From Desulfurococcales archaeon (GTDB lineage Archaea; Thermoproteota; Thermoprotei_A; Sulfolobales; Desulfurococcaceae): a stretch of DNA of 63,357 nucleotides. This document shows, one piece after another, positions 1 to 63,357 of the stretch; positions within the stretch are counted from its first letter, which is position 1; the number at the start of each line of letters is the position of its first letter. The stretch spans positions 1 to 63,357 of the forward strand of contig JALWZC010000058.1 in assembly GCA_027002875.1 (NCBI GenBank), given 5' to 3'. A model generated the notes under the pieces. The model was not told the origin of the DNA. It did not search any database and saw only the letters and a program-made list of their open reading frames with translations. The position numbers and the translations under genes are program-made.

Positions 1-894
1 GCCCTCGTGGCATCTAAGCTCATAGGAACGGGTCTTGGAGCCCATTTGAGGAGTAGTAGTAAGTATGCCGGTGATGACGAGATTGTTTCAGAGATTGATA
101 AGCTTAAGGAAATCCTCGTAGAACTCGTGGGTAAAGCTAGGAATGCTAGTGAACCGGTAACACTGTATGAGGGCGAGTTTATAGGTTTACTCGGTCTTAC
201 AAGTACTGCTAAGTATAGACTGGATCATTATAGATCTCTCGTCACACCTACGATTAGGGGTCATCATAGTTTTAAAAGTATAGGAGGGCCTTATGGAGAA
301 GTAGTTGATTTCGCTGAGAAGCTGTTACCGAGGATTAATAATGAACAACTCAGCGAAGCGCTGCTTGATTATGTTATTGAGAAAATGATTAACTACCCGG
401 TAGTAAGGATTACACATATACTCCCAAATGGTGAGAGGACCCAGTTAACGCCGGGTGTTTTCAAGAAGTTTCTAAATGAACGGGCCTTACTCGTTATAGA
501 AAGGGTTTTCAAGAAGCCCGGAGTATATGATGGGCTCGGCCTCGAGAAGAAGCCCGGCGATAAGGACTTATTAGTTGTCCCATTAAACGATTACTGGATC
601 AGCCACAACTACTACCGAGGAAGAGAGTGGCTAGGGTCATACATAAATATAAACACACCCCCAGAAATACTGCCGGGAACCATAAAATACCACGACCTAC
701 TAGTCGACGTAGTCGTAGAACCAACCGGTTCTTCCAGGATAATCGACGAGGAAGAACTAGAAGAATACACTTCCAAGAACATCATACCCGAAAAACTAGC
801 CGAGAAAGCATCGATGAAAGCAGAAGAAATCAATGAAAACCCGCTAAACTACACATACCAAGAACTATTGGAAGAAACAATGGATAAAGAATAA
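1..894 (+). CDS. DUF402-domain protein, FAU-1-like RNA-binding/ribonuclease, C-terminal part (5' end outside window)
   Basis: The frame is open from nt 1; track ORF 7..894 begins at an internal GTG. WLGSYININTPPEILPGTIKYHDLLVDVVVEPTGSSRIIDEEELEE fits the DUF402 pattern (Y-x-N-I-x-TP, DL-x-VD, acidic D/E-E-L tail) of archaeal FAU-1. Confidence 0.55.
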   Translation, partial: ALVASKLIGTGLGAHLRSSSKYAGDDEIVSEIDKLKEILVELVGKARNASEPVTLYEGEFIGLLGLTSTAKYRLDHYRSLVTPTIRGHHSFKSIGGPYGEVVDFAEKLLPRINNEQLSEALLDYVIEKMINYPVVRITHILPNGERTQLTPGVFKKFLNERALLVIERVFKKPGVYDGLGLEKKPGDKDLLVVPLNDYWISHNYYRGREWLGSYININTPPEILPGTIKYHDLLVDVVVEPTGSSRIIDEEELEEYTSKNIIPEKLAEKASMKAEEINENPLNYTYQELLEETMDKE

Positions 895-947
895 AACCCC
901 AACAAGAACATCAAATAGAATAACGAAAAACCCCAACCCCGATAAAA

Positions 948-1032
948 GCGGGGGTGCCCGAGCCTGGTCAAAGGGGTCGGGCTTAGGACCCGATGGCGTA
1001 GGCCTGCGTGGGTTCAAATCCCACCCCCCGCA
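948..1032 (+). tRNA. tRNA-Leu (anticodon UAG), class II, no intron
   Basis: 85-nt cloverleaf. Acceptor GCGGGGG/CCCCCGC; anticodon stem TCGGG/CCCGA with loop CTTAGGA (anticodon TAG at 984-986). 14-nt variable arm, T arm GTGGG-TTCAAAT-CCCAC, discriminator A. CCA is not encoded. Confidence 0.9.
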
Positions 1033-1154
1033 CTCACTGATCCGTTTCTCCCATAGAAAAATAACTATACTCCCCACAATACTCCTGGTAATTCTCCTAA
1101 AAATCCCTCAAGCAATCCCACAAATAACCCGGCCCTCAATCCCATAAATGTAAT

Positions 1155-1976
1155 CTTTCAGTTCTTTCTGGTTGCTACTGATCTTTTGGACTATTTATCC
1201 TTAATCGAAGAGGAGAAGGAAAAGACTTTCAGTTCTTTCTGGTTGCTACCCACGGTTATTCTCGGAATAATCATAATACCCCGAAACACTCCACGACAAC
1301 TTTCAGTTCTTTCTGGTTGCTACTTTATCGAGTTTCTCCTTGAGGCTGCGTTGTTTTTCCTCGATTTCTAGCTTTCAGTTCTTTCTGGTTGCTACGTATT
1401 CTATCGTTTCTCTCCCATAATGCTTCTTCGAGAGAATTATAGCGTCTTTCAGTTCTTTCTGGTTGCTACACATGAATAGGAATACTCCGGGAACAATGCT
1501 TCTACGCCACGTAAATATCTTTCAGTTCTTTCTGGTTGCTACCGGATTGAAAATGATCCTCGCACTTGTGAGGTTGGCTAAGTCTAATCCTTTCAGTTCT
1601 TTCTGGTTGCTACAATTACTCAAAGATCTTTATGATTATTCACTATCCGTGAAGGATCCACTTTCAGTTCTTTCTGGTTGCTACCTAGGCGGAACACCAA
1701 TACAGGTAAAAACAGTAACAACACCAACAATACTTTCAGTTCTTTCTGGTTGCTACGCGGAGAATAACACCGGTCCGGCCTCCACGACCGAGTGCGTTCT
1801 TCAACCTTTCAGTTCTTTCTGGTTGCTACAAGCGAAGAAGACAAGATACGAGAAAAGATAGAAAAAATCTATAATGAATTCTTTCAGTTCTTTCTGGTTG
1901 CTACAGTTGTCATCGTGTATCCAGACCACTGCTTTACGGTCCACTAGGTTGACTTTCAGTTCTTTCTGGTTGCTAC
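1155..1976 (-). CRISPR. CRISPR array, 12 repeats / 11 spacers
   Basis: 12 identical 24-nt repeats CTTTCAGTTCTTTCTGGTTGCTAC start at 1155, 1226, 1300, 1372, 1446, 1519, 1590, 1661, 1733, 1806, 1881 and 1953. Spacers are 47,50,48,50,49,47,47,48,49,51,48 nt and all differ. The minus-strand reading GTAGCAACCAGAAAGAACTGAAAG ends in the archaeal GAAAG tag motif, so transcription is inferred right-to-left. Confidence 0.97.
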
Positions 1977-2040
1977 TGAGGTTATTATTTTTCCTGGTTG
2001 TTTAAATATTTTATGGTTAACCCTGTATCCTTATCCCAAC
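1977..2040 (-). promoter_or_regulatory. Candidate CRISPR leader-proximal promoter
   Basis: AT-rich DNA abuts the repeat at 1953-1976. TTTAAATATT (2001-2010) is a TATA-like box about 25-35 nt upstream (minus sense) of that repeat. The orientation rests on the GAAAG argument only. Confidence 0.35.
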
Positions 2041-2213
2041 CACGCCCCTCTTCATCGCGGAACCACGGGTTCGGTTGGTATAGATCAACAATACAGTGTA
2101 TTGAATTTTGGAGTTTGTTCTTTATTGTGTTATCGTTTTGTGGTAGGTTATTTTAGCGTGTTGTTATACTAGTATTATGCTGATTGTACGGTTCTAGTGT
2201 TGTGGTGTTGGTT

Positions 2214-3296
2214 ATGCTTGGTAAGCATCCCCTAGATCTTGCTCTGCCGGGTAAGGAGTTTAGTTCTTCTCGTGTTGGTGAAGCGTTGAGGCTGGCTATT
2301 ATTGCGGAGCTTGACGCTATTAATCTGTATTTGCAGCTTGCTGAGAGGATAGGTGATGAGAGGATTCGTAGGGTTTTCCTAGATATTGCTAGGGAGGAGA
2401 AGACTCATGTTGGTGAGTTCCTAGCATTGCTTAAGAATATTGATCCGGAGCAGGTTGAGGAGTTGAAGGCTGGTGCTGAGGAGGTTGAAGAGCTTACTGG
2501 GATTAAGACTCCCAGTGATCCCCCTAGGGAAGGAGAAAATAATGGTGGCGAGAGCGGTGATTTCATAGGAAAGGCTTTGAAGAACGCGTTATCGTTTATG
2601 GATAAGTACCGGGTATTCAGGAAACACCTACCCGTAACCGTGCTGGGGCCTGGAGTTGAGGCTGTACTTGTATGGGATAAGGTTGAGGGTAGGGTTAAGC
2701 CCCTCCTACTCCACGAATATTCTACGATGATCAGGATCCCGCAGAGATTAATCGAGGCGGCATCGAGGAGCGGTGATGAATCATTATTGACTCCGGTTTA
2801 TGAAGCTGTTACTGGTTTTGCTTTGGGGGAGGATAAGTTGATCCTTATGGGAACCGGGGAGTTTACAGGCTTGCTAAACACCAAAGGAACAAAAACACTA
2901 AACATAAGCGACTGGTCCCAGCCGGGCAGCGCTGTTGAAGACGTTGCTAACGCGTTGAAAGCTATGGGCGAGAACGGGATCGTTCCACCCTATAAGTTAT
3001 TCTTAAATCCTGCACTATACGCTGAGCTTGTTAAAGTTCATGAGAAGACTGGTATGATGGAGTTGGAGAGGGTTAAGAAGCTTGTTGATGAAGTAGTAGT
3101 TCTAAACAGCCTTGATCCCGATACGGCGCTTCTAGTCGCGGCGAGTAAGCAGTACTTAGACATAGTGTATGGTGTTGATACGAGGCTAGACTATATAGGG
3201 CCTGAGAACGGTTTTCAGGTATACAGGCTGTGGGAAACTATAACCCTCAGGGTTAAAGAGCCCGCTGCAATACTATTGTTGAAAAAGACTGGTTGA
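2214..3296 (+). CDS. Encapsulin shell protein with N-terminal fused ferritin-like (Flp) domain
   Basis: Track ORF is 2184..3296; the in-frame ATG at 2214 is the likely start. The N-terminal ~100 aa form a ferritin-like helical domain (AIIAELDAINLY, AREEKTHVGEF with E-x-x-H), followed by a Gly/Glu-rich linker. The remaining ~265 aa resemble family-1 encapsulins; the C-terminus RLWETITLRVKEPAAILLLKK parallels the recalled Thermotoga encapsulin end FTFQVVNPEALILLKF. Confidence 0.85.
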   Translation: MLGKHPLDLALPGKEFSSSRVGEALRLAIIAELDAINLYLQLAERIGDERIRRVFLDIAREEKTHVGEFLALLKNIDPEQVEELKAGAEEVEELTGIKTPSDPPREGENNGGESGDFIGKALKNALSFMDKYRVFRKHLPVTVLGPGVEAVLVWDKVEGRVKPLLLHEYSTMIRIPQRLIEAASRSGDESLLTPVYEAVTGFALGEDKLILMGTGEFTGLLNTKGTKTLNISDWSQPGSAVEDVANALKAMGENGIVPPYKLFLNPALYAELVKVHEKTGMMELERVKKLVDEVVVLNSLDPDTALLVAASKQYLDIVYGVDTRLDYIGPENGFQVYRLWETITLRVKEPAAILLLKKTG

Positions 3297-3368
3297 ACGA
3301 TACCCGTTTAATCCTATATTACAATAATTATTTTCTAGGAACACGTAGTATATGGAGGTCTTGACGGG

Positions 3369-3845
3369 TTGGAGATCGAGGAGATCAAGAAGCTTGCTCA
3401 TGAAATGGCTATTCAGGAGAAAAAATATGCCGAGGAGCTTAGGAAGCTGGCGGAGAAGATTAAACACCCTGTACTTGAAGCCTTGATCAAGGGTATTGCG
3501 AGCGATAGCGAGAAGCATAGTATATTCTATAGTGCTGTAGAGGAATTATTATCAAGGGTACAACCACTACTCACCGAGGAAGAATTAGAGGAGATTAAGA
3601 AGGGTATAAGGAAGCATATCGAGATGGAGGCTAAAATGGTTGAATTCACACGTAAAATGGCTCAAGAAACAGATGATCCAAGGCTCAAACTAGTATTCTC
3701 AGCAATACACGAAGACGAATTAAAGCATCACAAACTATTACTGGACATCGAGAAGAAGATCGCCGAACTAGAGACGTTCACCGAGGAAGACTTATGGGAC
3801 GCTATATGGAAGGACAGCCCATGGCACGGATCGCCGGGTGGTTGA
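3369..3845 (+). CDS. Ferritin-like / rubrerythrin-like four-helix-bundle protein
   Basis: 158 aa and helical, with paired E-x-x-H-like motifs (SDSEKHS and HEDELKHH) typical of diiron ferritin-like folds. TTG start. Confidence 0.5.
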   Translation: MEIEEIKKLAHEMAIQEKKYAEELRKLAEKIKHPVLEALIKGIASDSEKHSIFYSAVEELLSRVQPLLTEEELEEIKKGIRKHIEMEAKMVEFTRKMAQETDDPRLKLVFSAIHEDELKHHKLLLDIEKKIAELETFTEEDLWDAIWKDSPWHGSPGG

Positions 3846-3924
3846 TAAGAGCCTGGAGCAAATAAAAACATTAAATTGTTTTCCCATTAAACAACCTTAT
3901 ACTCTCATTCTCCTTAGTGAGAGC

Positions 3925-4593
3925 GTGTCGATTTTGAGTATTAGTTGGCGCAGGCGTTGGCGTAGTAGTGAGAGGATCGCTCTTAGAGTTTTAGAGGAGT
4001 TAGGGTATAAGGTTATTGAAACCGGTAAGAAGATCGTTATTGATGGAATAACTATTTCAGAAGTAGACGCCGTAGCGGTTGATAATGATGGGAATTGCTA
4101 TGCTGTAGAAGTTAAAGCTGGAAGTATTGATGTAACAGGTATTAGGCAGGCTTATACTAATGCCCAACTAGTCAATTGTAAACCATTAATCATTGGTAAG
4201 GGGTTTAGCGATGAAGCCGCTGAAAAACTCGCTGAAAAACTAGGAGTTAAGGCTTACCAGTTAAGCGATGTCTTCCTAGTTGACGCTGAAGAACTCGAAT
4301 TGATTATACGTAGTAGTATTGAGTCATTAGTAGGAGATTTACTAGAGGCCTTTATATCCTCGGAGAAGCTGACGAGTAATGATTCGAGATTGTTTGAGAA
4401 GATTGCTAAGAGTCGTTCGATCAGCGAGCTCGCGGACTCGTTCGGTGTGAGTATTAAGGAAGCTGTTAAGATGATAAATAATCTAAGGGAGAGAGGGGTT
4501 ATTCCACAGCGTTTAAGAGATTATCGATCAATTAGACTATATGCTCTCCTACGATTGCTTGGTTGGAAGCTAAGACTTATGAATAACGAGTAG
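3925..4593 (+). CDS. PD-(D/E)xK nuclease-fold protein with C-terminal HTH-like domain
   Basis: Track ORF is 3838..4593; GTG at 3925 is a likelier start because the upstream part overlaps the previous gene and an A-rich spacer. Nuclease signature ISEVDAVAVDNDGNCYAVEVKAG (D ... E-V-K). HTH-like segment SISELADSFGVSIKEAVKMINNLRERGVI. Confidence 0.55.
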   Translation: MSILSISWRRRWRSSERIALRVLEELGYKVIETGKKIVIDGITISEVDAVAVDNDGNCYAVEVKAGSIDVTGIRQAYTNAQLVNCKPLIIGKGFSDEAAEKLAEKLGVKAYQLSDVFLVDAEELELIIRSSIESLVGDLLEAFISSEKLTSNDSRLFEKIAKSRSISELADSFGVSIKEAVKMINNLRERGVIPQRLRDYRSIRLYALLRLLGWKLRLMNNE

Positions 4594-5148
4594 CCCAGCA
4601 GTTGTCGGTATAATTGTGTGTTTAAGCCTGTATTCCTCGATTAACTCGTATAATTTCCTCGGAGGCGGCGGGAAGAGAGCGTTGTGGAATATTATGAATC
4701 CCTTCCTTTTAATCTTATAGTAGGATTCCTCGAGTATTTTCGGATACCTGTTCTTCTCGATATCTACGAACAATATATCTATCGACTCAGCATCTTTATT
4801 CATCACATATTCTACCGCATCACCAGCCACAGCATTCAACGGTAGCCCCTCTAATCCATGCTTCTTGACATTTCCGGGTATTTGTTCCACGAATGTTTTA
4901 TTCTTCTCAACAGCTTCTACAAGGCAAATGTTACATCCTGAATCGATCAATGCCTTCCCAAGCCACAATGTAGAATATCCAATACCTGCACCAGCATCTA
5001 CGATAACTAGGTGGTTACCGTTTAGGAGCGAGTAAGTATAGACTATACTGTATAGGATGAAACCCTCTTCCTCATCAATACTCGGTATTCCGTAGGATAT
5101 AGATTTATCCCTCAGTTTCCTACTATAATCGAGGAACTCTTTATCCAA
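4570..5148 (-). CDS. SAM-dependent O-methyltransferase (family 3-like)
   Basis: SAM-binding loop VIVDAGAGIGYSTLWL, plus ILFVDIEKNRYP matching the F-I-D-A-D-K-x-x-Y block of class I O-methyltransferases. Confidence 0.65.
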   Translation of the reverse strand: MDKEFLDYSRKLRDKSISYGIPSIDEEEGFILYSIVYTYSLLNGNHLVIVDAGAGIGYSTLWLGKALIDSGCNICLVEAVEKNKTFVEQIPGNVKKHGLEGLPLNAVAGDAVEYVMNKDAESIDILFVDIEKNRYPKILEESYYKIKRKGFIIFHNALFPPPPRKLYELIEEYRLKHTIIPTTAGLLVIHKS

Positions 5149-5185
5149 TTAAAAACACACCCCTCATCCCCCTAACCCTGCCGGG

Positions 5186-5581
5186 CTAGTAATTGTGTAT
5201 AACCAGTTTTATTAGAGAACCATCGCGTAATTTAAGCTTCTCCCTCAGCTTATGTTTTGAAATTACCTCTAGTATATTCCATCCATGCTCTGTGATACAT
5301 GGTTTAAGAACGTATACTTCCTCACTATCTATCCTACCCCGGTAAACTATTACTGGGGAATAACCCGGGAATGGGGGAGGTATTATCTTAGCTGGTATAT
5401 CTGCGAGAACCCATGAAACATCCCGGCCAACATCTATATTGAGAGTTCCGGGATAGGGATCTATTCCTAAGTACTTAATGAATAGTTCACGGTATAATCT
5501 AACATACTTAGCTCCAACACCAAGCCCACTTACTACGACGCCTTCAAGCACGATCTCTTTCTTCAACACTATTCTCCACAT
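5186..5581 (-). CDS. ribK: Archaeal CTP-dependent riboflavin kinase
   Basis: 131 aa. GVVVSGLGVGAKYV ... LGIDPYPGTLNIDV matches the archaeal RibK (DUF120) signature G-x-G-x-G ... P-x-PGTLN. Confidence 0.8.
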   Translation of the reverse strand: MWRIVLKKEIVLEGVVVSGLGVGAKYVRLYRELFIKYLGIDPYPGTLNIDVGRDVSWVLADIPAKIIPPPFPGYSPVIVYRGRIDSEEVYVLKPCITEHGWNILEVISKHKLREKLKLRDGSLIKLVIHNY

Positions 5582-5629
5582 ATACGGGTTAACCAGTTGT
5601 AGATGAGTGTTTTAGAGGATAAAAACAAC

Positions 5630-7459
5630 TTAGTCTTCAAGACCAACAATTTTTTCGAGTACTGGTATTGTTTCCTGAAGGCCTAGTTTTACTAGTGTAT
5701 TTCGCCTTGGTACTCCGCGATAATCCCATCCGCGCTTATCATAGTATAGGTTCAGCATTTTACCATACTTTTCTAAGTCTAATTTTGCGCCCGTATAGGG
5801 TCCTCTGCTCAACGGTTCCTTAAACCATCTCATCGGCGGGTAATCCATGTAGCGGTTCCATCCGTCATGCTCCCTTATCCAGAATGCCCTGATCAACGCG
5901 TAGATCCTGTCTGCTACTTCGTAGATATCGTTTATCGTATAGGTTACACCCGTAGCGGCTGTCAGCATTTTCGGATAGTAGTCCAGGTTTAAACCTAGCT
6001 CTACCCATGGGAGCCTGCAAGTCGTTAGTGATTCAAACATCCCGCCACGGATCCTCTGCAGGAAGATTAGCTTGTCAACCTTCTCTTCATTATAAGCGAA
6101 CCTATCCATTTTAACCTCTAAGCCTATAAGCCACGCATCCTTATGATGTGCTCCGATAGGTGATGTTGCAAAGGCTAGGGCCATTCCGGGAGCCGCGTGA
6201 CAGTCGTAGGCTGATATTTCTAGCCCCTTAACATGCATTGCGAATTCCTCTGCCCCGTTTCTCAGCCATCGGGACATTCGCATTACTCCTTCCGCTAGGA
6301 ATGATCCTAGGCCCCTCCTATACGCGGTGTCGATCAATAGTTTCTGGGCAGCTTTATAATCGCCCCATTCTATCTTCTCATCGATCAGGTTCTTCTCTGA
6401 GGCCTCCATGATGAACCCGAGGCTGTTGCCCATACTAATAGTGTCTAATCCCAATTTATCGGCTAGCTTGTTCAGTGTTGCAACCTTCCTTAGATCGTTT
6501 AGGAGTATGTTGCTTCCGAACATTGCAACGTTTTCATAGTCTAGCTCGCTTTTCTCGCCTCGATCATCTAGGATCACGTTTCCACATTGCATATTACAGT
6601 ATGGGCAGCCCCTTCTTTCAACCTTCAGCTTCTCCATTAAGTCTCCACTAATCTCCTCGTAGTATTCCCATACAGCCTCTCTATAATTCATTGTGGGGAG
6701 AACACTGTTCTCCTGTCCCCAGACTATTGTAGCCATAGTTCCCTGCCTTATCCAGAAATCATAGTTTTCCTTACTCAGTATCTCCTTGTAGGATTCCTCG
6801 CTGAGCCTTCTAAGCTCGGCTTCGTCAGCTAGCTCCGGGTTCTTGGTTCCCTTAATAACTATCGCTTTGAGCTTCTTAGAACCCATGACTGCCCCTATAC
6901 CTGGCCTTCCACCACTACGGCCCTTCATCGATATGATCGTCGCGTATCGGACTAGGTTTTCCCCAGCAGGTCCTATGAGTAGTGTACCGATGTTTCTTCC
7001 ATGCTCCCTTACTAGTTTATCCTCGGTTTCGAAAGTATCACGGCCCCAAAGGTCTTCTGCATCCCTAAACTCTACCTTGTCATCCTCGATGTACAGGTAT
7101 ACTGGTTTCTCACTAGCCCCCCTGATCACTATTGCATCATATCCTGCTTTCTTCAAGTATACTGAAGCCATCGTACCAATGTTTCCGTCTCCATAGCCTA
7201 GTGTTAATGGGCTCTTTGATGCTACGACTAGTTTCCCACTACTAGGCAATGGTAGCCCTGATAATGGGCCTGAAGCTATTATTAATAAGTTATATGGGGA
7301 TAAGGGATCGATTCCCGGCGGTAGCTCATCCCATAATATCTTGACAGCTAAGCCCCTCCCGCCAATATACTTCTTGTAAACCTCGCCGTTGAGCTCTTGC
7401 ACCCAGTATTTCTTCCTAGATAAGTCTACACGTAGTATCCTACCCCACCAACCCTTCAA
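5630..7459 (-). CDS. Tungsten-containing aldehyde:ferredoxin oxidoreductase (AOR family)
   Basis: 609 aa. N-terminus GRILRVDLS...YIGGRGLA, Fe-S Cys motif RRGCPYCNMQCGN, and pterin-binding block DKLGLDTISMGNSLGF. The specific subfamily (AOR/FOR/WOR) was not resolved. Confidence 0.9.
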   Translation of the reverse strand: MKGWWGRILRVDLSRKKYWVQELNGEVYKKYIGGRGLAVKILWDELPPGIDPLSPYNLLIIASGPLSGLPLPSSGKLVVASKSPLTLGYGDGNIGTMASVYLKKAGYDAIVIRGASEKPVYLYIEDDKVEFRDAEDLWGRDTFETEDKLVREHGRNIGTLLIGPAGENLVRYATIISMKGRSGGRPGIGAVMGSKKLKAIVIKGTKNPELADEAELRRLSEESYKEILSKENYDFWIRQGTMATIVWGQENSVLPTMNYREAVWEYYEEISGDLMEKLKVERRGCPYCNMQCGNVILDDRGEKSELDYENVAMFGSNILLNDLRKVATLNKLADKLGLDTISMGNSLGFIMEASEKNLIDEKIEWGDYKAAQKLLIDTAYRRGLGSFLAEGVMRMSRWLRNGAEEFAMHVKGLEISAYDCHAAPGMALAFATSPIGAHHKDAWLIGLEVKMDRFAYNEEKVDKLIFLQRIRGGMFESLTTCRLPWVELGLNLDYYPKMLTAATGVTYTINDIYEVADRIYALIRAFWIREHDGWNRYMDYPPMRWFKEPLSRGPYTGAKLDLEKYGKMLNLYYDKRGWDYRGVPRRNTLVKLGLQETIPVLEKIVGLED

Positions 7460-7533
7460 GAACAGGCACCTCCACGATACTATTATACAGCCCTCTACGG
7501 ATTTATAGATTATTGAAGGGTATATATGAAGGG

Positions 7534-7589
7534 GTGATGAATACTCCCCGGCCGGAGCAGGAAGCTATGACGATAATTCCTTTAACTGA
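7534..7589 (+). ncRNA. Box C/D sRNA (dual guide, predicted 16S rRNA targets)
   Basis: Layout is GTGATGA (C) - 12 nt ATACTCCCCGGC - CGGA (D') - 10 nt - ATGACGA (C') - 12 nt TAATTCCTTTAA - CTGA (D). Both guides are complementary to neighbouring universally conserved 16S segments (recalled: CCUGGGGAGUAC and UUAAAGGAAUUG). Confidence 0.75.
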
Positions 7590-7621
7590 AGCCGAGCTGT
7601 TTCGAGGGGTGTAGGTAGGGT

Positions 7622-8137
7622 TTGAGCATAGACTATGAGAGGAGGATCCTTGCGGGTATTAGGTATTCAAGGCTATTCGTAGAGACAAGTATTGATCGCA
7701 GAGATATACTGGAAATAGTTGAAATGGCTAGATGGGCTCCAAGCATTGGTAATATACAGCCATGGGAGCTTGTGATCGTTGACGATAAGTTATTGATACA
7801 TAAGCTATCAAGGCTACACCCAGCCGGGAGATTATTCGAAAAAGCCGCTGTATTATTCTTCATAGTAACCCATCCAGAACAGAGCCCCCACCACTTAATA
7901 GATGGAGGAAGCCTTATGGCTTATTTAATGCTCGCATCATCAATCAAAGGCTACGGAGTATTCCCCCTTCAACTCCAAGACGACCCAGTGTTTAAGAGCG
8001 AGTTAAATATTCCGCCGAAACTATACCTTCTAGGACTAGTTGCTGTAGGTAAACCCGCTCCAGGCCTGAGGAGTTTCCAGCCCCGTAAACCACTAGAAGC
8101 AATCATATACTATAACAAGTACGGGTTGAGGCATTAA
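7622..8137 (+). CDS. Nitroreductase-family protein
   Basis: ILEIVEMARWAPSIGNIQPWELVIVDD is the canonical nitroreductase N-terminal block (A-P-S-x-x-N-x-Q-P-W). 171 aa. Confidence 0.7.
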   Translation: MSIDYERRILAGIRYSRLFVETSIDRRDILEIVEMARWAPSIGNIQPWELVIVDDKLLIHKLSRLHPAGRLFEKAAVLFFIVTHPEQSPHHLIDGGSLMAYLMLASSIKGYGVFPLQLQDDPVFKSELNIPPKLYLLGLVAVGKPAPGLRSFQPRKPLEAIIYYNKYGLRH

Positions 8138-9018
8138 TGAATAGTGTAAGATACTTATTTACTGGAATATACTATCCCGATCATAGCGGTATTCTCCGGA
8201 AAGGCTTTCTCTTCATCGATGAATACCAGGTAAGGGATCTAGGTAGCGAGCACCCCGTCGAATACGAGTTCTCCGAGTATAGGGCTGACTACGAGTATAA
8301 AGCAGTAATTATACATGGCTTCTCAGCCGCTGTTCCACTATCAACCCTCCCCTTAGGGGATGATCTAGATATAAGGGAGGTACTAGGCTCTCTAAGCAGG
8401 GAGGAAATTAAACGTTTAATTATGAATAGCCTATACAGGATCGTGAGGAGCGGGATCACTTTTCCAATAATAATCGATCCTTTCCCAGACCTAGTCGCAA
8501 AGATTCTCCTAGAGAAACAAATTCCGGCAATCATAGTTGATATGGGTTCGACGTTACCACACCGTCCCGGCTTATACTACATCGACGTCGAGGATTCTAG
8601 GGTTTACATTGAAGGAAAATACGTGGGAGAATACAATGAAGTCTTCTGCCCCGTAGAGAAGATAAATAGTAACTGTAAAATACCGGTAATACCTTCAAGC
8701 CCGGTAAATCTCAGCTGCATTATCAAAGAATTATCCGGTCATAATAACCTACTATACAATGGGTATAAACTAGTTGGACATGGTAAGGGTATAATAGATA
8801 AGGGAGAGCCCGCAGACTTGTTATTATATGATCTAAGGGTTCCGGAAAAGAATGCCTTAACCCCGCATAGTATAGGAGACTTACTAGAGCTCGGGTATAT
8901 GCCCGATACCGTATTGGTCGACGGCGATATAATTATTGAGAAGGGTGAGGCTTTAGAAATCGAAGCACCGGACATATCAGATATTCTAACCACTATACGA
9001 GCTGAGATAGGAAGCTAA
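8137..9018 (+). CDS. Amidohydrolase-related protein, probably non-catalytic
   Basis: The start overlaps the upstream stop (TAATG). C-terminal blocks GKGIIDKGEPADLLLYDL and VLVDGDIIIEKGE match amidohydrolase composite-domain strands. The H-x-H metal motif position reads HGFSAAV, and the protein is short (293 aa). Confidence 0.4.
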   Translation: MNSVRYLFTGIYYPDHSGILRKGFLFIDEYQVRDLGSEHPVEYEFSEYRADYEYKAVIIHGFSAAVPLSTLPLGDDLDIREVLGSLSREEIKRLIMNSLYRIVRSGITFPIIIDPFPDLVAKILLEKQIPAIIVDMGSTLPHRPGLYYIDVEDSRVYIEGKYVGEYNEVFCPVEKINSNCKIPVIPSSPVNLSCIIKELSGHNNLLYNGYKLVGHGKGIIDKGEPADLLLYDLRVPEKNALTPHSIGDLLELGYMPDTVLVDGDIIIEKGEALEIEAPDISDILTTIRAEIGS

Positions 9019-9021
9019 GAA

Positions 9022-9945
9022 ATGAAGAAGGAGAACTATATTCCAGTAAAACTCGTACATTCCATTATTACTAAGGCTCTATGGATTATAGAATCCGTAG
9101 TTAGTAATGCTGAAGAAGGCTACAGATTCTTAAAAGATATACTTTTAATGGCTTCCTTCCAGGAAAAACCACTACCTTACCAGCTTTTCCACCTGATAAA
9201 TAATTATTTGTTTAAAAAGAGTGTCCTCAGTACTTATAGGGGAAGACTATTAGCTAATTACTTAGTGATTCATAGCGGTTTATCTAGGAGGGTCGAGGAA
9301 GAAGTCGCTTTATTAAAGATTCAAGCACCCGAAACAATAGGGTCAAGGCTATCATTGATCCTCTCAAGCCTTAACCGTTGGAACCCTGTATCTATTAATG
9401 AGTTATTAACGATTAAAAGAAGATTTACGGATTTATTATCAGTCGCTACTCCTCCATGGGCTGATCATGGAAGGCTTATAGATTCCCTTACAGGCGATCT
9501 AGGCGTTGGATTAATGCCTGGAACAATGCTTTCCTCATGGATACTTCTAGGACTGTACAATTACCTTACGGGTAGGGGGATTGATACAAGCATTCTAGTC
9601 TGCGATGAAGTCGTCGATGACTATATTGATAAGGAAGTACTTAGAAGGGTTAGTAAAAGCAGTGATAGGATAATTGTAGAAGAGGTTAATTGTAGTAATT
9701 ATAGGTCTTTATTAAATGATCTTGCTAGTAGGCATAGCCTTGTATTCTGCTTTAACCACTCCGTAATTCTCGCTATAGCCGATGCTATTGTTGAAGACAA
9801 TATTAGCAAGGTTAATACAAGCCTTTTCGACAGGGTCTATGTAGGGTTTAACCCTACTAGTACCCCTCTAGAAGAATTATTTAAGGGTAAACCCGTTGTT
9901 ATTGCTTCGCTTGGTGAAATAATTAATTTATTGCAGGGATCATAA
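9022..9945 (+). CDS. Hypothetical protein
   Basis: 307-aa ORF, 3 nt after the previous gene. No motif recognised. Confidence 0.5.
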   Translation: MKKENYIPVKLVHSIITKALWIIESVVSNAEEGYRFLKDILLMASFQEKPLPYQLFHLINNYLFKKSVLSTYRGRLLANYLVIHSGLSRRVEEEVALLKIQAPETIGSRLSLILSSLNRWNPVSINELLTIKRRFTDLLSVATPPWADHGRLIDSLTGDLGVGLMPGTMLSSWILLGLYNYLTGRGIDTSILVCDEVVDDYIDKEVLRRVSKSSDRIIVEEVNCSNYRSLLNDLASRHSLVFCFNHSVILAIADAIVEDNISKVNTSLFDRVYVGFNPTSTPLEELFKGKPVVIASLGEIINLLQGS

Positions 9946-9975
9946 CCATGTTTATATAGGGTTAGAGGTTTAGCG

Positions 9976-10695
9976 GTGATATGTATGGGTTTATCCGACT
10001 TATTATCTAGGATTACGGGTTTTCTAGGCCGGCTTAGCGGTGTTAGGTGGTTTATAATCGTTGATAGAGATTCTCGTAGTGTAGCTACTCATTCTCCAGT
10101 TATTAGTGATAAGGATGCTGAAGAGCTTAAAGAGTTAATTATAAATGCTGGCGAGATCTCTGAGGAATTATCTAAGTATTCCTTATTCCGTAGGAGGGAG
10201 ATGGAGACTAGAACACTATATGTGAAGTTTAATGGTGAGGGGTTAGAGGTTGAGAGTATTGGTAGGTTTGTAGTAGCTATTAATACTGATGAGAAATTAC
10301 TACCTGTTTTCTCGAAGATATTCGACCTCCTGCGTAGGGGTGAAACTGTTAAGTGCGAAAAGTGTGGGAGGGAGCTCTTGCTTGAAACCTATACTTGTCC
10401 ACGTTGCGGTAGGACTGTTCCCTTCATAGTTGAAGAGTGCCCGCACTGCGGCTATAATCTCCGGGTTAAAAAGTGTCCCGGATGCGGTAGTTATATCAAT
10501 GCGAGAGGAAGGGTTATTAAGAGAGATATAGGAGTACTGGTTACAGGTATATTGATCGGTGTACTCGTCCTTCTACTGGGAGTTTATATGGGTTTGACTG
10601 TTACCGGAAGCTACAGGCTATTATTCTACGGTATTGGTGCTGGAATGGGCGCTATAATGGGTCTCCTAGGATATATACTTTCATCACCACGTTAA
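9976..10695 (+). CDS. Double zinc-ribbon membrane protein
   Basis: Four CxxC pairs (CEKCG...CPRCG and CPHCG...CPGCG) are followed by two hydrophobic helices (VLVTGILIGVLVLLLGVYMGL, LFYGIGAGMGAIMGLLGYIL). Confidence 0.55.
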   Translation: MICMGLSDLLSRITGFLGRLSGVRWFIIVDRDSRSVATHSPVISDKDAEELKELIINAGEISEELSKYSLFRRREMETRTLYVKFNGEGLEVESIGRFVVAINTDEKLLPVFSKIFDLLRRGETVKCEKCGRELLLETYTCPRCGRTVPFIVEECPHCGYNLRVKKCPGCGSYINARGRVIKRDIGVLVTGILIGVLVLLLGVYMGLTVTGSYRLLFYGIGAGMGAIMGLLGYILSSPR

Positions 10696-10802
10696 ACAAA
10701 TCATTTATATCTAGATAAATCAATTTTGGTATAAGTACTAGTGGCTTACACCGCCATAATAGATACAATTACATCTGCCGCCAGTTTAGGGACGGTGTTG
10801 AA

Positions 10803-12434
10803 ATGACTAGCATCAGGAGGATCTTATCGGGCATTCTAGCCTACACAGGATTGCTGCTCGTATTTATTAGTATCTATGCAGCACTATACATTACTCCATC
10901 AACACATGCTACTCCTAGCAAAACCTGTATCTCCAGTGTAAGTAGCTTACTAGACTCTCTATCCCCGAAGCAGTTGGAGTATAATATGGTTGGCTCTAGC
11001 ATTACTTCTGTGGGAAATGTAACTGTTATTAATAAGTGGTTTAAGCTAAAGTCTTGCAGGTATAATGGTGCTTATCCGTATATTTACATCGATGAACTAT
11101 ACCCACAGGGCGTAAAGGATAGGAAAACCGTTATCCTGGTTCATGATTATATGAGTACTCATTACTCACTATACAATTTAGCCAACTACCTTGTACAGAG
11201 AAAATTCCATGTATTAATGTTCGACTTGCCCGGTGTCGGGAAGAACAAACCCCCTTATGGGTCTAAGCTAGTCTTCGAATCGATAAAGCCTCGCGATTCA
11301 CTATGGATCCACAGCTTATGTATTATAAGAAGCCTTGTACAATTTGCACGCAGAGTAATTAATGCCTCGGAAATAGATGTTGTTGGAGTAGGTCTTGGAG
11401 GTTCGATCGCATTAATGAGCGGGGGTTTAATAAAAGGTATTAATAAGACTGTGAGCCTTGGCTTAATAGGAGATTACTCTTATAGCATATCTAAGGCTTC
11501 ACTAGTGAATTACTATATACATAGGGTTCCACCGAATACGTGCACCGATCCCTTTAGGTATGTACGCCGGGGACAACATGTTTTAAGGATAGTTATAATC
11601 GGGTCGAATGATGAATATTTGTTTCCAGAGAGTCTTAAAGCACTCGTTAGAGAAGGCGTTACTGTTTACTTAGAGCCTAATAGTGATCATACGAGTTTTA
11701 TGGATAATTGGAAAACGATAATAGATGAATTACTCATCGAAAATAGGACGAAAAACTATGAAAATACTGGTAGTATTTTGAAGCCCCTATTACCTGATTG
11801 GCCTTGGCTTATATCCAGTAGTGTCGAAAGGAATCCGGTTATTCCTTCTATAAATATGATTACTCAGGGTTCCTTTAATTCCGGCCTTTACAGGATTAAG
11901 GATGTAGTATTCACGGGTTCATGGATCCTCTTATTCTCAGCCGGGCTTGTATTAATACTTACCGGTTTCTCTATGGAGTACCGAAGCGTTAAGAGCGCTA
12001 GGTATACTTTCCTTGACTACGTCTATGTCGGCTTACTCCTCCTTGTCTTTTTCAGCCCGCTCCTCCCTTCTATCTGGAGTCCTGAAAGGTTCAATATTAG
12101 TATTATCGAGTATACTGATCGGATGGCCTATCTTCTACCATTAATATCCCAGCTTGTCCTGCTTTACATCTTATTAGAACCCTTACTGTTCTTGAAGATT
12201 CTATATCGTGGTGGGAGAACTTCATTCTACATATACGTATCCTATCCGATCTTCGTAACAACTATGGTTTACAGCTTCGTATTGATAATGGGGTATAAAT
12301 ACGGTAATATTTTCCCGGTATATCCGACTACAGGGTTAATAGTGCCGCTAATAACCATTGTAATCGACTACTTGTTTACTGCAGAGTCCCCTCATGAAGA
12401 AGACTCTTCATCCAATACAGATGTTACTGAGTAA
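10803..12434 (+). CDS. Alpha/beta-hydrolase-fold domain fused to a polytopic membrane domain
   Basis: N-terminal anchor helix; core blocks TVILVHDYMSTHY, FDLPGVGKN and VDVVGVGLGGSIAL; several TM helices in the C-terminal ~170 aa. Confidence 0.5.
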   Translation: MTSIRRILSGILAYTGLLLVFISIYAALYITPSTHATPSKTCISSVSSLLDSLSPKQLEYNMVGSSITSVGNVTVINKWFKLKSCRYNGAYPYIYIDELYPQGVKDRKTVILVHDYMSTHYSLYNLANYLVQRKFHVLMFDLPGVGKNKPPYGSKLVFESIKPRDSLWIHSLCIIRSLVQFARRVINASEIDVVGVGLGGSIALMSGGLIKGINKTVSLGLIGDYSYSISKASLVNYYIHRVPPNTCTDPFRYVRRGQHVLRIVIIGSNDEYLFPESLKALVREGVTVYLEPNSDHTSFMDNWKTIIDELLIENRTKNYENTGSILKPLLPDWPWLISSSVERNPVIPSINMITQGSFNSGLYRIKDVVFTGSWILLFSAGLVLILTGFSMEYRSVKSARYTFLDYVYVGLLLLVFFSPLLPSIWSPERFNISIIEYTDRMAYLLPLISQLVLLYILLEPLLFLKILYRGGRTSFYIYVSYPIFVTTMVYSFVLIMGYKYGNIFPVYPTTGLIVPLITIVIDYLFTAESPHEEDSSSNTDVTE

Positions 12435-12470
12435 TCCGTTTATCCGCTGCTCTTCATCGGGGACCCGTAG

Positions 12471-12548
12471 TGGGATAGCCGGGTACATGCTACAATGGAT
12501 CATCACTATTATTCAGTCCGCCCGTCGTAAACATCCCCGGCTATCCCA
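12471..12548 (-). ncRNA. Atypical box C/D sRNA closed by a 13-bp terminal helix (predicted 16S rRNA guides)
   Basis: Minus strand reads TGGGATAGCCGGG - GATGTTT - ACGACGGGCGGA - CTGA - ATAATA - GTGATGA - TCCATTGTAGCA - TGTA - CCCGGCTATCCCA. The spacing is exactly 7/12/4/6/7/12/4. Internal D'/C' boxes are consensus, terminal box positions are degenerate, and the flanks form a perfect 13-bp stem. The guides complement 16S CCGCCCGUC and GCUACAAUGG (recalled). Confidence 0.7.
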
Positions 12549-12606
12549 TTAAGGATTAATCCCAGCCTAACTATTATATTTTAGCTAGTAATCCCTTTAT
12601 CGAGGG

Positions 12607-13419
12607 GTGGGGTTATTGGATAGATTGATTGTATTATTAACTGATTTTGGCTATAAGGACCCATACGTCGGCGTTGTTAAGGGCGTTATTAAAAGCATAA
12701 ATCCAAATGCTGACATCATCGATTTAACCCACGAAGTCTCGAGGCAGGATGTGTACGAGGCGGCTCTACTGCTTTTTGTCTCATACAAGTATTTCCCCCA
12801 CTGCACTATTTTTGTCTCAGTAGTTGATCCCGGCGTAGGTTCTACTAGGAAAGCCTTATTGGTTAAAACTAGGAACTACTATTTCATTGGACCGGACAAT
12901 GGATCGCTTTATCCTGCATCTGTAGATGACGGTATTATGGAGGTATATGATGTTTCAAATTCACCATTTAAGTTGAAGAACACATCATATACTTTCCACG
13001 GTAGAGATCTATTCGCCCCTATCGCTGCATATCTATCCCTCGGACTAAGTCCTAGCCAACTCGGTTATAGGATCGATGAAGAGGACATGGTTAAACTAGA
13101 ATTCCCCAGGCCTCAACTAACGGATGAAGGCATAAAGGGCTCGATCATATATATCGATGTATTTGGAAATATTATGACAAATATTGATAGAAGCCTATTA
13201 GAGGAAATTAAGGTAAACTACGGTTCTAAACTATCTATTGAACTAGGAGGAAAGACTTTTACCTGTAGACTAGTACCCAGCTTTAGCTATGTTGGCAGGG
13301 GCGAGGTAGCATGTTATATTAATTCATGGGGTTTCTTCGAGATCGGTATAAATCACGGTAATGCAGCTAGGGCTTTAAGCGTTAAAAATGGTGACCCAAT
13401 AGTTTTAGCTAAGAAGTAA
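12607..13419 (+). CDS. SAM hydroxide adenosyltransferase (DUF62, chlorinase/fluorinase family)
   Basis: IVLLTDFGYKDPYVGVVKGVI ... VVDPGVGSTR ... IGPDNGSL matches the DUF62 N-terminal domain signature. Confidence 0.8.
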   Translation: MGLLDRLIVLLTDFGYKDPYVGVVKGVIKSINPNADIIDLTHEVSRQDVYEAALLLFVSYKYFPHCTIFVSVVDPGVGSTRKALLVKTRNYYFIGPDNGSLYPASVDDGIMEVYDVSNSPFKLKNTSYTFHGRDLFAPIAAYLSLGLSPSQLGYRIDEEDMVKLEFPRPQLTDEGIKGSIIYIDVFGNIMTNIDRSLLEEIKVNYGSKLSIELGGKTFTCRLVPSFSYVGRGEVACYINSWGFFEIGINHGNAARALSVKNGDPIVLAKK

Positions 13420-13474
13420 TCAGTACTCAAGACCCTCTTCATCGACTAGTACTCAGTCCTCCCGAGATCATCAC
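13420..13474 (-). ncRNA. Box C/D sRNA candidate
   Basis: Minus strand reads GTGATGA (C) - 11 nt TCTCGGGAGGA - CTGA (D') - 10 nt - ATGAAGA (C') - 12 nt GGGTCTTGAGTA - CTGA (D). A TATA-like TTAAATAAA lies upstream in minus sense. Targets were not identified. Confidence 0.55.
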
Positions 13475-13586
13475 TTCAATAAATCTTTATTTAATACCTG
13501 GTTTATTAGAATTGATAATGTTGTGTTTAATTATAAAGGGGTAGTAGTTGTTAGGTAACTACTATGCCCTGCTGAGGTGATTATTA

Positions 13587-14537
13587 TTGTCTTTAGTGTT
13601 CTGGAGTACTGATGAGCTTCGAGGACTTGTAAGGCTTAGTGATGAAGTCTATGAACGGGCTAAAAAACTTGGAGAAGAAGCTGGTAGGAAGTTTTATGAT
13701 GGCTTAATGACTGTTATGGGGTTTAAGGGTAGTACGGAGACAGCTGTAAAGTTTGTCGAGATACAGTTTAACGCGGCTATGCCTATAGCAATTCTCGATG
13801 AGAGAAATCTTTGGAATGCTAACCATGACTTTATAGGGAGGATTATTAGACAGATTGATCCGTCGAGCCCTATTGATAAACTATTAAAGACTGGTAAAGA
13901 GGATCCATCTAAATTTGTCGGTAAGAACAGATTGTACCTGCCCGGGGCTTGGGGAGAAATTGCATCCTTTTACATACTAAACGTCCCTATTCCCTCAGTT
14001 ATAAACATTATATACATTATACACCTAGCAACCTATGTAACGACATTTACGACTGCAACGATACCGGAGATCTATACTGGTAGCGAGGAATTCTTAAAAC
14101 TTGTTGAAGGGATAACCACGAAGAAGGGGGCGATTGAGTTTCTCACGAGGCTTCTACGTAGAAGGTACATACCTGAAGACGTCTATGCTGATGCTCTAGA
14201 AGCCGTACAGCGTAGGAGGGAGCTTGGCTTTAAGAGTCTTAGGGATGTGTTAGAAGAACATGAAGCAAAATCCTACACCGCTCTCATGATAACACGCGGG
14301 ATCTATGGGGTAATTACACAGTTGCAGGACATCGTTGAGAAGAGTAGGGAGGGATATGTTGATAGGAGATACATATCTAATATTGTCGGAGAGATTTATA
14401 GTTTAATTAAAAGTTTAGAAGACACTATTAAGGAATACGAGAGTGTTCTGGGTAAATTGAACAAGTTGTTAACGAGTAGTGGTGAGAAAATAAATATCGA
14501 TAAGGTAAGACAACTGATCGAAGAAATATCCGGGTAA
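13587..14537 (+). CDS. Hypothetical protein
   Basis: 316-aa ORF, helical, with a hydrophobic central segment. No motif recognised. Confidence 0.5.
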   Translation: MSLVFWSTDELRGLVRLSDEVYERAKKLGEEAGRKFYDGLMTVMGFKGSTETAVKFVEIQFNAAMPIAILDERNLWNANHDFIGRIIRQIDPSSPIDKLLKTGKEDPSKFVGKNRLYLPGAWGEIASFYILNVPIPSVINIIYIIHLATYVTTFTTATIPEIYTGSEEFLKLVEGITTKKGAIEFLTRLLRRRYIPEDVYADALEAVQRRRELGFKSLRDVLEEHEAKSYTALMITRGIYGVITQLQDIVEKSREGYVDRRYISNIVGEIYSLIKSLEDTIKEYESVLGKLNKLLTSSGEKINIDKVRQLIEEISG

Positions 14538-14551
14538 CACTACTAAATCTC

Positions 14552-15196
14552 TTATTCGCTTCTAAGACTATATGGACAGAATTTTTGGAAGGGACAATAC
14601 CTACATTCCCAGCTCCATTTAGGGTGAACAGTGTCTTCAACCAGCATCTTTAACAATGATGATACATTGATGTTTTTATCTCGCTTAAACTCGTACTCGA
14701 TGATTTTCTCCGGTGTGATATAGACAAGTATTCCCTTCTCAGCTTCTAGTAATGAGAGATATATTTGTAGCTGGTAAATATGGTGTTCTCGTGGAAGGTT
14801 TTGAGACGACCGCCCAGTTTTTATTTCAACAATTATACCTTCTTCCTTGTTATAAGCATCTAGCCTACCTTTTAATGTGTACTCTCTTCCATGGATCTTA
14901 TATTTCTTCTCGAAGGGTACTTCCACATCATAACCATGCTTTTCAAGATATGATTCAAGCCCCATATGAACTAGGTCTCCGAGTATTGCCGCTGGTTCGA
15001 ACTTCATTGTTAGTTCCGGGAAGAGGTGTCTTAAGTGGAATTTATGAGTACATGCTACTAGGTCAGTAACATATACTATATCTGGACGTTTAGCTTCTTC
15101 GAATTTCTCCATGTACTCCTTCAATAATTCCTTATAAATTAAGTGTGTTACTGTGTGAGACGTGTTGACCCTGATTTTCTGAATGTTTTGATTCAT
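14552..15196 (-). CDS. Cas4-family PD-(D/E)xK nuclease with 4-Cys cluster (stand-alone)
   Basis: N-terminal Cys (DLVACTHKF); nuclease motifs GRLDAY and IVEIKTG (E-x-K); QLQIY (Q-x-x-x-Y). C-terminal CRYCPFQKFC has exact C-x2-C-x5-C spacing, as in Cas4/RecB-type Fe-S nucleases. Confidence 0.75.
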   Translation of the reverse strand: MNQNIQKIRVNTSHTVTHLIYKELLKEYMEKFEEAKRPDIVYVTDLVACTHKFHLRHLFPELTMKFEPAAILGDLVHMGLESYLEKHGYDVEVPFEKKYKIHGREYTLKGRLDAYNKEEGIIVEIKTGRSSQNLPREHHIYQLQIYLSLLEAEKGILVYITPEKIIEYEFKRDKNINVSSLLKMLVEDTVHPKWSWECRYCPFQKFCPYSLRSE

Positions 15197-15198
15197 GA

Positions 15199-15639
15199 CT
15201 ATTCACCGAGGGGTAGAAGCGGGGGATTCCCGTTATATTTCTTGATATATTTTAATAAGTTGAGCGTTGTTTTTGTAACTGGTTCCGGAGGATTTGATAA
15301 ATCATAGAACCCGGCATCTAAGGCGTCTGAACCCGGTATTGGTTTTGGCGGCTTATCTAGTGGTTCCATATATACATCTATTAGTACAAAGTGTTTCTCA
15401 GCCTTATATTTATCCGGAAGAATCTCATCTACCCATACAATCCCTATAGGTCTAGCCTTGATTCTCGTTTCCTCGAACAGTTCCCTTGCTGCTGCCTCCT
15501 TTATAGTTTCTCCGTATTCTAAATGCCCACCGGGAATCGCCCAGCATTTTCTGCAGGGCTCATATTTTCTTTTAACTAAGAGGATAGTATTATCGTATAA
15601 AACTACAGCTCCTACTCCGACTATTACTTGTTTATTCAT
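15199..15639 (-). CDS. Nudix hydrolase
   Basis: Nudix box GGHLEYGETIKEAAARELFEETRI (G-x5-E-x7-R-E-x2-E-E-x-G/R). Confidence 0.85.
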   Translation of the reverse strand: MNKQVIVGVGAVVLYDNTILLVKRKYEPCRKCWAIPGGHLEYGETIKEAAARELFEETRIKARPIGIVWVDEILPDKYKAEKHFVLIDVYMEPLDKPPKPIPGSDALDAGFYDLSNPPEPVTKTTLNLLKYIKKYNGNPPLLPLGE

Positions 15640-16178
15640 TTCCTCCCCATTCTCCGCAGGATTATCTCTAGATAAGTCTCATGCACTGGTTTAACAAAGT
15701 TTTTAATTTTTTCTGAAATCTTGCTGATTTCATTAATACTACATTCAATCTCTAGGTAATATTGCTTAGTATCTTCTAGGTAGTCTATAAGTGCTTCACA
15801 GTTGTTGGGACTCCTATATATAGTCCTCACTTTTCGCACTATTCCTACTTCGCGGAATCCAAGTGATAATAGTATCTTCTTCATCAACTCGTCATTGTTT
15901 ATAAAGACTTCGTATTCTTCCCTGATCTTGACATCCCCCAGTATTTTCCTTGGACCCTTATATGTTAGGACGCGCGCTTCCACTCCATTAGTTGTTCTCC
16001 TAACTCTTACTCTTAGCGCTTCATCTGTTTCAGCAAAGTCTCTGCATGGGTGATTATAGTAAGTATCGATCTCCTCAACGGTAGACAGGTGCCTATAATT
16101 TTCTTCTTCTAGTATTTGCTTGATCAAGCCTATTTTTCCAGGATCAACTATTAAGTATTTCGCTTCGGATTCTTTCAA
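15636..16178 (-). CDS. CYTH-domain protein (triphosphate tunnel metalloenzyme / class IV cyclase-like)
   Basis: N-terminal E-x-E-x-K (ESEAKYLI); later basic/acidic beta-strand pairs (LRVRVRR, YKGPR, REEYEV). The size (180 aa) is typical of CyaB/ThTPase-like proteins. Confidence 0.6.
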   Translation of the reverse strand: MKESEAKYLIVDPGKIGLIKQILEEENYRHLSTVEEIDTYYNHPCRDFAETDEALRVRVRRTTNGVEARVLTYKGPRKILGDVKIREEYEVFINNDELMKKILLSLGFREVGIVRKVRTIYRSPNNCEALIDYLEDTKQYYLEIECSINEISKISEKIKNFVKPVHETYLEIILRRMGRK

Positions 16179-17260
16179 CCTCCTCCCCAGATCTCCTCGA
16201 TACGCAGTATTGTTTCGTTGTTTACTCTCCTATATTCTTCTAGTATTCGATTCGGCGTCTTCGTTTTCTCAACGTTTACATTGATACCCAATAGTCCCTT
16301 TATATAAGCCGGCAATCCGTATTGTAGGCCGAGCGTATAGCCTCCTTCTAATACGCTTGTAACGGGGATGCCCAGATAGTGTAGCATTTGTCCCAGCTTA
16401 TTATACGTGTATATAGATAGCCTTGTATCGGCTAATCCATCTCCCATGTAGCCGTCGAATCCCATTGATACTATGACTTGCTGCGGTTTATACTTCCACA
16501 GTAACTTTTCGGCTATACTTACTAGTTCCTCATAGTAATCATCCCCTGTAAGGGGTCCTATGATCAGGTTTACACTGTATCCTCTACCCCTACCCTTACC
16601 TATCTGGCTGGGGAATCCAGTATAGGGATAGAAGCTTGAAGGGTCTCTATGTATGTCTACATGTAATACTTTATCTGTCTTGTAGAATATTTCCTGCGTG
16701 CCGTTTCCATGATGTATATCGAAATCCAGCACTGCGATCCTAGTATAGCCGTTATCTAGAAGGGAGTGCACCGCAGCCGCCGCATTGTTCAATAAACAGA
16801 AGCCCTGAGTGGCGGCATTCATAGCCTTACCACATTTCCCAGCATGATGCCCCGGCGGCCTATTGAGAAGTATTTTATACTTATAGTCTGCTCTAGTAAT
16901 TGAATAGCTATGCATATATGATTCAATAGCTAGCTCGAGAGTATCATGGGTAATATAGGTGTCCGGATCTATTTCTACGGGTGCTGTCCTCGACATTTCT
17001 TCAAGATATCTCAAATAATTTTTACAGTGCGATTTTAGGAGTAATTCCTCGTATTCCTGGATCTCGGGTTTTATTTCCACTGAAATATCCTCTAAGTACC
17101 CATCTAACCCTTCTCCTTTAATACCGTTTAACACATACATTAACCGCTCGGGGGTTTCAGGGTGTGGAAACCATGGTTTATGCTTAACTAACGAGTTTTT
17201 AACCATATAGATCCTTAACTGGCTGGAACCGATCAAGCCGTTATAATTCCCTTCCCTCAT
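16175..17260 (-). CDS. Histone deacetylase-family (HDAC/AcuC/acetylpolyamine amidohydrolase) protein
   Basis: RPPGHHAG, GFCLLNNAAAAV and LDFDIHHGNGTQEIF are the class I/II HDAC catalytic blocks. Confidence 0.85.
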   Translation of the reverse strand: MREGNYNGLIGSSQLRIYMVKNSLVKHKPWFPHPETPERLMYVLNGIKGEGLDGYLEDISVEIKPEIQEYEELLLKSHCKNYLRYLEEMSRTAPVEIDPDTYITHDTLELAIESYMHSYSITRADYKYKILLNRPPGHHAGKCGKAMNAATQGFCLLNNAAAAVHSLLDNGYTRIAVLDFDIHHGNGTQEIFYKTDKVLHVDIHRDPSSFYPYTGFPSQIGKGRGRGYSVNLIIGPLTGDDYYEELVSIAEKLLWKYKPQQVIVSMGFDGYMGDGLADTRLSIYTYNKLGQMLHYLGIPVTSVLEGGYTLGLQYGLPAYIKGLLGINVNVEKTKTPNRILEEYRRVNNETILRIEEIWGGG

Positions 17261-17372
17261 TTAGTGATAGGTTTTTCCAGGATTGTGTAAAATATTTATT
17301 GTGTAATTTAATTGATTAGGTATTATTGACTAATATTAACTAGCGCCTAGTGTAGCTGAAGGTTGTCGGGGG

Positions 17373-18098
17373 TTGCTTGAGAGGGTTAGAGAATTCGTAA
17401 TTGCTCTGGGCCCGTTGTATTTGAGGGTTTTAATTGGTAGTGTAGTTTTGATGTTAATAGGCTTGTTAATGTTTAGTATAGGATATTATGTTCTTGGTAA
17501 TGGTATAATGTTAATACCTGGTAGACAGTATAGTTATAGCAACTATATTAGTAGTATCGAATATGTTGTTAGTGATGTTAAGACTTTCTCGATAACCCTT
17601 ACCACTACGCCGGAGGTTATAGATGAATTTGAATTAAAAACAGCTGGTTACCTATCAATCGAAATATCCGGGCCCGAGCCCGATATAGCTGTCCAATTCG
17701 ATATTACTGATTCATCCCACAACCTCATCTATTCTATAACTGTTCGTAACGGGGAACGTGTTTCTCTACCAATATACTCTCCGGGAACCTATAGGGTTAC
17801 CGCAAGGCTTGCATCAACACAGTATCTCTACATGAGTAATGTAAACGTCAAAATAGAAGTTTTCTCGATGAGGGAGGCTTCATCGATCATTATTGCCCGG
17901 TGGTTCCAGCTTATAGGACTTACATTAATAGGTATAGGGTTCCTCATACTCTTATTCTCATATAGGATCGCTGTTAAAACGGCTGAAGCCGAATACTATA
18001 TTCCGCCGAAGGAGTTAAGGGAGGAAATCGCTAGTGAGAGCTATATAAGGATATTTACTCCAAGAATACTTGGAGAGGAGGAAGAGGAAGAAGAATAG
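17373..18098 (+). CDS. Membrane protein with acidic C-terminal tail
   Basis: Two TM helices flank a ~130-aa beta-rich domain. The protein ends in GEEEEEEE. Confidence 0.5.
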   Translation: MLERVREFVIALGPLYLRVLIGSVVLMLIGLLMFSIGYYVLGNGIMLIPGRQYSYSNYISSIEYVVSDVKTFSITLTTTPEVIDEFELKTAGYLSIEISGPEPDIAVQFDITDSSHNLIYSITVRNGERVSLPIYSPGTYRVTARLASTQYLYMSNVNVKIEVFSMREASSIIIARWFQLIGLTLIGIGFLILLFSYRIAVKTAEAEYYIPPKELREEIASESYIRIFTPRILGEEEEEEE

Positions 18099-18099
18099 A

Positions 18100-19485
18100 A
18101 TGGTATTAATGGAGAATACACGGTTTGAAGCGATTGATAAAGCATCGGATAATAGAACAATACTATACCATGTATTCCTAAGAGCGAAGAAGGATTATAA
18201 AGCGTTTAAACGGGTTATTGAAAACTATTATCGGGGCTGGCCTATAAGGATCGAACAAGTTTCGGCGGGCAGGGATCTAGACGATATCGTTTCTAAGGTA
18301 TCCTCGAGTAGTAGCCCAAACCAATACAACTTCCTATTACTAGGATGGAAGGATTTACCGGGTACTAGGAAACCCTTCTTTATTAGAAGACCCGACACTT
18401 TACTCTACGTAATCAGTAAGGGTAGGATTAGGAATACACGTTTAGAAGAACTCTCATGGGAGTTTGAGAAAGCTAGGGCTTTCCAGAGGAACTGTATAGA
18501 GTACAATGATGGTGTTTACCGGTTATTCGGCCCTACAAGTTGCTTGTTTAAACCAGAACCCTTCCATGATGTCTACCTTCTACATGTTACAAGCCTTGCA
18601 TCCGGGAAACTCGGGCTTGATAAAGGAGTATATGTCGTTGTTAGGGGCCTCGACGGGAAACAGTACTTCCTCGGCAATGACGGCTTTCAAGGATATATAC
18701 AGTTTTTGGAAGAGTACTTGGAGCCGAGGTATCATGGGGGCTCTAAGCCCACGCCAGTAGACCCCATTGAATTACTTAAAGCTAATATCGACGCTATTAA
18801 AGCCGAGGAATCTATTGTAGCTGGATGGCTTCAACGTGTTGGTAAGGGTTTTGATAAGGTTATTGTCCCGTGGAGTGGTGGTAAGGATAGTACTACGGTA
18901 CTCTATCTTGCACTACAAGTCTTCGGCAATGATAAGGTTCATGGTGTTTACGCCCAACTAGATACTGATCTTCCGGGTATGGGGGAATTCATAGATCATG
19001 CCTCGGAGAAGCTGGGCTTGAAGAATCTATTGAAGATACCGGTAAAGATCCATGATCTCGTTTTAAAGATGGGGCTTCCAAGACATGATTATCGTTGGTG
19101 TACTGGCTTGAAAGTCGAAGCTTTAGAGAATACTTATATGAAAATCTGTGGTAGGGGGGAGAAATGCTTAATTATTAGCGGTGATAGGGATGTTGAATCT
19201 GAGAAGCGTAGTAGTAGGCCGCCGATACAGGTGATTAATGAAAATATTGTTAGAGTTACGCCTTTAAAGCAGTGGTCTACCCTCCTACTCCAATTATACA
19301 TGTATTATCGGGGAATACCCGTAAACCCATACTATGAAGCTGGTTTTTATAGGCTTGGATGCTTTATGTGTCCATCGCTGAGGAACTGGGAGATATTCTT
19401 AATGTTAAGGGATCCGCGCTTCAAAACCGTAAGAACCGATCCGGTGTTTAAGTCTTTTCTAGAATCTAGGATGAAACGGGTTTAG
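18100..19485 (+). CDS. PAPS-reductase-family PP-loop protein with ~250-aa N-terminal extension
   Basis: Track ORF is 18070..19485; ATG at 18100 follows the upstream stop directly. PP-loop VPWSGGKDSTTVLYLAL and C-terminal YRLGCFMCPS (R-x-G-C-x-x-C). Confidence 0.7.
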   Translation: MVLMENTRFEAIDKASDNRTILYHVFLRAKKDYKAFKRVIENYYRGWPIRIEQVSAGRDLDDIVSKVSSSSSPNQYNFLLLGWKDLPGTRKPFFIRRPDTLLYVISKGRIRNTRLEELSWEFEKARAFQRNCIEYNDGVYRLFGPTSCLFKPEPFHDVYLLHVTSLASGKLGLDKGVYVVVRGLDGKQYFLGNDGFQGYIQFLEEYLEPRYHGGSKPTPVDPIELLKANIDAIKAEESIVAGWLQRVGKGFDKVIVPWSGGKDSTTVLYLALQVFGNDKVHGVYAQLDTDLPGMGEFIDHASEKLGLKNLLKIPVKIHDLVLKMGLPRHDYRWCTGLKVEALENTYMKICGRGEKCLIISGDRDVESEKRSSRPPIQVINENIVRVTPLKQWSTLLLQLYMYYRGIPVNPYYEAGFYRLGCFMCPSLRNWEIFLMLRDPRFKTVRTDPVFKSFLESRMKRV

Positions 19486-20495
19486 AAGTAGTATTGGGCT
19501 TGTAGTAAGGCTTCTAGTATCTCGTTTATATCCGGATTTTTAGGTAGCTTGATTATTGCAAGGTTTGGATGCCCCGCTATATCCAGTGCTAACCCGTTCC
19601 CCATAAAGTATTTTGCTACACGGAAAGCCGTCCCCCTTGGAGCCTTGACTATTAACAACGTGTACTCCTTACTCGTATCTACCAGGAGTGCTACTGGTGC
19701 TTTTAGGATAGCATGTATTTTCGATGCTAGAGCTGTACCACCCCTATATTTCCATTTATTCCTCGCATCTATGAATCTGAAGCTACCGACTTTCCGTGCT
19801 CCCATTGCTAGGTCTAGTGCTAGTTGTTTTACTTCTTCATCCCTCTTATCCACTACTTCCTTAAGCTTCCTAATGATTTTTTCATCCATTGGCGTCGCTA
19901 AGGGTGTTGGTGAGGCTAGCCAATCAACAATCCTCAGCCAGATCTTCTCATCCCTAACAACGTTGAAGGCTTTTGAGAAAAGGGATGCTATCTCGAATAG
20001 CTTCATGTATTTATCCGGCACTCTCCTACCAGTATCCATGTATCCCACTACTTCTACGAAGGCTTTAAGCCTCTCAGTAATCCTTATACCCCTCTCCTCT
20101 AGTATATCATGGAGTATTAACGCTGTGGGTTTGCGGCGGTCTATTATTAGTTCATCCACGATTTCCTCGAGCTTCTTCGCGTTCGTCTGGGTTGAGAGGT
20201 GGTGGTCTACATACATGATCTTCTTTACGCCGAAGTGGTGTTTCAGCATCCAAAGTATCCTGGGAACAGTTTCCGTGTATGGTACGTCTAGCAGTATAAC
20301 CATGTCGTAGGGTATCCTTATATCGCTTAGTATAAACTTCAACCTCTCTGGATCAACTGGTTTCTTATCTAGGAAAACCCTCCCCTTTATAGGGTATTCT
20401 CCAAGCTTCTCCTGTGAATAGACTATTAAGGCCGTCGATACTAGTCCATCAGCATCCCAGTCTCCACCTACAAATACCCTCGGCAGCTTCGGCAT
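19482..20495 (-). CDS. DHH-family phosphoesterase (RecJ/NrnA-like)
   Basis: Motif I VGGDWDADG, motif II ILLDVP, motif III YVDHHLS, and a degenerate DHHA1 motif DIAGHPNLA. Confidence 0.7.
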   Translation of the reverse strand: MPKLPRVFVGGDWDADGLVSTALIVYSQEKLGEYPIKGRVFLDKKPVDPERLKFILSDIRIPYDMVILLDVPYTETVPRILWMLKHHFGVKKIMYVDHHLSTQTNAKKLEEIVDELIIDRRKPTALILHDILEERGIRITERLKAFVEVVGYMDTGRRVPDKYMKLFEIASLFSKAFNVVRDEKIWLRIVDWLASPTPLATPMDEKIIRKLKEVVDKRDEEVKQLALDLAMGARKVGSFRFIDARNKWKYRGGTALASKIHAILKAPVALLVDTSKEYTLLIVKAPRGTAFRVAKYFMGNGLALDIAGHPNLAIIKLPKNPDINEILEALLQAQYYF

Positions 20496-20514
20496 CGCTT
20501 ACAACCCTGTTCCC

Positions 20515-21036
20515 CTATCCTTGTTTCTCTCCCTGCTCCTCTCCCACTGGTTTTAATTGATGTTTCTTCTTATACTCTTTAGCTACCGATATAAGTGCTC
20601 CTCCTAGGTTAAAGGCTATTAGTATGTAGAATAATTGGAGTAGTAGGGGAGAGGCATCTAGGATTATTTTCGCGTTGTATTTTGGCAGGTATTTCTCTAT
20701 TTTGCCGAATCTTATACTGTATAATATAATGTAGAGTGCTGTGATATGTATCGCGGCATCCGCTAGTGAGCTGTAGGGTAGGTAGGCTTTACTTAGCTGT
20801 AGGAGTGTGTAGAGTCCTATAAACCATGCTAGTACACTGATGTTTACTGGTGTAAACCCGGTTAACCCTGCAGTGTCAAATCCTTTCAGCCCTGTTGAGT
20901 TTGCTATGTACGGTATTACATAGTATACTATGAACCCTATGAGTAGTACGTAGTAGATTATATAGTATACTACTCCTTTACCAATACCTTTTGCTAGCTC
21001 TATTTTTAACGATTTACTCTTCTTTTCTTGGTTCAT
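20515..21036 (-). CDS. Polytopic membrane protein (about 4 TM)
   Basis: 173 aa with four long hydrophobic segments and a charged C-terminal tail. Confidence 0.5.
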   Translation of the reverse strand: MNQEKKSKSLKIELAKGIGKGVVYYIIYYVLLIGFIVYYVIPYIANSTGLKGFDTAGLTGFTPVNISVLAWFIGLYTLLQLSKAYLPYSSLADAAIHITALYIILYSIRFGKIEKYLPKYNAKIILDASPLLLQLFYILIAFNLGGALISVAKEYKKKHQLKPVGEEQGEKQG

Positions 21037-21039
21037 TGT

Positions 21040-21804
21040 TTATCCCCCCTGTTTTCCTAGGTTGTATTTTTCTATTTGTAGCCCATTGATGTCGAATACC
21101 ACGTATTCCGTGTTTTGTATTATACTATTATCCACGGTTAACTCACAAACATACGGTTTACTCGGTGATGATGAGTAATTCATTAAAACCTTACTATACA
21201 GCTCCATTCCGTCCCTTGAAACCATTGTTATTCTTACTGGTGCGTCTATTACTATGTTCGAGTATATGATACAATATATTCTCGAAGTATTACCTATTCT
21301 GTTAATCCTAATATCGCGTATGTATAGGTCTATGTAGTTTCCGAATGTTGTTATGTTTAGTAATGTTGTTGTTTGGGTAAAGGATACTAGGTTTGTATTA
21401 ACATGTATAAGCATCACAATTTCTTCATTGAGTATATCCTTTGTTAAGGGAAACTCAATGCTAACCGGATAATTTATCAAATCCTTAGACATGTTTTTGA
21501 ATACTATGTGTGCTAGCGATTTATTCATCAATAATAGATCGATAATGGGACCTGCTGCGCTGGATTTCTTCGTCCACGTAATATTCAGCTCGATCAACGC
21601 TTTAAAGAATACTTGCTTTCCCATCCTCGTGATTGTAATATTCTTTGGACGATAACTTATCCTAGCAGAGGATAGGGAGTTTATCATGGGTATGAATTGA
21701 TTATTGAAATCCCTAACCATTTCGAAGAGTATGTATAAACCCGCTATGTAGAGTACAACGCCTATAATGATAATAGATGAATAAATAACTCTACTATAAG
21801 CCAT
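21040..21804 (-). CDS. N-terminally anchored extracytoplasmic protein
   Basis: One N-terminal TM helix (IYSSIIIIGVVLYIAGLYILF) followed by a beta-rich, N-x-S/T-rich domain. Confidence 0.5.
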   Translation of the reverse strand: MAYSRVIYSSIIIIGVVLYIAGLYILFEMVRDFNNQFIPMINSLSSARISYRPKNITITRMGKQVFFKALIELNITWTKKSSAAGPIIDLLLMNKSLAHIVFKNMSKDLINYPVSIEFPLTKDILNEEIVMLIHVNTNLVSFTQTTTLLNITTFGNYIDLYIRDIRINRIGNTSRIYCIIYSNIVIDAPVRITMVSRDGMELYSKVLMNYSSSPSKPYVCELTVDNSIIQNTEYVVFDINGLQIEKYNLGKQGG

Positions 21805-21918
21805 AGCTTCACCATCTACGTCTATATATCTGGATTCTAAGTTTAGATAATACGTGAGTGTAATAAGTAGTTTTTCATAAATCTGTACACGTTTAAAAAT
21901 GTGTATATTTAATGGGGA

Positions 21919-23127
21919 TTGATAATATTGTCTAGAGAACTCGGTGGTTTAGATAGAGTAATTACAAATATTATCGCGACTACTTCATCAAACACTTTAA
22001 CTAGTATGGATAATGATCTAGGAGCTTTTACACTTCAAGATTTTACGGAAGAATTGGAGATTAGTGGGGGTAAGGCGGGACTCACAGTTATTAACGGGTT
22101 TGATAAAGGCGATTTATCAGGTGTCATGGGGGTTGATAGTAGTAGTAGGTTTATAGATACACCATACTTCTTCCTAGGAATCGGTAGTGTTTCAGTATAT
22201 AACCGAGTTTTAAGAACCGGTTTTGACTGTCCGGATATTTACGGGGTAATATATGGGTCCCGAAGAAGTGGATGTGAGTGGCTGCTGGTTATTGGGAATG
22301 GTTTAGATAAGGATGGGCGGTTTCTAGAGCAAGTAGTGACTCGTAACCCTGCAGGATACCCCTATACTGCTGGGTATAATCGTTTAATGGCTTTAAACGA
22401 GTTAAGGCTAAGGCTTGAATCATATGCTTTAAACCATATAGTTGATGATTATGGGAGGATTATACTTGTCGACGGCCCCATTTACCATATACCATCGATC
22501 TTCTCTGTTTATCTGAGGGTAGATAGGTATAAAAGTGAATCACTTAGGAAATACTATGAATCATGGAGGATCCTCTTACGAGAGAGAATCAATGCTTTAA
22601 ACAAGTTAGTAGGAAAGGGGTTTAGGATACTTGGTATTGTAAAAAGACTCGAATATTCAACAATTCTCTCCCGTATTGATCCATTAAATATTCTAAGAAG
22701 AAATGCACGGATCAATGATTACACGTACTTGTCAATAGTAGCTAATAATATAGCTGGTAAAGGAGGAGCTAAACCCTTCATCCTAGGCTCCTTCAAATAC
22801 CATAACAAGGAGATTATAGGTGAACTCCCGGAGAGGATCGGGTACTATGTAGGGCTTCCGCGGAGAAGAGAGGCTAGAAATAGTAGCAACTACGTCTTTT
22901 ACAGAGCTGAGCTTCTCGAAAATGATCCGGAGCTGTTAAACATTGTTTTAACTGATAGTCTCGGCAGCGGGGCATTACTGCCGTTAACCATCCTACTAGT
23001 CGATAGTAGGGCTAAAAAATTATCTGGCGGTTTAAGGAACTATTTATTGAGGCTTATTGAGAATAAGGGTATACCGTTAACATACGATATGATGCGTTCT
23101 ATCGAGGGACTATATAGTGGATGGTAG
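21919..23127 (+). CDS. nurA: NurA-like 5'-3' nuclease
   Basis: NurA-type acidic motifs VMGVDSSSRF and ILVDGPIYH, plus LGIVKRLEYS and LLVDSRAKKL. The gene overlaps the downstream HerA-like gene by 11 nt. Confidence 0.6.
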   Translation: MIILSRELGGLDRVITNIIATTSSNTLTSMDNDLGAFTLQDFTEELEISGGKAGLTVINGFDKGDLSGVMGVDSSSRFIDTPYFFLGIGSVSVYNRVLRTGFDCPDIYGVIYGSRRSGCEWLLVIGNGLDKDGRFLEQVVTRNPAGYPYTAGYNRLMALNELRLRLESYALNHIVDDYGRIILVDGPIYHIPSIFSVYLRVDRYKSESLRKYYESWRILLRERINALNKLVGKGFRILGIVKRLEYSTILSRIDPLNILRRNARINDYTYLSIVANNIAGKGGAKPFILGSFKYHNKEIIGELPERIGYYVGLPRRREARNSSNYVFYRAELLENDPELLNIVLTDSLGSGALLPLTILLVDSRAKKLSGGLRNYLLRLIENKGIPLTYDMMRSIEGLYSGW

Positions 23128-25183
23128 AGAACTTATCAGCAGCTTAGAGGAGAAGGCTAGGAAGGCTAGGGAGATCGCTGAAGAATACGGAGAAATCATT
23201 GGATGGGTTTCTAGGACAAGCCCCTCCATAATAAGTGAGGAGGGAGGTATTGTAGTATTCGACATCGACCCAGAGATTTATTTCGGCTTTTTCGAAGAAC
23301 TGGGTAGTGCTGGTAGCTATTTAGCGGTAGTCGATATAAAATCGCTGAATATTGTAAGTTTGAGGATTATCAGTGTAGAGCGTAGAGATATATTAGCCGA
23401 GCTAGACCTTCCAGACCTAAGTGTTTCATCGCCGGGAAAAGACCTCTACGGATTATTAACTAGGACAAGGGTGAAAGCTAAGCCCCTACTATCCTATGAT
23501 CCCTTTAATGACGTTGTAAGTATCGCTAATTACGTAATCGAGCCCCAATCCCCAGTCATTAGGCCTCTCAACGAGAAGGTTATCCAGAAAATACTTGGAC
23601 TACCAACTAGCGGCGTATTCATCGGTTATCCAACTGTTGGAGATAAGCCTATCTTCGATCTGAAAGCACACTTATTCGTCCCCCTAAAAGCCTATTATCA
23701 ACACATGATCGTTTTAGGCACAACAGGTTCAGGTAAAACAACCCTTCTAAAAAACATGATCTCCTCGTTAGCTAGTGGTTATAAGCTTAGTGATAATAAG
23801 ATATCCCTCGTAGTAATGGATCCTAATAGGGACTATGTGACTCTTCCCTTAAAGCCTCACTACGAGTTTAGTGAGGGTTTGGATGTAGAGTTAGAGGAGA
23901 AAATGATCAATAATATTAAGGGTAGAGTTGATAAGCCCAACGGCTTAGTCTTGATTATTCCTATAACTAGCATGGTGTTGGAGAGACTAGATGTTAAGGA
24001 TACTAGTTGGGCTAAGGCTTTAATGGATATAGCCGATGAATATTTTGAATCAACCTATAAATCGATCGCTGAGAAAATGGGGTGGAAAACAAGCATTATT
24101 GATAAACACGTGTATGAGGAGCCTGGCGATAACGATGGGAAGCCTCTGAGGTTTGTTGATTACAAGGTAAGCATAGTTTACGAGGATAATTCTAGGGATA
24201 TAGTAGAGTTATTCCTAATACCCTACGGTTTCAGGTTTAACGAGCTAAGTGTTAGGGAGTTTATATCGCTGAATCCCTATTTTACTCGGAACGCTAAGGA
24301 TAGCTTGTCTCGTTTATTGAACTATTTGAATAGTAGGGGTGTAGTTATTGAATCACTGCAGGAGCTATATGATGCTCTTAGAGAAGCAAGGTATAGGATC
24401 GATGAGCGGCGCGGACAGAAGCAGAATAAGCCTAGTATTACTAATCCAAGGATTAATCTAATTGTTGATTTGATCAAAGAACTCGCGGTTCATAAGTCAA
24501 CGCTTGAAAATATGATGAGACAGATCGGTTCACTCATAGACACGGGCCTCTTCGACCTCGAGATCCCCGGAGGTAGGGGGCCTGATAAGTATTTACGTGA
24601 GCCGCCGATCAACTCGATCCTTGAGAAGCACTTTTCATTATTTAAGGGTTATCCTATAGTGGTAGACCTCGAGTATCTGCAGGAGAATACCTTTACTGAT
24701 CCCGAGAAAGTGATTAGTATAGCTGCCTTCCGCATACTCAACAATATTTTCCACTGGAAGCTTGAAAGGACTAGGATGAGGATTACTAGTCAGCCAGTCC
24801 TTATCTTGATTGATGAAGCCCATAGGTTCTTCCCTTCTAGGGGTGGTGGTAGGGAGGAGTATATCGAGCATATTTCCAGCATGATTGATCGTATTGCTAG
24901 GCTTGGACGCGCTCGGAGGCTGGGGTTAATATTCTCCACGCACTCTCCACGCGATGTACATGATATAATACTGCAGCTTGCCAATACTAAGATTATACTC
25001 CGTATGGATAAGAGCCAGGTTAGCAGCTTGGATATCCCCTCGGAGTATAGGGAGCTTGTTTTGAGAGCTGGTGATCGCGTAGGAGTTGTTAAGAGTCATA
25101 CATTAAGGATTGGCTACATGTCTTTTAGAACCCCCCTACCCCTAGCTGGTCATTATGACTTATCAGCTCTCAGCTTTCCCTAA
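23117..25183 (+). CDS. herA: HerA-like (DUF87) hexameric ATPase/translocase, long form
   Basis: Walker A VLGTTGSGKTTLL, Walker B PVLILIDEAHRF, and the HerA C-terminal block GLIFSTHSPRDVHDIILQLANTKIILRM. About 330 aa separate the Walker motifs. Confidence 0.75.
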   Translation: MDGRELISSLEEKARKAREIAEEYGEIIGWVSRTSPSIISEEGGIVVFDIDPEIYFGFFEELGSAGSYLAVVDIKSLNIVSLRIISVERRDILAELDLPDLSVSSPGKDLYGLLTRTRVKAKPLLSYDPFNDVVSIANYVIEPQSPVIRPLNEKVIQKILGLPTSGVFIGYPTVGDKPIFDLKAHLFVPLKAYYQHMIVLGTTGSGKTTLLKNMISSLASGYKLSDNKISLVVMDPNRDYVTLPLKPHYEFSEGLDVELEEKMINNIKGRVDKPNGLVLIIPITSMVLERLDVKDTSWAKALMDIADEYFESTYKSIAEKMGWKTSIIDKHVYEEPGDNDGKPLRFVDYKVSIVYEDNSRDIVELFLIPYGFRFNELSVREFISLNPYFTRNAKDSLSRLLNYLNSRGVVIESLQELYDALREARYRIDERRGQKQNKPSITNPRINLIVDLIKELAVHKSTLENMMRQIGSLIDTGLFDLEIPGGRGPDKYLREPPINSILEKHFSLFKGYPIVVDLEYLQENTFTDPEKVISIAAFRILNNIFHWKLERTRMRITSQPVLILIDEAHRFFPSRGGGREEYIEHISSMIDRIARLGRARRLGLIFSTHSPRDVHDIILQLANTKIILRMDKSQVSSLDIPSEYRELVLRAGDRVGVVKSHTLRIGYMSFRTPLPLAGHYDLSALSFP

Positions 25184-25762
25184 CCCCTTGTAGACATGTA
25201 TTATCCTCTGTATTAACGTTACAAGCGATAGTATGAGTAACGTGTAGACAATGATCAAGGATAGTAGGAATGAGAACTTGTATGCTACGGCTGCAATTAT
25301 TAACATTAATATTCTCTCTGCTCTTTCAATTAATCCTACTCCCTCCATCTTGACGCCTAGCGATTCGCCACGAGACCTTGTATAGCTTATGAGGAAGGAT
25401 ACTATTATCAATGATACCACTAGTTCGTCCTGGAATTCTAGGTATTTGAAGGAATATATTAAGAACGCATCATTTATTCGATCAGTGGTTGAATCTAGGA
25501 ATGCTCCGAACCTTGATGTTTTCCCAGTTAAGCGGGCTACTGCACCATCTAGTGCATCCATTAAGCCCATTAATCCTATGAAGACTATGTAGAGTATTAT
25601 CGACTTATACTGGTAGATCGAGTATAATGCTAGGAATCCGAATATTAGTGATGAGAGCGTTATAGTATTAGGGCTTACTCCTATTGACGCTAGCGCCGAG
25701 GCTAACGGTCTGAATAATAATGCGAATATCTTCCTAAACCTTGTTAGCAACTCTTCATGCAC
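25163..25762 (-). CDS. CDP-alcohol phosphatidyltransferase
   Basis: DALDGAVARLTGKTSRFGAFLDSTTDRINDA equals the D-G-x2-A-R-x8-G-x3-D-x3-D signature. Multiple TM helices. Confidence 0.8.
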   Translation of the reverse strand: MHEELLTRFRKIFALLFRPLASALASIGVSPNTITLSSLIFGFLALYSIYQYKSIILYIVFIGLMGLMDALDGAVARLTGKTSRFGAFLDSTTDRINDAFLIYSFKYLEFQDELVVSLIIVSFLISYTRSRGESLGVKMEGVGLIERAERILMLIIAAVAYKFSFLLSLIIVYTLLILSLVTLIQRIIHVYKGLGKAES

Positions 25763-26592
25763 AACTCCTTCATTAATAATGCATCGTGTTCCAATACGGG
25801 GCTTTCACTAATGAAGACCCCTATTACGCCAGTATTACATAGTGCTTTACAGATTATTTCATAGTCCGGTCCGTATGGTTCGGTTAGAGTATGGTGTTTT
25901 ATCTCACCACCATTTCCGTATTCTATTTTTGAGAAATGCATGTGGAGTGGTTTAACATATTTTGATCCGAGATTTGACTCGATGTAATCTATTACTTTTA
26001 AAACGTCATCAATATTTTTCGGGAACAATCCGTGATTTCTAGCATATAAATGTGCCCAGTCTATTATAGGCCTAGCCTTATTGATCCTTGATGACATTTC
26101 TACAACCTCTTCTAAACTACCAATTTGTTTAACTTTACCGGAAACCTCCGGTCCAAGCCATACGTTCTTCTCCTCTGCAATCACCGATGCTTTCTCTAAG
26201 TTCTCCACAATCATCATTAGGGCCTCCCGTCTGGATTGGTGCCCGGTAGTATAGCCAGGGTGAAATACGACGAGCCATGCACCCATCCAGCTCGCTGCGT
26301 TTATTGAATGTATTATCCTGTTAATGCTTCTCGAAACAACGTCTCTTCGAGGACTTGCAAGATTGATATAATAGGGAGCGTGTAGGCTTAACTTAACATT
26401 ATATCTTCTCGCTTCTATACCCAAAAGCTCGGCTTTTTCTTTATCGATCCTTACCCCCCTTACGGCTTCGTATTCTATTGCTTCAAGACCCATAGATTTC
26501 AAGAATGCGGGTGCTTTCATTATGGGTTGACTTTTTAATGCTAGAGGTTTTCCAGCTGTACCATAAATAAACTTCTTCAAGAAAACCAGCAC
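25744..26592 (-). CDS. AP endonuclease family 2 (endonuclease IV-like) TIM-barrel protein
   Basis: Metal-ligand blocks occur in Endo IV order: LHAPYYINLA, VVFHPGY, LGPE, IDWAHL, LHMHFS, FISE. Confidence 0.6.
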   Translation of the reverse strand: MLVFLKKFIYGTAGKPLALKSQPIMKAPAFLKSMGLEAIEYEAVRGVRIDKEKAELLGIEARRYNVKLSLHAPYYINLASPRRDVVSRSINRIIHSINAASWMGAWLVVFHPGYTTGHQSRREALMMIVENLEKASVIAEEKNVWLGPEVSGKVKQIGSLEEVVEMSSRINKARPIIDWAHLYARNHGLFPKNIDDVLKVIDYIESNLGSKYVKPLHMHFSKIEYGNGGEIKHHTLTEPYGPDYEIICKALCNTGVIGVFISESPVLEHDALLMKELCMKSC

Positions 26593-26616
26593 CCCTCGAG
26601 GTTTGTCTAGAGGATT

Positions 26617-28011
26617 CTATAGGAGTGCTCTCTCTATAGATTTGAATAAGTCTCTACATGGTCGTTTATCATTTATTCTCGTTGATACAATGTATCCATA
26701 ATAATTTATAAGTCCACACATATGCATAGTACGCGGATCGATGTATTCACCGTTTACTGCTAATCTATCGGGATATATTGTTTCAGCGGGCACAATAGCT
26801 CTACTTAAATAAGCCTTCCTTAACTCGGATAGTTCGGCGTAGAATTGTCTCTTGGAGCAATCATCACATATTGGTATAGCGGAGTAATATAATGATACAA
26901 CCTGTCCTGTAAAGGATTCTGCGTCGATCACTCTCGGATTGAACACTTTAAAATACGTTGATAAATCTCTTGAAACATATATTTCTCTCAGAAAACCTAT
27001 TCTCCCACCGGATATAGTTATATTTGTTATTAATGATTGCGCATTATCAACTGTGATCTCGTTAACCGCTGTCCGGACTCTATCCGCGTTTATCATCCTA
27101 TAGAGGTTCTTTAACCCTCTAGACTTTATCATTGCTTCAATTAGTTCTGGTATATTGATCAGTAGCTGTGTAAACTTAGTTGGTTTGCTGTACTTATCGA
27201 TTATTTGTAGTAAGTGTGAGTTCACTAATTCTAATTCGTTACGTATTTTCAAGATACGCCCTTTAACTGCTCGAAGCTTAGCCATAACATTTTCGCTGCG
27301 AATATGATCCCAAAATTCGGGAGGTGCATTGTCCAGAAGATAGTTTATCATTAATAGTAGTGCTTTATATTCATCGATCAATCTTTCAAGCTTGCCTTTA
27401 ACCGCTATTAGCTGCGATACTATTCTAGCTTCAAGTACTGGGATAACTATTCTCTTAATCCTCCATTCTTGAAATGAAACCGTATCCTTCATGTTATCTC
27501 TCTTACCAGCAATGTTAAGGATTAGGTTGAGGAGATTGTTAGGTATTTCACTATCAACGAGTATTGTTGAAAAACTTCCTTCCTCAACCATGTTAAAATA
27601 TATGTCAAAGATACCGATCATTTTAAGCCATGCATAAAGCCTTGCATGAATCGAAGTACTTGTTGTTTTAGAGACTAATGCGATAATCGTGAATGTTTTA
27701 CCGCGGAAGTAGCTAAGCCTTGATAATAAATACAATGTTAAGCCTAGATCATATCCATAAAGAGTATCTACGAGGAATACTATATGATCATCCATTAACT
27801 GCAGAGGCTTAAGGTATGTCTCACCGAGTTTATAGTACTGCTTTAAAACGGAGAGCTCAATGTTGTCGAGTACTCTACCACTACGTAATGGTAGATCGTC
27901 TACAATTACTTGTCTTTGGTGCTCAAGGCTTTTTTTCTGTTTCCTCGTAATTACTATAGAGTTGTTTGGTATAAGCCCCCTATTAACAACCGAATCATAA
28001 ACAATGTACAC
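26617..28011 (-). CDS. Hypothetical protein (464 aa), third gene of the AT-rich operon
   Basis: Long ORF 4 nt downstream of the previous gene. No P-loop or catalytic motif recognised. Central coiled-coil-like region and C-terminal Cys residues (CDDC ... C ... C). Confidence 0.55.
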   Translation of the reverse strand: MYIVYDSVVNRGLIPNNSIVITRKQKKSLEHQRQVIVDDLPLRSGRVLDNIELSVLKQYYKLGETYLKPLQLMDDHIVFLVDTLYGYDLGLTLYLLSRLSYFRGKTFTIIALVSKTTSTSIHARLYAWLKMIGIFDIYFNMVEEGSFSTILVDSEIPNNLLNLILNIAGKRDNMKDTVSFQEWRIKRIVIPVLEARIVSQLIAVKGKLERLIDEYKALLLMINYLLDNAPPEFWDHIRSENVMAKLRAVKGRILKIRNELELVNSHLLQIIDKYSKPTKFTQLLINIPELIEAMIKSRGLKNLYRMINADRVRTAVNEITVDNAQSLITNITISGGRIGFLREIYVSRDLSTYFKVFNPRVIDAESFTGQVVSLYYSAIPICDDCSKRQFYAELSELRKAYLSRAIVPAETIYPDRLAVNGEYIDPRTMHMCGLINYYGYIVSTRINDKRPCRDLFKSIERALL

Positions 28012-28015
28012 TATC

Positions 28016-29152
28016 CTACCACCATGATGATAGGAGGAGCTTCCCAGCTGCTAATAACTCCCTAGTTTTATTAACCACATTCTCCGATTCTTTGCTTAAG
28101 AATTCTAGTCTCCTTATTAATTTATCCCAAAGTTCATAGACGTCTTTAATCTTGTAATATTTTAATAGTTCCAGGTGTTTTTCAACGCTATATATTTTTA
28201 GGATCACTTCGCTAGATTCTAGATCCCCTATTTTGGTGTTTCCATCTATGTATAAATTGTTTCTATTATAGAATTGTATTTTGCCTATGTCTTTGCGGGA
28301 TAAATTCATCCTTGCTAAGACCGATTCTACTACTGGAATTGCTACGGATAATAAAGTCTTCGTTACTTCTGCGGCGATATTGGTTTCAAGGATTTGATCG
28401 TCGTTAAAATAAACGTAGAACTTGAGTTCTCTTATAGAGTACTCTGTCAGTTTTAATTTTACGGCAAGGATTGTCGAGTCTTTGTGTTTTAATACGAAGT
28501 CTGTTGGAATAATTGACGCCGGGTTTATCCTTATATTCAAACCTGTTAGAGTCTCAGCTTTTTCAACATTAATTGCCTCCTCATCGTAATCCATACTTAT
28601 AATAGTAGGTGATCCGTGAATTACTAGTTCTAAGTACTCACCGTATTTAAACGTTAAAACATCCTGCTCTATATTAGGAGTGATAGTTCTGCCTTCGGAG
28701 ATCATCTTTACGCTTAGGGCTATTGGAGGGTATTTTTTGTATAGGATTAGAGCGAGTACTAGTAGAACTGTAGAAACGATTACTTGCGAAATGAGATTAC
28801 CCGATATCGAATCTGTTATAGCTAGAATTAACGGCGTTATTATTGATAATACAAGAAGCCCCGACACGTATATCGTTGAACCCTTTATCATACCAGTAAA
28901 TAGTCTTTCTCTTAATACTGACGCTCCAAATAATGTGATCAGTAATAACTGTACTAACGCGTCTACTAACTGTGGAGTAATTACTCTACCTAGAAATATT
29001 CGGTCTAGTATCCATGAATAGAGTTGGTACGCGTTTATTCCCAGTACTCCCCCATAATATATCGCTATTGATAACGCAATAAGAGCAACTATTATACCAC
29101 TCCTTAAAGCTATGGAAACCTCCGGGTAGAGTAGCTTACTGATGTAACCCAT
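28016..29152 (-). CDS. Membrane protein (378 aa), 4-5 N-terminal TM helices plus a soluble domain
   Basis: Hydrophobic helices fill the first ~150 aa, followed by a ~230-aa soluble part ending in a helical K/E/L-rich tail. Confidence 0.55.
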   Translation of the reverse strand: MGYISKLLYPEVSIALRSGIIVALIALSIAIYYGGVLGINAYQLYSWILDRIFLGRVITPQLVDALVQLLLITLFGASVLRERLFTGMIKGSTIYVSGLLVLSIITPLILAITDSISGNLISQVIVSTVLLVLALILYKKYPPIALSVKMISEGRTITPNIEQDVLTFKYGEYLELVIHGSPTIISMDYDEEAINVEKAETLTGLNIRINPASIIPTDFVLKHKDSTILAVKLKLTEYSIRELKFYVYFNDDQILETNIAAEVTKTLLSVAIPVVESVLARMNLSRKDIGKIQFYNRNNLYIDGNTKIGDLESSEVILKIYSVEKHLELLKYYKIKDVYELWDKLIRRLEFLSKESENVVNKTRELLAAGKLLLSSWW

Positions 29153-29167
29153 ATCTCTTTATTCCTC

Positions 29168-30568
29168 CTATTTACCAGGGGGTTTCTCCGCTATGCTTAC
29201 TATATTATCTCTCACTAGACGCCTTATAAAATATGTATAGGAGATCTCTGTTTCTATAGTCCAATTTCGCTTCTCTTGATCATAGTTTGTATATGGAATG
29301 CTTCTCTTCAATGATTTTGAACCTATATAGTTTATAATGAAGGGGTGATGTTCTAAGTATCCTTCTTCGACGAGTTTTCTCTCTATAAACCTGTATATTG
29401 TGTCTTCGTGATTAATTGTCTTGTATAGACCTATTAACAGAGTATATTTATCGTTGTTTAAGACTGGTTTATCGGCCTCTTCGATTGTTAAATTACCATA
29501 TTTCTCGTACACATAGTTTGTAGCATAATACATGCCGATAGTTGGAGCAAGCTGTTTAAAGAAGTTAATTACCTTGTTGAAGTACTCCTTATTATTGAAT
29601 GATAGAAGTATTATAACGGGTTCGCCGAGTATTTCGATGAAATATTTCGATGATAAATATATGCCCTTAATTAATGATTGGTTATTCACATGTTTCTCGA
29701 GATGCTTTTTAAGTATTTTTGACGGCAGGCTATATTTTTCCATAATACTGATAAGTTGTTTAAAAGCGTCTTGTTCATATTCTTTTATTATTATTAAGTC
29801 TATTATGTCGTAGGGCTTATACTTGTCCGGTCTGGCTATTTGTTTTGTAATATCAATAGTTTTACCTACTTCTTCATCAACTTTTTCGAATATTAATTCT
29901 AGGTCTTCTAGAGTATAACCGTTGAGTAGCCATTTAAAGTGCGTGGTGTCTGGCCTTATCGTTGTATCCGTGTTAAATTTTGGCTGGAAACGGTCGACGT
30001 CTTCGAAAAGTACCATTATTATTTCATCGCTACCGTACCATGTTTTATGGGAACTAGTCTTATTCTTGACTAGTTCTTCAAGTTCTCTCCTTATTTCTGA
30101 AACCATTGTTTCAACGTGGATAGCGGGTATATAGTAGTAAACCATTGTTCCCATGATGGATTTTGTTAATGTGTAGAAGCTTAACCATTCAATGTATGGT
30201 AGTCTATATGGTTCTACGTAGCGAGGTATGAATACGAATAAAACGTATAAACCGAGGCGGGCATAGTTCGCCTTAGCGTAGAATTTTAAGCCAAATTTAC
30301 CAAATCTCTTTAAATTCTTAACGACTGATTTTGTACTCATACCATATCTATTCCGAGCACCTGCTAAGCGAATTATCTCTCTAGCAATTGTATTATAATA
30401 CCCTACTTTATTTACACGAGTTAATAAATCTATGTAAAAACCTAGATCAGAATTATATAGTCTATTAAGTTTATCAAGTACTTCACGCCTAAACTGATCT
30501 ATCCTTGAAATGGATCCACCACGAATACTTGCTTCTAGAAATAGTTTTTGCTTAGTCATTTTAACCAC
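29168..30568 (-). CDS. Hypothetical protein (466 aa) with two HTH-like segments
   Basis: YNTIAREIIRLAGARNRYGMSTKSVVKNLKRFGKFGL and DIIDLIIIKEYEQDAFKQLISIMEKYSLPSKILKKHLEKHV each look like wHTH segments followed by beta-alpha-beta-type hydrophobic patterns, a tandem Lrp/AsnC-like arrangement. This is inference only. Confidence 0.5.
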   Translation of the reverse strand: MVKMTKQKLFLEASIRGGSISRIDQFRREVLDKLNRLYNSDLGFYIDLLTRVNKVGYYNTIAREIIRLAGARNRYGMSTKSVVKNLKRFGKFGLKFYAKANYARLGLYVLFVFIPRYVEPYRLPYIEWLSFYTLTKSIMGTMVYYYIPAIHVETMVSEIRRELEELVKNKTSSHKTWYGSDEIIMVLFEDVDRFQPKFNTDTTIRPDTTHFKWLLNGYTLEDLELIFEKVDEEVGKTIDITKQIARPDKYKPYDIIDLIIIKEYEQDAFKQLISIMEKYSLPSKILKKHLEKHVNNQSLIKGIYLSSKYFIEILGEPVIILLSFNNKEYFNKVINFFKQLAPTIGMYYATNYVYEKYGNLTIEEADKPVLNNDKYTLLIGLYKTINHEDTIYRFIERKLVEEGYLEHHPFIINYIGSKSLKRSIPYTNYDQEKRNWTIETEISYTYFIRRLVRDNIVSIAEKPPGK

Positions 30569-30684
30569 ATTTCACGATACATAATCATTATTTTATTCCT
30601 GTTTTTAAAATGCCTTCTCCTAAATTAATGATATTAATAATTCTGCCTATTAATTATCCATAGATAAATACGTGTCATAGTTTA

Positions 30685-31257
30685 GTGGTGATCTCTAATA
30701 TGGATCCTGATGAAAAACCGCGTGTCCTATATGAGGAAGAATTGTTCAAGGGTATAAGGTTTAGAGTTGTTAGGAGGAAATACCAGTATAGGGATAGGAG
30801 TTTCGAAAGGGATATCGTGCTGTTCCCACCTTCAGTAATCATTCTACCAGTACTGAGTTCACAGAAATTACTCCTCATAAAACAGTATAGAGCGCCTATT
30901 GATGATTACATCTATGAAGCCCCTGCTGGTGTTATGGAGCCAGGTGAGTCGCCGAGGGAAGCTGCTAAGAGGGAGTTAATCGAGGAGACGGGGTATACGC
31001 CTAACGAGCTAATTGATGTTGGCGAGTACTATCCAGTACCCGGTTATAGTACTGAAAAGATGCATTTATTCATAGCTAGAGGCCTGGAATATGTTGGTAT
31101 GAAGCCGGAGCCTTATGAGATCATTAAGCCTGTGGTGGTAACGGTTGACCAGGCTGTTGAAATGGTTAAGAACAACGAGATAAAGGATCTTAAGACCGTT
31201 TTCCTAGTACTATTCTACGTTCATTATATGTGGAAGAAGGATTTCGGCGAGGATTAA
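30685..31257 (+). CDS. Nudix hydrolase (ADP-ribose pyrophosphatase-like)
   Basis: Nudix box PAGVMEPGESPREAAKRELIEETGY. ATG at 30700 is an alternative start. Confidence 0.8.
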   Translation: MVISNMDPDEKPRVLYEEELFKGIRFRVVRRKYQYRDRSFERDIVLFPPSVIILPVLSSQKLLLIKQYRAPIDDYIYEAPAGVMEPGESPREAAKRELIEETGYTPNELIDVGEYYPVPGYSTEKMHLFIARGLEYVGMKPEPYEIIKPVVVTVDQAVEMVKNNEIKDLKTVFLVLFYVHYMWKKDFGED

Positions 31258-31601
31258 TGAGTAGCGACGTTGAAAGGATCAAAAAACTGCTAGATATTAA
31301 GTTATTATTTGAAGGGCCCAGCGATTGGACTACTAGGGAGTATATCGAGTTAATAGATGAGTACTTCATGGAGAGGTTACCAGTAATGCTGAATAACGTG
31401 CTTGAACCCTATGGTTTGGAAGCATCTATTATAGAAGATAGGAACGAGTGTAGTCTCGGAATAGAACTGTGCGATGAGAACACATTTATAGTGGAGATCT
31501 ATATGAGGGGTTCGAATAAACCCCTGTATCACGTAGTCTACCGGCGTAGAATTGGAGAAAATACATATGAATTTTATATGAAGCGGTTTTTAATCGCCTA
31601 A
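31257..31601 (+). CDS. Hypothetical small protein
   Basis: Track ORF is 31230..31601; ATG at 31257 overlaps the Nudix stop (TAATG), suggesting translational coupling. Confidence 0.45.
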   Translation: MSSDVERIKKLLDIKLLFEGPSDWTTREYIELIDEYFMERLPVMLNNVLEPYGLEASIIEDRNECSLGIELCDENTFIVEIYMRGSNKPLYHVVYRRRIGENTYEFYMKRFLIA

Positions 31602-31666
31602 TTAAATTTTTATTCTGTATAATTCTCCGAAATTTATAGTTTTCCTCCATTATACAATTCTGGATC

Positions 31667-31879
31667 ATGGTGCAAACATACAGATATGATCAAACACATA
31701 CTATTAAAACGGTGGCCGCAATGACGCTAAGGATCCCAATCAAGAAAACGATCACGACTCGCCTACTAACTATCGCGAATTACGCGGCCACCAAAATCGG
31801 ATTAAGAGGTGTTATAGATATGAATGGGCCTAATGAGCCAGGCGGAGACCCTATTCCAGACGACCCTGTTCCATTTTAA
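31667..31879 (+). CDS. Possible leaderless small ORF (70 aa, Pro/Asp-rich C-terminus)
   Basis: The ATG lies about 30 nt downstream of a TTTATA box (31633-31638). The region is GC-rich and may instead be non-coding. Confidence 0.2.
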   Translation: MVQTYRYDQTHTIKTVAAMTLRIPIKKTITTRLLTIANYAATKIGLRGVIDMNGPNEPGGDPIPDDPVPF

Positions 31880-31949
31880 ACTTTTTATTTAAAGATAAGG
31901 TAATTTTTTAAGATTTATTTTCCTTCTCCTTTTTCTTGGTGGTGGATTA

Positions 31950-32564
31950 TTGTCATCGCTTATCAGGGTTAGGCCTACTAAGATCGAGCTTATCAGGTTG
32001 AAGCGTAGAAGGGAGCTTGCCCGTAAGGTTTATCGTATTTTGAGGGAGAGGCTTACTATACTAGTAAACGAGTTTATGACTCGTATTCGCAGAGCTTATC
32101 ATATTCGTAAAGAGATTAACAGGGATATTCTTGATGTCTATAATGAGGCCGCGTATCTACTTGGTTTGTATGGAGGTAGTATCTACGAGTATTACGATAG
32201 CACAGCTGTTGAAAACTCTAAAGTGGTTATCGGTTTTGAGAATATTATGGGTGTCAAGTCTTACACTGCAATGATGAAGAAAGGCAAGTTTATCAACACT
32301 TATCCGGAGCTAAACGAATTCCGGGAACGTTCAATCATGCTTATTAGCCGTATCATAGAGCTTGGAAGAATTGAGCAGTCTATTAAGACCCTCGGCGTAG
32401 AGATTAATAAGACTAAGCGCAGGGTTAATGCTCTAGAGTATATTTTCATACCACGATTAACCTCGACGATTAAGTATTTACAGATGAAGTTTGAGGAGAG
32501 GGAGAGGGAGGAGAAAGCTAGGCTGAAGCGTGTAAAGAGTATGTTGGAGAAGCACCGGGGTTAA
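31950..32564 (+). CDS. atpD: A-type ATP synthase subunit D
   Basis: RPTKIELIRLKRRRELARKVYRILRERLTILVNEF and the C-terminal coiled coil are typical of the V/A-type D subunit. 204 aa. Confidence 0.8.
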   Translation: MSSLIRVRPTKIELIRLKRRRELARKVYRILRERLTILVNEFMTRIRRAYHIRKEINRDILDVYNEAAYLLGLYGGSIYEYYDSTAVENSKVVIGFENIMGVKSYTAMMKKGKFINTYPELNEFRERSIMLISRIIELGRIEQSIKTLGVEINKTKRRVNALEYIFIPRLTSTIKYLQMKFEEREREEKARLKRVKSMLEKHRG

Positions 32565-32569
32565 GAGGA

Positions 32570-32995
32570 TTGGGGGTTCGGGACGCTTATTTCGAAGATC
32601 TTGTAACACGTGTTTTGACTCGGGAGCTCAGGATTGTTAATAGGCATCTACCCTATAAACGGGTTAGTTTATGCGATCTTGAGAAGATGGATATTCCATA
32701 CATTGTGCTACGAGATGGTACAGCTCATCTAATAGATCCTCGGGAACTTGAGTATTTGACTAATTTGTTGGGAAAGGATAAGTGTAAACTACTCTTACCG
32801 ATCATAATTGAAGCCCGACAATCCCTTGGTGAAGGGACTTATATTGTAAGGGATCGAGTGGCTAAGAGGGTTATTGCGGAAATACTTGGAGTTGAATATG
32901 AGGAGGAGAAGCCCTTGATAATTTACCGGCCACATTTGTATAAGATAAGGGAAGTGCTTCCAACAACCACTACAATTATTTTCTCGCCAACATAA
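32570..32995 (+). CDS. UPF0216 / DUF61 family protein
   Basis: VNRHLPYKRVSL, YIVLRDGTAHLIDPRELEYL, LLLPIIIE and the C-terminal LPTTTTIIF match my recollection of the archaeal UPF0216 family. Confidence 0.6.
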   Translation: MGVRDAYFEDLVTRVLTRELRIVNRHLPYKRVSLCDLEKMDIPYIVLRDGTAHLIDPRELEYLTNLLGKDKCKLLLPIIIEARQSLGEGTYIVRDRVAKRVIAEILGVEYEEEKPLIIYRPHLYKIREVLPTTTTIIFSPT

Positions 32996-33030
32996 TAATT
33001 GGGATACGTAGTTAACTGGGTGGTATGTAG

Positions 33031-33330
33031 TTGTCAGTAAAGATGGAGGATTTGGAAAAAGAGGTTGAAAAGATAATAGAGGAGGCTAAGAAGAGGGCAG
33101 AGGAGATCATACGCGAGGCGGAGAAGAGGGCCGAAGAAATAAGGAATAGGCCTATACCCGTTGAAGCTTATAGTGAAGAAGCAAATAAAATTATTAAAGA
33201 AGCTAAAGAGAAAGCGGAAGAAATACTGAAGAAGGCAGAGAAGGAGGCGGAAAAATATAAGAATATTCCTCGGAAACGTAGGGAAGAAGCTGTAAAAAAT
33301 ATTGTTGACTATGTTACGGGGACAAAGTAA
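33031..33330 (+). CDS. atpH: A-type ATP synthase subunit H (peripheral stalk, Lys/Glu-rich)
   Basis: 99-aa E/K/A-rich helix (EKIIEEAKKRAEEIIREAEKRAEEI), positioned immediately upstream of subunit I. Confidence 0.55.
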   Translation: MSVKMEDLEKEVEKIIEEAKKRAEEIIREAEKRAEEIRNRPIPVEAYSEEANKIIKEAKEKAEEILKKAEKEAEKYKNIPRKRREEAVKNIVDYVTGTK

Positions 33331-35306
33331 TGCCGCCTATACTCGTTAATCGACCTGTTCGAATGAAGTATCTGAATATTGTAGTCCCAATATGGAATGT
33401 TGAAGATGCAGTTAACGTTATGCAGGAAAGCGGAGCGATCCATATTGTTAAGAAGGGAAAGGGTATTGAAAAGTATAGAAAGCTGTATAGAAAGGTTGTA
33501 GAAACTAAGGAGATGATAAATAAGATCCTGGAAAACTATGCTAAGGGTAGAGTGTTAGATGCATCACTAACCCGCTTAGAACTTGAAACTCTCAAGATCG
33601 ATGATATTTATAATGAAGTAATTAAGCTATATAGAGAGATAACCCTTCTCGAAGATCAAGCTTCTAAGCTAGAACTAATAAGTAGAGAGTTAAAGGAGAA
33701 GATTAGTGTTCTCTCAATGCTTGAGCCATCAATTACTATTGATAAAGTATACTATAATGGGAGACTACTATCTGTTTTCACGGTTTATGGGACAATAGAC
33801 CAGATTAACTCTTTCCTAAAACTATGTACTACTTCCCGGAAAACTATTTATCCATTATGTAGTTCTAGTAGGGAAAATTTCGTCATTTACAGCTTTGCAT
33901 ATACTGGTGGACTTGGAGATATAAAGCCTTTAATTGATTCTTGCGGGCTTCACCTCTTAGATCTTTCAGAATTTGTAGGAGAAGCCGCGACTGTAGGAGA
34001 AGTATTGGAATTAATGAATAAGCGATTAAACGAGGTCGCCTCTAAGTTATCTGAGCTTAGGGAGAGGGCAAAGAGGATTGTTGAAGAAAACCTCGACTAT
34101 TTAGCCAAGTATTTACTCTTTATCGAAAACATCTATAATAGATTATCCGGATTAATGAGCAGCCTTAGCTCTAAATACCTTATGCTCTTATCGGGATGGA
34201 TTCCCGCGGACAGAATCGGATATTTAGAGTCTTTATTCAGGGAGAGAAGAATACCCTTTTACTTAGAGGCTAGGGACCCGGTTAAAGGTGTTGATAAACC
34301 CCCTACTCTTCTAAGGAATCCACGTGTTATTAAATGGTTTGAGCCTATCGTTAAGTTTATAGGTGCTCCGAATTACTGGGAATGGGATCCAACCCCTGTT
34401 ATAGCTTATTCCTTCGCGTTTTTCTACGGTGTAATGCTTGGTGATATGGGTTATGCTATCGCTATAATTCTTTCAGCGATTTACCTTTTAGACAAGTTTG
34501 TAGCTGATCCTACTAATAGGGATTACGTGTTTTTTAAGAAGGCGATAATATCTTCGAGTATCATCGGATTCATTATTGGTTTTCTGAGTGGTTCCTTTCT
34601 CGGCGATACTCTTCAATTATTCGGCATAAGGTACTCGTTTACCAACGTCTTCACAGATCCTTTGCAGTTCCTTATATTGGCTATATTGATCGGGCTTGTA
34701 CACGTTAATTTATCGCATGCTTTAACCCTTGTAAAGGCTTGGCGTAATAGGAGTATTGGTGATGTTCTATCCGAGATTGGATTGTTTGTTACTGAAGCCT
34801 TCGGTATACCCTACGTATTGTACTCTATGTTAAATACTCCTATACCCGGTGTACCAAGCTATATGTATACCTATTTCCTCTACGGGGCTTTCGCCGGTAT
34901 TGCTATATTGATCGCTGGAACTGTTAAGAATATGGGGGGTCTGGGATTCTTAATGTGGTTATTCGGCATTACTGGGTTATTGGGCGATGTTCTCAGTTAT
35001 AGTAGGCTTGCAGGGGTTGGGTTAGCAACTATATACTTGGCTAAAAGCTTCAATGCTATAGCAATAATATCCTATCACGGATTATCCGGTATAGCCCCGG
35101 TTATCGGCGTAGTAGTTGGGGGTCTGGTTGCTTTATTTGTAGCGGTGTTCGGCCATATTGTTAATACTGCATTATCAGCCCTGGGTAGTTTTATACACTC
35201 ATTAAGGCTCTGCTTCGTAGAGTTTTTGAGTAAGTTCTATGAGGGTACTGGGTACATGTTTGAGCCTTTCAAAATAGTTTTAAAGCGGAAGATTGTTATT
35301 GAATAA
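33330..35306 (+). CDS. atpI: A-type ATP synthase subunit I (membrane a-subunit)
   Basis: 658 aa. Soluble coiled-coil N-terminal half, polytopic C-terminal half, and the conserved Arg block VLSYSRLAGVGLA. Confidence 0.85.
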   Translation: MPPILVNRPVRMKYLNIVVPIWNVEDAVNVMQESGAIHIVKKGKGIEKYRKLYRKVVETKEMINKILENYAKGRVLDASLTRLELETLKIDDIYNEVIKLYREITLLEDQASKLELISRELKEKISVLSMLEPSITIDKVYYNGRLLSVFTVYGTIDQINSFLKLCTTSRKTIYPLCSSSRENFVIYSFAYTGGLGDIKPLIDSCGLHLLDLSEFVGEAATVGEVLELMNKRLNEVASKLSELRERAKRIVEENLDYLAKYLLFIENIYNRLSGLMSSLSSKYLMLLSGWIPADRIGYLESLFRERRIPFYLEARDPVKGVDKPPTLLRNPRVIKWFEPIVKFIGAPNYWEWDPTPVIAYSFAFFYGVMLGDMGYAIAIILSAIYLLDKFVADPTNRDYVFFKKAIISSSIIGFIIGFLSGSFLGDTLQLFGIRYSFTNVFTDPLQFLILAILIGLVHVNLSHALTLVKAWRNRSIGDVLSEIGLFVTEAFGIPYVLYSMLNTPIPGVPSYMYTYFLYGAFAGIAILIAGTVKNMGGLGFLMWLFGITGLLGDVLSYSRLAGVGLATIYLAKSFNAIAIISYHGLSGIAPVIGVVVGGLVALFVAVFGHIVNTALSALGSFIHSLRLCFVEFLSKFYEGTGYMFEPFKIVLKRKIVIE

Positions 35307-35347
35307 CCGTTAATAATTATTAATCGATATGTGTAGGGGAGAAGTAG

Positions 35348-35812
35348 ATGGATCCGGTTGCGGTTGGTATAGCGTATGCAGGCGCGGCAATGGCGTTGCT
35401 TGGAGGATTAGTTGGTTCAAGTATAGGTATTGGTAAGGCCGGTTCCGCTGGTACAGCTACGCTCGCCGAGGATCCCAAGCAGTTTAGGAACGTCTTCATA
35501 CTAGTATCGCTACCCATGACTCAGACGTTTTATGGATTAATCGTTCTAATACAGTTCATAACACATGTAAACTCCCTAGCCAATCTAACGATGGCTCAGG
35601 GCTTAGCGATGCTGGGATTAGGAATGGCAGCTGGAGCCGCTGAATGGTTGTCTGCATGGTTTCAGGGTGTTATATGTGCATCCGGTATCGCTGAGCTTCC
35701 ACGTACTAAGGGTAAGATAACGTTTAACGCGTTGATACTGGCGGTATACGTTGAGCTGATCGGTATACTCGGTATGGTATTCGCATTAATGGGGTTATCA
35801 ATGATAAAGTGA
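35348..35812 (+). CDS. atpK: A-type ATP synthase proteolipid subunit K, duplicated 4-TM form
   Basis: 154 aa forming two helical hairpins. Hairpin 1 reads LPMTQTFYGL where the carboxylate (P-E-T) is expected; hairpin 2 carries a Glu in AVYVELIGILG. Confidence 0.8.
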   Translation: MDPVAVGIAYAGAAMALLGGLVGSSIGIGKAGSAGTATLAEDPKQFRNVFILVSLPMTQTFYGLIVLIQFITHVNSLANLTMAQGLAMLGLGMAAGAAEWLSAWFQGVICASGIAELPRTKGKITFNALILAVYVELIGILGMVFALMGLSMIK

Positions 35813-35826
35813 GGGAATAAACAGGG

Positions 35827-36402
35827 TTGAGCGTATCGATTGAAGAGTTAAGAGAAAAACTACTAGAGCAGGCTAAGAAGAAAGCTGAAGAAATAATAAG
35901 GGAAGCAGAGAAGAAAGCCGGGGAAATAACCGCGGCGGCTGAAGCAGAATGGCTAGAGAAGAGTAAGAAGGAGAGGGAGAGGATTATTAGTGAAGCAGAG
36001 ACTAAAGCTAGAATTATTATCTCCGAGGCAAGAAGGAAAGCTAGAATTAAGATAACCGAGGCTAAAAATACCGTCGTCAATGAGGTATATGGGGAAGCGT
36101 GGAATCGCATAAGTAACCGGCAAGGCTTCGATGTTTATTTATCTCTGAAGAATCTACTCGAAGAAGCACTAAGCTATATTGATAACCCGGATACTGTGCT
36201 GGTGTCTGAGAAAGATAGGGATATTATCGGTAGAGTTCTAAAGGATAAAGGTTTAGACTTAAAAATTCAGACTGCTGGGGTTACGGGAGGTCTTCTAGTG
36301 AGCGATAACTATGGTAACATCGTGGATAATAGCTACGATACAAGGTTTAGGAGGAGTAGAGAAGTATTACTACCAATAATATCGCGGATCCTCTGGGGTT
36401 AA
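35827..36402 (+). CDS. atpE: A-type ATP synthase subunit E
   Basis: 191 aa with a long N-terminal K/E/A helix and a globular C-terminal domain. Operon position supports the call. Confidence 0.65.
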   Translation: MSVSIEELREKLLEQAKKKAEEIIREAEKKAGEITAAAEAEWLEKSKKERERIISEAETKARIIISEARRKARIKITEAKNTVVNEVYGEAWNRISNRQGFDVYLSLKNLLEEALSYIDNPDTVLVSEKDRDIIGRVLKDKGLDLKIQTAGVTGGLLVSDNYGNIVDNSYDTRFRRSREVLLPIISRILWG

Positions 36403-36408
36403 CCGAGA

Positions 36409-37359
36409 TTGAGTTTTTACCCGTATACGGTCCTTAAAAATACTTTATCCTACACGCTTACTCGTAGAGACTATGAGAACATTCTTAGTAGTCGAAGCGT
36501 TGATCAAGCCCTTAAGAACCTACTGGATAAAGCGTTAGGACTCTACGTCTATACGGGTTTACAGGAGAGGGGCCGGTATACGTTACGTGATGTTTTCGAG
36601 TTAATCGATAAGTATGAGTCTTTGAAGATAAATAATGCCTATAAGAAGGCTGGGCGTAAAGCTAGGCTTGTATTCAATGAGTTAAAAAGATTTATTGATG
36701 CTATAAACATGTTTATCGTCGCGACTGAACTAATACATGATAGGAAGCCTACATTTTTGCTCCCGCTTAGTCATTTAAGCCTTGCAGCGGGGGAGGGTAA
36801 GATAGACTTCTATTCTCTTCCTAGGATTACTAGGCTTGTATTAATGGAGGCTCTAGGTAGGCATGGCTTTGATCCTTCGATGATCCAATCCCTAATACCA
36901 GCGCGTAGTTTCCTCTCACTATTATCTAAACCTGCTAGGAATGTTTATGGTATTTTACATGATGCTTTCTCCTTAAAGCTCTGTATGGAGTATAATGTTG
37001 ATCCGGTTTACCTTGTTGTTATGGATAGGGATAGTTTTAGGGAGGCTTGTGGGCAGAAGAGTCTTACTGGTTTGTTGAATGTTCTTCGTACTAGTAATAT
37101 TTTTACATCTATGATCAGCGATTTTATCCAAATGGCTTCACGGTACTATAAGGGCAGACACATATTAGTAGTATCATCAATTTTTACTGCTTCTAGGGAG
37201 ACTGTTTCACTTATTCGCCGCGAGGCGGATATTGCACTTAAGTTATTTGTTTTGTCAATTGGTGAAGCTATATTGCTTCGTTATGCGTTGATAAGTGTTG
37301 ATTCGGGGTTTTTATCTGATTTTACAAGGGAGATCATTACTGGGTGGTGGCCTCTTTGA
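36409..37359 (+). CDS. atpC: A-type ATP synthase subunit C (V-type d-like)
   Basis: 316-aa helical protein between E and F. Called mainly from operon position and size. Confidence 0.55.
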   Translation: MSFYPYTVLKNTLSYTLTRRDYENILSSRSVDQALKNLLDKALGLYVYTGLQERGRYTLRDVFELIDKYESLKINNAYKKAGRKARLVFNELKRFIDAINMFIVATELIHDRKPTFLLPLSHLSLAAGEGKIDFYSLPRITRLVLMEALGRHGFDPSMIQSLIPARSFLSLLSKPARNVYGILHDAFSLKLCMEYNVDPVYLVVMDRDSFREACGQKSLTGLLNVLRTSNIFTSMISDFIQMASRYYKGRHILVVSSIFTASRETVSLIRREADIALKLFVLSIGEAILLRYALISVDSGFLSDFTREIITGWWPL

Positions 37360-37364
37360 CTTTT

Positions 37365-37691
37365 ATGCCTAGGATGCGCCGAGGCCTCGTTATAGGTGAT
37401 CCCTACCTAGCACTGATTGCTTCAGCTGCTGGTTTTAATTATTTAATATATAACGGTAATTGTAGTAGTGTTAGGGAAGCTTTGGAAAAATCTTTACCCG
37501 ATGTAGGATTGGTAATTGTTTTGCGAAGTATATATGATGAATGCGTTTTTATCCGAGAATTCGAGGAAGAGCATCGGGATGTCTTGTTTATTCAGCTTGA
37601 TGATCCGAGGATGATCGAGAAAATAGATCCTAAGAAATATTATGAAGAGCTTATGGCTAAATACATTGGTATGAGGTTCGAATTAAAATAG
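37365..37691 (+). CDS. atpF: A-type ATP synthase subunit F
   Basis: Track ORF is 37344..37691; ATG at 37365 lies 6 nt after the atpC stop. GLVIGDPYLALIASAAGF resembles the F-subunit I-G-D-x-D-x-x-x-G-F block. Confidence 0.6.
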   Translation: MPRMRRGLVIGDPYLALIASAAGFNYLIYNGNCSSVREALEKSLPDVGLVIVLRSIYDECVFIREFEEEHRDVLFIQLDDPRMIEKIDPKKYYEELMAKYIGMRFELK

Positions 37692-37738
37692 TGTTTAACC
37701 GGATTCATTGTAATTGTTTGGTGTGGTGGGAGTAGGAG

Positions 37739-40700
37739 ATGCCTGCGCGTGGTAGGATATATAGGGTTTCAGGACCCCTCGTTATTGCTGATGCTATGAG
37801 GGGTTCTAAGGTTTATGAAGTCGTAGAAGTTGGAAGTGATAGGTTAATCGGTGAGATTATCGGTGTTGAAGGGGATAAAGCTATCATACAGGTTTATGAG
37901 GATACGACCGGGCTTAGGGTTGGAGACGAAGTATATGGTACTGGTTATCCTTTAGCGGCCGAACTAGGCCCCGGGCTTATATCATCAATCTATGATGGTA
38001 TACAGAGGCCTCTACCACTACTATGGGAGATCGCCGGCTTCTTCGTTAAGAGGGGTGTTAAAGCTGCACCACTACCTAGGGATAAGAAATGGCACTTCAT
38101 CCCTCTGGTAAAACAGGGGGATAAGGTTGGGCCTGGCGATTACCTCGGGTATGTTGAAGAAACCGAGGTTGTACGCCACTATATAATGGTTCCCCCCGAC
38201 GTGAGCGGCGAGGTTAGAGAGATCGCTCCTGAGGGTGATTATAGAGTCGATGAAGCAATAGCTAAGATAGGCGATAAAGAGGTATTAATGCTGCAGAAAT
38301 GGCCGGTTAGAAAACCTAGGCCTTACAGGGAAAAACTAGAGCCTCGAGAACCCCTAATAACGGGGCAGAGGGTAATCGATTTCTTCTTCCCTCTAGCCAA
38401 GGGTGGAAAAGCAGCAATACCGGGCGGCTTCGGTACTGGGAAGTGTGTACTTCCGGGAACGCCAGTATTACTCAGTGATGGGAGTGTAAAGATTATTGAT
38501 GAGTTATTCAGGGAAGTTAAGGGTGGAGAACCCGATCTATCCCTAGATGAGGAATTAATTGATGTTAGCAGTAGAGGATTAGAAGTCTTAGCTTTTAATG
38601 GTGAAAAATTCGTTAAGGCCCGTGTAACACATGTTTATAGAGGATATACTGATAAAGTGGTTAGGATTAAAACGGCTAGTGGTAGGGTAATAGAGGTTAC
38701 ACCAGTCCATAAACTACCAGTATTTAACCCGGACGGCTACATAGAGTTTATCGAGGCACAGAAGATCAAGCCTTCAGATTATATAGTAATACCTCGTAAA
38801 GTAATGATTAACAAAGCTGAACCCCCTATCTTGCCTCTCGAGAAACTAGGGGAGTATAGTGATGTTGTAAGCAGGGATGAAAACGTAAATAGTATTGTTA
38901 GAAGAGTTCTTAGGAGATTACCCGACTCGGAGATCCATAGACTTTCAATGGAAACGGGTTTATCATATTCAACTATTAAGACGCTAGCCTATGCTAGGCG
39001 TTCTATTCCATTCAGATTATTAGTGCAACTACGCAGAGAGTATAGCGAGATAAGTCTTCCGAAATATTTCGGTTTAAGAAGGAGTAGTAAAACAATTATA
39101 CTGCCCCGGAGAATGAGCGAGGAGTTAGCCGAGTTCTTGGGCCTCTTACTATCGGATGGCTCAGTTATTGATCGCCGCATCGTGTTCTTCAATAATGATG
39201 AAGCGTTAAGGAGAAGGTTTAAGGAATTAACTCGTATGATCTTCAATGTAGAAGCTGTGGAGAAAAAGTGTCGTACAGTTGATTGTGTCGAGATAAACTC
39301 AAGGCTTCTAGCGAGGTTTCTCCACCTACTAGGAATACCTATACGTGGGAAGTCCTACTCTGCCGAGGTTCCAGTCTACGTGTTTAAATCTCCTATCCAC
39401 ATTATTACAGGGTTTTTGAAGGGATATTATCTCGGCGATGGAGGATTCAGTGGTAATACCTTAGAATTCTATAGTGCTTCTAGGAAAATGATCAGTGGCT
39501 TAGCATACTTATTGTCAAGGTTAGGGATATTGTACTCTATCAGTAGCTCTGGCCATAGGCTTGAAATAACCGGGGTAAGTGAGCTCGAGAAATTCTATAG
39601 TTTAGTCCTACATGATGCTCCAGGGATTGGTAAGGTTGAGAAACTGTATGAATACATTGCTTCTAAGAAGAGGAATAGGCTAGTGCGGGAAACTATCCCG
39701 CTTTCACTAATGCTTCTAAGAAAGCTCTACAAGATCGCTTCTAAGCGGGAATTCGAGAAGCACGGCGTGCATATCGGTAACCAGATTTATAATAGGGAGA
39801 ACCTGTCTAGTCAAGGACTCTTAAAACTAGTGTATACTACTAGTAATTTAGTACAGGCTGAAGAGGCTTATAGTAGTGTACTAAGCCTTTTAGAGAAACT
39901 AGTACACGCATTGAAATACGTCGCATTGGATAGGGTTGAAGAAGTAAGTATTGTTGAGGAGAAGACTCCAGTATATGATATAACTGTTGAAAAATACCAT
40001 AACTTCATCGGCGGCGAGATACCGGTTATCTATCACAATACTGTTACCTTGCAGCAATTGACTAAGTGGAGTGCTGTTGATATTGCTATTTATGTTGGTT
40101 GTGGTGAGCGTGGGAATGAGATGGCTGATGCGCTTCATAGTTTTCGTAGGCTTGTTGATCCTAGGACTGGAAAAGCCCTTGTTGAGAGGAGTATATTCAT
40201 CGCTAATACCAGTAATATGCCGGTAGCTGCCCGTGAGACTAGTGTTTTCCTAGGCGCTACGCTGGGCGAGTATTTCAGGGATATGGGCTACCACGTGTTA
40301 ATGGTTGCAGACTCTACTAGTAGATGGGCTGAAGCCATGAGGGAGATCAGTGGTAGGCTTGAGGAGCTGCCCGGCGAGGAGGGTTACCCGGCATATCTAG
40401 GCTCAAGGCTTGCAAGCTTCTATGAGAGAAGCGGCTTCGTAAAAACCATCGGACAACCGGAGAGGATGGGAAGCCTAACAATTATGGGAGCCGTATCCCC
40501 CCCGGGAGCAGATTTCAGCGAGCCAGTTACACAATCGACTCTTAGAATCGTTAGAGCACTCTACGCTCTAGACGTTAACCTAGCCTATAGGAGGCATTAC
40601 CCAGCTATAAACTGGCTGATCAGCTACAGCCTCTACGTGGACAACATTACGGATTGGTGGCATAAAAACATCGATCCTGAGTGGAGGAGGATGAGGGAGA

Positions 40701-41083
40701 AAGCACTAGCTATTCTGCAGAAGGAGGCTGAGCTTGAGGAGCTCGTCCGCCTCGTTGGTGCAGAAGCATTACCGGAGGAGGATAAGTTACTGCTGGAAGT
40801 AGCACGTATGATCCGTGAGGATTTCCTACAGCAGAACGCCTTCCACGAAATAGATACTTATTGCCCCCCGAAGAAAGCCGTGCTTATGATGAAGGCTATA
40901 CTGTTATTCTACGAGCTTGGCCTTAAAGCGATAAAACAGGGTGTAACAGTTGATGATATTAGGAAGTTGAAGTCGAGGGTCTCTATTGCCCGCATGAAGG
41001 AGATCCCGAATAAGGGCTTCGAGCCCTACTTCGAGGAGTTGTTTAAGGAAATTAGAGAGGATTATAAGAAGCTAACCGGGTGA
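37739..41083 (+). CDS. atpA: A-type ATP synthase catalytic subunit A, interrupted by an intein
   Basis: The exteins give a 582-aa A subunit. P-loop GGFGTGK/T is split by the insert, followed by [10 protein letters not shown], and the C-terminal domain is conserved. Confidence 0.95.
38444..40039 (+). mobile_element. Intein (532 aa) with LAGLIDADG homing-endonuclease domain, inserted in the AtpA P-loop
   Basis: Begins with Cys (GTGK|CVLPGT) and ends VIYHN|T with Thr +1. Block B TPVHKL. LAGLIDADG motifs [14 protein letters not shown] and [15 protein letters not shown]. In frame, 1596 nt. Confidence 0.9.
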
Positions 41084-41090
41084 TAAAGGT

Positions 41091-42494
41091 TTGGCTGGAG
41101 CAGTACCTTTATCAGTGAAGGAGTCTTCGAGGCTTGTCAAGGCTCAGGGAAGCCTTTTGATCGCTGAGCCTATGAAGGGTGTTAGCTATGGTGAAGTAGT
41201 AGAGGTAGTCCTAGGTACTGGAGAGTCTAGGCTTGGCCAAGTAATCGATGTAAGCCGTGATGCAACGATTATACAGGTATTCGGCGGTGTAAGCGATATA
41301 GATCTTAAGAATAGCCGTGTAAGATACCGTGGCGAAACCTTCAAGTTACCGGTCAGCACCGATATGCTTGGAAGAATATTTGATGGATTAGGGAGGCCTA
41401 TTGATGGCGGCCCCCAGATAATCCCTGAAGACTATCTAGACATTAACGGTGCACCATTAAACCCTGCAGCGAGGCTTCCACCATCAGAGTTTATAGAGAC
41501 CGGTATATCAGCTATTGACGGGCTTAACAGCCTCGTTAGGGGGCAGAAGCTACCGATATTCAGCGGCTCAGGCCTACCCCATAATAGGATCGCGGCTCAG
41601 ATCGTTAGGCAGGCACGCGTCCGGGGTAAGGAGGAGAGGTTCGCTATAGTGTTCGCCGCGATCGGTGTAAGCTATGATGATGCAATGTTCTTCATCGAGA
41701 ACTTTAAGAATTATGGAGCATTAGAGAATACTGTTGCATTCATAAATACTGCAGACTCACCAGTTATCGAGAGGATTGCTATTCCAAGGGTAGCATTAAC
41801 AGTTGCAGAATTCCTTGCTTGGAGGTATGACATGCATGTCTTAGCGATATTAACCGATATGACTAACTACTGTGAAGCACTCAGAGAGCTAAGCGCTGCT
41901 AGGGAAGAAGTTCCAAGCCGCCGCGGTTATCCCGGGTACATGTATACAGACCTAGCAACGATCTATGAGAGGGCTGGAAGGGTTGAGGGTAAGAAGGGCA
42001 GTGTAACACAAATGCCCATATTAACGATGCCCGACGACGACATCACCCATCCAATACCAGACTTAACCGGCTATATTACTGAGGGGCAACTCGTCCTGTC
42101 GAGGCAGCTGTGGCTTAAAGGCATTTATCCTCCCTTCGATATATTGATGAGTCTATCCCGGCTTATGAAGGATGGTATTGGGCCGGGTAAGACTAGGGAG
42201 GACCACCGTGGAGTATTCATGCAGCTATATGCAGCTTATGCTGAGGGAGTTAAGCTGCGGGAGCTAGCTGTTGTTGTTGGAACAGAAGCCCTTTCACCCC
42301 GTGATCGTAGATACTTAGACTTCGCAGACAGGTTCGAGAGAGAATTCATTGGACAAGGAGAGTATGAGAGGAGGACTATTGAGGAGACGCTAGATAAGGG
42401 CTGGGAGCTACTAGCGATACTGCCCGAGGAAGAACTGAAACATGTAAAGGAAGAGCATATTAAAAAGTATCACCCACGTTACCGTAAAAAATAG
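41091..42494 (+). CDS. atpB: A-type ATP synthase subunit B
   Basis: 467 aa with typical B-subunit blocks [28 protein letters not shown] and [13 protein letters not shown]. Confidence 0.95.
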
Positions 42495-42527
42495 AATACC
42501 CTCCTTCAACCATTTTTACAGGTTATC

Positions 42528-43139
42528 CTATCTGCTCAGTATTCTCGTAATACCCTTTAATGATTCCAGGACTTTTCGGGTGAAGACATATTTAGCTGTT
42601 TCCTCCAACGTCACGATCGCATCTAGTGCTGAGTGAACACTAGTACCCCATGCAAATACTCCATGCATAGGAACTATTACTAGGTTAGCACCCTTCTCAA
42701 CCTCCTCTGCAATATTTAGTGCTAACTCGAGCGTCCCCGGCTCAGCCGGCTTGGCTATTGAGACGTTTCCAACACTATACTTAACCTCTAATGGACCCGC
42801 TAACCACCAGTTTTCTAAGCCTATATCCGTCAGTGCTAGGGCTAATGGCGTATGTGCGTGTAATACGGCTTTTGCCTCCGGAATTCTCTTATAGATTTGA
42901 GCATGGGCGTTCACTTCTATTGATGGCCTATATCTTCCAGTATATTGACCGGTTTCTAAATCGTATTCTACGAGGTCTTCAATCGTTAACCTATGCTTGG
43001 CTAATCCACTGGGCGTTATCAGTATCCTCGAAGACTCTACCCTTATACTCCCATTTCCACCCCGAGGGTTAGTCATACCCAGGATTACCAGTGTTTTCAT
43101 AGCTTCTATAAGTTCTACTCTTTCATCCACCAATTTCAT
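42528..43139 (-). CDS. Class II aldolase/adducin-family protein
   Basis: NGSIR, AVLHAHTPLALAL and VIVPMHGVFAWG match fuculose-phosphate aldolase / MTRu-1-P dehydratase-type blocks. Confidence 0.7.
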   Translation of the reverse strand: MKLVDERVELIEAMKTLVILGMTNPRGGNGSIRVESSRILITPSGLAKHRLTIEDLVEYDLETGQYTGRYRPSIEVNAHAQIYKRIPEAKAVLHAHTPLALALTDIGLENWWLAGPLEVKYSVGNVSIAKPAEPGTLELALNIAEEVEKGANLVIVPMHGVFAWGTSVHSALDAIVTLEETAKYVFTRKVLESLKGITRILSR

Positions 43140-43146
43140 CCCTCAC

Positions 43147-43860
43147 CTAGTCTACTGTAACGAAATCCCCTGCTTTCAGAACCCTAATACTGTTTGATCC
43201 AATCCTCTCCTTTAATAACTCCCGGAATCTTTCGCCAGAGCAGTGTAGCGGTATTATAAGCTTCGGTTTAGCCTTCTCCGCTAATATGTCAACGTATTTC
43301 TCAATGATCCTGTTAGGCGCGTTTGATAAGTGGAATCCGCCAATTATGCAGCATAAATCTTCATTCAGAGTCTCATCAATGTACTCTAATAATCTTTCAA
43401 GGCCCGGATGTATACATCCCGAGAAAACAACTAACCCATTGCTACTGCGAATTATTAAGAAATGCTCCCATGGAGGACCATTTAAGGGCTTTGTTACAAG
43501 TATATCGTTGCTCAACCATATATCGCTTATAATCTCGTGGGGCTTTAATCCCTCGCCGAGAAGCTTCTTTCCAAGCCCCTCCATAGAACCATAGGGTATG
43601 TAGACGTCTAAGTAGGGAGACGACCATCCCAGGTTGAATACTCCGCCTATGTGTGGAGTATGGATATGTGATAGTATTACGGCATCGATTAATTCTATAT
43701 CAATATTCATTTTTTCAGCATTGTACTCTAAAATCTCAGCCGAGGGGCCTGTATCGAATAATAATATCTTCTCATCGCTATCTATATATATTGATAAACC
43801 ATGAATTCCTTTAAACCCCTCCCGTGCTTCATCATTAACGATTATTCCTATCCTTATCAA
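43147..43860 (-). CDS. Metallo-beta-lactamase-fold protein
   Basis: ILSHIHTPHIGG resembles H-x-H-x-D-H but with Pro at the Asp position. The beta-lactamase-fold length and C-terminal His/Cys blocks fit the family. Confidence 0.5.
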   Translation of the reverse strand: MIRIGIIVNDEAREGFKGIHGLSIYIDSDEKILLFDTGPSAEILEYNAEKMNIDIELIDAVILSHIHTPHIGGVFNLGWSSPYLDVYIPYGSMEGLGKKLLGEGLKPHEIISDIWLSNDILVTKPLNGPPWEHFLIIRSSNGLVVFSGCIHPGLERLLEYIDETLNEDLCCIIGGFHLSNAPNRIIEKYVDILAEKAKPKLIIPLHCSGERFRELLKERIGSNSIRVLKAGDFVTVD

Positions 43861-43910
43861 CTCGTTGATACACCATTAAACCCGTAAAGGATACTTAACT
43901 ACTCATATAT

Positions 43911-44447
43911 TTGGGGATAACACAATTATATCCTTACCATATAATTTCATTAAACCCAGTAGAGTTAATTCATTGTTCGTTCTGCGGGTTCGCCGGCATG
44001 AACGGAGGCATTAACAGGATCTACTATGTAGTCTTTATGATACTGCTGATACTGGTTGTCGTTATCGGCCTATCCAGTTGTTCCTTGGAGTGTTGGGGGT
44101 TTAATGGTTACTTACGATTAGCGAATTTTTCTAGTCAGAACACTGGTTTTTTAATATCGAGTAATTGGGCCGTGAATCTATATCTTCAATTCTACCTCGG
44201 GATACTTTTCCTAGCCGCAAATATCTTCGGCGTATTAACGGGGCGTAGGCCCTGTATCTATATCGCTATACTGTCAGCGGTAACGATGATATTAATTGAA
44301 GTATTAATAAGCGGCTACTTCTACCCGGCTTTTCCACAATATACTGGGTTTGGGAAGGATTACTTATTATTAATTGATGCCTACATGACCCTCGTAGTTA
44401 TAATCCAAGTATTTATACCGCTACTATACAAGTACCGAGGCCGTTGA
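43911..44447 (+). CDS. Polytopic membrane protein
   Basis: 178-aa hydrophobic ORF. An internal ATG (MNGGINRIYY) is a possible true start. Confidence 0.45.
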   Translation: MGITQLYPYHIISLNPVELIHCSFCGFAGMNGGINRIYYVVFMILLILVVVIGLSSCSLECWGFNGYLRLANFSSQNTGFLISSNWAVNLYLQFYLGILFLAANIFGVLTGRRPCIYIAILSAVTMILIEVLISGYFYPAFPQYTGFGKDYLLLIDAYMTLVVIIQVFIPLLYKYRGR

Positions 44448-44457
44448 GGGGTGGGTA

Positions 44458-45696
44458 ATGCTACTCTTCCCCTATGCGTTATGGCTGCTACTCGCTACAG
44501 CCGCAATTGATAGGCTTAGTCGGTATAAACGGTACGCCTTATTAACGGGCACTGCTTCTCTAGGAATGTTTATCTATGACTCTGTAAGGATCGTTGCTAA
44601 CCAGTTGATAATACCCTACTCCCTATCCATGCTCCCATTAATTTATAACCTACCTATTTCAACGATCATCCTTTTTGATCAATTAACTGCTATTATTTCT
44701 ACTCTAATTATACTATTCTATCTCATAAGAATCTATAACGGAACCGGTGATTTCAGGCTCGGTATTTTAGTAGTTTTGATGATCTTGTTTATTTCTAGTA
44801 TTGATCTAGTTGTATGGTTGTTGTGTCTCGTCCTATTATTTGTATTATTCAAGGATTTCCTCATAGATATTTATCGTAGACTACCGGTTCTAACGTTAAT
44901 TTTACTAATCCTAGCTTTAACCATAACTGGTAGCCCGAACTTAGCCTATTTCTCAAACCTATACCTTCACAATCTCATACCAAGGACTTTTTATGATTTA
45001 TACTATGTGTTAATTCTGAGTACTTTCTCCACCATTGCACTAGTTTATGGCGGGATTAGTCCTTTAAGGAGAATGATCTATAATAGCCGGGGCTTTTTAG
45101 GATTAGTCTATCTTTCCCTTATAATGGTTTTACTTAGGGTAAATTATACATTCTTGTTAGACAGTAAACTACACCTCTACTATGGGCTAGTCTATACCAT
45201 CACAGGCTTCTATACTATTTATTCCATAGTTCTAGGTAAGGGTGAGGATTATTTGAGCGATAGGGTTTATTGGAACTCTATACCACTTCTAGTCTTTTGG
45301 GTTAGTGGCCCCGAACCAGTATCGCTCGTGTTGTTGTGGGGTTTATTGTATCTAGTGATCCTCATCGGAGAGGAAGTTCTCCCAAATAGTAATGCATTTA
45401 ACCGTTTATCTTATAGTGGAGTCTATCCCTTTCCAAGTTTCATCGCTTGGAGCGTTTTACTCGGTGTTTTAGCCTTTATTAATCCCATTCTGCTTATAAT
45501 TATTCTATTACCCTTCCTCCTTAGATCCTCTATTATTATTTATAATTTTAAGGGATTTATCAGTAGTAGTTTCCTTTATTGGCTACTTAGTTTATTTATT
45601 GGTATCATAGTTGTATTATATTATGGTTATTTCATCGTACCCTTTAGTAATTACTTTATCGAGTTTACTATTTATAGAAACATAGTGATTTGGTGA
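44458..45696 (+). CDS. Polytopic membrane protein (about 12 TM), faint NuoN/MrpD-like pattern
   Basis: 412 aa and almost entirely hydrophobic. FDQLTAIISTLIILFYLIRIY and LTITGSPNLAYFSNLY loosely recall proton-antiporter-type subunits. Weak evidence. Confidence 0.35.
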   Translation: MLLFPYALWLLLATAAIDRLSRYKRYALLTGTASLGMFIYDSVRIVANQLIIPYSLSMLPLIYNLPISTIILFDQLTAIISTLIILFYLIRIYNGTGDFRLGILVVLMILFISSIDLVVWLLCLVLLFVLFKDFLIDIYRRLPVLTLILLILALTITGSPNLAYFSNLYLHNLIPRTFYDLYYVLILSTFSTIALVYGGISPLRRMIYNSRGFLGLVYLSLIMVLLRVNYTFLLDSKLHLYYGLVYTITGFYTIYSIVLGKGEDYLSDRVYWNSIPLLVFWVSGPEPVSLVLLWGLLYLVILIGEEVLPNSNAFNRLSYSGVYPFPSFIAWSVLLGVLAFINPILLIIILLPFLLRSSIIIYNFKGFISSSFLYWLLSLFIGIIVVLYYGYFIVPFSNYFIEFTIYRNIVIW

Positions 45697-45700
45697 TAGT

Positions 45701-45964
45701 ATGGGTTTGTCAGACATCTTACTATACGTTTATATGTCGTCGCTTATAGTGTCTCCATTATTTTATTATTACATTGGGAAACTCCGCGGGGTTAATAATA
45801 GTAGGTTTGACTACGACGAGTACTTGTACACTGTTATACTTTCGAGAGCAAGAAAATTATTCAAACAATTTGAATTATTTCTCCAAAAGAACGGATTAGA
45901 CTCATACATTACGTGGTTATCGATATTCTTAATCGTTGGACTTATGGTGATGCTCGTTGATTAA
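45701..45964 (+). CDS. Small membrane protein (2 TM)
   Basis: 87 aa, tightly packed within the membrane-gene cluster. Confidence 0.4.
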   Translation: MGLSDILLYVYMSSLIVSPLFYYYIGKLRGVNNSRFDYDEYLYTVILSRARKLFKQFELFLQKNGLDSYITWLSIFLIVGLMVMLVD

Positions 45965-46583
45965 TGAACTTATTGTCTACCTAGTCTTCCTATTATTTTT
46001 CCCCGGTTACCTAGCCCATTTTCTACTAAAAATAATTTTTAATTATAAAGGAACCTTAATCCTTATGACAAATACTATTGCATTCACAATACTAATTCTA
46101 TCACATGGTTTCAGCTTGGAAGTTATTAGTCTTATTTTTGCTTCATTAATCCTGTTACTCGGTTTACTAGTGAATTCTAGACCTGATGATTATTTATGGA
46201 TTGTATACGCGGTATTTTTCGATATTGTATTGGGTACTGGTATTTTCTTGGTAAATCATTACTGGCTGGTTGTAGTAGGAGGGATCATCCTATTATTCAT
46301 AATTAACACGCCTTTCCACAGTAATAGTGTCGAAGGTTATCTCATATTCTCTATATCCTGGTTTGCCTTCATTGCCTTAACTAGTTGTTTGGGGGGTTGG
46401 TTTTGGTTGTTTCTCTTATTATCATTATTTATACCTGTTGCCGAGCTGTTTGTCTATAAGGCTCTTAGGAGGATGTTTTACGGCAATATTACCTTGCAGA
46501 ATAAATTGTTTGACCGCTATGTTTCAATTAATGGCGTAGTAGTATTTACTTATCTAGCAATAATGTTTCTCATAGCGTGGTGA
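45957..46583 (+). CDS. Polytopic membrane protein (about 6 TM)
   Basis: 208 aa, hydrophobic, overlapping the previous gene by 8 nt. Confidence 0.45.
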   Translation: MINELIVYLVFLLFFPGYLAHFLLKIIFNYKGTLILMTNTIAFTILILSHGFSLEVISLIFASLILLLGLLVNSRPDDYLWIVYAVFFDIVLGTGIFLVNHYWLVVVGGIILLFIINTPFHSNSVEGYLIFSISWFAFIALTSCLGGWFWLFLLLSLFIPVAELFVYKALRRMFYGNITLQNKLFDRYVSINGVVVFTYLAIMFLIAW

Positions 46584-46587
46584 TGGG

Positions 46588-47268
46588 TTGAAGGCTACAG
46601 TACTGTTTACAGGCGGTAAGGATAGCCATTATGCACTATACTGGGCGTTGCATCAGGGGTTCGATGTCGTCGTTCTCTCGAGCATCATACCATTATACGA
46701 GTATTCCCCGCTATATCATAAACCGGAGCTAAGTATTTTAGAGCTACAAGCCAAGTGTTTAAGTATTGATCTGGAGTACGAGTTTGCCGATTATGAAGCC
46801 CGCGAATTATTAGTTTTAAGGGATCTCTTGAAGCGGGTCCGCGACGAGTATGGTGTTGAAGCCGTTTTTAGCGGCGCTATACTTAGTGATTTTCAACGCA
46901 TGCGTTTCTCAATGATCGCTGAAGAATTGGGGCTTAAATCGTATACACCCTTATGGAGGATTAACCAGGAGAAATATATGTGGGAGCTTGTTGAGCATGG
47001 ATTCGAAATCTTAATCCTCTCAATTAATACTATGGGGCTCCCCCTAGAACTAGTTGGTAGGATCCTTAGCCGGGACGATGTAGAGCTGATAATAGAAAAG
47101 TCTAAGCGTTACGGGTTCAATCCTGCTTTCGAGGGTGGTGAAGCGGAAACACTAGTTGTCTATATGCCTCATTACCGTGGCCGGATACGTGTTGTTGGTA
47201 GGAAAGTATTTCTAAGCCCTTATGAAGCTAAGTTCTTGATAGAGGATGCTAGTGGTTGTACAATTTAG
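46588..47268 (+). CDS. Diphthine-ammonia ligase-like N-type ATP pyrophosphatase (Dph6/MJ0570 family)
   Basis: PP-loop variant VLFTGGKDSHYALYWA, SGAILSDFQRMR and FEGGEAETLV match the MJ0570-type family. Confidence 0.7.
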   Translation: MKATVLFTGGKDSHYALYWALHQGFDVVVLSSIIPLYEYSPLYHKPELSILELQAKCLSIDLEYEFADYEARELLVLRDLLKRVRDEYGVEAVFSGAILSDFQRMRFSMIAEELGLKSYTPLWRINQEKYMWELVEHGFEILILSINTMGLPLELVGRILSRDDVELIIEKSKRYGFNPAFEGGEAETLVVYMPHYRGRIRVVGRKVFLSPYEAKFLIEDASGCTI

Positions 47269-47326
47269 GAGGAAGAGCTTATCTTCTAAAAAATCCTTAT
47301 CTAATATTAGCGTTTCTACACAATAT

Positions 47327-47578
47327 TTATTTCTTTAGATAATTGACTAGTACTGTTGCTAGGTGCTCGGGCTTCGTATACCATTTATCGTACTTGTAGT
47401 CTTTGCCCGCTATCGTTACTATTACGTACTCTCCTTGATCCTTAACGATCGCGTGTATCTTGTTGTCTTTAATAATAGCGAATACGCTTGGGCTTTTATC
47501 CATTATTTTAAAACCTGCTAGTTTCGTTAGAAGCAGTGTTTTCAGTTGTTTAATGTAGTCGCTCATTCTCTTCACCAC
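47327..47578 (-). CDS. Hypothetical small protein
   Basis: 83-aa ORF standing alone between convergent and divergent neighbours. Confidence 0.4.
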   Translation of the reverse strand: MVKRMSDYIKQLKTLLLTKLAGFKIMDKSPSVFAIIKDNKIHAIVKDQGEYVIVTIAGKDYKYDKWYTKPEHLATVLVNYLKK

Positions 47579-47675
47579 GTATTATTGGTTCGTTTACGGT
47601 ATATCGGTTAAATATAGTCTTAAACTTTATGGTTTTCCAGAGAGTATGTAGGATAACTTTTCCTCTGCCTCACTG

Positions 47676-49091
47676 TTAGTAGGTTACTCCTAGGAGGGCG
47701 TATCTGTCTTCTTTCCCTGATTCGCATACCGCACCTGGTTTTATTTTTGGAAGTTTTATCGGGGACTCAGTTATTTCTCCCAGTACTTGTTTGCCGGTTT
47801 GTTCTTCTAGTCTATCAGCACATTGTTGTGTTCCATCCCACGGGGTTATTATTAATGCTTTCTTCCCATAGGCTTCTTCTGGTTTATCAGTAATGATCGT
47901 CATTTTCTCGAGGTGTTCCAGGGCTTTCTGCTTAAGGTAATTGTTTATCTGGTTCCATGCCTCGAATAGTGATGGAATTAATTCTTCTAGCGGAACAGTT
48001 GTTTTACCGCCGTTCCTCCTTGCTATTGTTATTGTTTTATTCTCTAATTCCCTTCTCCCAACTTCGATCCTTGTGGGTACGCCTTTCATTTCCCAGTAGT
48101 AGTATTTCCATCCCGGTGTGTGTTCTGGATCGTCGTCTACTTTAACCCTAATATTATTGCTTCTAAGCACTTCGGCAATCTTCCTAGCATAATTTATTAT
48201 TTCTTCTTCACCTTTACGAGCAATTGGAACGATCACTACCTGTATCGGGGCTATGTTTGGCGGTAGGAATAAGCCTTTTTCATCACCGTGTATTCCAATT
48301 ACTGCTCCAAGCGTTCTCTCGCTAACACCGTAACATGTCTGGTATACGTGTTTAACCTGTCCATCACTATCCATGAATTTTATATCAAAGGCTTTAGCGA
48401 ATTTCTGTCCGAGATTAATAACTGATCCGAGCTCTAATCCTTTACCATCTGGCATAGCGGTTATGAAGTCGTAGTTGTATTCTGCTCCTGCGAAAGTGTC
48501 CCATGGAGGTGTTTTTACTATGTAGTACGGTATTAGGAGTGAGTCGAAGAACTCCTTATAGATCCTTATAGCAGTCTTGATCTGTTCCTCGGCTTCCTCC
48601 GGTGTTGCATGGGCTGTATGAGCTTCTATGAAGCTCATAATCTCCCTTACACGCAGTATTGGATGGGTCATCTTCGTCTCGTAGCGGAAAACGTTTACTA
48701 CCTGGTACATTTTCAATGGTAGGTCTTTGCGTCCCTTAATCCATAGGTTCCACATATAATACATTACTGTCTCACTAGTAGGTCTAACCAGTAGTTTCTC
48801 ATTGAATTTCTTCGTCATAGTACCCTCTACGACAAATGTTTCTCCCCCAAATCCCTGTAGAAAGTCTTTTTCCTTAGCAAATACCGATTCCGGAATCATT
48901 GTTGGAAAATATGCTTCGTGGTGTCCGGTTGATTCTAGTAGGTTGATGATGATTCTCTGAATGTTTCTCAGAGCTTTTAAGCCGTAGGGCATCCATACAT
49001 TCATGCCTTTAATAGGGTATCTAATATCAACTATTCCAGCATATTTCAGTATGCTGTGATACCATTTCGGGAAATCACTGTATTTATCCAT
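47676..49091 (-). CDS. proS: Prolyl-tRNA synthetase (archaeal type)
   Basis: Track ORF is 47676..49130. A start at MDKYSDFPKWYHSILKYAGIVDIRYPIKG aligns with archaeal ProRS N-termini. Class II motifs FRYE and the anticodon-binding domain are present. Confidence 0.9.
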   Translation of the reverse strand: MDKYSDFPKWYHSILKYAGIVDIRYPIKGMNVWMPYGLKALRNIQRIIINLLESTGHHEAYFPTMIPESVFAKEKDFLQGFGGETFVVEGTMTKKFNEKLLVRPTSETVMYYMWNLWIKGRKDLPLKMYQVVNVFRYETKMTHPILRVREIMSFIEAHTAHATPEEAEEQIKTAIRIYKEFFDSLLIPYYIVKTPPWDTFAGAEYNYDFITAMPDGKGLELGSVINLGQKFAKAFDIKFMDSDGQVKHVYQTCYGVSERTLGAVIGIHGDEKGLFLPPNIAPIQVVIVPIARKGEEEIINYARKIAEVLRSNNIRVKVDDDPEHTPGWKYYYWEMKGVPTRIEVGRRELENKTITIARRNGGKTTVPLEELIPSLFEAWNQINNYLKQKALEHLEKMTIITDKPEEAYGKKALIITPWDGTQQCADRLEEQTGKQVLGEITESPIKLPKIKPGAVCESGKEDRYALLGVTY

Positions 49092-50955
49092 TCTGAACTT
49101 TTCTGGTGTCGCCATCCCTGTAATCCTCAACGATTTTTCTACCTAGGCTTATATTCCTTGAAATAGCCTTGTTCTTGATTAATATTTCGGTGATGTAATC
49201 GTCTAATTGTTTATTATACATTCTCAGCCTCTGAGCCAGCGTGTATTTTAACGCTTTCATTAGCTCTTCCACGTTGTGCCTCGTAGGCGATACGTCTAGG
49301 AATTGTTCGCGATCAACGACTTTTACGCGAATCCTTTTACCCAGGTATTTCTCAATACTCTCCATAACCTCATCTATTATCCTTAGATCGCTGAATGTGT
49401 CCGAGTAGAATAAGCCGTCGAGGCCTGGAATATATGATACTGTTGAGACAAGCTTAGTAGCGATACGTATTCTTTCCTGCTCATTACCCACTAGTTTATC
49501 GAGGTTTTCCAGTCTACCCACTAATACTGCCTGCTCCGGTTCAACATGGCTTGGCAGGTTTCCACGTATGTATGTGATCAACCTATTATACCTGGGCGGG
49601 TTTCTAGCTATACAATTAATCGTATCTACTAAGACTCTTAATGCTTCACTAATGATGTGATCACCTACTTCCCTACCATCATCGAGGTCTGTGTGGTATA
49701 TGTGTTTCATCTCGTCGAGGTTATGTATTGTTAGTGCGGGTATGCCTTTTGCTGTGTAGGAGTAGCTGTCGAAGTCCGTGTGATCATACCCCTTATATCT
49801 AGCACCGTGCTCCTCCTTGATCTTCTCCATGCAATCCATTAATGCCGGATTCCCATTAATGCTGAAGGGCTTCGTGTATATTGCATCGATGTTAATATCT
49901 GCTAGTATGTTCTCGAGGCGGTTTAGTGATTCAAGCATGTTTAGATAGTATCTACTCCCCCATGCCCAGTACCAGCTTGTATAGTAGGGTGCTCCGGATT
50001 CTTCGGCTGTATAGCTTATGAATACTAGGTTTGGCCCATTCCAATTCACTAGTTTCTTAGAGGATTGTATTATTAATTCTACTCCCACCATGTTATCGCT
50101 GAAACCAGTAAACCAGTGGTCGTGATGGGCCGTTACATGGATCTCTTTATCACCCGACCCATTCTTATAACCGATAACGGTTTTACCCGTAGATCCGTGT
50201 ATTACTCTAGATTTAACTTTCAACCCTAGCCGTGTAATATCTAGCCTCTTAATCTTCAAGTAATCCTCCTTCCTTATCGAGACAGCGGGTATTGGGGATG
50301 GTGATCCATGTGTGTGGCTGTAATCCTCGTCTCCGAGCAGTACCATTCTACGATACCTTCCCGGTAATTCATCGTAAAATATTGCAGCGACCGCTCCGTG
50401 CTCGTAAAGGCGAAGGACTACATACTTAATATCATCCGGATCCGGCGGGAAGGGTACTAGGACTATTCTCCCATTAATGGGCTGATTTACAGCTATACTG
50501 CTTCCAACATAGAATGCATCAATTATAGGGGCTTCTATTTCAGCTGAGCTAATATAGGGCATCGCACGGCACGGTATAATCGAGCCGCGCGTCTCTATAA
50601 TACATTCATCCTCTCTCCACGAATCAACAGGTGTATCAATAACTTTCACTGAATCAACGTGTTCCTTTAACGTATCAATTAGGGAGTCTACTAGTATACT
50701 TTCATTCTCCGAGCCCGTTATGGCTTCAAACATGTATTCTTTCCTTCTTAGGAAGACGTATCCAAGTATTAATGGGAGGTTGAATACGAACATGAAGGAT
50801 TTAAGGCTGTAATGGATCGTGTTAAATGAATACGGTATTGGAGTTCCGTTTATTAATGAAAAAGTAATGCCTATTATTATGGTAATTATCAAAGGCAGTA
50901 TTACTGGTTGTATATGTTTGATTATTGAACGAAGCGTTTCCCTCATAATATTCAC
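49084..50955 (-). CDS. Membrane-anchored M28-family metallopeptidase with PA-like insert
   Basis: N-terminal TM helices. Metal-ligand blocks VTAHHDHW, GFSDNMVG, YTAEESG and IYHTDLDD fit the M28 order H-D-EE-H. Confidence 0.6.
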   Translation of the reverse strand: MNIMRETLRSIIKHIQPVILPLIITIIIGITFSLINGTPIPYSFNTIHYSLKSFMFVFNLPLILGYVFLRRKEYMFEAITGSENESILVDSLIDTLKEHVDSVKVIDTPVDSWREDECIIETRGSIIPCRAMPYISSAEIEAPIIDAFYVGSSIAVNQPINGRIVLVPFPPDPDDIKYVVLRLYEHGAVAAIFYDELPGRYRRMVLLGDEDYSHTHGSPSPIPAVSIRKEDYLKIKRLDITRLGLKVKSRVIHGSTGKTVIGYKNGSGDKEIHVTAHHDHWFTGFSDNMVGVELIIQSSKKLVNWNGPNLVFISYTAEESGAPYYTSWYWAWGSRYYLNMLESLNRLENILADINIDAIYTKPFSINGNPALMDCMEKIKEEHGARYKGYDHTDFDSYSYTAKGIPALTIHNLDEMKHIYHTDLDDGREVGDHIISEALRVLVDTINCIARNPPRYNRLITYIRGNLPSHVEPEQAVLVGRLENLDKLVGNEQERIRIATKLVSTVSYIPGLDGLFYSDTFSDLRIIDEVMESIEKYLGKRIRVKVVDREQFLDVSPTRHNVEELMKALKYTLAQRLRMYNKQLDDYITEILIKNKAISRNISLGRKIVEDYRDGDTRKVQNG

Positions 50956-51097
50956 CGCATAAATTATAGAGTAGGGAGAAGTCTAGTCTTTGTTTCTACC
51001 ATATTTATCTTTGATTTTATCCCTTTCTAATGGATCGTATAATTTCTTTATCAGGAATTGTTGGTAGTAGAAATGGTTGTTTTTGTATGTTTTTGGT

Positions 51098-52612
51098 TCA
51101 TCTACTACGCTTTTTGCTATTGTGTTTTAATAGAATTATGATTATTGCTGTGAATAGTATTATTGGTGCTGGGCTTGGTTCGTAGAGGGGTTTTGTTTGT
51201 ATGTTTAGGTTCCACTTAGCGTTTTCGATGATATAGATGTCGTAGTTTCTCAGTATGTGTGCTGGTTTGTGGACGTTTATAACTGTAAACTCCCCGGTTC
51301 CCAGATCATAATATCCCATTACGCCGTCCTCCGCCGAGAAGCTGTCTATTACGGGTTCTATGTTTGTATAACCGTAGTATAGGTTATTGATATCTATTAA
51401 TAGATACTTATTTGTTAGCGGTAAAGCGTATTTCCCCCTTGTTATCTTTATTGCTTCGCCAATAATTGGCTGATTAAAGCTTGTTTTTATAAAAATATCG
51501 TTTCTGGACATGAAGAAGTATAGGTTTCCAGTAAAATATGATTCCGGTAGATTATTCCTGCTCTCATTCATAATTCTGATAAACACTATCTCGTTATACC
51601 GGGTATCTACTACGAGGTTGTAGTAGTTGTCTAGCCTAGTATTATACTGGTGTAATATATGATAAGAATCCCGATCTAGACCTCTCCCCTCCAGGGTTTC
51701 AATTATTACATTTTTATGTATAGGGGATGTGGCTAGGATCGTTACGTTTTGGTTGTTCAATGTATATATTAGTATGTATGATTTATTCGTGTTGATAACG
51801 CCTTCAATGTGAAGTCTGCCCTGTTCATCAATGCTATAAACTGATCCATTGACTGCTATGAAGATGTATTTATCCCCATAACTTATTGGAGGGTAGGGGT
51901 TTATTCCCCCGCTCAATACTCTCCCACTTATTATTAGCGAGGCTATGGGAGAGTATGAGAAGTAGGTATTGTTTGTTGGGATTTCGAAATAGGATATCTT
52001 GTCTGTCCTGGTGTCTAGCAGGATGTATAATACCGGGCTGCATACTAGTGGTAGGGGCATATTTATCAGTAAATACCTGTGATACAGCATGTACATTCTG
52101 TAAACGCTTGATAGCCCGATCCATGAGAACAGAGCATAGCTACAAATTCCTTGCAACATCTTAGCCGTATAGTACACGATCCTCCTATTGACCAGGTCTA
52201 TTCCGTCGACTGTTAGTATGTAATAGTACGTGTTTCCTGATTCGACGTATCTGATCGAGGCTAGGTATAATGTGTTGTTCGGGCTGTAATAGTATGATAT
52301 TACTGGTAGCTGTGGAGTAATAAGATGTGATAGGTTAACTAGCAGTTCAACGCCTTCCTCCCCATACACTTCCAGCCTAAACTTTACGGGTTGTTCTATT
52401 GTTGCATCGAATATGAAGGCTTCACTGAAACCATCACTATCATAGTCGTAGTAGCCTAGGACTCCGAGTAGATTACCACTACCCTGAAAATGCGTTACAC
52501 CAGTACCTCCATGGGTAAGACTTGTAGCTGGGAGGGTGGATATAGCTGTAAGTAAGAGTATCAAGACTAGGCTATATCTTATAGTCATAGACAACACCTT
52601 TAACCGGGTCAA
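51098..52612 (-). CDS. Secreted protein with C-terminal membrane anchor
   Basis: Signal-like N-terminus; Y/N/I-rich beta-type body; C-terminal PSPAPIILFTAIIIILL followed by the basic tail KHNSKKRSR. Confidence 0.55.
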   Translation of the reverse strand: MTRLKVLSMTIRYSLVLILLLTAISTLPATSLTHGGTGVTHFQGSGNLLGVLGYYDYDSDGFSEAFIFDATIEQPVKFRLEVYGEEGVELLVNLSHLITPQLPVISYYYSPNNTLYLASIRYVESGNTYYYILTVDGIDLVNRRIVYYTAKMLQGICSYALFSWIGLSSVYRMYMLYHRYLLINMPLPLVCSPVLYILLDTRTDKISYFEIPTNNTYFSYSPIASLIISGRVLSGGINPYPPISYGDKYIFIAVNGSVYSIDEQGRLHIEGVINTNKSYILIYTLNNQNVTILATSPIHKNVIIETLEGRGLDRDSYHILHQYNTRLDNYYNLVVDTRYNEIVFIRIMNESRNNLPESYFTGNLYFFMSRNDIFIKTSFNQPIIGEAIKITRGKYALPLTNKYLLIDINNLYYGYTNIEPVIDSFSAEDGVMGYYDLGTGEFTVINVHKPAHILRNYDIYIIENAKWNLNIQTKPLYEPSPAPIILFTAIIIILLKHNSKKRSR

Positions 52613-53792
52613 CGTATATTGTTGGATGATAGACTTCTACACCGTAAACTGCTAGGATTACACACCAGAAGTTAGATATGGTCCATGGTTTTACTAATAA
52701 ATAAGTTCCGCAAACCCTATCGACAACAATTGAATCCGCTGGAACGTGGAACTTTTCCATGAGAAAACTCTTGGCTATCTCTACGGCTTCACTACTAGTA
52801 ATTAATGGTTCACGATCGATATGCTTTAAATGAATTAATAATCCTATAGGGAATTTAACCTCGTAGAGCCTCCTGATGCTATCTTCTACCTGGAACCCTA
52901 TGCTTGCAGTGGAGAGGGGTGGTCCCGGAAGTACGTCAGACATTTCAAAGATCGACTTCTTATTTAGGTATGCTTGGAAGAAGTATGCGTACTGTGTTCT
53001 CCAAGTATAAACTATACTGAATCTCCTATAGAGCTGGGGCCTGCCTAGGCTTAGCGTGTAGAGCATATAGTTGAGGTAGCTTGTATAATTATTTTTAGCG
53101 ATTACGGGAACTCTCGTAAACTCGAGGAACCTTGTTTCATTCACAACGATCCATTTATTTTTCTCGATTATATTGTAAATACTCGTAGGTCCACGATTTA
53201 TCTTGAAGCTTACCACAGTGCCCGTAAGAGATTCAAATGTTACAGATATAACGCTCCATTTCTCCCCAGTATAGTGTATGAATACCTTCCACATGTAGCA
53301 GAATACGCTTGTATCGTTGAATCTGAATAGATCCCATGAGTAGTATGTTAACTCTAACCCGGTAATGCTGAAGTTCGTCGTTGATAATCCAATAAGGCTG
53401 AGAAATTTTACAACGTGGTTGTACAGCGTTGTCCAGTTATGTATTTCATGAGACTTGTTAATGCTTGGAACTATACTCGGATCATTAATTTCCTTAAGAT
53501 ATCGGAAGGCTTGACGAGGCGGATAACCCGGGAGATGGGTGGAGGCTCTCCTTTTAAGAGATACAAAGCTCTTCTCGGGACCTGGAGCATTTATGACTCC
53601 TGGATTACTAGTATTACTGGAAATTAAGGGGCTTGAAACACTTGTATTACGAATACTACCTTCACTACCCGTATTATATGCATTATAGAATGTAGAAATT
53701 ATGATTAAAATAACTAAGACTGTTATCGATCCTGCAATTATGAATTTCCTACTAGAAAAAATCTTTATAGATTCGTATTTATGATGTATCAT
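52572..53792 (-). CDS. N-terminally anchored extracytoplasmic protein
   Basis: TM helix FIIAGSITVLVILIIISTFY, then a Ser/Asn-rich linker and a 330-aa domain. Confidence 0.55.
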   Translation of the reverse strand: MIHHKYESIKIFSSRKFIIAGSITVLVILIIISTFYNAYNTGSEGSIRNTSVSSPLISSNTSNPGVINAPGPEKSFVSLKRRASTHLPGYPPRQAFRYLKEINDPSIVPSINKSHEIHNWTTLYNHVVKFLSLIGLSTTNFSITGLELTYYSWDLFRFNDTSVFCYMWKVFIHYTGEKWSVISVTFESLTGTVVSFKINRGPTSIYNIIEKNKWIVVNETRFLEFTRVPVIAKNNYTSYLNYMLYTLSLGRPQLYRRFSIVYTWRTQYAYFFQAYLNKKSIFEMSDVLPGPPLSTASIGFQVEDSIRRLYEVKFPIGLLIHLKHIDREPLITSSEAVEIAKSFLMEKFHVPADSIVVDRVCGTYLLVKPWTISNFWCVILAVYGVEVYHPTIYVDPVKGVVYDYKI

Positions 53793-53799
53793 CCCTAGA

Positions 53800-55046
53800 T
53801 CACCACTTCGTTAAACTTCTACTAGGAACTAGGTTCTTACTTGTAGGAAGGTTACACGATGCCGAGCCAGGTGGACATATCATTCCCCCACCACCTCCAT
53901 TGTCTCCGCTACTTCCCCCACTATTTCCGCTACCACTACCTCCTCCATTGTCGCCACTACCCGTATCTCCGTTTCCTCCACCTGATCCTGTCCCTTGAAT
54001 TAGCAATGGTGCATTTGTACCTGTTACACCATATACTATACCTACCCTATAATGCCCCCCATAACCATAATCACTAAGATAACTACTCGACAGTATCTCA
54101 TAGGCGAACGAGGTAGAAGGGGATAAAGCGAATTGGCCGTTGTCGGCCATAACAGTATAGTATGCATCCTCTACTGTTGCGCCACTATTAATACAATCTG
54201 AGCCTGTAAAGAATATATGCATAAAGTTCACTAGTATTGATGGATAATAGCTTATTGAGTCAGTTGTGCTTATATCTATACCACTATAGTATAGCCTAGG
54301 AAATTTGCCTGGTGCAAAATAATGTTCATCGCCGAGGGCATCGTGTATAACTATGGGGTAGAAGTCGAAGACTATGTTAGTATCTATTGAATACAGCCCT
54401 CTCGCCGGAGGATCGGTTTCTACTTCGTATACTTGTTTTCCATATTTTTGTTCGTAGTAGTCTTTCCAGTATTCTGGGTGGAGTACGCCGGAGAATGGGG
54501 TTACTAGGAGGGCTACTCTCGTAGGTGAGTTGTCCGGCGGTACACTGTGTAGGTAGTCGTAATAGCCTAGATCGGTTGAGCTTATAATGTGGCTGTTGAC
54601 TACGAGGTATGTATGGTTAACTTCTTAGTTTCACTATCGTATTGCATCCAGTAGGAGTAAGATTTTGATACCAGCATAAAGACTTTAGACTTCTTAATGA
54701 TGTTTACGAGGTCTTCTATCGAGTTTATATTGTTTATATCAGTTATATTGACGATTTTGTACGGGTAGTTGTTGTCGAAGTATGATACGTATCCATCCTC
54801 CTCTAACGAACCTATCCCATCCGTAATTAGCAACTGGTTCACCAGTTGAATATTGTTGTATGTCGTTTGATATGATGTAAAGTTTAAAGCTTCAGCAGGA
54901 TTTATTACGTAGACAAGATATTTCTCATTCCTGACTACATTGATTGGATAGTAGTTGCTACTACTGTCGCTTATTACAGGGGTTTTTATCGGCGCAAGGA
55001 TTACAAGGAGCAACAATACCACGAGGATTACCCTCATGGCTCCCAC
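53800..55046 (-). pseudogene. Secreted protein gene split by a frameshift (signal-peptide part 54600..55046 plus startless open frame 53800..54624)
   Basis: The ORF with the signal peptide stops at 54600. A frame offset by one is open from 54624 down to 53800 but has no ATG/GTG/TTG until 54231. Hand translation of 54232-54624 gives 131 sense codons without a start. Confidence 0.6.
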
Positions 55047-55251
55047 AAGTTTTTTGCTTGGAGAATATTTATTTTTTGCCTTAAACGATTGTTTAACTTG
55101 ATCTTTTTCATTTATTGAATAATAGGGAGCTTGTTTTGTATTAGGTTATTTTTACAGATTAATAACTAGTAATTTATTGAACAATGTATTTCTTGTTCTC
55201 TGTGAATCTTATTTAAGGGTTTTCCCGGTTTATTGTTGTTGGTGGTGTATT

Positions 55252-55722
55252 GTGAAGATTGTATTGGTTAGGGTTAATGATCTAGATGATTTCACCGGGT
55301 TTATTGTTGGTAGGGGTTTTAGTGTTAGTAGGGGTAGTCATGCTGTATTGCTTGATCATAGTGAGTTGGAGACTATTCGTATTAGCCGAGGCGACGAGTT
55401 GGTGGCGTTGATTGTTTCTCATTACATATCGGAGTATTACCGTGTAGAATATAGGGGCGTGGAGGATGAGGATGAGTATTTGAGGGAGCTTTTAAGGGTT
55501 AAGCATAGTGGTGAGCATTGGAGGATACCTGTTAATCCACTGATCGTTATTGTTTTTGATGATTCCTTCATCGATGTTCTTAATGAATATAGAGCTGGCG
55601 AGTACCCGGTTAGTGACGGTGGGAGGCTGGTCGAACATTATAGGAAGAGTAATCCTAACTACAAGAATGTTCCCAAGGTTGCGCTTGCTAGGATACTCGA
55701 AGAGCTTCAATCGCTAAAATAG
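55252..55722 (+). CDS. Hypothetical protein
   Basis: Track ORF is 55177..55722. The first 25 codons are Cys/Trp-rich and AT-rich; GTG at 55252 (VKIVLVRV) is a likelier start. Confidence 0.45.
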   Translation: MKIVLVRVNDLDDFTGFIVGRGFSVSRGSHAVLLDHSELETIRISRGDELVALIVSHYISEYYRVEYRGVEDEDEYLRELLRVKHSGEHWRIPVNPLIVIVFDDSFIDVLNEYRAGEYPVSDGGRLVEHYRKSNPNYKNVPKVALARILEELQSLK

Positions 55723-55729
55723 TCTTCCC

Positions 55730-56746
55730 CTAGTACGTGCTAGTTTGCAGGGTGTACTTCTCTTTATTACTTAGTGGTGTTCCGCAGTAGGGACAATACT
55801 GAGCGTTTAGTGGTATTGGTTTTCCACATACTGGGCATTTCCTATTTATTGTCATTGCCTGCATGTACTCTGTTCTTATATCTTCTATTGTTAAGTGTGT
55901 ATAGATCTGCGTGGTTCTTATATCGCTGTGTCCTAGTAGTCTTTGTAGTGATAATATATTCATTCCTCCACGCAATGCTCTTGTTGCAAAGGTATGGCGG
56001 AATATGTGTGGGTGTATTTTTGATGGGTTTACTCCTGCCCTCTTTGCTAGTCTTTTCAGTCTCTTGTATAGTCCGCTGTATGTTAGTGGTATTATCCTAT
56101 CGTTTTCGCCTAGGTTATTGAGCTGTATCCATGTTTTTAGTTCCTCTATTGTTTGCGGTGTTGCTATTACTTTCCTCTCCTTCCCATATTTTGCATTAAA
56201 TACTGTTATAACATTGTTTTCAAAATCTACGTCTCTAACCCTAAGCCCTAATAATTCCCTGCTACGCAGCCCAGTATCTAGTAGCAGGTCCAGTATTATC
56301 TTATCTAGCGGGTTTTTCACAGCACTGTATAGCTTTCTTATTTCTTCATCGCTCAGCGTCTCTATTCTCCTAGGCGGTTTCTTAACGTTTGGTATATGGA
56401 TCCTTATGCCTAACCATTTTAGGAATCTCCTAATAAATAGGTTGTAGTAGTGTAGTGTTACTTTCTGTGAATTTTTATCCCTGCTCCTCGTTTTATGGAA
56501 GCCATTTTTCAGCTTGTGGTTCCGCCACTTTATCACGTCTGTTATCCTCACGTTTCTTAATGGTTTATCTCCAATGTATTCTAGGAAATCCTTTATCGCT
56601 GCCCGATAGGATTTCACTGTTTCCGGGCTTGCACCGCTTGCTTCGAGTATTGCTAGGAATTCCTCCATTATCTCTTCATTCGATAGTTCCAGTATATCTT
56701 CTGGAGCCTGCCCTATGTCTATTTTCTGCGGCAAGTCATTGTTCAC
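55730..56746 (-). CDS. Tyrosine recombinase, XerA-like, with C-terminal zinc ribbon
   Basis: Catalytic blocks GLRSRELLGL (R), HIFRHTF (H-x-x-R) and LLGHSDIRTTQIYTHL (H, Y). The extra C-terminal CPVCGKPIPLNAQYCPYCG forms a zinc ribbon. Confidence 0.85.
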   Translation of the reverse strand: MNNDLPQKIDIGQAPEDILELSNEEIMEEFLAILEASGASPETVKSYRAAIKDFLEYIGDKPLRNVRITDVIKWRNHKLKNGFHKTRSRDKNSQKVTLHYYNLFIRRFLKWLGIRIHIPNVKKPPRRIETLSDEEIRKLYSAVKNPLDKIILDLLLDTGLRSRELLGLRVRDVDFENNVITVFNAKYGKERKVIATPQTIEELKTWIQLNNLGENDRIIPLTYSGLYKRLKRLAKRAGVNPSKIHPHIFRHTFATRALRGGMNILSLQRLLGHSDIRTTQIYTHLTIEDIRTEYMQAMTINRKCPVCGKPIPLNAQYCPYCGTPLSNKEKYTLQTSTY

Positions 56747-56928
56747 CGGTGGATTCTCATCTCTTTACCCATTACCCCGTTTACTCTATGGGTTATGGAT
56801 TTGGTTTTAAGGTTCTAGGTATGTAATACTTTAATTGTAGTGGGATGAGGAGGCTTAGCAGGCCCTAGCCCTTCAACCCTTCTATTCGGGTTGTGGGGCG
56901 ATGAGGTTTCTGCGCGGGTCCGACCCCT

Positions 56929-57952
56929 ATGGTTGTCTTAGGGTGGTTTGTATTGGCTAGGTGGGTTCTACTTGTGCATGGCGATAGTGATGGCGTTGTC
57001 TCCGGTGCTTTAGCATATTATTATTTTTCATCTCATGGCCATGATGTATCGGTTTATTTTACTCATCCAGCCGGGTTAGCTGGTGATCTTAGGGAGTTCG
57101 TTGAGCATGGTGATAATGTTTTTATCTCAGATATTGCGTTGAGCGAGGCTCATCTCGGCGAGATTAAAGGGTTGTTTCGCAGGATTAGTTCTTGGGGCAA
57201 ATTAATATATATTGATCACCATCCGGAGCCATTGGGGCTTAAGCCCAGGGATCTATCGGGTGTGGTGGTTCATGATACTTGTTGTTCCGCTTCAGAACTC
57301 ACCTATAGGTTTTTCGCCGAGAGGGGTTTGGGAGAGGAGTATTCTAGGGTAGCCTTGTATGGTGCTATTGGCGATTACCTAGATGAGACTGTTTGGGTTA
57401 AATCTATGCTTAGAAGATGGGATAAGAGGATGATCTATTTCGAAGCGGGAGTGCTCGTGCAGGGTTTGGAGGGTTCCAGGAAGCTCTATGATTTTAAGCG
57501 TGGTATTTTAAAGATGCTCGCCCGGAACGAGCTTCCTAGTCGTGATTCAGAGTTGTTGCTTCATGCCTTAGTGCAAAGTCGTAGGGATGAGGCTTTGAGG
57601 CTTTGGGTTAAGAATAGCCTTAGTGTTCGTGGTATTGTTGCTATTGTTGCTAATCCACCGGGTAGTCTTGGGAGGGCTGCTAACTATGCTTTGATTTATA
57701 GTGGTAAACCTATTGGGCTCGCTTATGAGGAAAGGGGTAACGTGTTGGTGATGAGTCTTAGGAGTATGGTTGTTGATCTAACTAAATAGACTCCTACGCC
57801 GAGTTTCAGGGCTGGTTGGTGGTACTGGTGGCGGGCATTCCTTTGCTGCTGGTGCACGTATCCCGCGTCATAGGCTTGAAGACTTCCTGGGCTTGATTAA
57901 TGAGTATTATTCCTCATTCATTACCACTGAGGAGTCTCTGAGCACTTCTTAG
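56929..57952 (+). pseudogene. DHH/DHHA1 phosphoesterase (NrnA-like) interrupted by a +1 frameshift near 57781-57789
   Basis: Frame 0 (56929..57789) carries LLVHGDSDG, FISDIA and YIDHHPE. The +1 frame, open at 57782..57952, encodes LVGGTGGGHSFAAGARIP, the DHHA1 GGGH-x2-AAG motif. Confidence 0.7.
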
Positions 57953-58639
57953 TATTGCTTCTCTAAGCATAGGTTTTAATTCTTCGAGTAGACTGCTAAC
58001 TTTATCCCATGGTATTTTTCCTCCTTCATCAGCTGCTTTATTCACTATTATCGCTATTGCTACGTATTCCATCCCTGCTTCTCTAGCCATGAAGACTTCT
58101 GGTGCTAGGCTTGTTGATACTAGTGTTCCACCTAGCATCCTATACATTCTAGCCTCTGCTGGTGTCTCGGGCCTGGGCCCTTCTGTTACGACTACTACTC
58201 CTTCACTATGTATTCTCAACCCGGTTTTTCCTAGTTCTTCTATTATTATCTTCCTCATTTTCTCGGAGAATAACTGGGATGTATCTATTGTACGGGCTTC
58301 GTCGATGAATAGTGTTGTTTGCCTGGATTTTGTTAGGTCTATTACATCGTTTGGTATTACTATGTCTCCTATCTCGTATTCTCGGGTTAAGCGTGTTCCC
58401 AGTATTGTTGAAGAAACATATTCTACGCCGTGGTGTTGTAGGGCTGATATTATTGCTTTGTAGTTTACCATGTTTGATGGTATGTGTTCTCGGAATCCGT
58501 GTCTTGGTATTACTACTAGTCTCGGCTCGGTTGTTGTATACATGTATTTTACTCTTCCATGAAGCGTGTCTATTTCTAGTATTGATCCCTGGAAGGCTCC
58601 TCTAAGCGCAGTACCGGCTATTACGCCGGCTTTCTTCAT
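57914..58639 (-). CDS. Purine nucleoside / methylthioadenosine phosphorylase-like protein (PNP family 2)
   Basis: VVIPRHGFREHIPSNMVNYKAIISAL, GDIVIPNDVIDLT and TEGPRPETPAE parallel the MTAP blocks R-H-G-x-x-H, V-N-Y-R-A-N, and G-D-x-V-x-P-D-Q-x-I-D. Confidence 0.6.
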   Translation of the reverse strand: MKKAGVIAGTALRGAFQGSILEIDTLHGRVKYMYTTTEPRLVVIPRHGFREHIPSNMVNYKAIISALQHHGVEYVSSTILGTRLTREYEIGDIVIPNDVIDLTKSRQTTLFIDEARTIDTSQLFSEKMRKIIIEELGKTGLRIHSEGVVVVTEGPRPETPAEARMYRMLGGTLVSTSLAPEVFMAREAGMEYVAIAIIVNKAADEGGKIPWDKVSSLLEELKPMLREAILRSAQRLLSGNE

Positions 58640-59496
58640 GTAAGTTCCTCCATTTTAGCTTTGATTACTTGTTCTGCTTCTTCCTTAGTGATCTCTACTA
58701 TTCCAGCTTTTCTTAGTTCTTCTACTATTTTCTCGGGGTGTTCCGTGTATGTGTCCGGGTCTGCTTCTGCTTTTATCCTTGCTTTATAGGCTTTCCCATG
58801 CTCTCCTATTATTACTGCTTCGATGTAGTATTGTCCCGCTACTGGTTCAATGCTTGCTATACCCATGGATTCCCCCTTCTCATTGCTTAGCTTGAATATT
58901 ACTCCTCCGTGTAGTGTTGCACCTATAGGGTCTGCTCTTGCTATTGCCTCGAGAACAGTAGTTTTTTCCTCAACCGGTTTTTCCTCTCTTTCCTCTTTTA
59001 ATACTGGTTTTTCTAGTGGTTGTGTCCCTTCAGCTATTCCTATTGTTTGCTGTGTGGACCATTCTTCTTTTATGGTCTCGGTTTTCGCTTCTGTTTTTTC
59101 TTCTACTGGGCGTTTATATTCCTCCATTACCTGTGCTAGTTTCTCCTTTATTACTTTCTCCACGATTTTTGCGACTTCTTCATCTGGTATTCTCTTGAAG
59201 TATTCTACTCTTAACGTGTCGTATTTCCATTTGATCTCCATTGTTTCGGGGTTGAAGCTGTACTTTATCCTTATCCTTACAACGTCTCCTTTATCACTCT
59301 TTAATTCTTCTACTAGGATGTAGTATAGTAGTCTGTTTACTTCTCCAGCCGCTCTCGCGATTTCTTTTCCTACTTCCCTGTTCTTCTTTACATAGTCTCT
59401 TAATTGTGCAAATAGGGTTCTCCTCAGCTTGTCCGCGTATGCACCCGCTATTACTAGGCCTGTGCTCAGCTCGTTTTCTATAATTGGTGTCGTCAA
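58636..59496 (-). CDS. Conserved-looking hypothetical protein
   Basis: 286 aa, overlapping the downstream gene by 4 nt, with an acidic Glu/Lys-rich central linker. No motif recognised. Confidence 0.5.
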   Translation of the reverse strand: MTTPIIENELSTGLVIAGAYADKLRRTLFAQLRDYVKKNREVGKEIARAAGEVNRLLYYILVEELKSDKGDVVRIRIKYSFNPETMEIKWKYDTLRVEYFKRIPDEEVAKIVEKVIKEKLAQVMEEYKRPVEEKTEAKTETIKEEWSTQQTIGIAEGTQPLEKPVLKEEREEKPVEEKTTVLEAIARADPIGATLHGGVIFKLSNEKGESMGIASIEPVAGQYYIEAVIIGEHGKAYKARIKAEADPDTYTEHPEKIVEELRKAGIVEITKEEAEQVIKAKMEELT

Positions 59497-59655
59497 GGTT
59501 TATACACCGATACGGGGTATTGATACACGGGTTCTACTAGTATAATTTATCTAGGGCCGCTGTATAAGAAGATTTAGCGTGTTTTTCGAGGGTTTTTACG
59601 GGTTGGAGGGGATTAGTGTTAATACTTTGTTTTTACACTATATATTCCTAGAGGG

Positions 59656-59916
59656 TTGATCGGGTGTTTCATGTTGAGTAGTGGCGAGACCGTGTTGTTT
59701 GAAGGCGTGATCGTGGGGTTCGAGTCTCCGGAGGGTTTTGATGAGCCTGCACTGTATATTCAGGGTAGTGTAAACGATGAGCCTGCGGGTTTCTACGTGT
59801 TGATTCCTAGGGAGAAGCATGAGGAGTTGTTGAGGCTTGGTGTTGGGCAGATGTTTGCTGGTAAGGGTGTTGTAGTTAAGCGTGATCCTCTTGTTTTAAG
59901 GCTTGTAGTGGAGTGA
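59656..59916 (+). CDS. Hypothetical small protein
   Basis: 86-aa ORF; the start may be at MLSSGETV. Confidence 0.4.
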   Translation: MIGCFMLSSGETVLFEGVIVGFESPEGFDEPALYIQGSVNDEPAGFYVLIPREKHEELLRLGVGQMFAGKGVVVKRDPLVLRLVVE

Positions 59917-59922
59917 TTACAC

Positions 59923-60399
59923 ATGGTGCTTCTCCGCAAGCCTCCCCGGATTAAAGTGTTGGAAGCTATTGGTGCTCTGGGTGATGGGAGGCTTAAGCCT
60001 CTCTGCGAATACTCTGCTGAAGTTACTAGTAGTAGGGGGGATAGGGTTTACAAGGTAGTTGTACTCCCGGATAATAGGGTTTATAGTAGTGATAATGGTA
60101 CTAGGCTCCGAGGCTATGTTGGGTATCCTATTATTGCCTTCCTAATGCATAAGGGCGTTATACCTATTGATCGGGAGGTTATGAAGGCTATGACTGGTAT
60201 ACCGTGGAAGGATCTTAATGAGAGGTATAGGAGATATGCTATTGTTGAGGAGATAGTGTTGAGGAGGGCTGAGCGTCTCGGTGTTAAGAGGGAGATAATA
60301 TATGATTATATCAATATTGTTATGAAGAAGCTGGGCTTGATGAAGCTGTTATTTGATGAATCACTAGCTAACTATGATTGTAGTAGCTCAGCACCGTGA
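59923..60399 (+). CDS. Hypothetical protein
   Basis: 158-aa ORF, 6 nt after the previous one. Confidence 0.5.
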   Translation: MVLLRKPPRIKVLEAIGALGDGRLKPLCEYSAEVTSSRGDRVYKVVVLPDNRVYSSDNGTRLRGYVGYPIIAFLMHKGVIPIDREVMKAMTGIPWKDLNERYRRYAIVEEIVLRRAERLGVKREIIYDYINIVMKKLGLMKLLFDESLANYDCSSSAP

Positions 60400-60448
60400 C
60401 CTTCTTCATCCTTTTCTTCTTCCTCTCCGCCTAGGACGCCTTCATCAT
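60388..60448 (-). ncRNA. Box C/D sRNA candidate
   Basis: Minus strand reads ATGATGA (C; its first A is the last base of the upstream TAA stop) - 12 nt AGGCGTCCTAGG - CGGA (D') - 16 nt purine-rich loop - ATGAAGA (C') - 11 nt AGGTCACGGTG - CTGA (D). Confidence 0.55.
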
Positions 60449-61077
60449 TACAGGTTTATGTATCCCTTCCTTATACTCAAATATTTTTTCTGTACTAGGC
60501 TTGAGAGTATTCTTCGTGCCTCGCTTCGGGGTATGCTCATGCTGCTTGCTAGTAGTACTACTGTGTCTCTAGTGGTTAGCTCGCCGTACTCGATCATTGC
60601 TTCTCTCAGTAACTCTAGTGCTTCTTCTTCTCTCTTATTTAAGTCTTTAACTGGTATTAGTTCGCCGCTACTTATTTTGAATCTTATTGTTTCATATCCT
60701 ATCCTTAACTCATAGTTTTCTCCTACTCTCCGTATCCATGCTTTCCTGTAGTTTCTAGGCGTCCTTAGGCCCTCTCCGGGTGTTTTCGTCACTATTATGT
60801 TCTCAGATCTGCTCCACGGCATTCTTACTGGTTCGATATAGACTGTTAATGAGTAGCTTCCAGTGATTTCTTCCGGCGCAATGATTATATTTTCGGGGTA
60901 TTCATCTATTCTTCCCAGTAATGACTCGTAGAGTTTTCCCGGGTCTATTATTAGTACTGGGCTTTTTACTTGTTTAACTGTTTTATGTATTAGTAGTAGT
61001 TTCGGGTTCATATAGTGGCTTATAATTATCCATTTACCGTGTGTTAGCTTGTAGGCTATTCTATCCAGCTTGTTCAA
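60448..61077 (-). CDS. Hypothetical protein with C-terminal wHTH-like segment
   Basis: 209 aa. C-terminal ELTTRDTVVLLASSMSIPRSEARRILSSLVQKKYLSI looks like a winged helix. Confidence 0.5.
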   Translation of the reverse strand: MNKLDRIAYKLTHGKWIIISHYMNPKLLLIHKTVKQVKSPVLIIDPGKLYESLLGRIDEYPENIIIAPEEITGSYSLTVYIEPVRMPWSRSENIIVTKTPGEGLRTPRNYRKAWIRRVGENYELRIGYETIRFKISSGELIPVKDLNKREEEALELLREAMIEYGELTTRDTVVLLASSMSIPRSEARRILSSLVQKKYLSIRKGYINL

Positions 61078-61157
61078 CTACTTATTCCCCCGGTTAATCC
61101 GTGTTTTCCTATTAGTATTTTATGGTTTTTTATTCTGGTATTGTTGTATAGGTATAA

Positions 61158-62183
61158 TTGTTGAGTAGTGTCTTTGACTCGTTGTGGGGGTGTGTATTGT
61201 TGGAGGAGTATTATCTTGGCTGGCTTAACCAGTTGGAGGATGGATTGAAGCATTGGAGTGATTGGAGTATTAGCGGTGTATTTAGGGGTATCATTGTTGC
61301 CGGTATGGGTGGTAGTGGTATTGTTGGTGATTACTTGTCTGCCCTCTCACTGGTTAACGGGGGGTTGCCGGTGATTACTGTTAAACACTACATGGTTCCA
61401 GGCTTTGTTGGTAGTAGTGATTTAGCTGTTGTTATTAGTTATAGTGGTAACACGTTGGAGACTAGGTTGTTCTACGAGTCTGTTAGGAAGCGTGGAGCTG
61501 CTGTTGTCGTTGTTTCTAGTGATGGCTTATTGGAGGAGTATGCTCGTAGGGATAACGTGTTGTTTCTACCGGTTGTTAAGGGTATTGCTCCGCGTACCGC
61601 GCTTCCACACATGCTTTACCGTATACTCGGACTACTTGATTCTTCCGGTATAAGCATTGTTTCCCGGGATAAAGCGAAGCGTGCATATGATTTCTTAACG
61701 GGTGTGATGGAGGAGGCTACTGATAAAGCCTATGACATCGCGTCGTTCATCCATGAGAATAAAGGGTTATTGATACTCGCTACACATTCACCCCTAGAAC
61801 CTCTAGCTTGGAGGGTTAAGAACGAGTTTAACGAGAACAGTAAGATCCCTGTTAAGGTTGAAGCTGCTCCGGAATGGATGCATAACGATATCGTGGGCTG
61901 GGAGAAGCCTTATGAGAACAAGTATACGGCTATACTAGTAAGCGATCCATCTGATAGAGTTGGATCAAGGCTCGTAGACTATATGGAAAAGATCTATAAG
62001 GAGAACAGTATTCCGACTTACAGGCTATTATTAAAAGGCGAGACCCTGCTCGAGAAACTACTATATGGTAGCCTAGTATTCGGCTTAGCCAGCGTTAGAC
62101 TAGCCCGTATAAGGGGGCTCGACCCCTTGAAAACTACTAGTATTGTAGAGTATAAGAAGGTTGTTGATAGTATTTTTAAGTAA
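61158..62183 (+). CDS. Bifunctional phosphoglucose/phosphomannose isomerase (SIS domain)
   Basis: IIVAGMGGSGIVGDYL and VVISYSGNTLET are SIS-domain blocks. The size and C-terminal half fit the crenarchaeal PGI/PMI family. Confidence 0.7.
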   Translation: MLSSVFDSLWGCVLLEEYYLGWLNQLEDGLKHWSDWSISGVFRGIIVAGMGGSGIVGDYLSALSLVNGGLPVITVKHYMVPGFVGSSDLAVVISYSGNTLETRLFYESVRKRGAAVVVVSSDGLLEEYARRDNVLFLPVVKGIAPRTALPHMLYRILGLLDSSGISIVSRDKAKRAYDFLTGVMEEATDKAYDIASFIHENKGLLILATHSPLEPLAWRVKNEFNENSKIPVKVEAAPEWMHNDIVGWEKPYENKYTAILVSDPSDRVGSRLVDYMEKIYKENSIPTYRLLLKGETLLEKLLYGSLVFGLASVRLARIRGLDPLKTTSIVEYKKVVDSIFK

Positions 62184-62293
62184 AATCTACTATTCACCGA
62201 TATGTATCGATCCTGTTGAGCGGGTCGTTTATGACTAAAGGTATAGCTTGTTGTATCAATATATTTATTCTTCTCAATTGAATTTATTACTAG

Positions 62294-63208
62294 TTATTGT
62301 TTGGGTATTAGGTTGTTTATGAGTTTTAGGAGTGTTTTTGTTTCTAGGCTGCCTTGGATTGTTATTATTGTGTTTTTATAGCATGTTTTCGCTATTGAGG
62401 ATTGTATTATGCAGTGATTTATTCCGTCTATTATTTTACAACATGTAGTCTTGTTACGGATTAGTACTGGCCAGTTTTTAACGTGTACTATGTATGGTTT
62501 ACTGCAGGCTCCTATACATTTTGGATCGTTCCTGCATTCTTCTATGTGTTTTCCTGTATTATTTATTGTTTGTTTATAGTATTCTAGTAGTTCTTCCTTG
62601 TCTTTGCATGGTTGTATTCCTATTGTTAGGTTTTTGCTCGTGATTGATTGGTTTGTTAGTGTTATTAATACTGTTTCTTCTTCGGGGCTTAGTTCTTCTA
62701 TGGTTCCGGGTAGTAGGATTGTCTTGTTTGTTATGTCTTCGCCGTTGAATATTATCCTGTATGTTTTATTTACTATTTCAAACTTGTAGTTTTCACTATG
62801 TACTATGTAGTCTGGAGGCTTCTTATATGCTAGTATTATCGATGTTGAGGGTTTGAAGGTTATTGTTACGGTATTGTTTTTTGATTCTAGTATTATTCTT
62901 TCCAGTATGAACTTGTTCATACCTATAAATGTTTCAACCCTGTATCCCTTTTTCTTCAATATATTAATGGTTTTTACAATGTTATCTGGTGGTATTCCGG
63001 TTATCTTCTTAGTGTATTCAGTATATATGCTTGTATCGTTTATTCTCAATGCTACTATGTTATATTCTACTAGTGAAGGTGAACCATAGATTGTTGGATG
63101 ATTTAATAACGTGTAGTATAGGCTGGTTACGGATGCTATAGCTACAAATGTTACCAGTATCAAGAATAGACTCCTGGGCATAGAAGCCCCCGTTTTATAA
63201 AAATACAC
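62294..63208 (-). CDS. Secreted/anchored Cys-rich glycoprotein-like protein
   Basis: Signal/anchor MPRSLFLILVTFVAIASVTS, many N-x-S/T sequons, and 10 Cys in the C-terminal 100 aa. Confidence 0.5.
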   Translation of the reverse strand: MYFYKTGASMPRSLFLILVTFVAIASVTSLYYTLLNHPTIYGSPSLVEYNIVALRINDTSIYTEYTKKITGIPPDNIVKTINILKKKGYRVETFIGMNKFILERIILESKNNTVTITFKPSTSIILAYKKPPDYIVHSENYKFEIVNKTYRIIFNGEDITNKTILLPGTIEELSPEEETVLITLTNQSITSKNLTIGIQPCKDKEELLEYYKQTINNTGKHIEECRNDPKCIGACSKPYIVHVKNWPVLIRNKTTCCKIIDGINHCIIQSSIAKTCYKNTIITIQGSLETKTLLKLINNLIPKQ

Positions 63209-63357
63209 TTTGGAAACTAATATTTATTTTTCATAAAGAATTGGTTATGGATTGCGCGCCATAGGTAGGAGCCCGTTATGGATGGATGGATGGGTTGGGG
63301 GATTTGCACTCGAACCGGGTTCAAGGGCTCCGCCCAGATTCTTCCCCGGGCTTGTAA

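Follow-up and report, generated by a model that had tools for sequence, protein, structure and literature searches.

The window examined here, a stretch of 63,357 nucleotides of DNA from a Desulfurococcales archaeon, contains a 78-nt element on the minus strand (12471..12548), located between two plus-strand genes. These are an open reading frame (ORF) for a protein of 543 aa with an alpha/beta-hydrolase fold (10803-12434) and a gene for a SAM hydroxide adenosyltransferase (12607-13419), which is divergent from the element and separated from it by a gap of 58 nt. The gap contains a TATA-like sequence, AAAATATAAT (12574..12583, minus strand), about 29 nt upstream of the start of the element's stem and, judged from its sequence, a candidate for its own promoter. 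A perfect 10-bp palindrome, GGATTAATCC (12553-12562), is found in the same gap. Downstream, at a distance of 4 nt, an 83-nt C/D sRNA with a standard terminal K-turn is encoded on the same strand (12384..12466). This companion sRNA has an 8-bp stem, GAU and GA…GA, and is antisense to the last 51 nt of the hydrolase ORF. Another, ordinary C/D sRNA candidate (13420-13474, minus strand) begins directly past the stop codon of the adenosyltransferase gene, which lies on the opposite strand, and has the layout GUGAUGA-11 nt-CUGA-8 nt-CGAUGA-15 nt-CUGA. The presence of this ordinary sRNA in the window implies that the methylation machinery is normal.

Read from 12548 to 12471, the 78-nt element consists of TGGGATAGCCGGG, GATGTTT, ACGACGGGCGGA, CTGA, ATAATA, GTGATGA, TCCATTGTAGCA, TGTA and CCCGGCTATCCCA, which corresponds to the RNA UGGGAUAGCCGGG-GAUGUUU-ACGACGGGCGGA-CUGA-AUAAUA-GUGAUGA-UCCAUUGUAGCA-UGUA-CCCGGCUAUCCCA. 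Together with 23 homologues, this sequence defines a succession of C-stem, degenerate K-turn, D' guide, D'/C' K-loop, D guide, degenerate D box and C-stem. The first-pass annotation had described a 7-12-4-6-7-12-4 spacing between two perfectly complementary 13-nt arms, and precisely this arrangement is seen on the minus strand. The arms form the terminal C-stem, with the 5' arm UGGGAUAGCCGGG at 12536..12548, whose inner CCGGG is the portion conserved in the family, and the 3' arm CCCGGCUAUCCCA at 12471..12483; both are delimited by pairing and covariation. The internal boxes had likewise been described correctly as a consensus pair, as box D' (CUGA, 12513..12516) and box C' (GUGAUGA, 12500..12506) enclose the 6-nt loop AUAAUA (12507-12512) in a consensus K-loop. 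For the terminal boxes, the sequence was as described, but the register of box C was off by one. GAUGUUU matches RUGAUGA at only 2/7 positions, whereas AUGUUUA (12534-12528), read one nucleotide later, matches at 5/7 and leaves a D' spacer of 11 nt. The degenerate box C thus spans 12526..12534 and overlaps the GAU bulge of the terminal motif, with G1b at 12532 and a U instead of an A at 2b. The degenerate box D (UGUA, 12484..12487) matches CUGA at 1/4 positions, and its final A alone (1n, at 12484) is conserved. The RNA folds at -37 kcal/mol with z = -5.3 relative to 200 dinucleotide shuffles. Rfam yielded no family for the 78-nt RNA in the window at the gathering threshold, in the locus at E ≤ 10, or in six orthologous loci at E ≤ 1.

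Homologues were searched for in one genome per species, 596 Gb in all, using a pattern of the two guide cores and the D'/C' boxes with 28 specified bases and free termini. The pattern returned 23 loci besides the window copy, compared with about 0.001 chance matches expected by our own arithmetic; it demanded both guides and the D'/C' boxes, and members with other guides are missed. All 23 loci belong to Desulfurococcaceae, Thermogladius, Staphylothermus, Ignisphaera, Pyrodictiaceae or related MAGs, i.e., Desulfurococcales-type archaea. The resulting 24 sequences are phylogenetically related, and counts among them overstate the number of independent events. Since the termini were unconstrained in the search, the terminal features of the members are unbiased. 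The D'/C' loop varies from 2 to 8 nt across the family, the boxes themselves being required by the pattern. The 78-nt element is a real, conserved archaeal box C/D guide RNA. It shares with archaeal box C/D sRNAs such as Sulfolobus sR1 the bipartite layout, the consensus D'/C' K-loop, spacers of 11-12 nt, 10-bp rRNA antisense elements, the N+5 geometry, a size of about 60-80 nt, and a gene organisation in tandem or linked to tRNA or rRNA genes.

A G/C-rich terminal helix of 4-13 bp was found in 24/24 members by a stem search anchored at the junction. A search for the longest stem without anchoring picked spurious distal stems and was replaced by the anchored one. In the ungapped, junction-anchored alignment, the four innermost pairs form in every member, with exchanges between GC and CG in 7-8 sequences, while pairs 5-7 form in 17-21 of the 24 with up to five pair types. 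The stem reaches a covariation score of 0.486, compared with 0.183 for shuffled alignments, none of which reached 0.486 in 500 trials, and with 0.10-0.28 for slid controls. The comparison of orthologous loci for compensatory changes, as proposed in the first-pass annotation, therefore shows a stem that covaries. Its outer sequences are lineage-specific yet complementary (UGGGAUAG…, AUGGUUG…, GGGGG… and UGGCUGGAG…). The conserved portion of the helix amounts to 4-6 bp. Helices of 12-13 bp occur only in the window copy, in L018 (13 bp; 82% identical to the window over 1.6 kb), and in L012 and L021 (12 bp each), and the length of 13 bp is, on this comparison, a local extension.

The same comparison bears on the possibility that the element has no function and is a MITE-like element derived from an sRNA, a decayed pseudogene, a fragment of 16S, a terminator hairpin or a small ORF. 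A 13-nt inverted repeat flanks it, as in the MITE-like sRNA elements of P. calidifontis (PMC6009581), and it is overlapped by a plus-strand ORF of 52 aa (12394-12552) that is antisense to both sRNAs. This ORF is broken by a stop codon and a frameshift in the closest relative, L018, and is probably not a gene. The MITE-like reading, for which Lui et al. (2018) provide the model, was rejected as the arms have no further copies beyond chance in the 63-kb window, dispersed or otherwise, and as its synteny with both the adenosyltransferase gene and the companion sRNA has been conserved. A 16S fragment was discarded as well, because the stretches identical to 16S are just 9-11 nt long and box sequences lie between them. 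The pseudogene, terminator and small-ORF readings do not agree with the synteny, the compensatory substitutions in the stems and the broken ORF of L018. Decay of this copy alone had been raised earlier as the alternative to be checked at orthologous loci, and it is contradicted by the terminal defect being shared by 20/24 members. An element without function is thus highly improbable.

A/T-rich boxes are found upstream of the guide RNA in most orthologues. The companion sRNA lies 1-116 nt downstream in at least 17/24 loci, and the two RNAs probably form one transcription unit. The D' guide core of the companion, CAGCGGAUAA, has been conserved across at least 17 loci; a search of E. coli rRNA, the 16S of L002 (5' 735 nt) and the 23S of L008 (3' 2455 nt) failed to locate its predicted target UUAUCCGCUG. 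For the ordinary sRNA (13474→13420), the D' guide matches E. coli 23S near position 1995 at 10/11 nucleotides, and no convincing target was obtained for its guides in E. coli rRNA, L002 16S or L008 23S. The divergent arrangement of a gene for a SAM-cleaving enzyme and a guide for SAM-dependent methylation is kept in about ten loci. In L002, L006, L007, L008 and L023, the orthologue of the guide RNA adjoins rRNA genes. L002 (1-2073) carries on a single strand the sRNA, three tRNAs, a sub-threshold Pab19-like H/ACA RNA and 16S, in this order, and in L007 (708-1929) the 16S gene starts about 540 nt from the sRNA on the other strand. In L006 (2619-3087), L008 (5122-8000) and L023 (1-1085), the sRNA is located about 350-360 nt downstream of the 3' end of 23S on the same strand; these three are the members with a standard K-turn and without the companion. 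Rfam scans of all 23 loci detected 5' parts of 16S in L002 and L007 and 3' parts of 23S in L006, L008 and L023, and no 3' region of 16S. A tRNA gene often follows the pair of sRNA and companion on the same strand or directly flanks the sRNA. It is found 100-250 nt beyond the sRNA in L011, L012, L013, L015 and L016, and an association with tRNA is also seen in L004 (6114-6320), L005 and L010. This neighbourhood suggests co-transcription in small-RNA clusters.

Both guides match universally conserved segments of 16S, e.g. the 1392/1406 universal primer site. The pairing was computed against E. coli rrsH, with the match to the host's own 16S resting on this conservation. The D' guide CGACGGGCGGA (12517..12527, 11 nt) is antisense to 1399-1408 and pairs with E. 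coli positions 1399-1407 over 9 contiguous nt, placing C1402, a cytidine of the decoding centre, at N+5. The D guide UCCAUUGUAGCA (12488..12499) pairs with 1232-1242 over 11 contiguous nt, with A1236 at N+5. For random 12-mers from the window, the probability of at least 9 contiguous pairs is 0.022 and that of at least 11 is 0.0006, and both together were reached in 0/5000 trials, which supports the earlier statement that both guides match conserved 16S segments. The predicted target sequence at the C1402 site is CCGCCCGUC(G). The nucleotide 5' of GACGGGCGG is a C in 23/24 members, and this C would lengthen the duplex to 1408 if position 1408 were a G. With 9/10 G/C, the D' duplex qualifies as a "strong" substrate. 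A scan of crenarchaeal 16S from metagenomes (92 loci) was abandoned as an independent test of the targets, as none of the sequences was hyperthermophilic (maximum GC 0.616) and the pattern forced the target sequences. The two guides are also partly complementary to each other (ACGACGG / CCAUUGU; 12488-12527), and the MFE fold pairs them. Both sides of this pairing are invariant, hence it has no covariation support, and it may represent an auto-inhibited form of the RNA or simply follow from the target sequences.

The two guides differ in how strictly their register is kept. C1402 (E. coli numbering) is at N+5 of the D' guide in 24/24 members, so that the target assigned to this guide in the first-pass annotation, the C1402 equivalent, is sustained throughout the family. 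The second guide has no conserved methylation target. Its spacer measures 12 nt in 14 members, 13 nt in 9 and 15 nt in 1, and N+5 consequently shifts between A1236, U1235 and further. An equation of human Um1442 with E. coli U1235 was dropped, since it conflicts with the numbering offsets in PMC11542601. The guide with the fixed register is the one coupled to the intact C'/D' motif, and the drifting spacer is the one coupled to the degenerate end. Selection on a precise methylation geometry appears to act on the D' guide only, and for the second antisense element an affinity or chaperone contact is more likely.

The conservation of both antisense elements despite this drift could also mean that the RNA is an rRNA chaperone that does not methylate. 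It would clamp pre-16S at 1232-1242 and 1399-1408 during folding, with methylation being incidental or absent. Chaperone roles have been proposed for dual guides (PMC4644070; PMC5539422), and the gene adjoins rRNA operons in L002, L006, L007, L008 and L023. However, the strictly invariant D' register hits the one small-subunit ribose that is methylated in all three domains, and the C'/D' boxes conform to the consensus. Chaperoning would, moreover, not preclude methylation. A role confined to chaperoning is therefore regarded as improbable, and a guide for methylation of C1402 is preferred.

Several known guides share this predicted target, namely snR70 / U43 (SNORD43, AtU43) and the Cm1369 guide of P. 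abyssi. The latter and snR70 / U43 are described with ordinary C/D boxes. They show no detectable homology to the present family beyond the antisense element imposed by the target. The C1402-equivalent Cm has been mapped as Cm1402 in E. coli, Cm1369 in P. abyssi, Cm1639 in yeast (snR70), Cm1703 in human and Cm1645 in Arabidopsis (AtU43) (PMC11542601; PMC2794176). Predictions for helix 44 are sparse in the seven archaea treated by Dennis et al. (2015), and C1402 is not among the predictions mentioned in the accessible part of that paper.

The structure of the terminal end is best approached from the companion sRNA. Its end, with G/C stem, GAU or AAU, GA… …GA and a second stem, has the form of a textbook K-turn, GAU being the bulge L1-L3. 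A GAU bulge is also present in the K-turn of the 5'-UTR of S. acidocaldarius l7ae (PMC5539422). When the register of the companion is applied to the guide RNA, the end reads stem, GAU (12533..12535), G(1b)… …A(1n), stem. In this bulged register, L1-L3 is GAU in 23/24 members and AAU in the remaining one, and 1b·1n is G·A in all 24 (in L007 via an alternative CCCC/GGGG stem register). Position 2b is U in 12 members, G in 7, A in 4 and C in 1, and position 2n is A in 12, G in 7 and U in 4. Positions 3b·3n pair in 21/24 with five pair types (shuffle p < 0.0005). The positions flanking GAU and G·A vary freely among members. A fully standard K-turn (GAU, G·A, A·G, A-U) is found in L006, L008 and L023, and in L011 positions 2b·2n are A·A, as in Kt-23 of T. 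solenopsae (PMC5061560). The standard A2b·G2n pair is thus limited to 3/24 members, with A·A in one more and no A2b in the other 20. In the window copy and L018, U·U is found at 2b·2n, which confirms the earlier view that the terminal boxes of the former lack the capacity for tandem sheared G·A pairs.

A first reading had the stem abut GAUG without a bulge; it was revised after the companion had shown GAU to be a K-turn loop, and is kept as a formal alternative. In this no-bulge register, GAUG occupies 1b-4b and A2b is kept, with one covarying pair that forms in 18/24 members with six types. The end would then be an unkinked, continuous helix containing an internal G·A / A·R / U·U loop. Only one of the two registers can apply, and the counts by themselves do not settle which. 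Three arguments favour the bulged register, namely the existence of standard members, the layout of the companion RNA and the better symmetry of the spacers (11 + 12-13 nt compared with 14 + 12-13 nt). Its D' spacer of 11 nt also equals that of the ordinary sRNA 13474→13420. Consequently, the earlier proposal that the 13-bp helix replaces the terminal K-turn is not borne out in that form: the helix is the K-turn's own C stem, and the GAU bulge and G1b·A1n are kept. The near-invariance of both in otherwise variable surroundings points to selection for a residual K-turn rather than for a plain duplex.

The loss at 2b is unusual among K-turns. A2b is conserved in essentially all K-turns, where the 2b adenine is the second "essentially universal" A-minor hydrogen-bond acceptor (PMC5061560), and it is this acceptor that is removed in 20/24 members. 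The closest likeness is found in the Kt-23 K-turns (T. thermophilus with 2n = U; T. solenopsae with 2n = A and bound by L7Ae), which share the 3-nt bulge, G1b·A1n and a deviation at 2b·2n. Kt-23 nevertheless keeps A at 2b and varies only at 2n, whereas 2b is U, G or C in 20/24 members of the guide family. The loss of A2b therefore appears to exceed the described natural variation of K-turns, and binding of L7Ae to a motif with U at 2b would be without precedent, which counts against the favoured reading. Compared with archaeal box C/D sRNAs, 20/24 members lack the terminal A2b·G2n sheared pair and box D is reduced to its last A. Degenerate sRNA ends as such are not new, as Lui et al. (2018) reported unusual boxes or non-canonical K-motifs in 3-11% of the known sRNAs of Pyrobaculum and Pyrococcus (PMC6009581).

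An engineered RNA offers a further comparison. Wang, Yang & Ye (2022, RNA 28:1597) obtained BMG1 from Sulfolobus sR1c by removing the terminal C/D motif, so that a stem of 4 bp remained (PMC9670817). In vitro with Nop5 and fibrillarin of S. solfataricus, both spacers of BMG1 are active; the spacer coupled to the stem is independent of L7Ae, and the D' spacer is dependent on it. A terminal stem of 4-8 bp can stand in for C/D in this system, and strongly paired substrates tolerate weakened assembly. The authors left the natural existence of such RNAs in archaea open and suggested that some natural RNAs might carry a stem for one motif (PMC9670817). The claim of the first-pass annotation that the element does not belong to a described class is accordingly valid in part: degenerate K-motifs (PMC6009581) and the engineered BMG1 (PMC9670817) were known, but no natural conserved family of this kind was found described. 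With BMG1 the family shares an intact internal C'/D' and a terminal duplex instead of a tandem-G·A C/D motif. This duplex is at least 4 bp long and adjoins the spacers (13 bp here). The K-turn determinants, in contrast, are not absent, as the natural family keeps the GAU bulge and G1b·A1n across an archaeal order, and the synthetic BMG1 has no K-turn remnants.

The element could accordingly be a natural guide of the BMG1 type, in which L7Ae is not bound by the terminal motif at all, docking of Nop5-fibrillarin falls to the helix alone, and the asymmetric sRNP has a single L7Ae, on C'/D'. Such a guide is consistent with the missing A2b·G2n pair of the window copy and with the no-bulge register, which gives a continuous helix here (13 bp, followed by G·A, A-U, U·G, G·U and U-A). 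The activity of BMG1 with archaeal Nop5 and fibrillarin, the L7Ae-independence of its stem-coupled spacer and the authors' suggestion that natural RNAs of this kind may exist (PMC9670817) also agree with it. A plain docking duplex, however, needs neither GAU nor G1b·A1n, both of which are essentially invariant in 24 genomes with varying flanks. Furthermore, three members are standard K-turns in the bulged register, and the companion has the same stem-GAU-G layout as a true K-turn. A helix acting entirely alone is hence considered unlikely, and a degenerate but residual K-turn remains the preferred reading of the terminal end.

The length of the terminal helix differs between the guide RNA and its neighbour. 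In 16/16 genomes in which both RNAs could be measured, which are related and do not represent 16 independent events, the terminal helix of the guide RNA (4-13 bp in the family) is longer than that of the standard companion. The lengths in bp of guide and companion are 13 v 8, 13 v 10, 12 v 7, 9 v 5, 9 v 4, 8 v 7, 8 v 4, 7 v 5, 7 v 4, 7 v 3, 7 v 2, 6 v 4 (three times), 6 v 3 and 6 v 2. Every companion copy among those listed retains a standard K-turn. As the companion copies and the ordinary sRNA are standard in these genomes, the degeneracy is specific to the C1402 guide RNA. A longer helix that compensates for a weakened K-turn fits these observations.

Taken as a whole, the element is probably a conserved C/D guide RNA for methylation of C1402 with a non-standard terminal K-turn clamped by a helix, for which expression, L7Ae binding and methylation are predicted. 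The consensus D'/C' K-loop would recruit L7Ae, Nop5 and fibrillarin. Pairing of the G/C-rich D' guide CGACGGGCGG with 16S 1399-1408 would bring the ribose of the C1402 equivalent to N+5 for 2'-O-methylation. The terminal motif would act as a derivative of the K-turn that combines a G/C-rich C-stem, 13 bp long here, with the GAU bulge and G1b·A1n as its one sheared pair, A2b·G2n being lost. The extra-long helix would keep the ends together and provide a docking duplex for the second copy of Nop5, thereby compensating for the weak K-turn. The main contribution of the second guide would be additional affinity for the same pre-rRNA domain or a contact with it as a folding chaperone, and any methylation directed by it would fall at a non-conserved position.

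Two K-turn motifs, to which proteins of the L7Ae family bind, are the defining feature of C/D guide RNPs. The guide family is the best natural candidate found for the question raised by BMG1. A conserved natural counterpart of BMG1, with L7Ae on the internal C'/D' only and the long helix together with the single G·A docking Nop5 without L7Ae, is put forward tentatively and is on balance somewhat doubtful. If true, it would answer the question of Wang, Yang & Ye (2022) of whether nature uses a stem in place of C/D, and the universally conserved Cm1402 could be installed by an asymmetric, "half K-turn" RNP. Within at least 24 genomes, the family forms a natural series from the standard K-turn (L006, L008, L023) via A·A (L011) to ends with G·A only (window copy). 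These are ready constructs for asking how much K-turn an archaeal sRNP needs and whether the length of the helix compensates, and the adjoining sRNA with its standard K-turn serves as an internal control for the degenerate-ended members. In the Desulfurococcales-type archaea, the family would represent the predicted crenarchaeal guide for the only small-subunit ribose methylation common to all three domains.

Follow-up and report, generated by a model that had tools for sequence, protein, structure and literature searches.

Organization and composition of the locus

Three consecutive genes, hereafter abbreviated as A, B and C, occupy the minus strand of a 63,357-nucleotide stretch of a Desulfurococcales archaeon (contig JALWZC010000058.1, hereafter the window). 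A is separated from B by 15 nt and B from C by 4 nt, exactly as a first-pass annotation of the sequence had described. The features of the locus are:

29168..30568, minus strand: gene A, an ORF of 466 aa, which public gene calls start at the ATG at 30559 (463 aa, the probable length)
28016..29152, minus strand: gene B, the ORF of a 378-aa membrane protein, translationally coupled to C
26617..28011, minus strand: gene C, an ORF of 464 aa, with a predicted tubulin/FtsZ-like two-domain fold lacking GTP-binding motifs
30585..30610, minus strand: putative archaeal promoter upstream of A, with A/T-rich TATA-like boxes read from the sequence

The TATA-like boxes, TTTTAAAAA at 30610-30602 and AATAAAATAAT at approximately 30595-30585, are housed in a divergent intergenic region of 116 nt that is common to A and a NUDIX gene. 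The gap between B and C ranges from -7 to +6 nt in 17 of the 17 loci examined, in all of which the two genes are translationally coupled; the gap between A and B ranges from 15 to 112 nt in the same comparison.

The trio block has a GC content of 35.65% versus 41.0% for the whole window, in which no stretch of equal size (about 4 kb) is poorer in GC and only 0.5% of sliding windows are as low (the standard deviation of such windows is 2.2 points). Taken singly, A has 34.0%, B 36.5% and C 36.6%, the gene mean being 41.1% (standard deviation 3.3). Earlier spot counts (28-37% vs 47-53%) had the direction of this contrast right but overstated its size. Four equally AT-rich genes elsewhere in the window likewise lack a Pfam match, so that low GC here marks unassigned genes rather than foreign DNA. 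Searches of A, B and C against Pfam, NCBIfam, PADLOC, PHROGs and PDB sequences returned nothing significant, in agreement with the initial impression that these proteins are unrecognizable by sequence.

Distribution and inheritance of the trio

Phyletic mapping, which the first-pass annotation had proposed, shows that the trio co-occurs in other genomes as a conserved operon. NUDIX and endonuclease IV (EndoIV) genes flank it in at least 14 related Desulfurococcales genomes, in a constant neighbourhood of NUDIX, A-ATPase genes, EndoIV, CDP-alcohol phosphatidyltransferase and HerA-NurA; complete trios occur in L001, L003, L004, L005, L007, L017, L020, L027, L030, L038, L039, L050 and L085. In 12 trio-less genomes NUDIX directly adjoins EndoIV, whereas about 3.9 kb lie between them in the carriers. 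A occurs without B and C in L008 and L040 and the B-C pair without A in L033, so that A is no obligatory partner. None of the three named genera examined carries the trio at this locus.

In the EndoIV tree, the trio-bearing genomes share one clade, with the exception of L003 (which has a long branch), and both the trio-less and the partial-state lineages are nested inside this clade; moreover, the subclades of the trio agree with those of the EndoIV tree. The trio has been lost in several sublineages, and this repeated loss, together with its absence from the three named genera, indicates a dispensable function. Its GC content tracks that of the host, from 27% to 46% across ten orthologous loci, and lies 2-7.5 points below its own flanks in all ten. 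The search for flanking direct repeats or att sites, also proposed at the outset, found no att-like repeats around the trio, nor any flanking tRNA or integrase, and we found neither viral or phage relatives nor matches to PADLOC defence models. The trio represents a chromosomal operon that is old and specific to one Desulfurococcales clade, and not a recently acquired island. The earlier reading of its low GC as a sign of acquisition is not supported in view of the common NUDIX|EndoIV junction, the GC values relative to flanks and hosts, and the congruent subclades. Rapid evolution, which had been suggested as well, is borne out by the identity of B and C to those of L004, 23-34% versus 54% for the neighbouring endonuclease IV.

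Predicted fold of C

The family of C comprises 23 clusters at 50% identity among 1.84 billion proteins. Its AF2 model, built from 23 sequences without templates, has a pLDDT of 88.6 and a pTM of 0.85. Structure searches had been recommended for all three products and are reported here for C. The top 50 Foldseek matches in the PDB consist only of CetZ, TubZ, FtsZ, gamma-, alpha- and beta-tubulin, BtubA/B or OdinTubulin, the best being CetZ (E = 3.1e-4, TM-score 0.47 normalised to CetZ2), with TubZ at ranks 2, 3, 6, 7, 9 and 11. Among ranks 1-10 in the viral library BFVD (best E = 2.4e-5) several matches are unnamed, all those named are phage FtsZ, TubZ, PhuZ or tubulin, and a sharp drop to noise follows. 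The PDB matches have TM-scores of 0.2-0.49, 6-13% sequence identity and a probability of about 1, and rmsd values in the two libraries range from 5 to 27 Å; the low global TM-scores despite this probability are consistent with a large helical insertion in C. Alignments of 430-530 columns with CetZ and FtsZ span both domains of the protein, and many others cover 220-270 columns, approximately the length of the N-terminal domain. On the evidence of this one predicted model, C probably has an extremely divergent tubulin/FtsZ fold; the earlier statement that it belongs to no nameable family holds by sequence but not by predicted structure.

The order of secondary structure elements in the model fits S1-S6, H7, T7, H8 and S7-H9-S8-H10-S9-S10, with the following regions:

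27487..28011, minus strand: N-terminal Rossmann-like domain, residues 1-175 (AF2 model elements)
27742..27765, minus strand: loop between strand 4 and helix 4, residues 83-90, TLYGYDLG (T4 position by element order)
27298..27336, minus strand: motif LLDxAPx[DE]LWxxAR, residues 226-238 (alignment and model; putative T7 equivalent)
27061..27294, minus strand: helical insertion, residues 240-317 (AF2 model elements)
26620..27000, minus strand: C-terminal alpha/beta domain, residues 338-464 (AF2 model and Foldseek)

The N-terminal domain is modelled with six beta strands alternating with helices, similar to S1-S6/H1-H6 of tubulin/FtsZ but with H1 and H2 reduced. The loop following strand 4 carries [SG]G[FY]D[LM]G, a motif of the family; all 23 members share its D88 and 91% of them its G90. 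The most conserved motif of the family is LLDxAPx[DE]LWxxAR (L226, D227, A229 and W234 100%, R238 95%), which the model places at the end of a long core helix (192-227), in a short loop and in the short helix 231-237. It would thus occupy the H7-T7-H8 position of tubulin/FtsZ, T4 and T7 positions being assigned from the order of elements and not from superposition. After the H8-like helix and before the C-terminal domain, the model has an insertion made up of one helix of 35 residues and three short ones, for which canonical tubulin/FtsZ has no counterpart. The C-terminal domain shows the strand-helix-strand-helix-strand-strand order of tubulin/FtsZ, then two or three helices. Long central helices are found in the model, in keeping with the coiled-coil-like region noticed earlier, and the C-terminal cysteine group is indeed present, but the family alignment shows this CxxC...C...C cluster to be kept in two subclades only.

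Comparison of the C family with an alignment of eight FtsZ sequences by hhalign gave a probability of 0.1%, and the Pfam Tubulin/FtsZ models do not match C at all. The T1 glycine loop, GGGTG[ST]G and a P-loop are absent from all 23 family members; RGKT in C is not a P-loop, as had been recognized before. GTP-driven dynamics is the hallmark of the tubulin/FtsZ superfamily and, given the lack of GTP-binding motifs, is unlikely for C.

The products of genes A and B

The regions of A and B considered here are:

29864..30481, minus strand: N-terminal Lrp-like module of A, residues ~30-235 (PDB profile matches)
29171..29863, minus strand: C-terminal Lrp-like module of A, residues 236-466 (PDB profile matches, Pfam HTH)
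28718..29152, minus strand: N-terminal membrane region of B, residues ~1-145 (hydropathy scan, family alignment)
28019..28717, minus strand: soluble C-terminal part of B, residues ~146-378 (family alignment, weak Pfam matches)

The two halves of A independently find archaeal Lrp/AsnC proteins as their best PDB profile matches, with marginal E-values of 0.005-0.016. For the N-terminal half these are P. furiosus LrpA (1i1g, E = 0.013) and PH0061 (2dbb, E = 0.016), the latter alignment covering HTH plus RAM; for the C-terminal half they are the 150-aa transcriptional regulators 2efn/2pmh/2efq/2e7w (E = 0.005-0.013, profile 19-149 aligned to chain 2-124), and LrpA 1i1g is also matched (E = 0.0079). 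Weak wHTH matches in Pfam, scoring below its thresholds, appear at two positions in members of the A family, with HTH_24 and HTH_AsnC-type matches at the position of the C-terminal module in L027, L050 and L007. The modules are not detectably similar to each other, and A contains long linkers. A may be considered a fused pair of Lrp/AsnC-type (HTH + RAM) modules and a predicted DNA-binding regulator, in line with the tandem Lrp/AsnC-like impression first reported.

Hydropathy of B and 14 relatives indicates approximately four TM helices, the last ending in a conserved KYPP motif, with short external loops. The C-terminal domain is probably cytoplasmic, judging from positive charges after TM2 and TM4. 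The soluble part contains, in order, a beta-rich region, a beta-grasp/ubiquitin-like segment (~245-322), a helical coiled-coil tail and a conserved C-terminus, upholding the earlier description of a membrane protein with soluble domain and helical tail. In the family alignment G180, N250, E262, K265, I308, W342 and R348 are invariant and the terminal NWW is also conserved. Sub-threshold USP7_C2 (Ubl) matches fall on the region equivalent to the beta-grasp segment in L050 (1.4e-4) and L038 (0.024), and there is a weak GpsB coiled-coil match. Homologues of B are found only adjoining C.

Proposed function and alternative explanations

Our preferred reading, to which we tentatively assign a probability of about 0.45, is that A regulates the operon and that B anchors C, a nucleotide-independent scaffold of tubulin fold, at the membrane. 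B and C, made as a translationally coupled pair, would most likely form a complex, in which B would be the four-helix membrane anchor and would hold C at the inner membrane face by means of its beta-grasp domain on the cytoplasmic side, its coiled coil and its tail of tryptophans. In tubulin/FtsZ polymers, T4 and T7 come together where subunits contact each other longitudinally. Since C lacks GTP signatures but has two strongly conserved loops at the T4 and T7 positions, we propose that it serves as a structural or scaffolding module that works without nucleotide and may associate with itself head to tail. Both its binding to B and its self-assembly are inferred. A would most likely regulate the operon as a DNA-binding protein that responds to a ligand, and possibly the divergent NUDIX/ATPase side too. 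The trio may then serve a membrane-associated, dispensable function, for example envelope or shape remodelling, or positioning. The tubulin-fold protein is thus predicted in a group of archaea that is not known to possess tubulin relatives.

The tubulin likeness of C could instead be a chance product of modelling or searching among Rossmann-like folds. C would then be unrelated, perhaps an enzyme or a ligand-binding protein that uses conserved Asp, Lys and Tyr, and the trio would have no cytoskeletal function. TM-scores below 0.5, the large rmsd values, the missing profile, Pfam and nucleotide motif signals and a weak 'inactive receiver' Pfam match in one family member (E = 0.041) fit this explanation, which we nevertheless consider unlikely: a model predicted without templates finds the same superfamily at the top of two independent libraries (PDB ranks 1-50 and all named BFVD ranks 1-10), other Rossmann-type folds do not appear in those ranks, and both the long alignments and the element order extend to the C-terminal domain. 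If the fold is accepted, C could still be a pseudo-tubulin adaptor without polymer function, in a module in which B senses a membrane or envelope signal and B-C sequesters or releases A to change transcription. The HTH plus RAM composition of A, its usual place as first gene, the four TM helices and large soluble domain of B, and the lack of nucleotide motifs expected of a pseudo-enzyme scaffold are all compatible with such signalling. We regard it as doubtful, since the short external loops of B offer little sensing surface, A and B-C persist without each other, and a simple adaptor role does not explain why conservation in C is strongest at the longitudinal self-contact loops of tubulin-fold polymers.

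The prominence of TubZ and PhuZ among the structural matches, and a wHTH protein encoded just upstream as in the tubR-tubZ gene order, also evoke a TubZRC-like apparatus, with A as the TubR-like adaptor, C as the TubZ-like filament and B as the membrane anchor by which chromosomal DNA would be moved or tethered. This is improbable given that no iteron or centromere-like repeat array was found near the operon, that C lacks the motifs for GTP-driven treadmilling, that A, with its two fused Lrp/AsnC modules and their RAM domains, is not a small TubR-type adaptor and can occur apart from B-C, and that the locus lies on the chromosome in conserved synteny rather than on a plasmid or phage. Horizontal acquisition of the block as an island, for instance as a defence system or as what is left of an integrated element, might account for the lowest-GC 4 kb of the window, the patchy distribution among Desulfurococcales and the lack of known families, but is very improbable in view of the inheritance data above (junction, congruent subclades, host-tracking GC, no hallmarks of defence or mobility) and of the other low-GC genes likewise without Pfam family.

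Comparison with known systems

Each half of A aligns with Lrp/AsnC (feast/famine) regulators such as LrpA (1i1g), 2efn and PH0061 (2dbb) over HTH plus RAM, but A differs in being a single chain with two diverged modules, long linkers and scores below Pfam thresholds. CetZ (4b45, 4b46, 3zid) is the best structural match of C, with which it shares the two-domain layout, the extra C-terminal helices and an archaeal origin. CetZ is a tubulin-like cell-shape protein, a GTPase of Euryarchaeota with canonical T1 and GGGTGSG T4 motifs; C lacks both motifs and similarity to the Pfam Tubulin/FtsZ models, has an extra helical insertion of ~80 residues and is encoded beside a dedicated membrane protein. 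TubZ-TubR-tubC, the type III partition system of plasmids and phages, is similar in its structural matches (TubZ/PhuZ) and in having a winged-helix gene that immediately precedes the one for the tubulin-fold protein. GTP-driven treadmilling is the mode of action of TubZ, whereas the trio has neither GTP motifs nor a centromere-like iteron array, encodes a fused Lrp/AsnC pair in place of a TubR-type protein, is chromosomal and vertically inherited, and includes the additional membrane protein B.

FtsZ with its tethers (SepF, FtsA, ZipA) is alike in concept, a partner holding a tubulin-fold protein at the membrane, and FtsZ is among the Foldseek matches of C. These tethers bind the C-terminal peptide of FtsZ, whereas in the trio it is the membrane protein that carries the conserved terminal peptide (NWW). 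B is an integral membrane protein of four helices with no relation to SepF, FtsA or ZipA, and C has no profile similarity to FtsZ. Precedents for very divergent FtsZ-like families are FtsZl1 and FtsZl2, which were recognized from remote sequence similarity and genome context and for which a role in membrane remodelling was predicted (Makarova and Koonin 2010, PMC2875224). Both keep the GGGTG[ST]G loop, and FtsZl1 resembles C in having coiled-coil and helical regions after its FtsZ-like domain and lies near genes for a vWA protein, a distinct GTPase and OmpA-family proteins (PMC2875224). C lacks GGGTG[ST]G, has other neighbours and is predicted to carry a tubulin-like C-terminal alpha/beta domain.

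Organization and Composition of the Operon

Genes A, B and C (hereafter the trio, 26617-30568) are open reading frames lying exactly where the first-pass annotation had placed them, with intergenic gaps of 15 nt from A to B and 4 nt from B to C; public gene calls give A 463 aa, with the ATG at 30559 as its start.

The trio and its neighborhood in the window (position, strand, feature)
21919-23124 (+): NurA; overlaps the HerA-like ATPase by 8 nt
23117-25183 (+): HerA-like ATPase; pairs with NurA
25163-25762 (-): CDP-alcohol phosphatidyltransferase; convergent with the NurA-HerA pair, 21-nt overlap
25744-26592 (-): endonuclease IV (EndoIV); flank of the trio
26617-28011 (-): gene C, ORF, 464 aa
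28016-29152 (-): gene B, ORF, 378 aa
29168-30568 (-): gene A, ORF, 466 aa
30685-31257 (+): NUDIX; flank of the trio
37739-41080 (+): A-type ATPase catalytic subunit A, 1114 aa
~38468-40039 (+): intein in ATPase subunit A, with LAGLIDADG homing-endonuclease domain (residues 244-767)

Searches with full-length A, B and C in Pfam, NCBIfam, PADLOC, PHROGs and the PDB (sequences and profiles) returned nothing significant, in keeping with the earlier impression that the three proteins belong to no recognizable sequence family, and public sources hold no name for any of them. The C family is described neither in a sequence-based survey (PMC9871819) nor in the publications retrieved by our literature searches. 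The trio is a new arrangement. Across related genomes the distance from A to B ranges from 15 to 112 nt; because that from B to C stays between -7 and +6 nt in 17 of 17 loci, translational coupling of B and C is indicated.

With 35.65% GC against 41.0% for the window, the trio is the window's lowest-GC stretch of its size, an equally low value being reached in 0.5% of sliding windows; the spot counts of the first-pass annotation had the direction of this contrast right and overstated its size. Four further genes are equally AT-rich (33.7-35.8% GC), namely 21043-21804 (-), 44458-45693 (+), 45957-46580 (+) and 62297-63208 (-), and none of them has a Pfam match. Low GC thus seems to mark genes outside known families in this genome.

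Other genes of the neighborhood were compared with the loci of related genomes (handles L001-L085). ATPase subunit A reaches 1114 aa because of its intein; its orthologue in L001 also carries an intein (1072 aa), and that in L003 is intein-free (583 aa). A 123-aa ORF following NUDIX (31230-31601, +) has no Pfam match, and 114-aa genes occupy the equivalent spot in L001 and L003. The same two loci conserve a DUF61 gene (32570-32995, +) that lies inside the A-ATPase operon, flanked by the genes of subunits D and I.

Distribution and Evolutionary History of the Trio

Word-indexed homologue searches retrieved only 3-5 relatives per protein, on contigs that show the A-B-C order and the neighborhood of the window: NUDIX and the A-type ATPase operon on one side, EndoIV, CDP-alcohol phosphatidyltransferase and HerA-NurA on the other. 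A first scan of the genome collection with peptide patterns of C yielded zero relatives, which reflects insufficient sensitivity of the patterns rather than absence, because the trio was recovered when species-representative genomes were scanned with the neighboring EndoIV and iterated HMMs were then applied to 80 loci. The full trio is present in L001, L003, L004, L005, L007, L017, L020, L027, L030, L038, L039 and L050, as well as in the more distant lineage L085. Partial states also occur: L033 has B and C (7387-9963) with no A in the 7 kb upstream, and A is found without B and C in L008 (1-1043) and L040 (6268-7539), the lone A of L008, a sister of the trio-less Thermogladius, lying directly upstream of EndoIV. 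These states suggest that the operon was lost in steps and that A is to some degree independent of B-C; since A alone and B-C without A both occur, B-C is the functional core and A a separable partner. Every carrier is an uncultured member of the Desulfurococcales, and the trio is absent from the examined loci of Thermogladius, Thermosphaera, Desulfurococcus, Pyrodictium and Acidilobaceae.

In 12 trio-less genomes (including L006, L009, L011, L014-L016, L019, L021, L024, L029 and L031) the NUDIX and EndoIV genes are directly adjacent and divergent, and in carriers their spacing is ~3.9 kb, as long as the trio itself, whose presence or absence is thus tied to one precise junction. Of note, the NUDIX-EndoIV distance is ~6.6 kb in L027 and L050, and an opposite-strand gene for ATPase subunit I lies between EndoIV and the trio in L085, or gene A in L040. 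In a neighbor-joining tree of EndoIV, one clade unites the carriers, apart from the long-branched L003 alone, and trio-less and partial-state lineages are nested within that clade; the subgroups of C in its family alignment agree with those of the EndoIV tree. The trio was gained once, long ago, then inherited vertically and lost repeatedly; the C family is small and the trio dispensable.

The low GC had been taken in the first-pass annotation to suggest acquisition or rapid evolution. A reading of the trio as an acquired or defence island is contradicted by the synteny of the fixed NUDIX/EndoIV junction, shared by the carriers, and by the composition of the trio, the GC of which follows the host over a range of 27-46% and, at each of the ten orthologous loci tested, is 2-7.5 points under that of its own flanks. 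It is also contradicted by the lack of mobile-element or defence marks: PADLOC gave no significant match to defence-protein models for the trio, the sole tRNA detected in the window is at 948-1033 and thus does not flank the trio, no phage or viral homologues of the trio were found, and flanking direct repeats or att-like sites, proposed earlier as a check, were not found around it. A mobile-element origin was consequently dropped, and an acquired or defence island is highly improbable. Identity to L004 amounts to 23-34% for B and C versus 54% for EndoIV; low GC is a property of the faster-evolving trio genes, not a sign of recent transfer.

Predicted Fold of Protein C

When 1.84 billion representative proteins were searched exhaustively with an HMM, the C family came to only 23 clusters, all of 440-530 aa or fragments, none of which links to another family. 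Scanning Pfam member by member produced singletons only; one of these, an 'inactive receiver' match in a single relative (E 0.041), was discarded after the fold search. AlphaFold2 modeled C with a pLDDT of 45.5 from 4 sequences and with a pLDDT of 88.6 and a pTM of 0.85 from 23 representatives, without templates, so that the prediction worked only once the family alignment had been deepened. When the latter model was compared with the PDB by Foldseek, the top 50 matches were exclusively chains of the tubulin/FtsZ superfamily. The best was CetZ2 (4b45, E 3.1e-4, TM 0.47 on target), and the others included TubZ (4ei7 and 2xka), CetZ1, gamma-, alpha- and beta-tubulin, BtubA/B, phage TubZ, OdinTubulin and the FtsZ of S. 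aureus and M. jannaschii. Among the viral structures of BFVD, all named matches in ranks 1-10 were phage FtsZ, TubZ, PhuZ or tubulin (several were unnamed), with a best E of 2.4e-5 and an abrupt fall to noise past these ranks.

The N-terminal part of the model consists of six strand-helix units in a Rossmann-like arrangement that fits strands S1-S6 of tubulin/FtsZ. Next, in the manner of H7-T7-H8, come a long helix spanning residues 192-227 and a short one at 231-237, with a short loop between them, then an inserted helical subdomain of ~80 residues (240-317); the C-terminal domain runs strand-helix-strand-helix-strand-strand, with extra terminal helices. The two-domain tubulin/FtsZ fold is recognized here in a predicted structure, from its Foldseek matches and the order of its elements. 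The TM-scores of the model in Foldseek are low (0.2-0.49), and the tubulin likeness could be a spurious resemblance between Rossmann-type folds; we consider this unlikely. On the basis of one predicted structure combined with comparative genomics, C probably has the tubulin/FtsZ fold.

The signatures of GTP binding are missing from its sequences. A regular-expression scan for the T4 signature GGGTG[ST]G gave 0 of 23 C family members, and a P-loop is likewise found in none of the 23. The glycine-rich T1 loop is absent, the family N-terminus reading 'LIIVxDxxxK' with no glycines, and helix H1 of the model is only four residues long. Eighteen C members had no match to the Pfam tubulin/FtsZ domains (PF00091/PF12327) even at E up to 5, a PDB profile search with C gave nothing, and hhalign against an FtsZ alignment of 8 sequences assembled here returned a probability of 0.1%.

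The strongest conservation of the family resides in two other motifs. One, [SG]G[FY]D[LM]G with invariant D88, forms the T4-equivalent loop directly after strand 4. The other, LLDxAPx[DE]LWxxAR (residues 226-238, with L226, D227, A229 and W234 invariant), spans the end of the long helix, the loop and the short helix, and differs from the T7 motif NxDxx[DE]. In tubulin/FtsZ polymers the T4 and T7 loops meet across the longitudinal interface, the T7 'synergy' loop bringing acidic residue(s) after H7. Mapped by element order alone, the two conserved motifs of C would occupy the T4 and T7 positions. We regard C as a variant of the tubulin/FtsZ fold that is new and highly divergent, rather than as a demonstrated member of the GTPase family.

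A CxxC...C...C cluster at C residues ~380-455 (window 26620-26900, -) is found only in the subclade of the window and in that of L017, L020 and L030, other subclades retaining one or two of these cysteines in the alignment. The cluster may serve as a structural metal site peculiar to these lineages. In one subclade C reaches ~530 aa through an extra C-terminal extension of ~70 residues.

Loci with longer C
L027: 5982-7577
L038: 1543-3153
L041: 794-2386
L044: 477-2081
L050: 5971-7581

Proteins A and B

Relatives of A show weak winged-helix matches at two positions (~57-88 and 220-270), and the Pfam matches of the A family to HTH_AsnC-type, HTH_24 and NirdL-like HTH domains all fall under the gathering score. 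The family alignment was then split into halves, each of which was searched against PDB sequences.

Best PDB matches of the two halves of A
C-terminal half: 150-aa transcriptional regulators 2efn, 2pmh, 2efq and 2e7w, E 0.005-0.013, profile 19-149 versus chain 2-124 (HTH + RAM)
C-terminal half: P. furiosus LrpA 1i1g, E 0.0079, profile 20-117 versus chain 4-99
N-terminal half: LrpA 1i1g, E 0.013, HTH + linker
N-terminal half: PH0061 2dbb, E 0.016, HTH + RAM

The regulators of the 2efn group and PH0061 are members of the Lrp/AsnC family. The E-values are marginal, yet the matches are top-ranked, point to one and the same family from either half and extend over both subdomains; the tandem Lrp/AsnC impression of the first-pass annotation is borne out to this extent (E 0.005-0.016). 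Comparison of the halves with each other by hhalign detected no similarity, hence no internal repeat. From its sequence profiles, A is best read as two units of a feast/famine-type regulator fused into a pseudo-dimer.

According to hydropathy and the alignment of the B family, residues 1-145 of B form about four TM helices, and a conserved KYPP closes this region. To judge from the positive charges that follow TM2 and TM4, the last 230 residues may lie in the cytoplasm. The soluble part comprises a beta-rich region and then a segment with a ubiquitin-like pattern, at which two B relatives have sub-threshold matches to USP7_C2 (Ubl), before a long helix leads to a conserved C-terminal ...NWW. 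In L038 and L050, which belong to the subclade with the longer C, the tail is ...YGEI[KL] instead of NWW, a hint that the tail of B co-varies with the C-terminal end of protein C.

Proposed Function and Alternatives

Our preferred reading, to which we give a probability of roughly 45%, is that the trio constitutes an ancient, dispensable, lineage-specific operon in which A is a regulator, B an anchor and C a nucleotide-independent scaffold. A would act as a ligand-responsive regulator of the Lrp type, and B would tether C to the membrane on its cytoplasmic side; C, as a tubulin-fold scaffold working without nucleotide, may self-associate via a retained interface of the T4/T7 type. We infer the B-C complex, the topology of B, the self-assembly of C and the role of A from the features described for each protein.

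A bolder extension would have C found a new, GTP-free branch of the tubulin/FtsZ superfamily and form, with its anchor B, an unknown membrane-bound cytoskeleton in archaea of the Cdv/ESCRT type; contacts of the Asp88 and Arg238 kind at the T4/T7 interface would then stand in for GTP. We regard this extension as doubtful. It is also rather unlikely that B, C and A together make up a signaling or sequestration module. The predicted fold of C and the presence of a DNA-binding type of partner might recall DNA positioning as in TubZRC systems, a possibility that appears still more remote: no tandem or iterated repeat array resembling centromeric iterons was found at 25000-32500, C is devoid of GTP motifs, A is of Lrp nature and the location is chromosomal.

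If the fold of C is confirmed, a cryptic tubulin-fold protein that is invisible to sequence searches, has its own membrane partner and carries no nucleotide motifs would widen the superfamily, and this natural GTP-free version would reveal which tasks the fold can perform in the absence of nucleotide. More generally, low-GC 'ORFan' operons of uncultured archaea can conceal ancient folds. Recombinant A, B and C proteins should be thermostable.

Comparison with Known Systems

Cell division by Cdv/ESCRT is the textbook case for the Desulfurococcales. Archaea dividing in this way were thought to be without tubulin relatives, and surveys of FtsZ/tubulin sequences recover few or none from them. Classes of Crenarchaeota are reported to have only divergent FtsZs or none (PMC9871819), and a single disrupted FtsZ-like gene is reported from Sulfolobus (PMC2875224). 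The structures closest to the C model, CetZ and TubZ, both keep the GTP signature that C lacks. TubZRC systems belong to plasmids and phages and have tubC iterons by the adaptor gene, whereas the trio is chromosomal, syntenic and iteron-free. In concept, the nearest parallels are FtsZ together with its membrane tethers and the FtsZl1 and FtsZl2 families predicted by Makarova and Koonin (PMC2875224), all of which retain the GTP signature, unlike the C of the trio. FtsZl1 combines an FtsZ-like domain bearing GGGTG[ST]G with a coiled coil and a helical C-domain, and its genomic neighbors include a vWA protein, a distinct GTPase and OmpA-family proteins (PMC2875224); C is devoid of GGGTG[ST]G and is instead accompanied by A, B, EndoIV, NUDIX and the A-ATPase genes.
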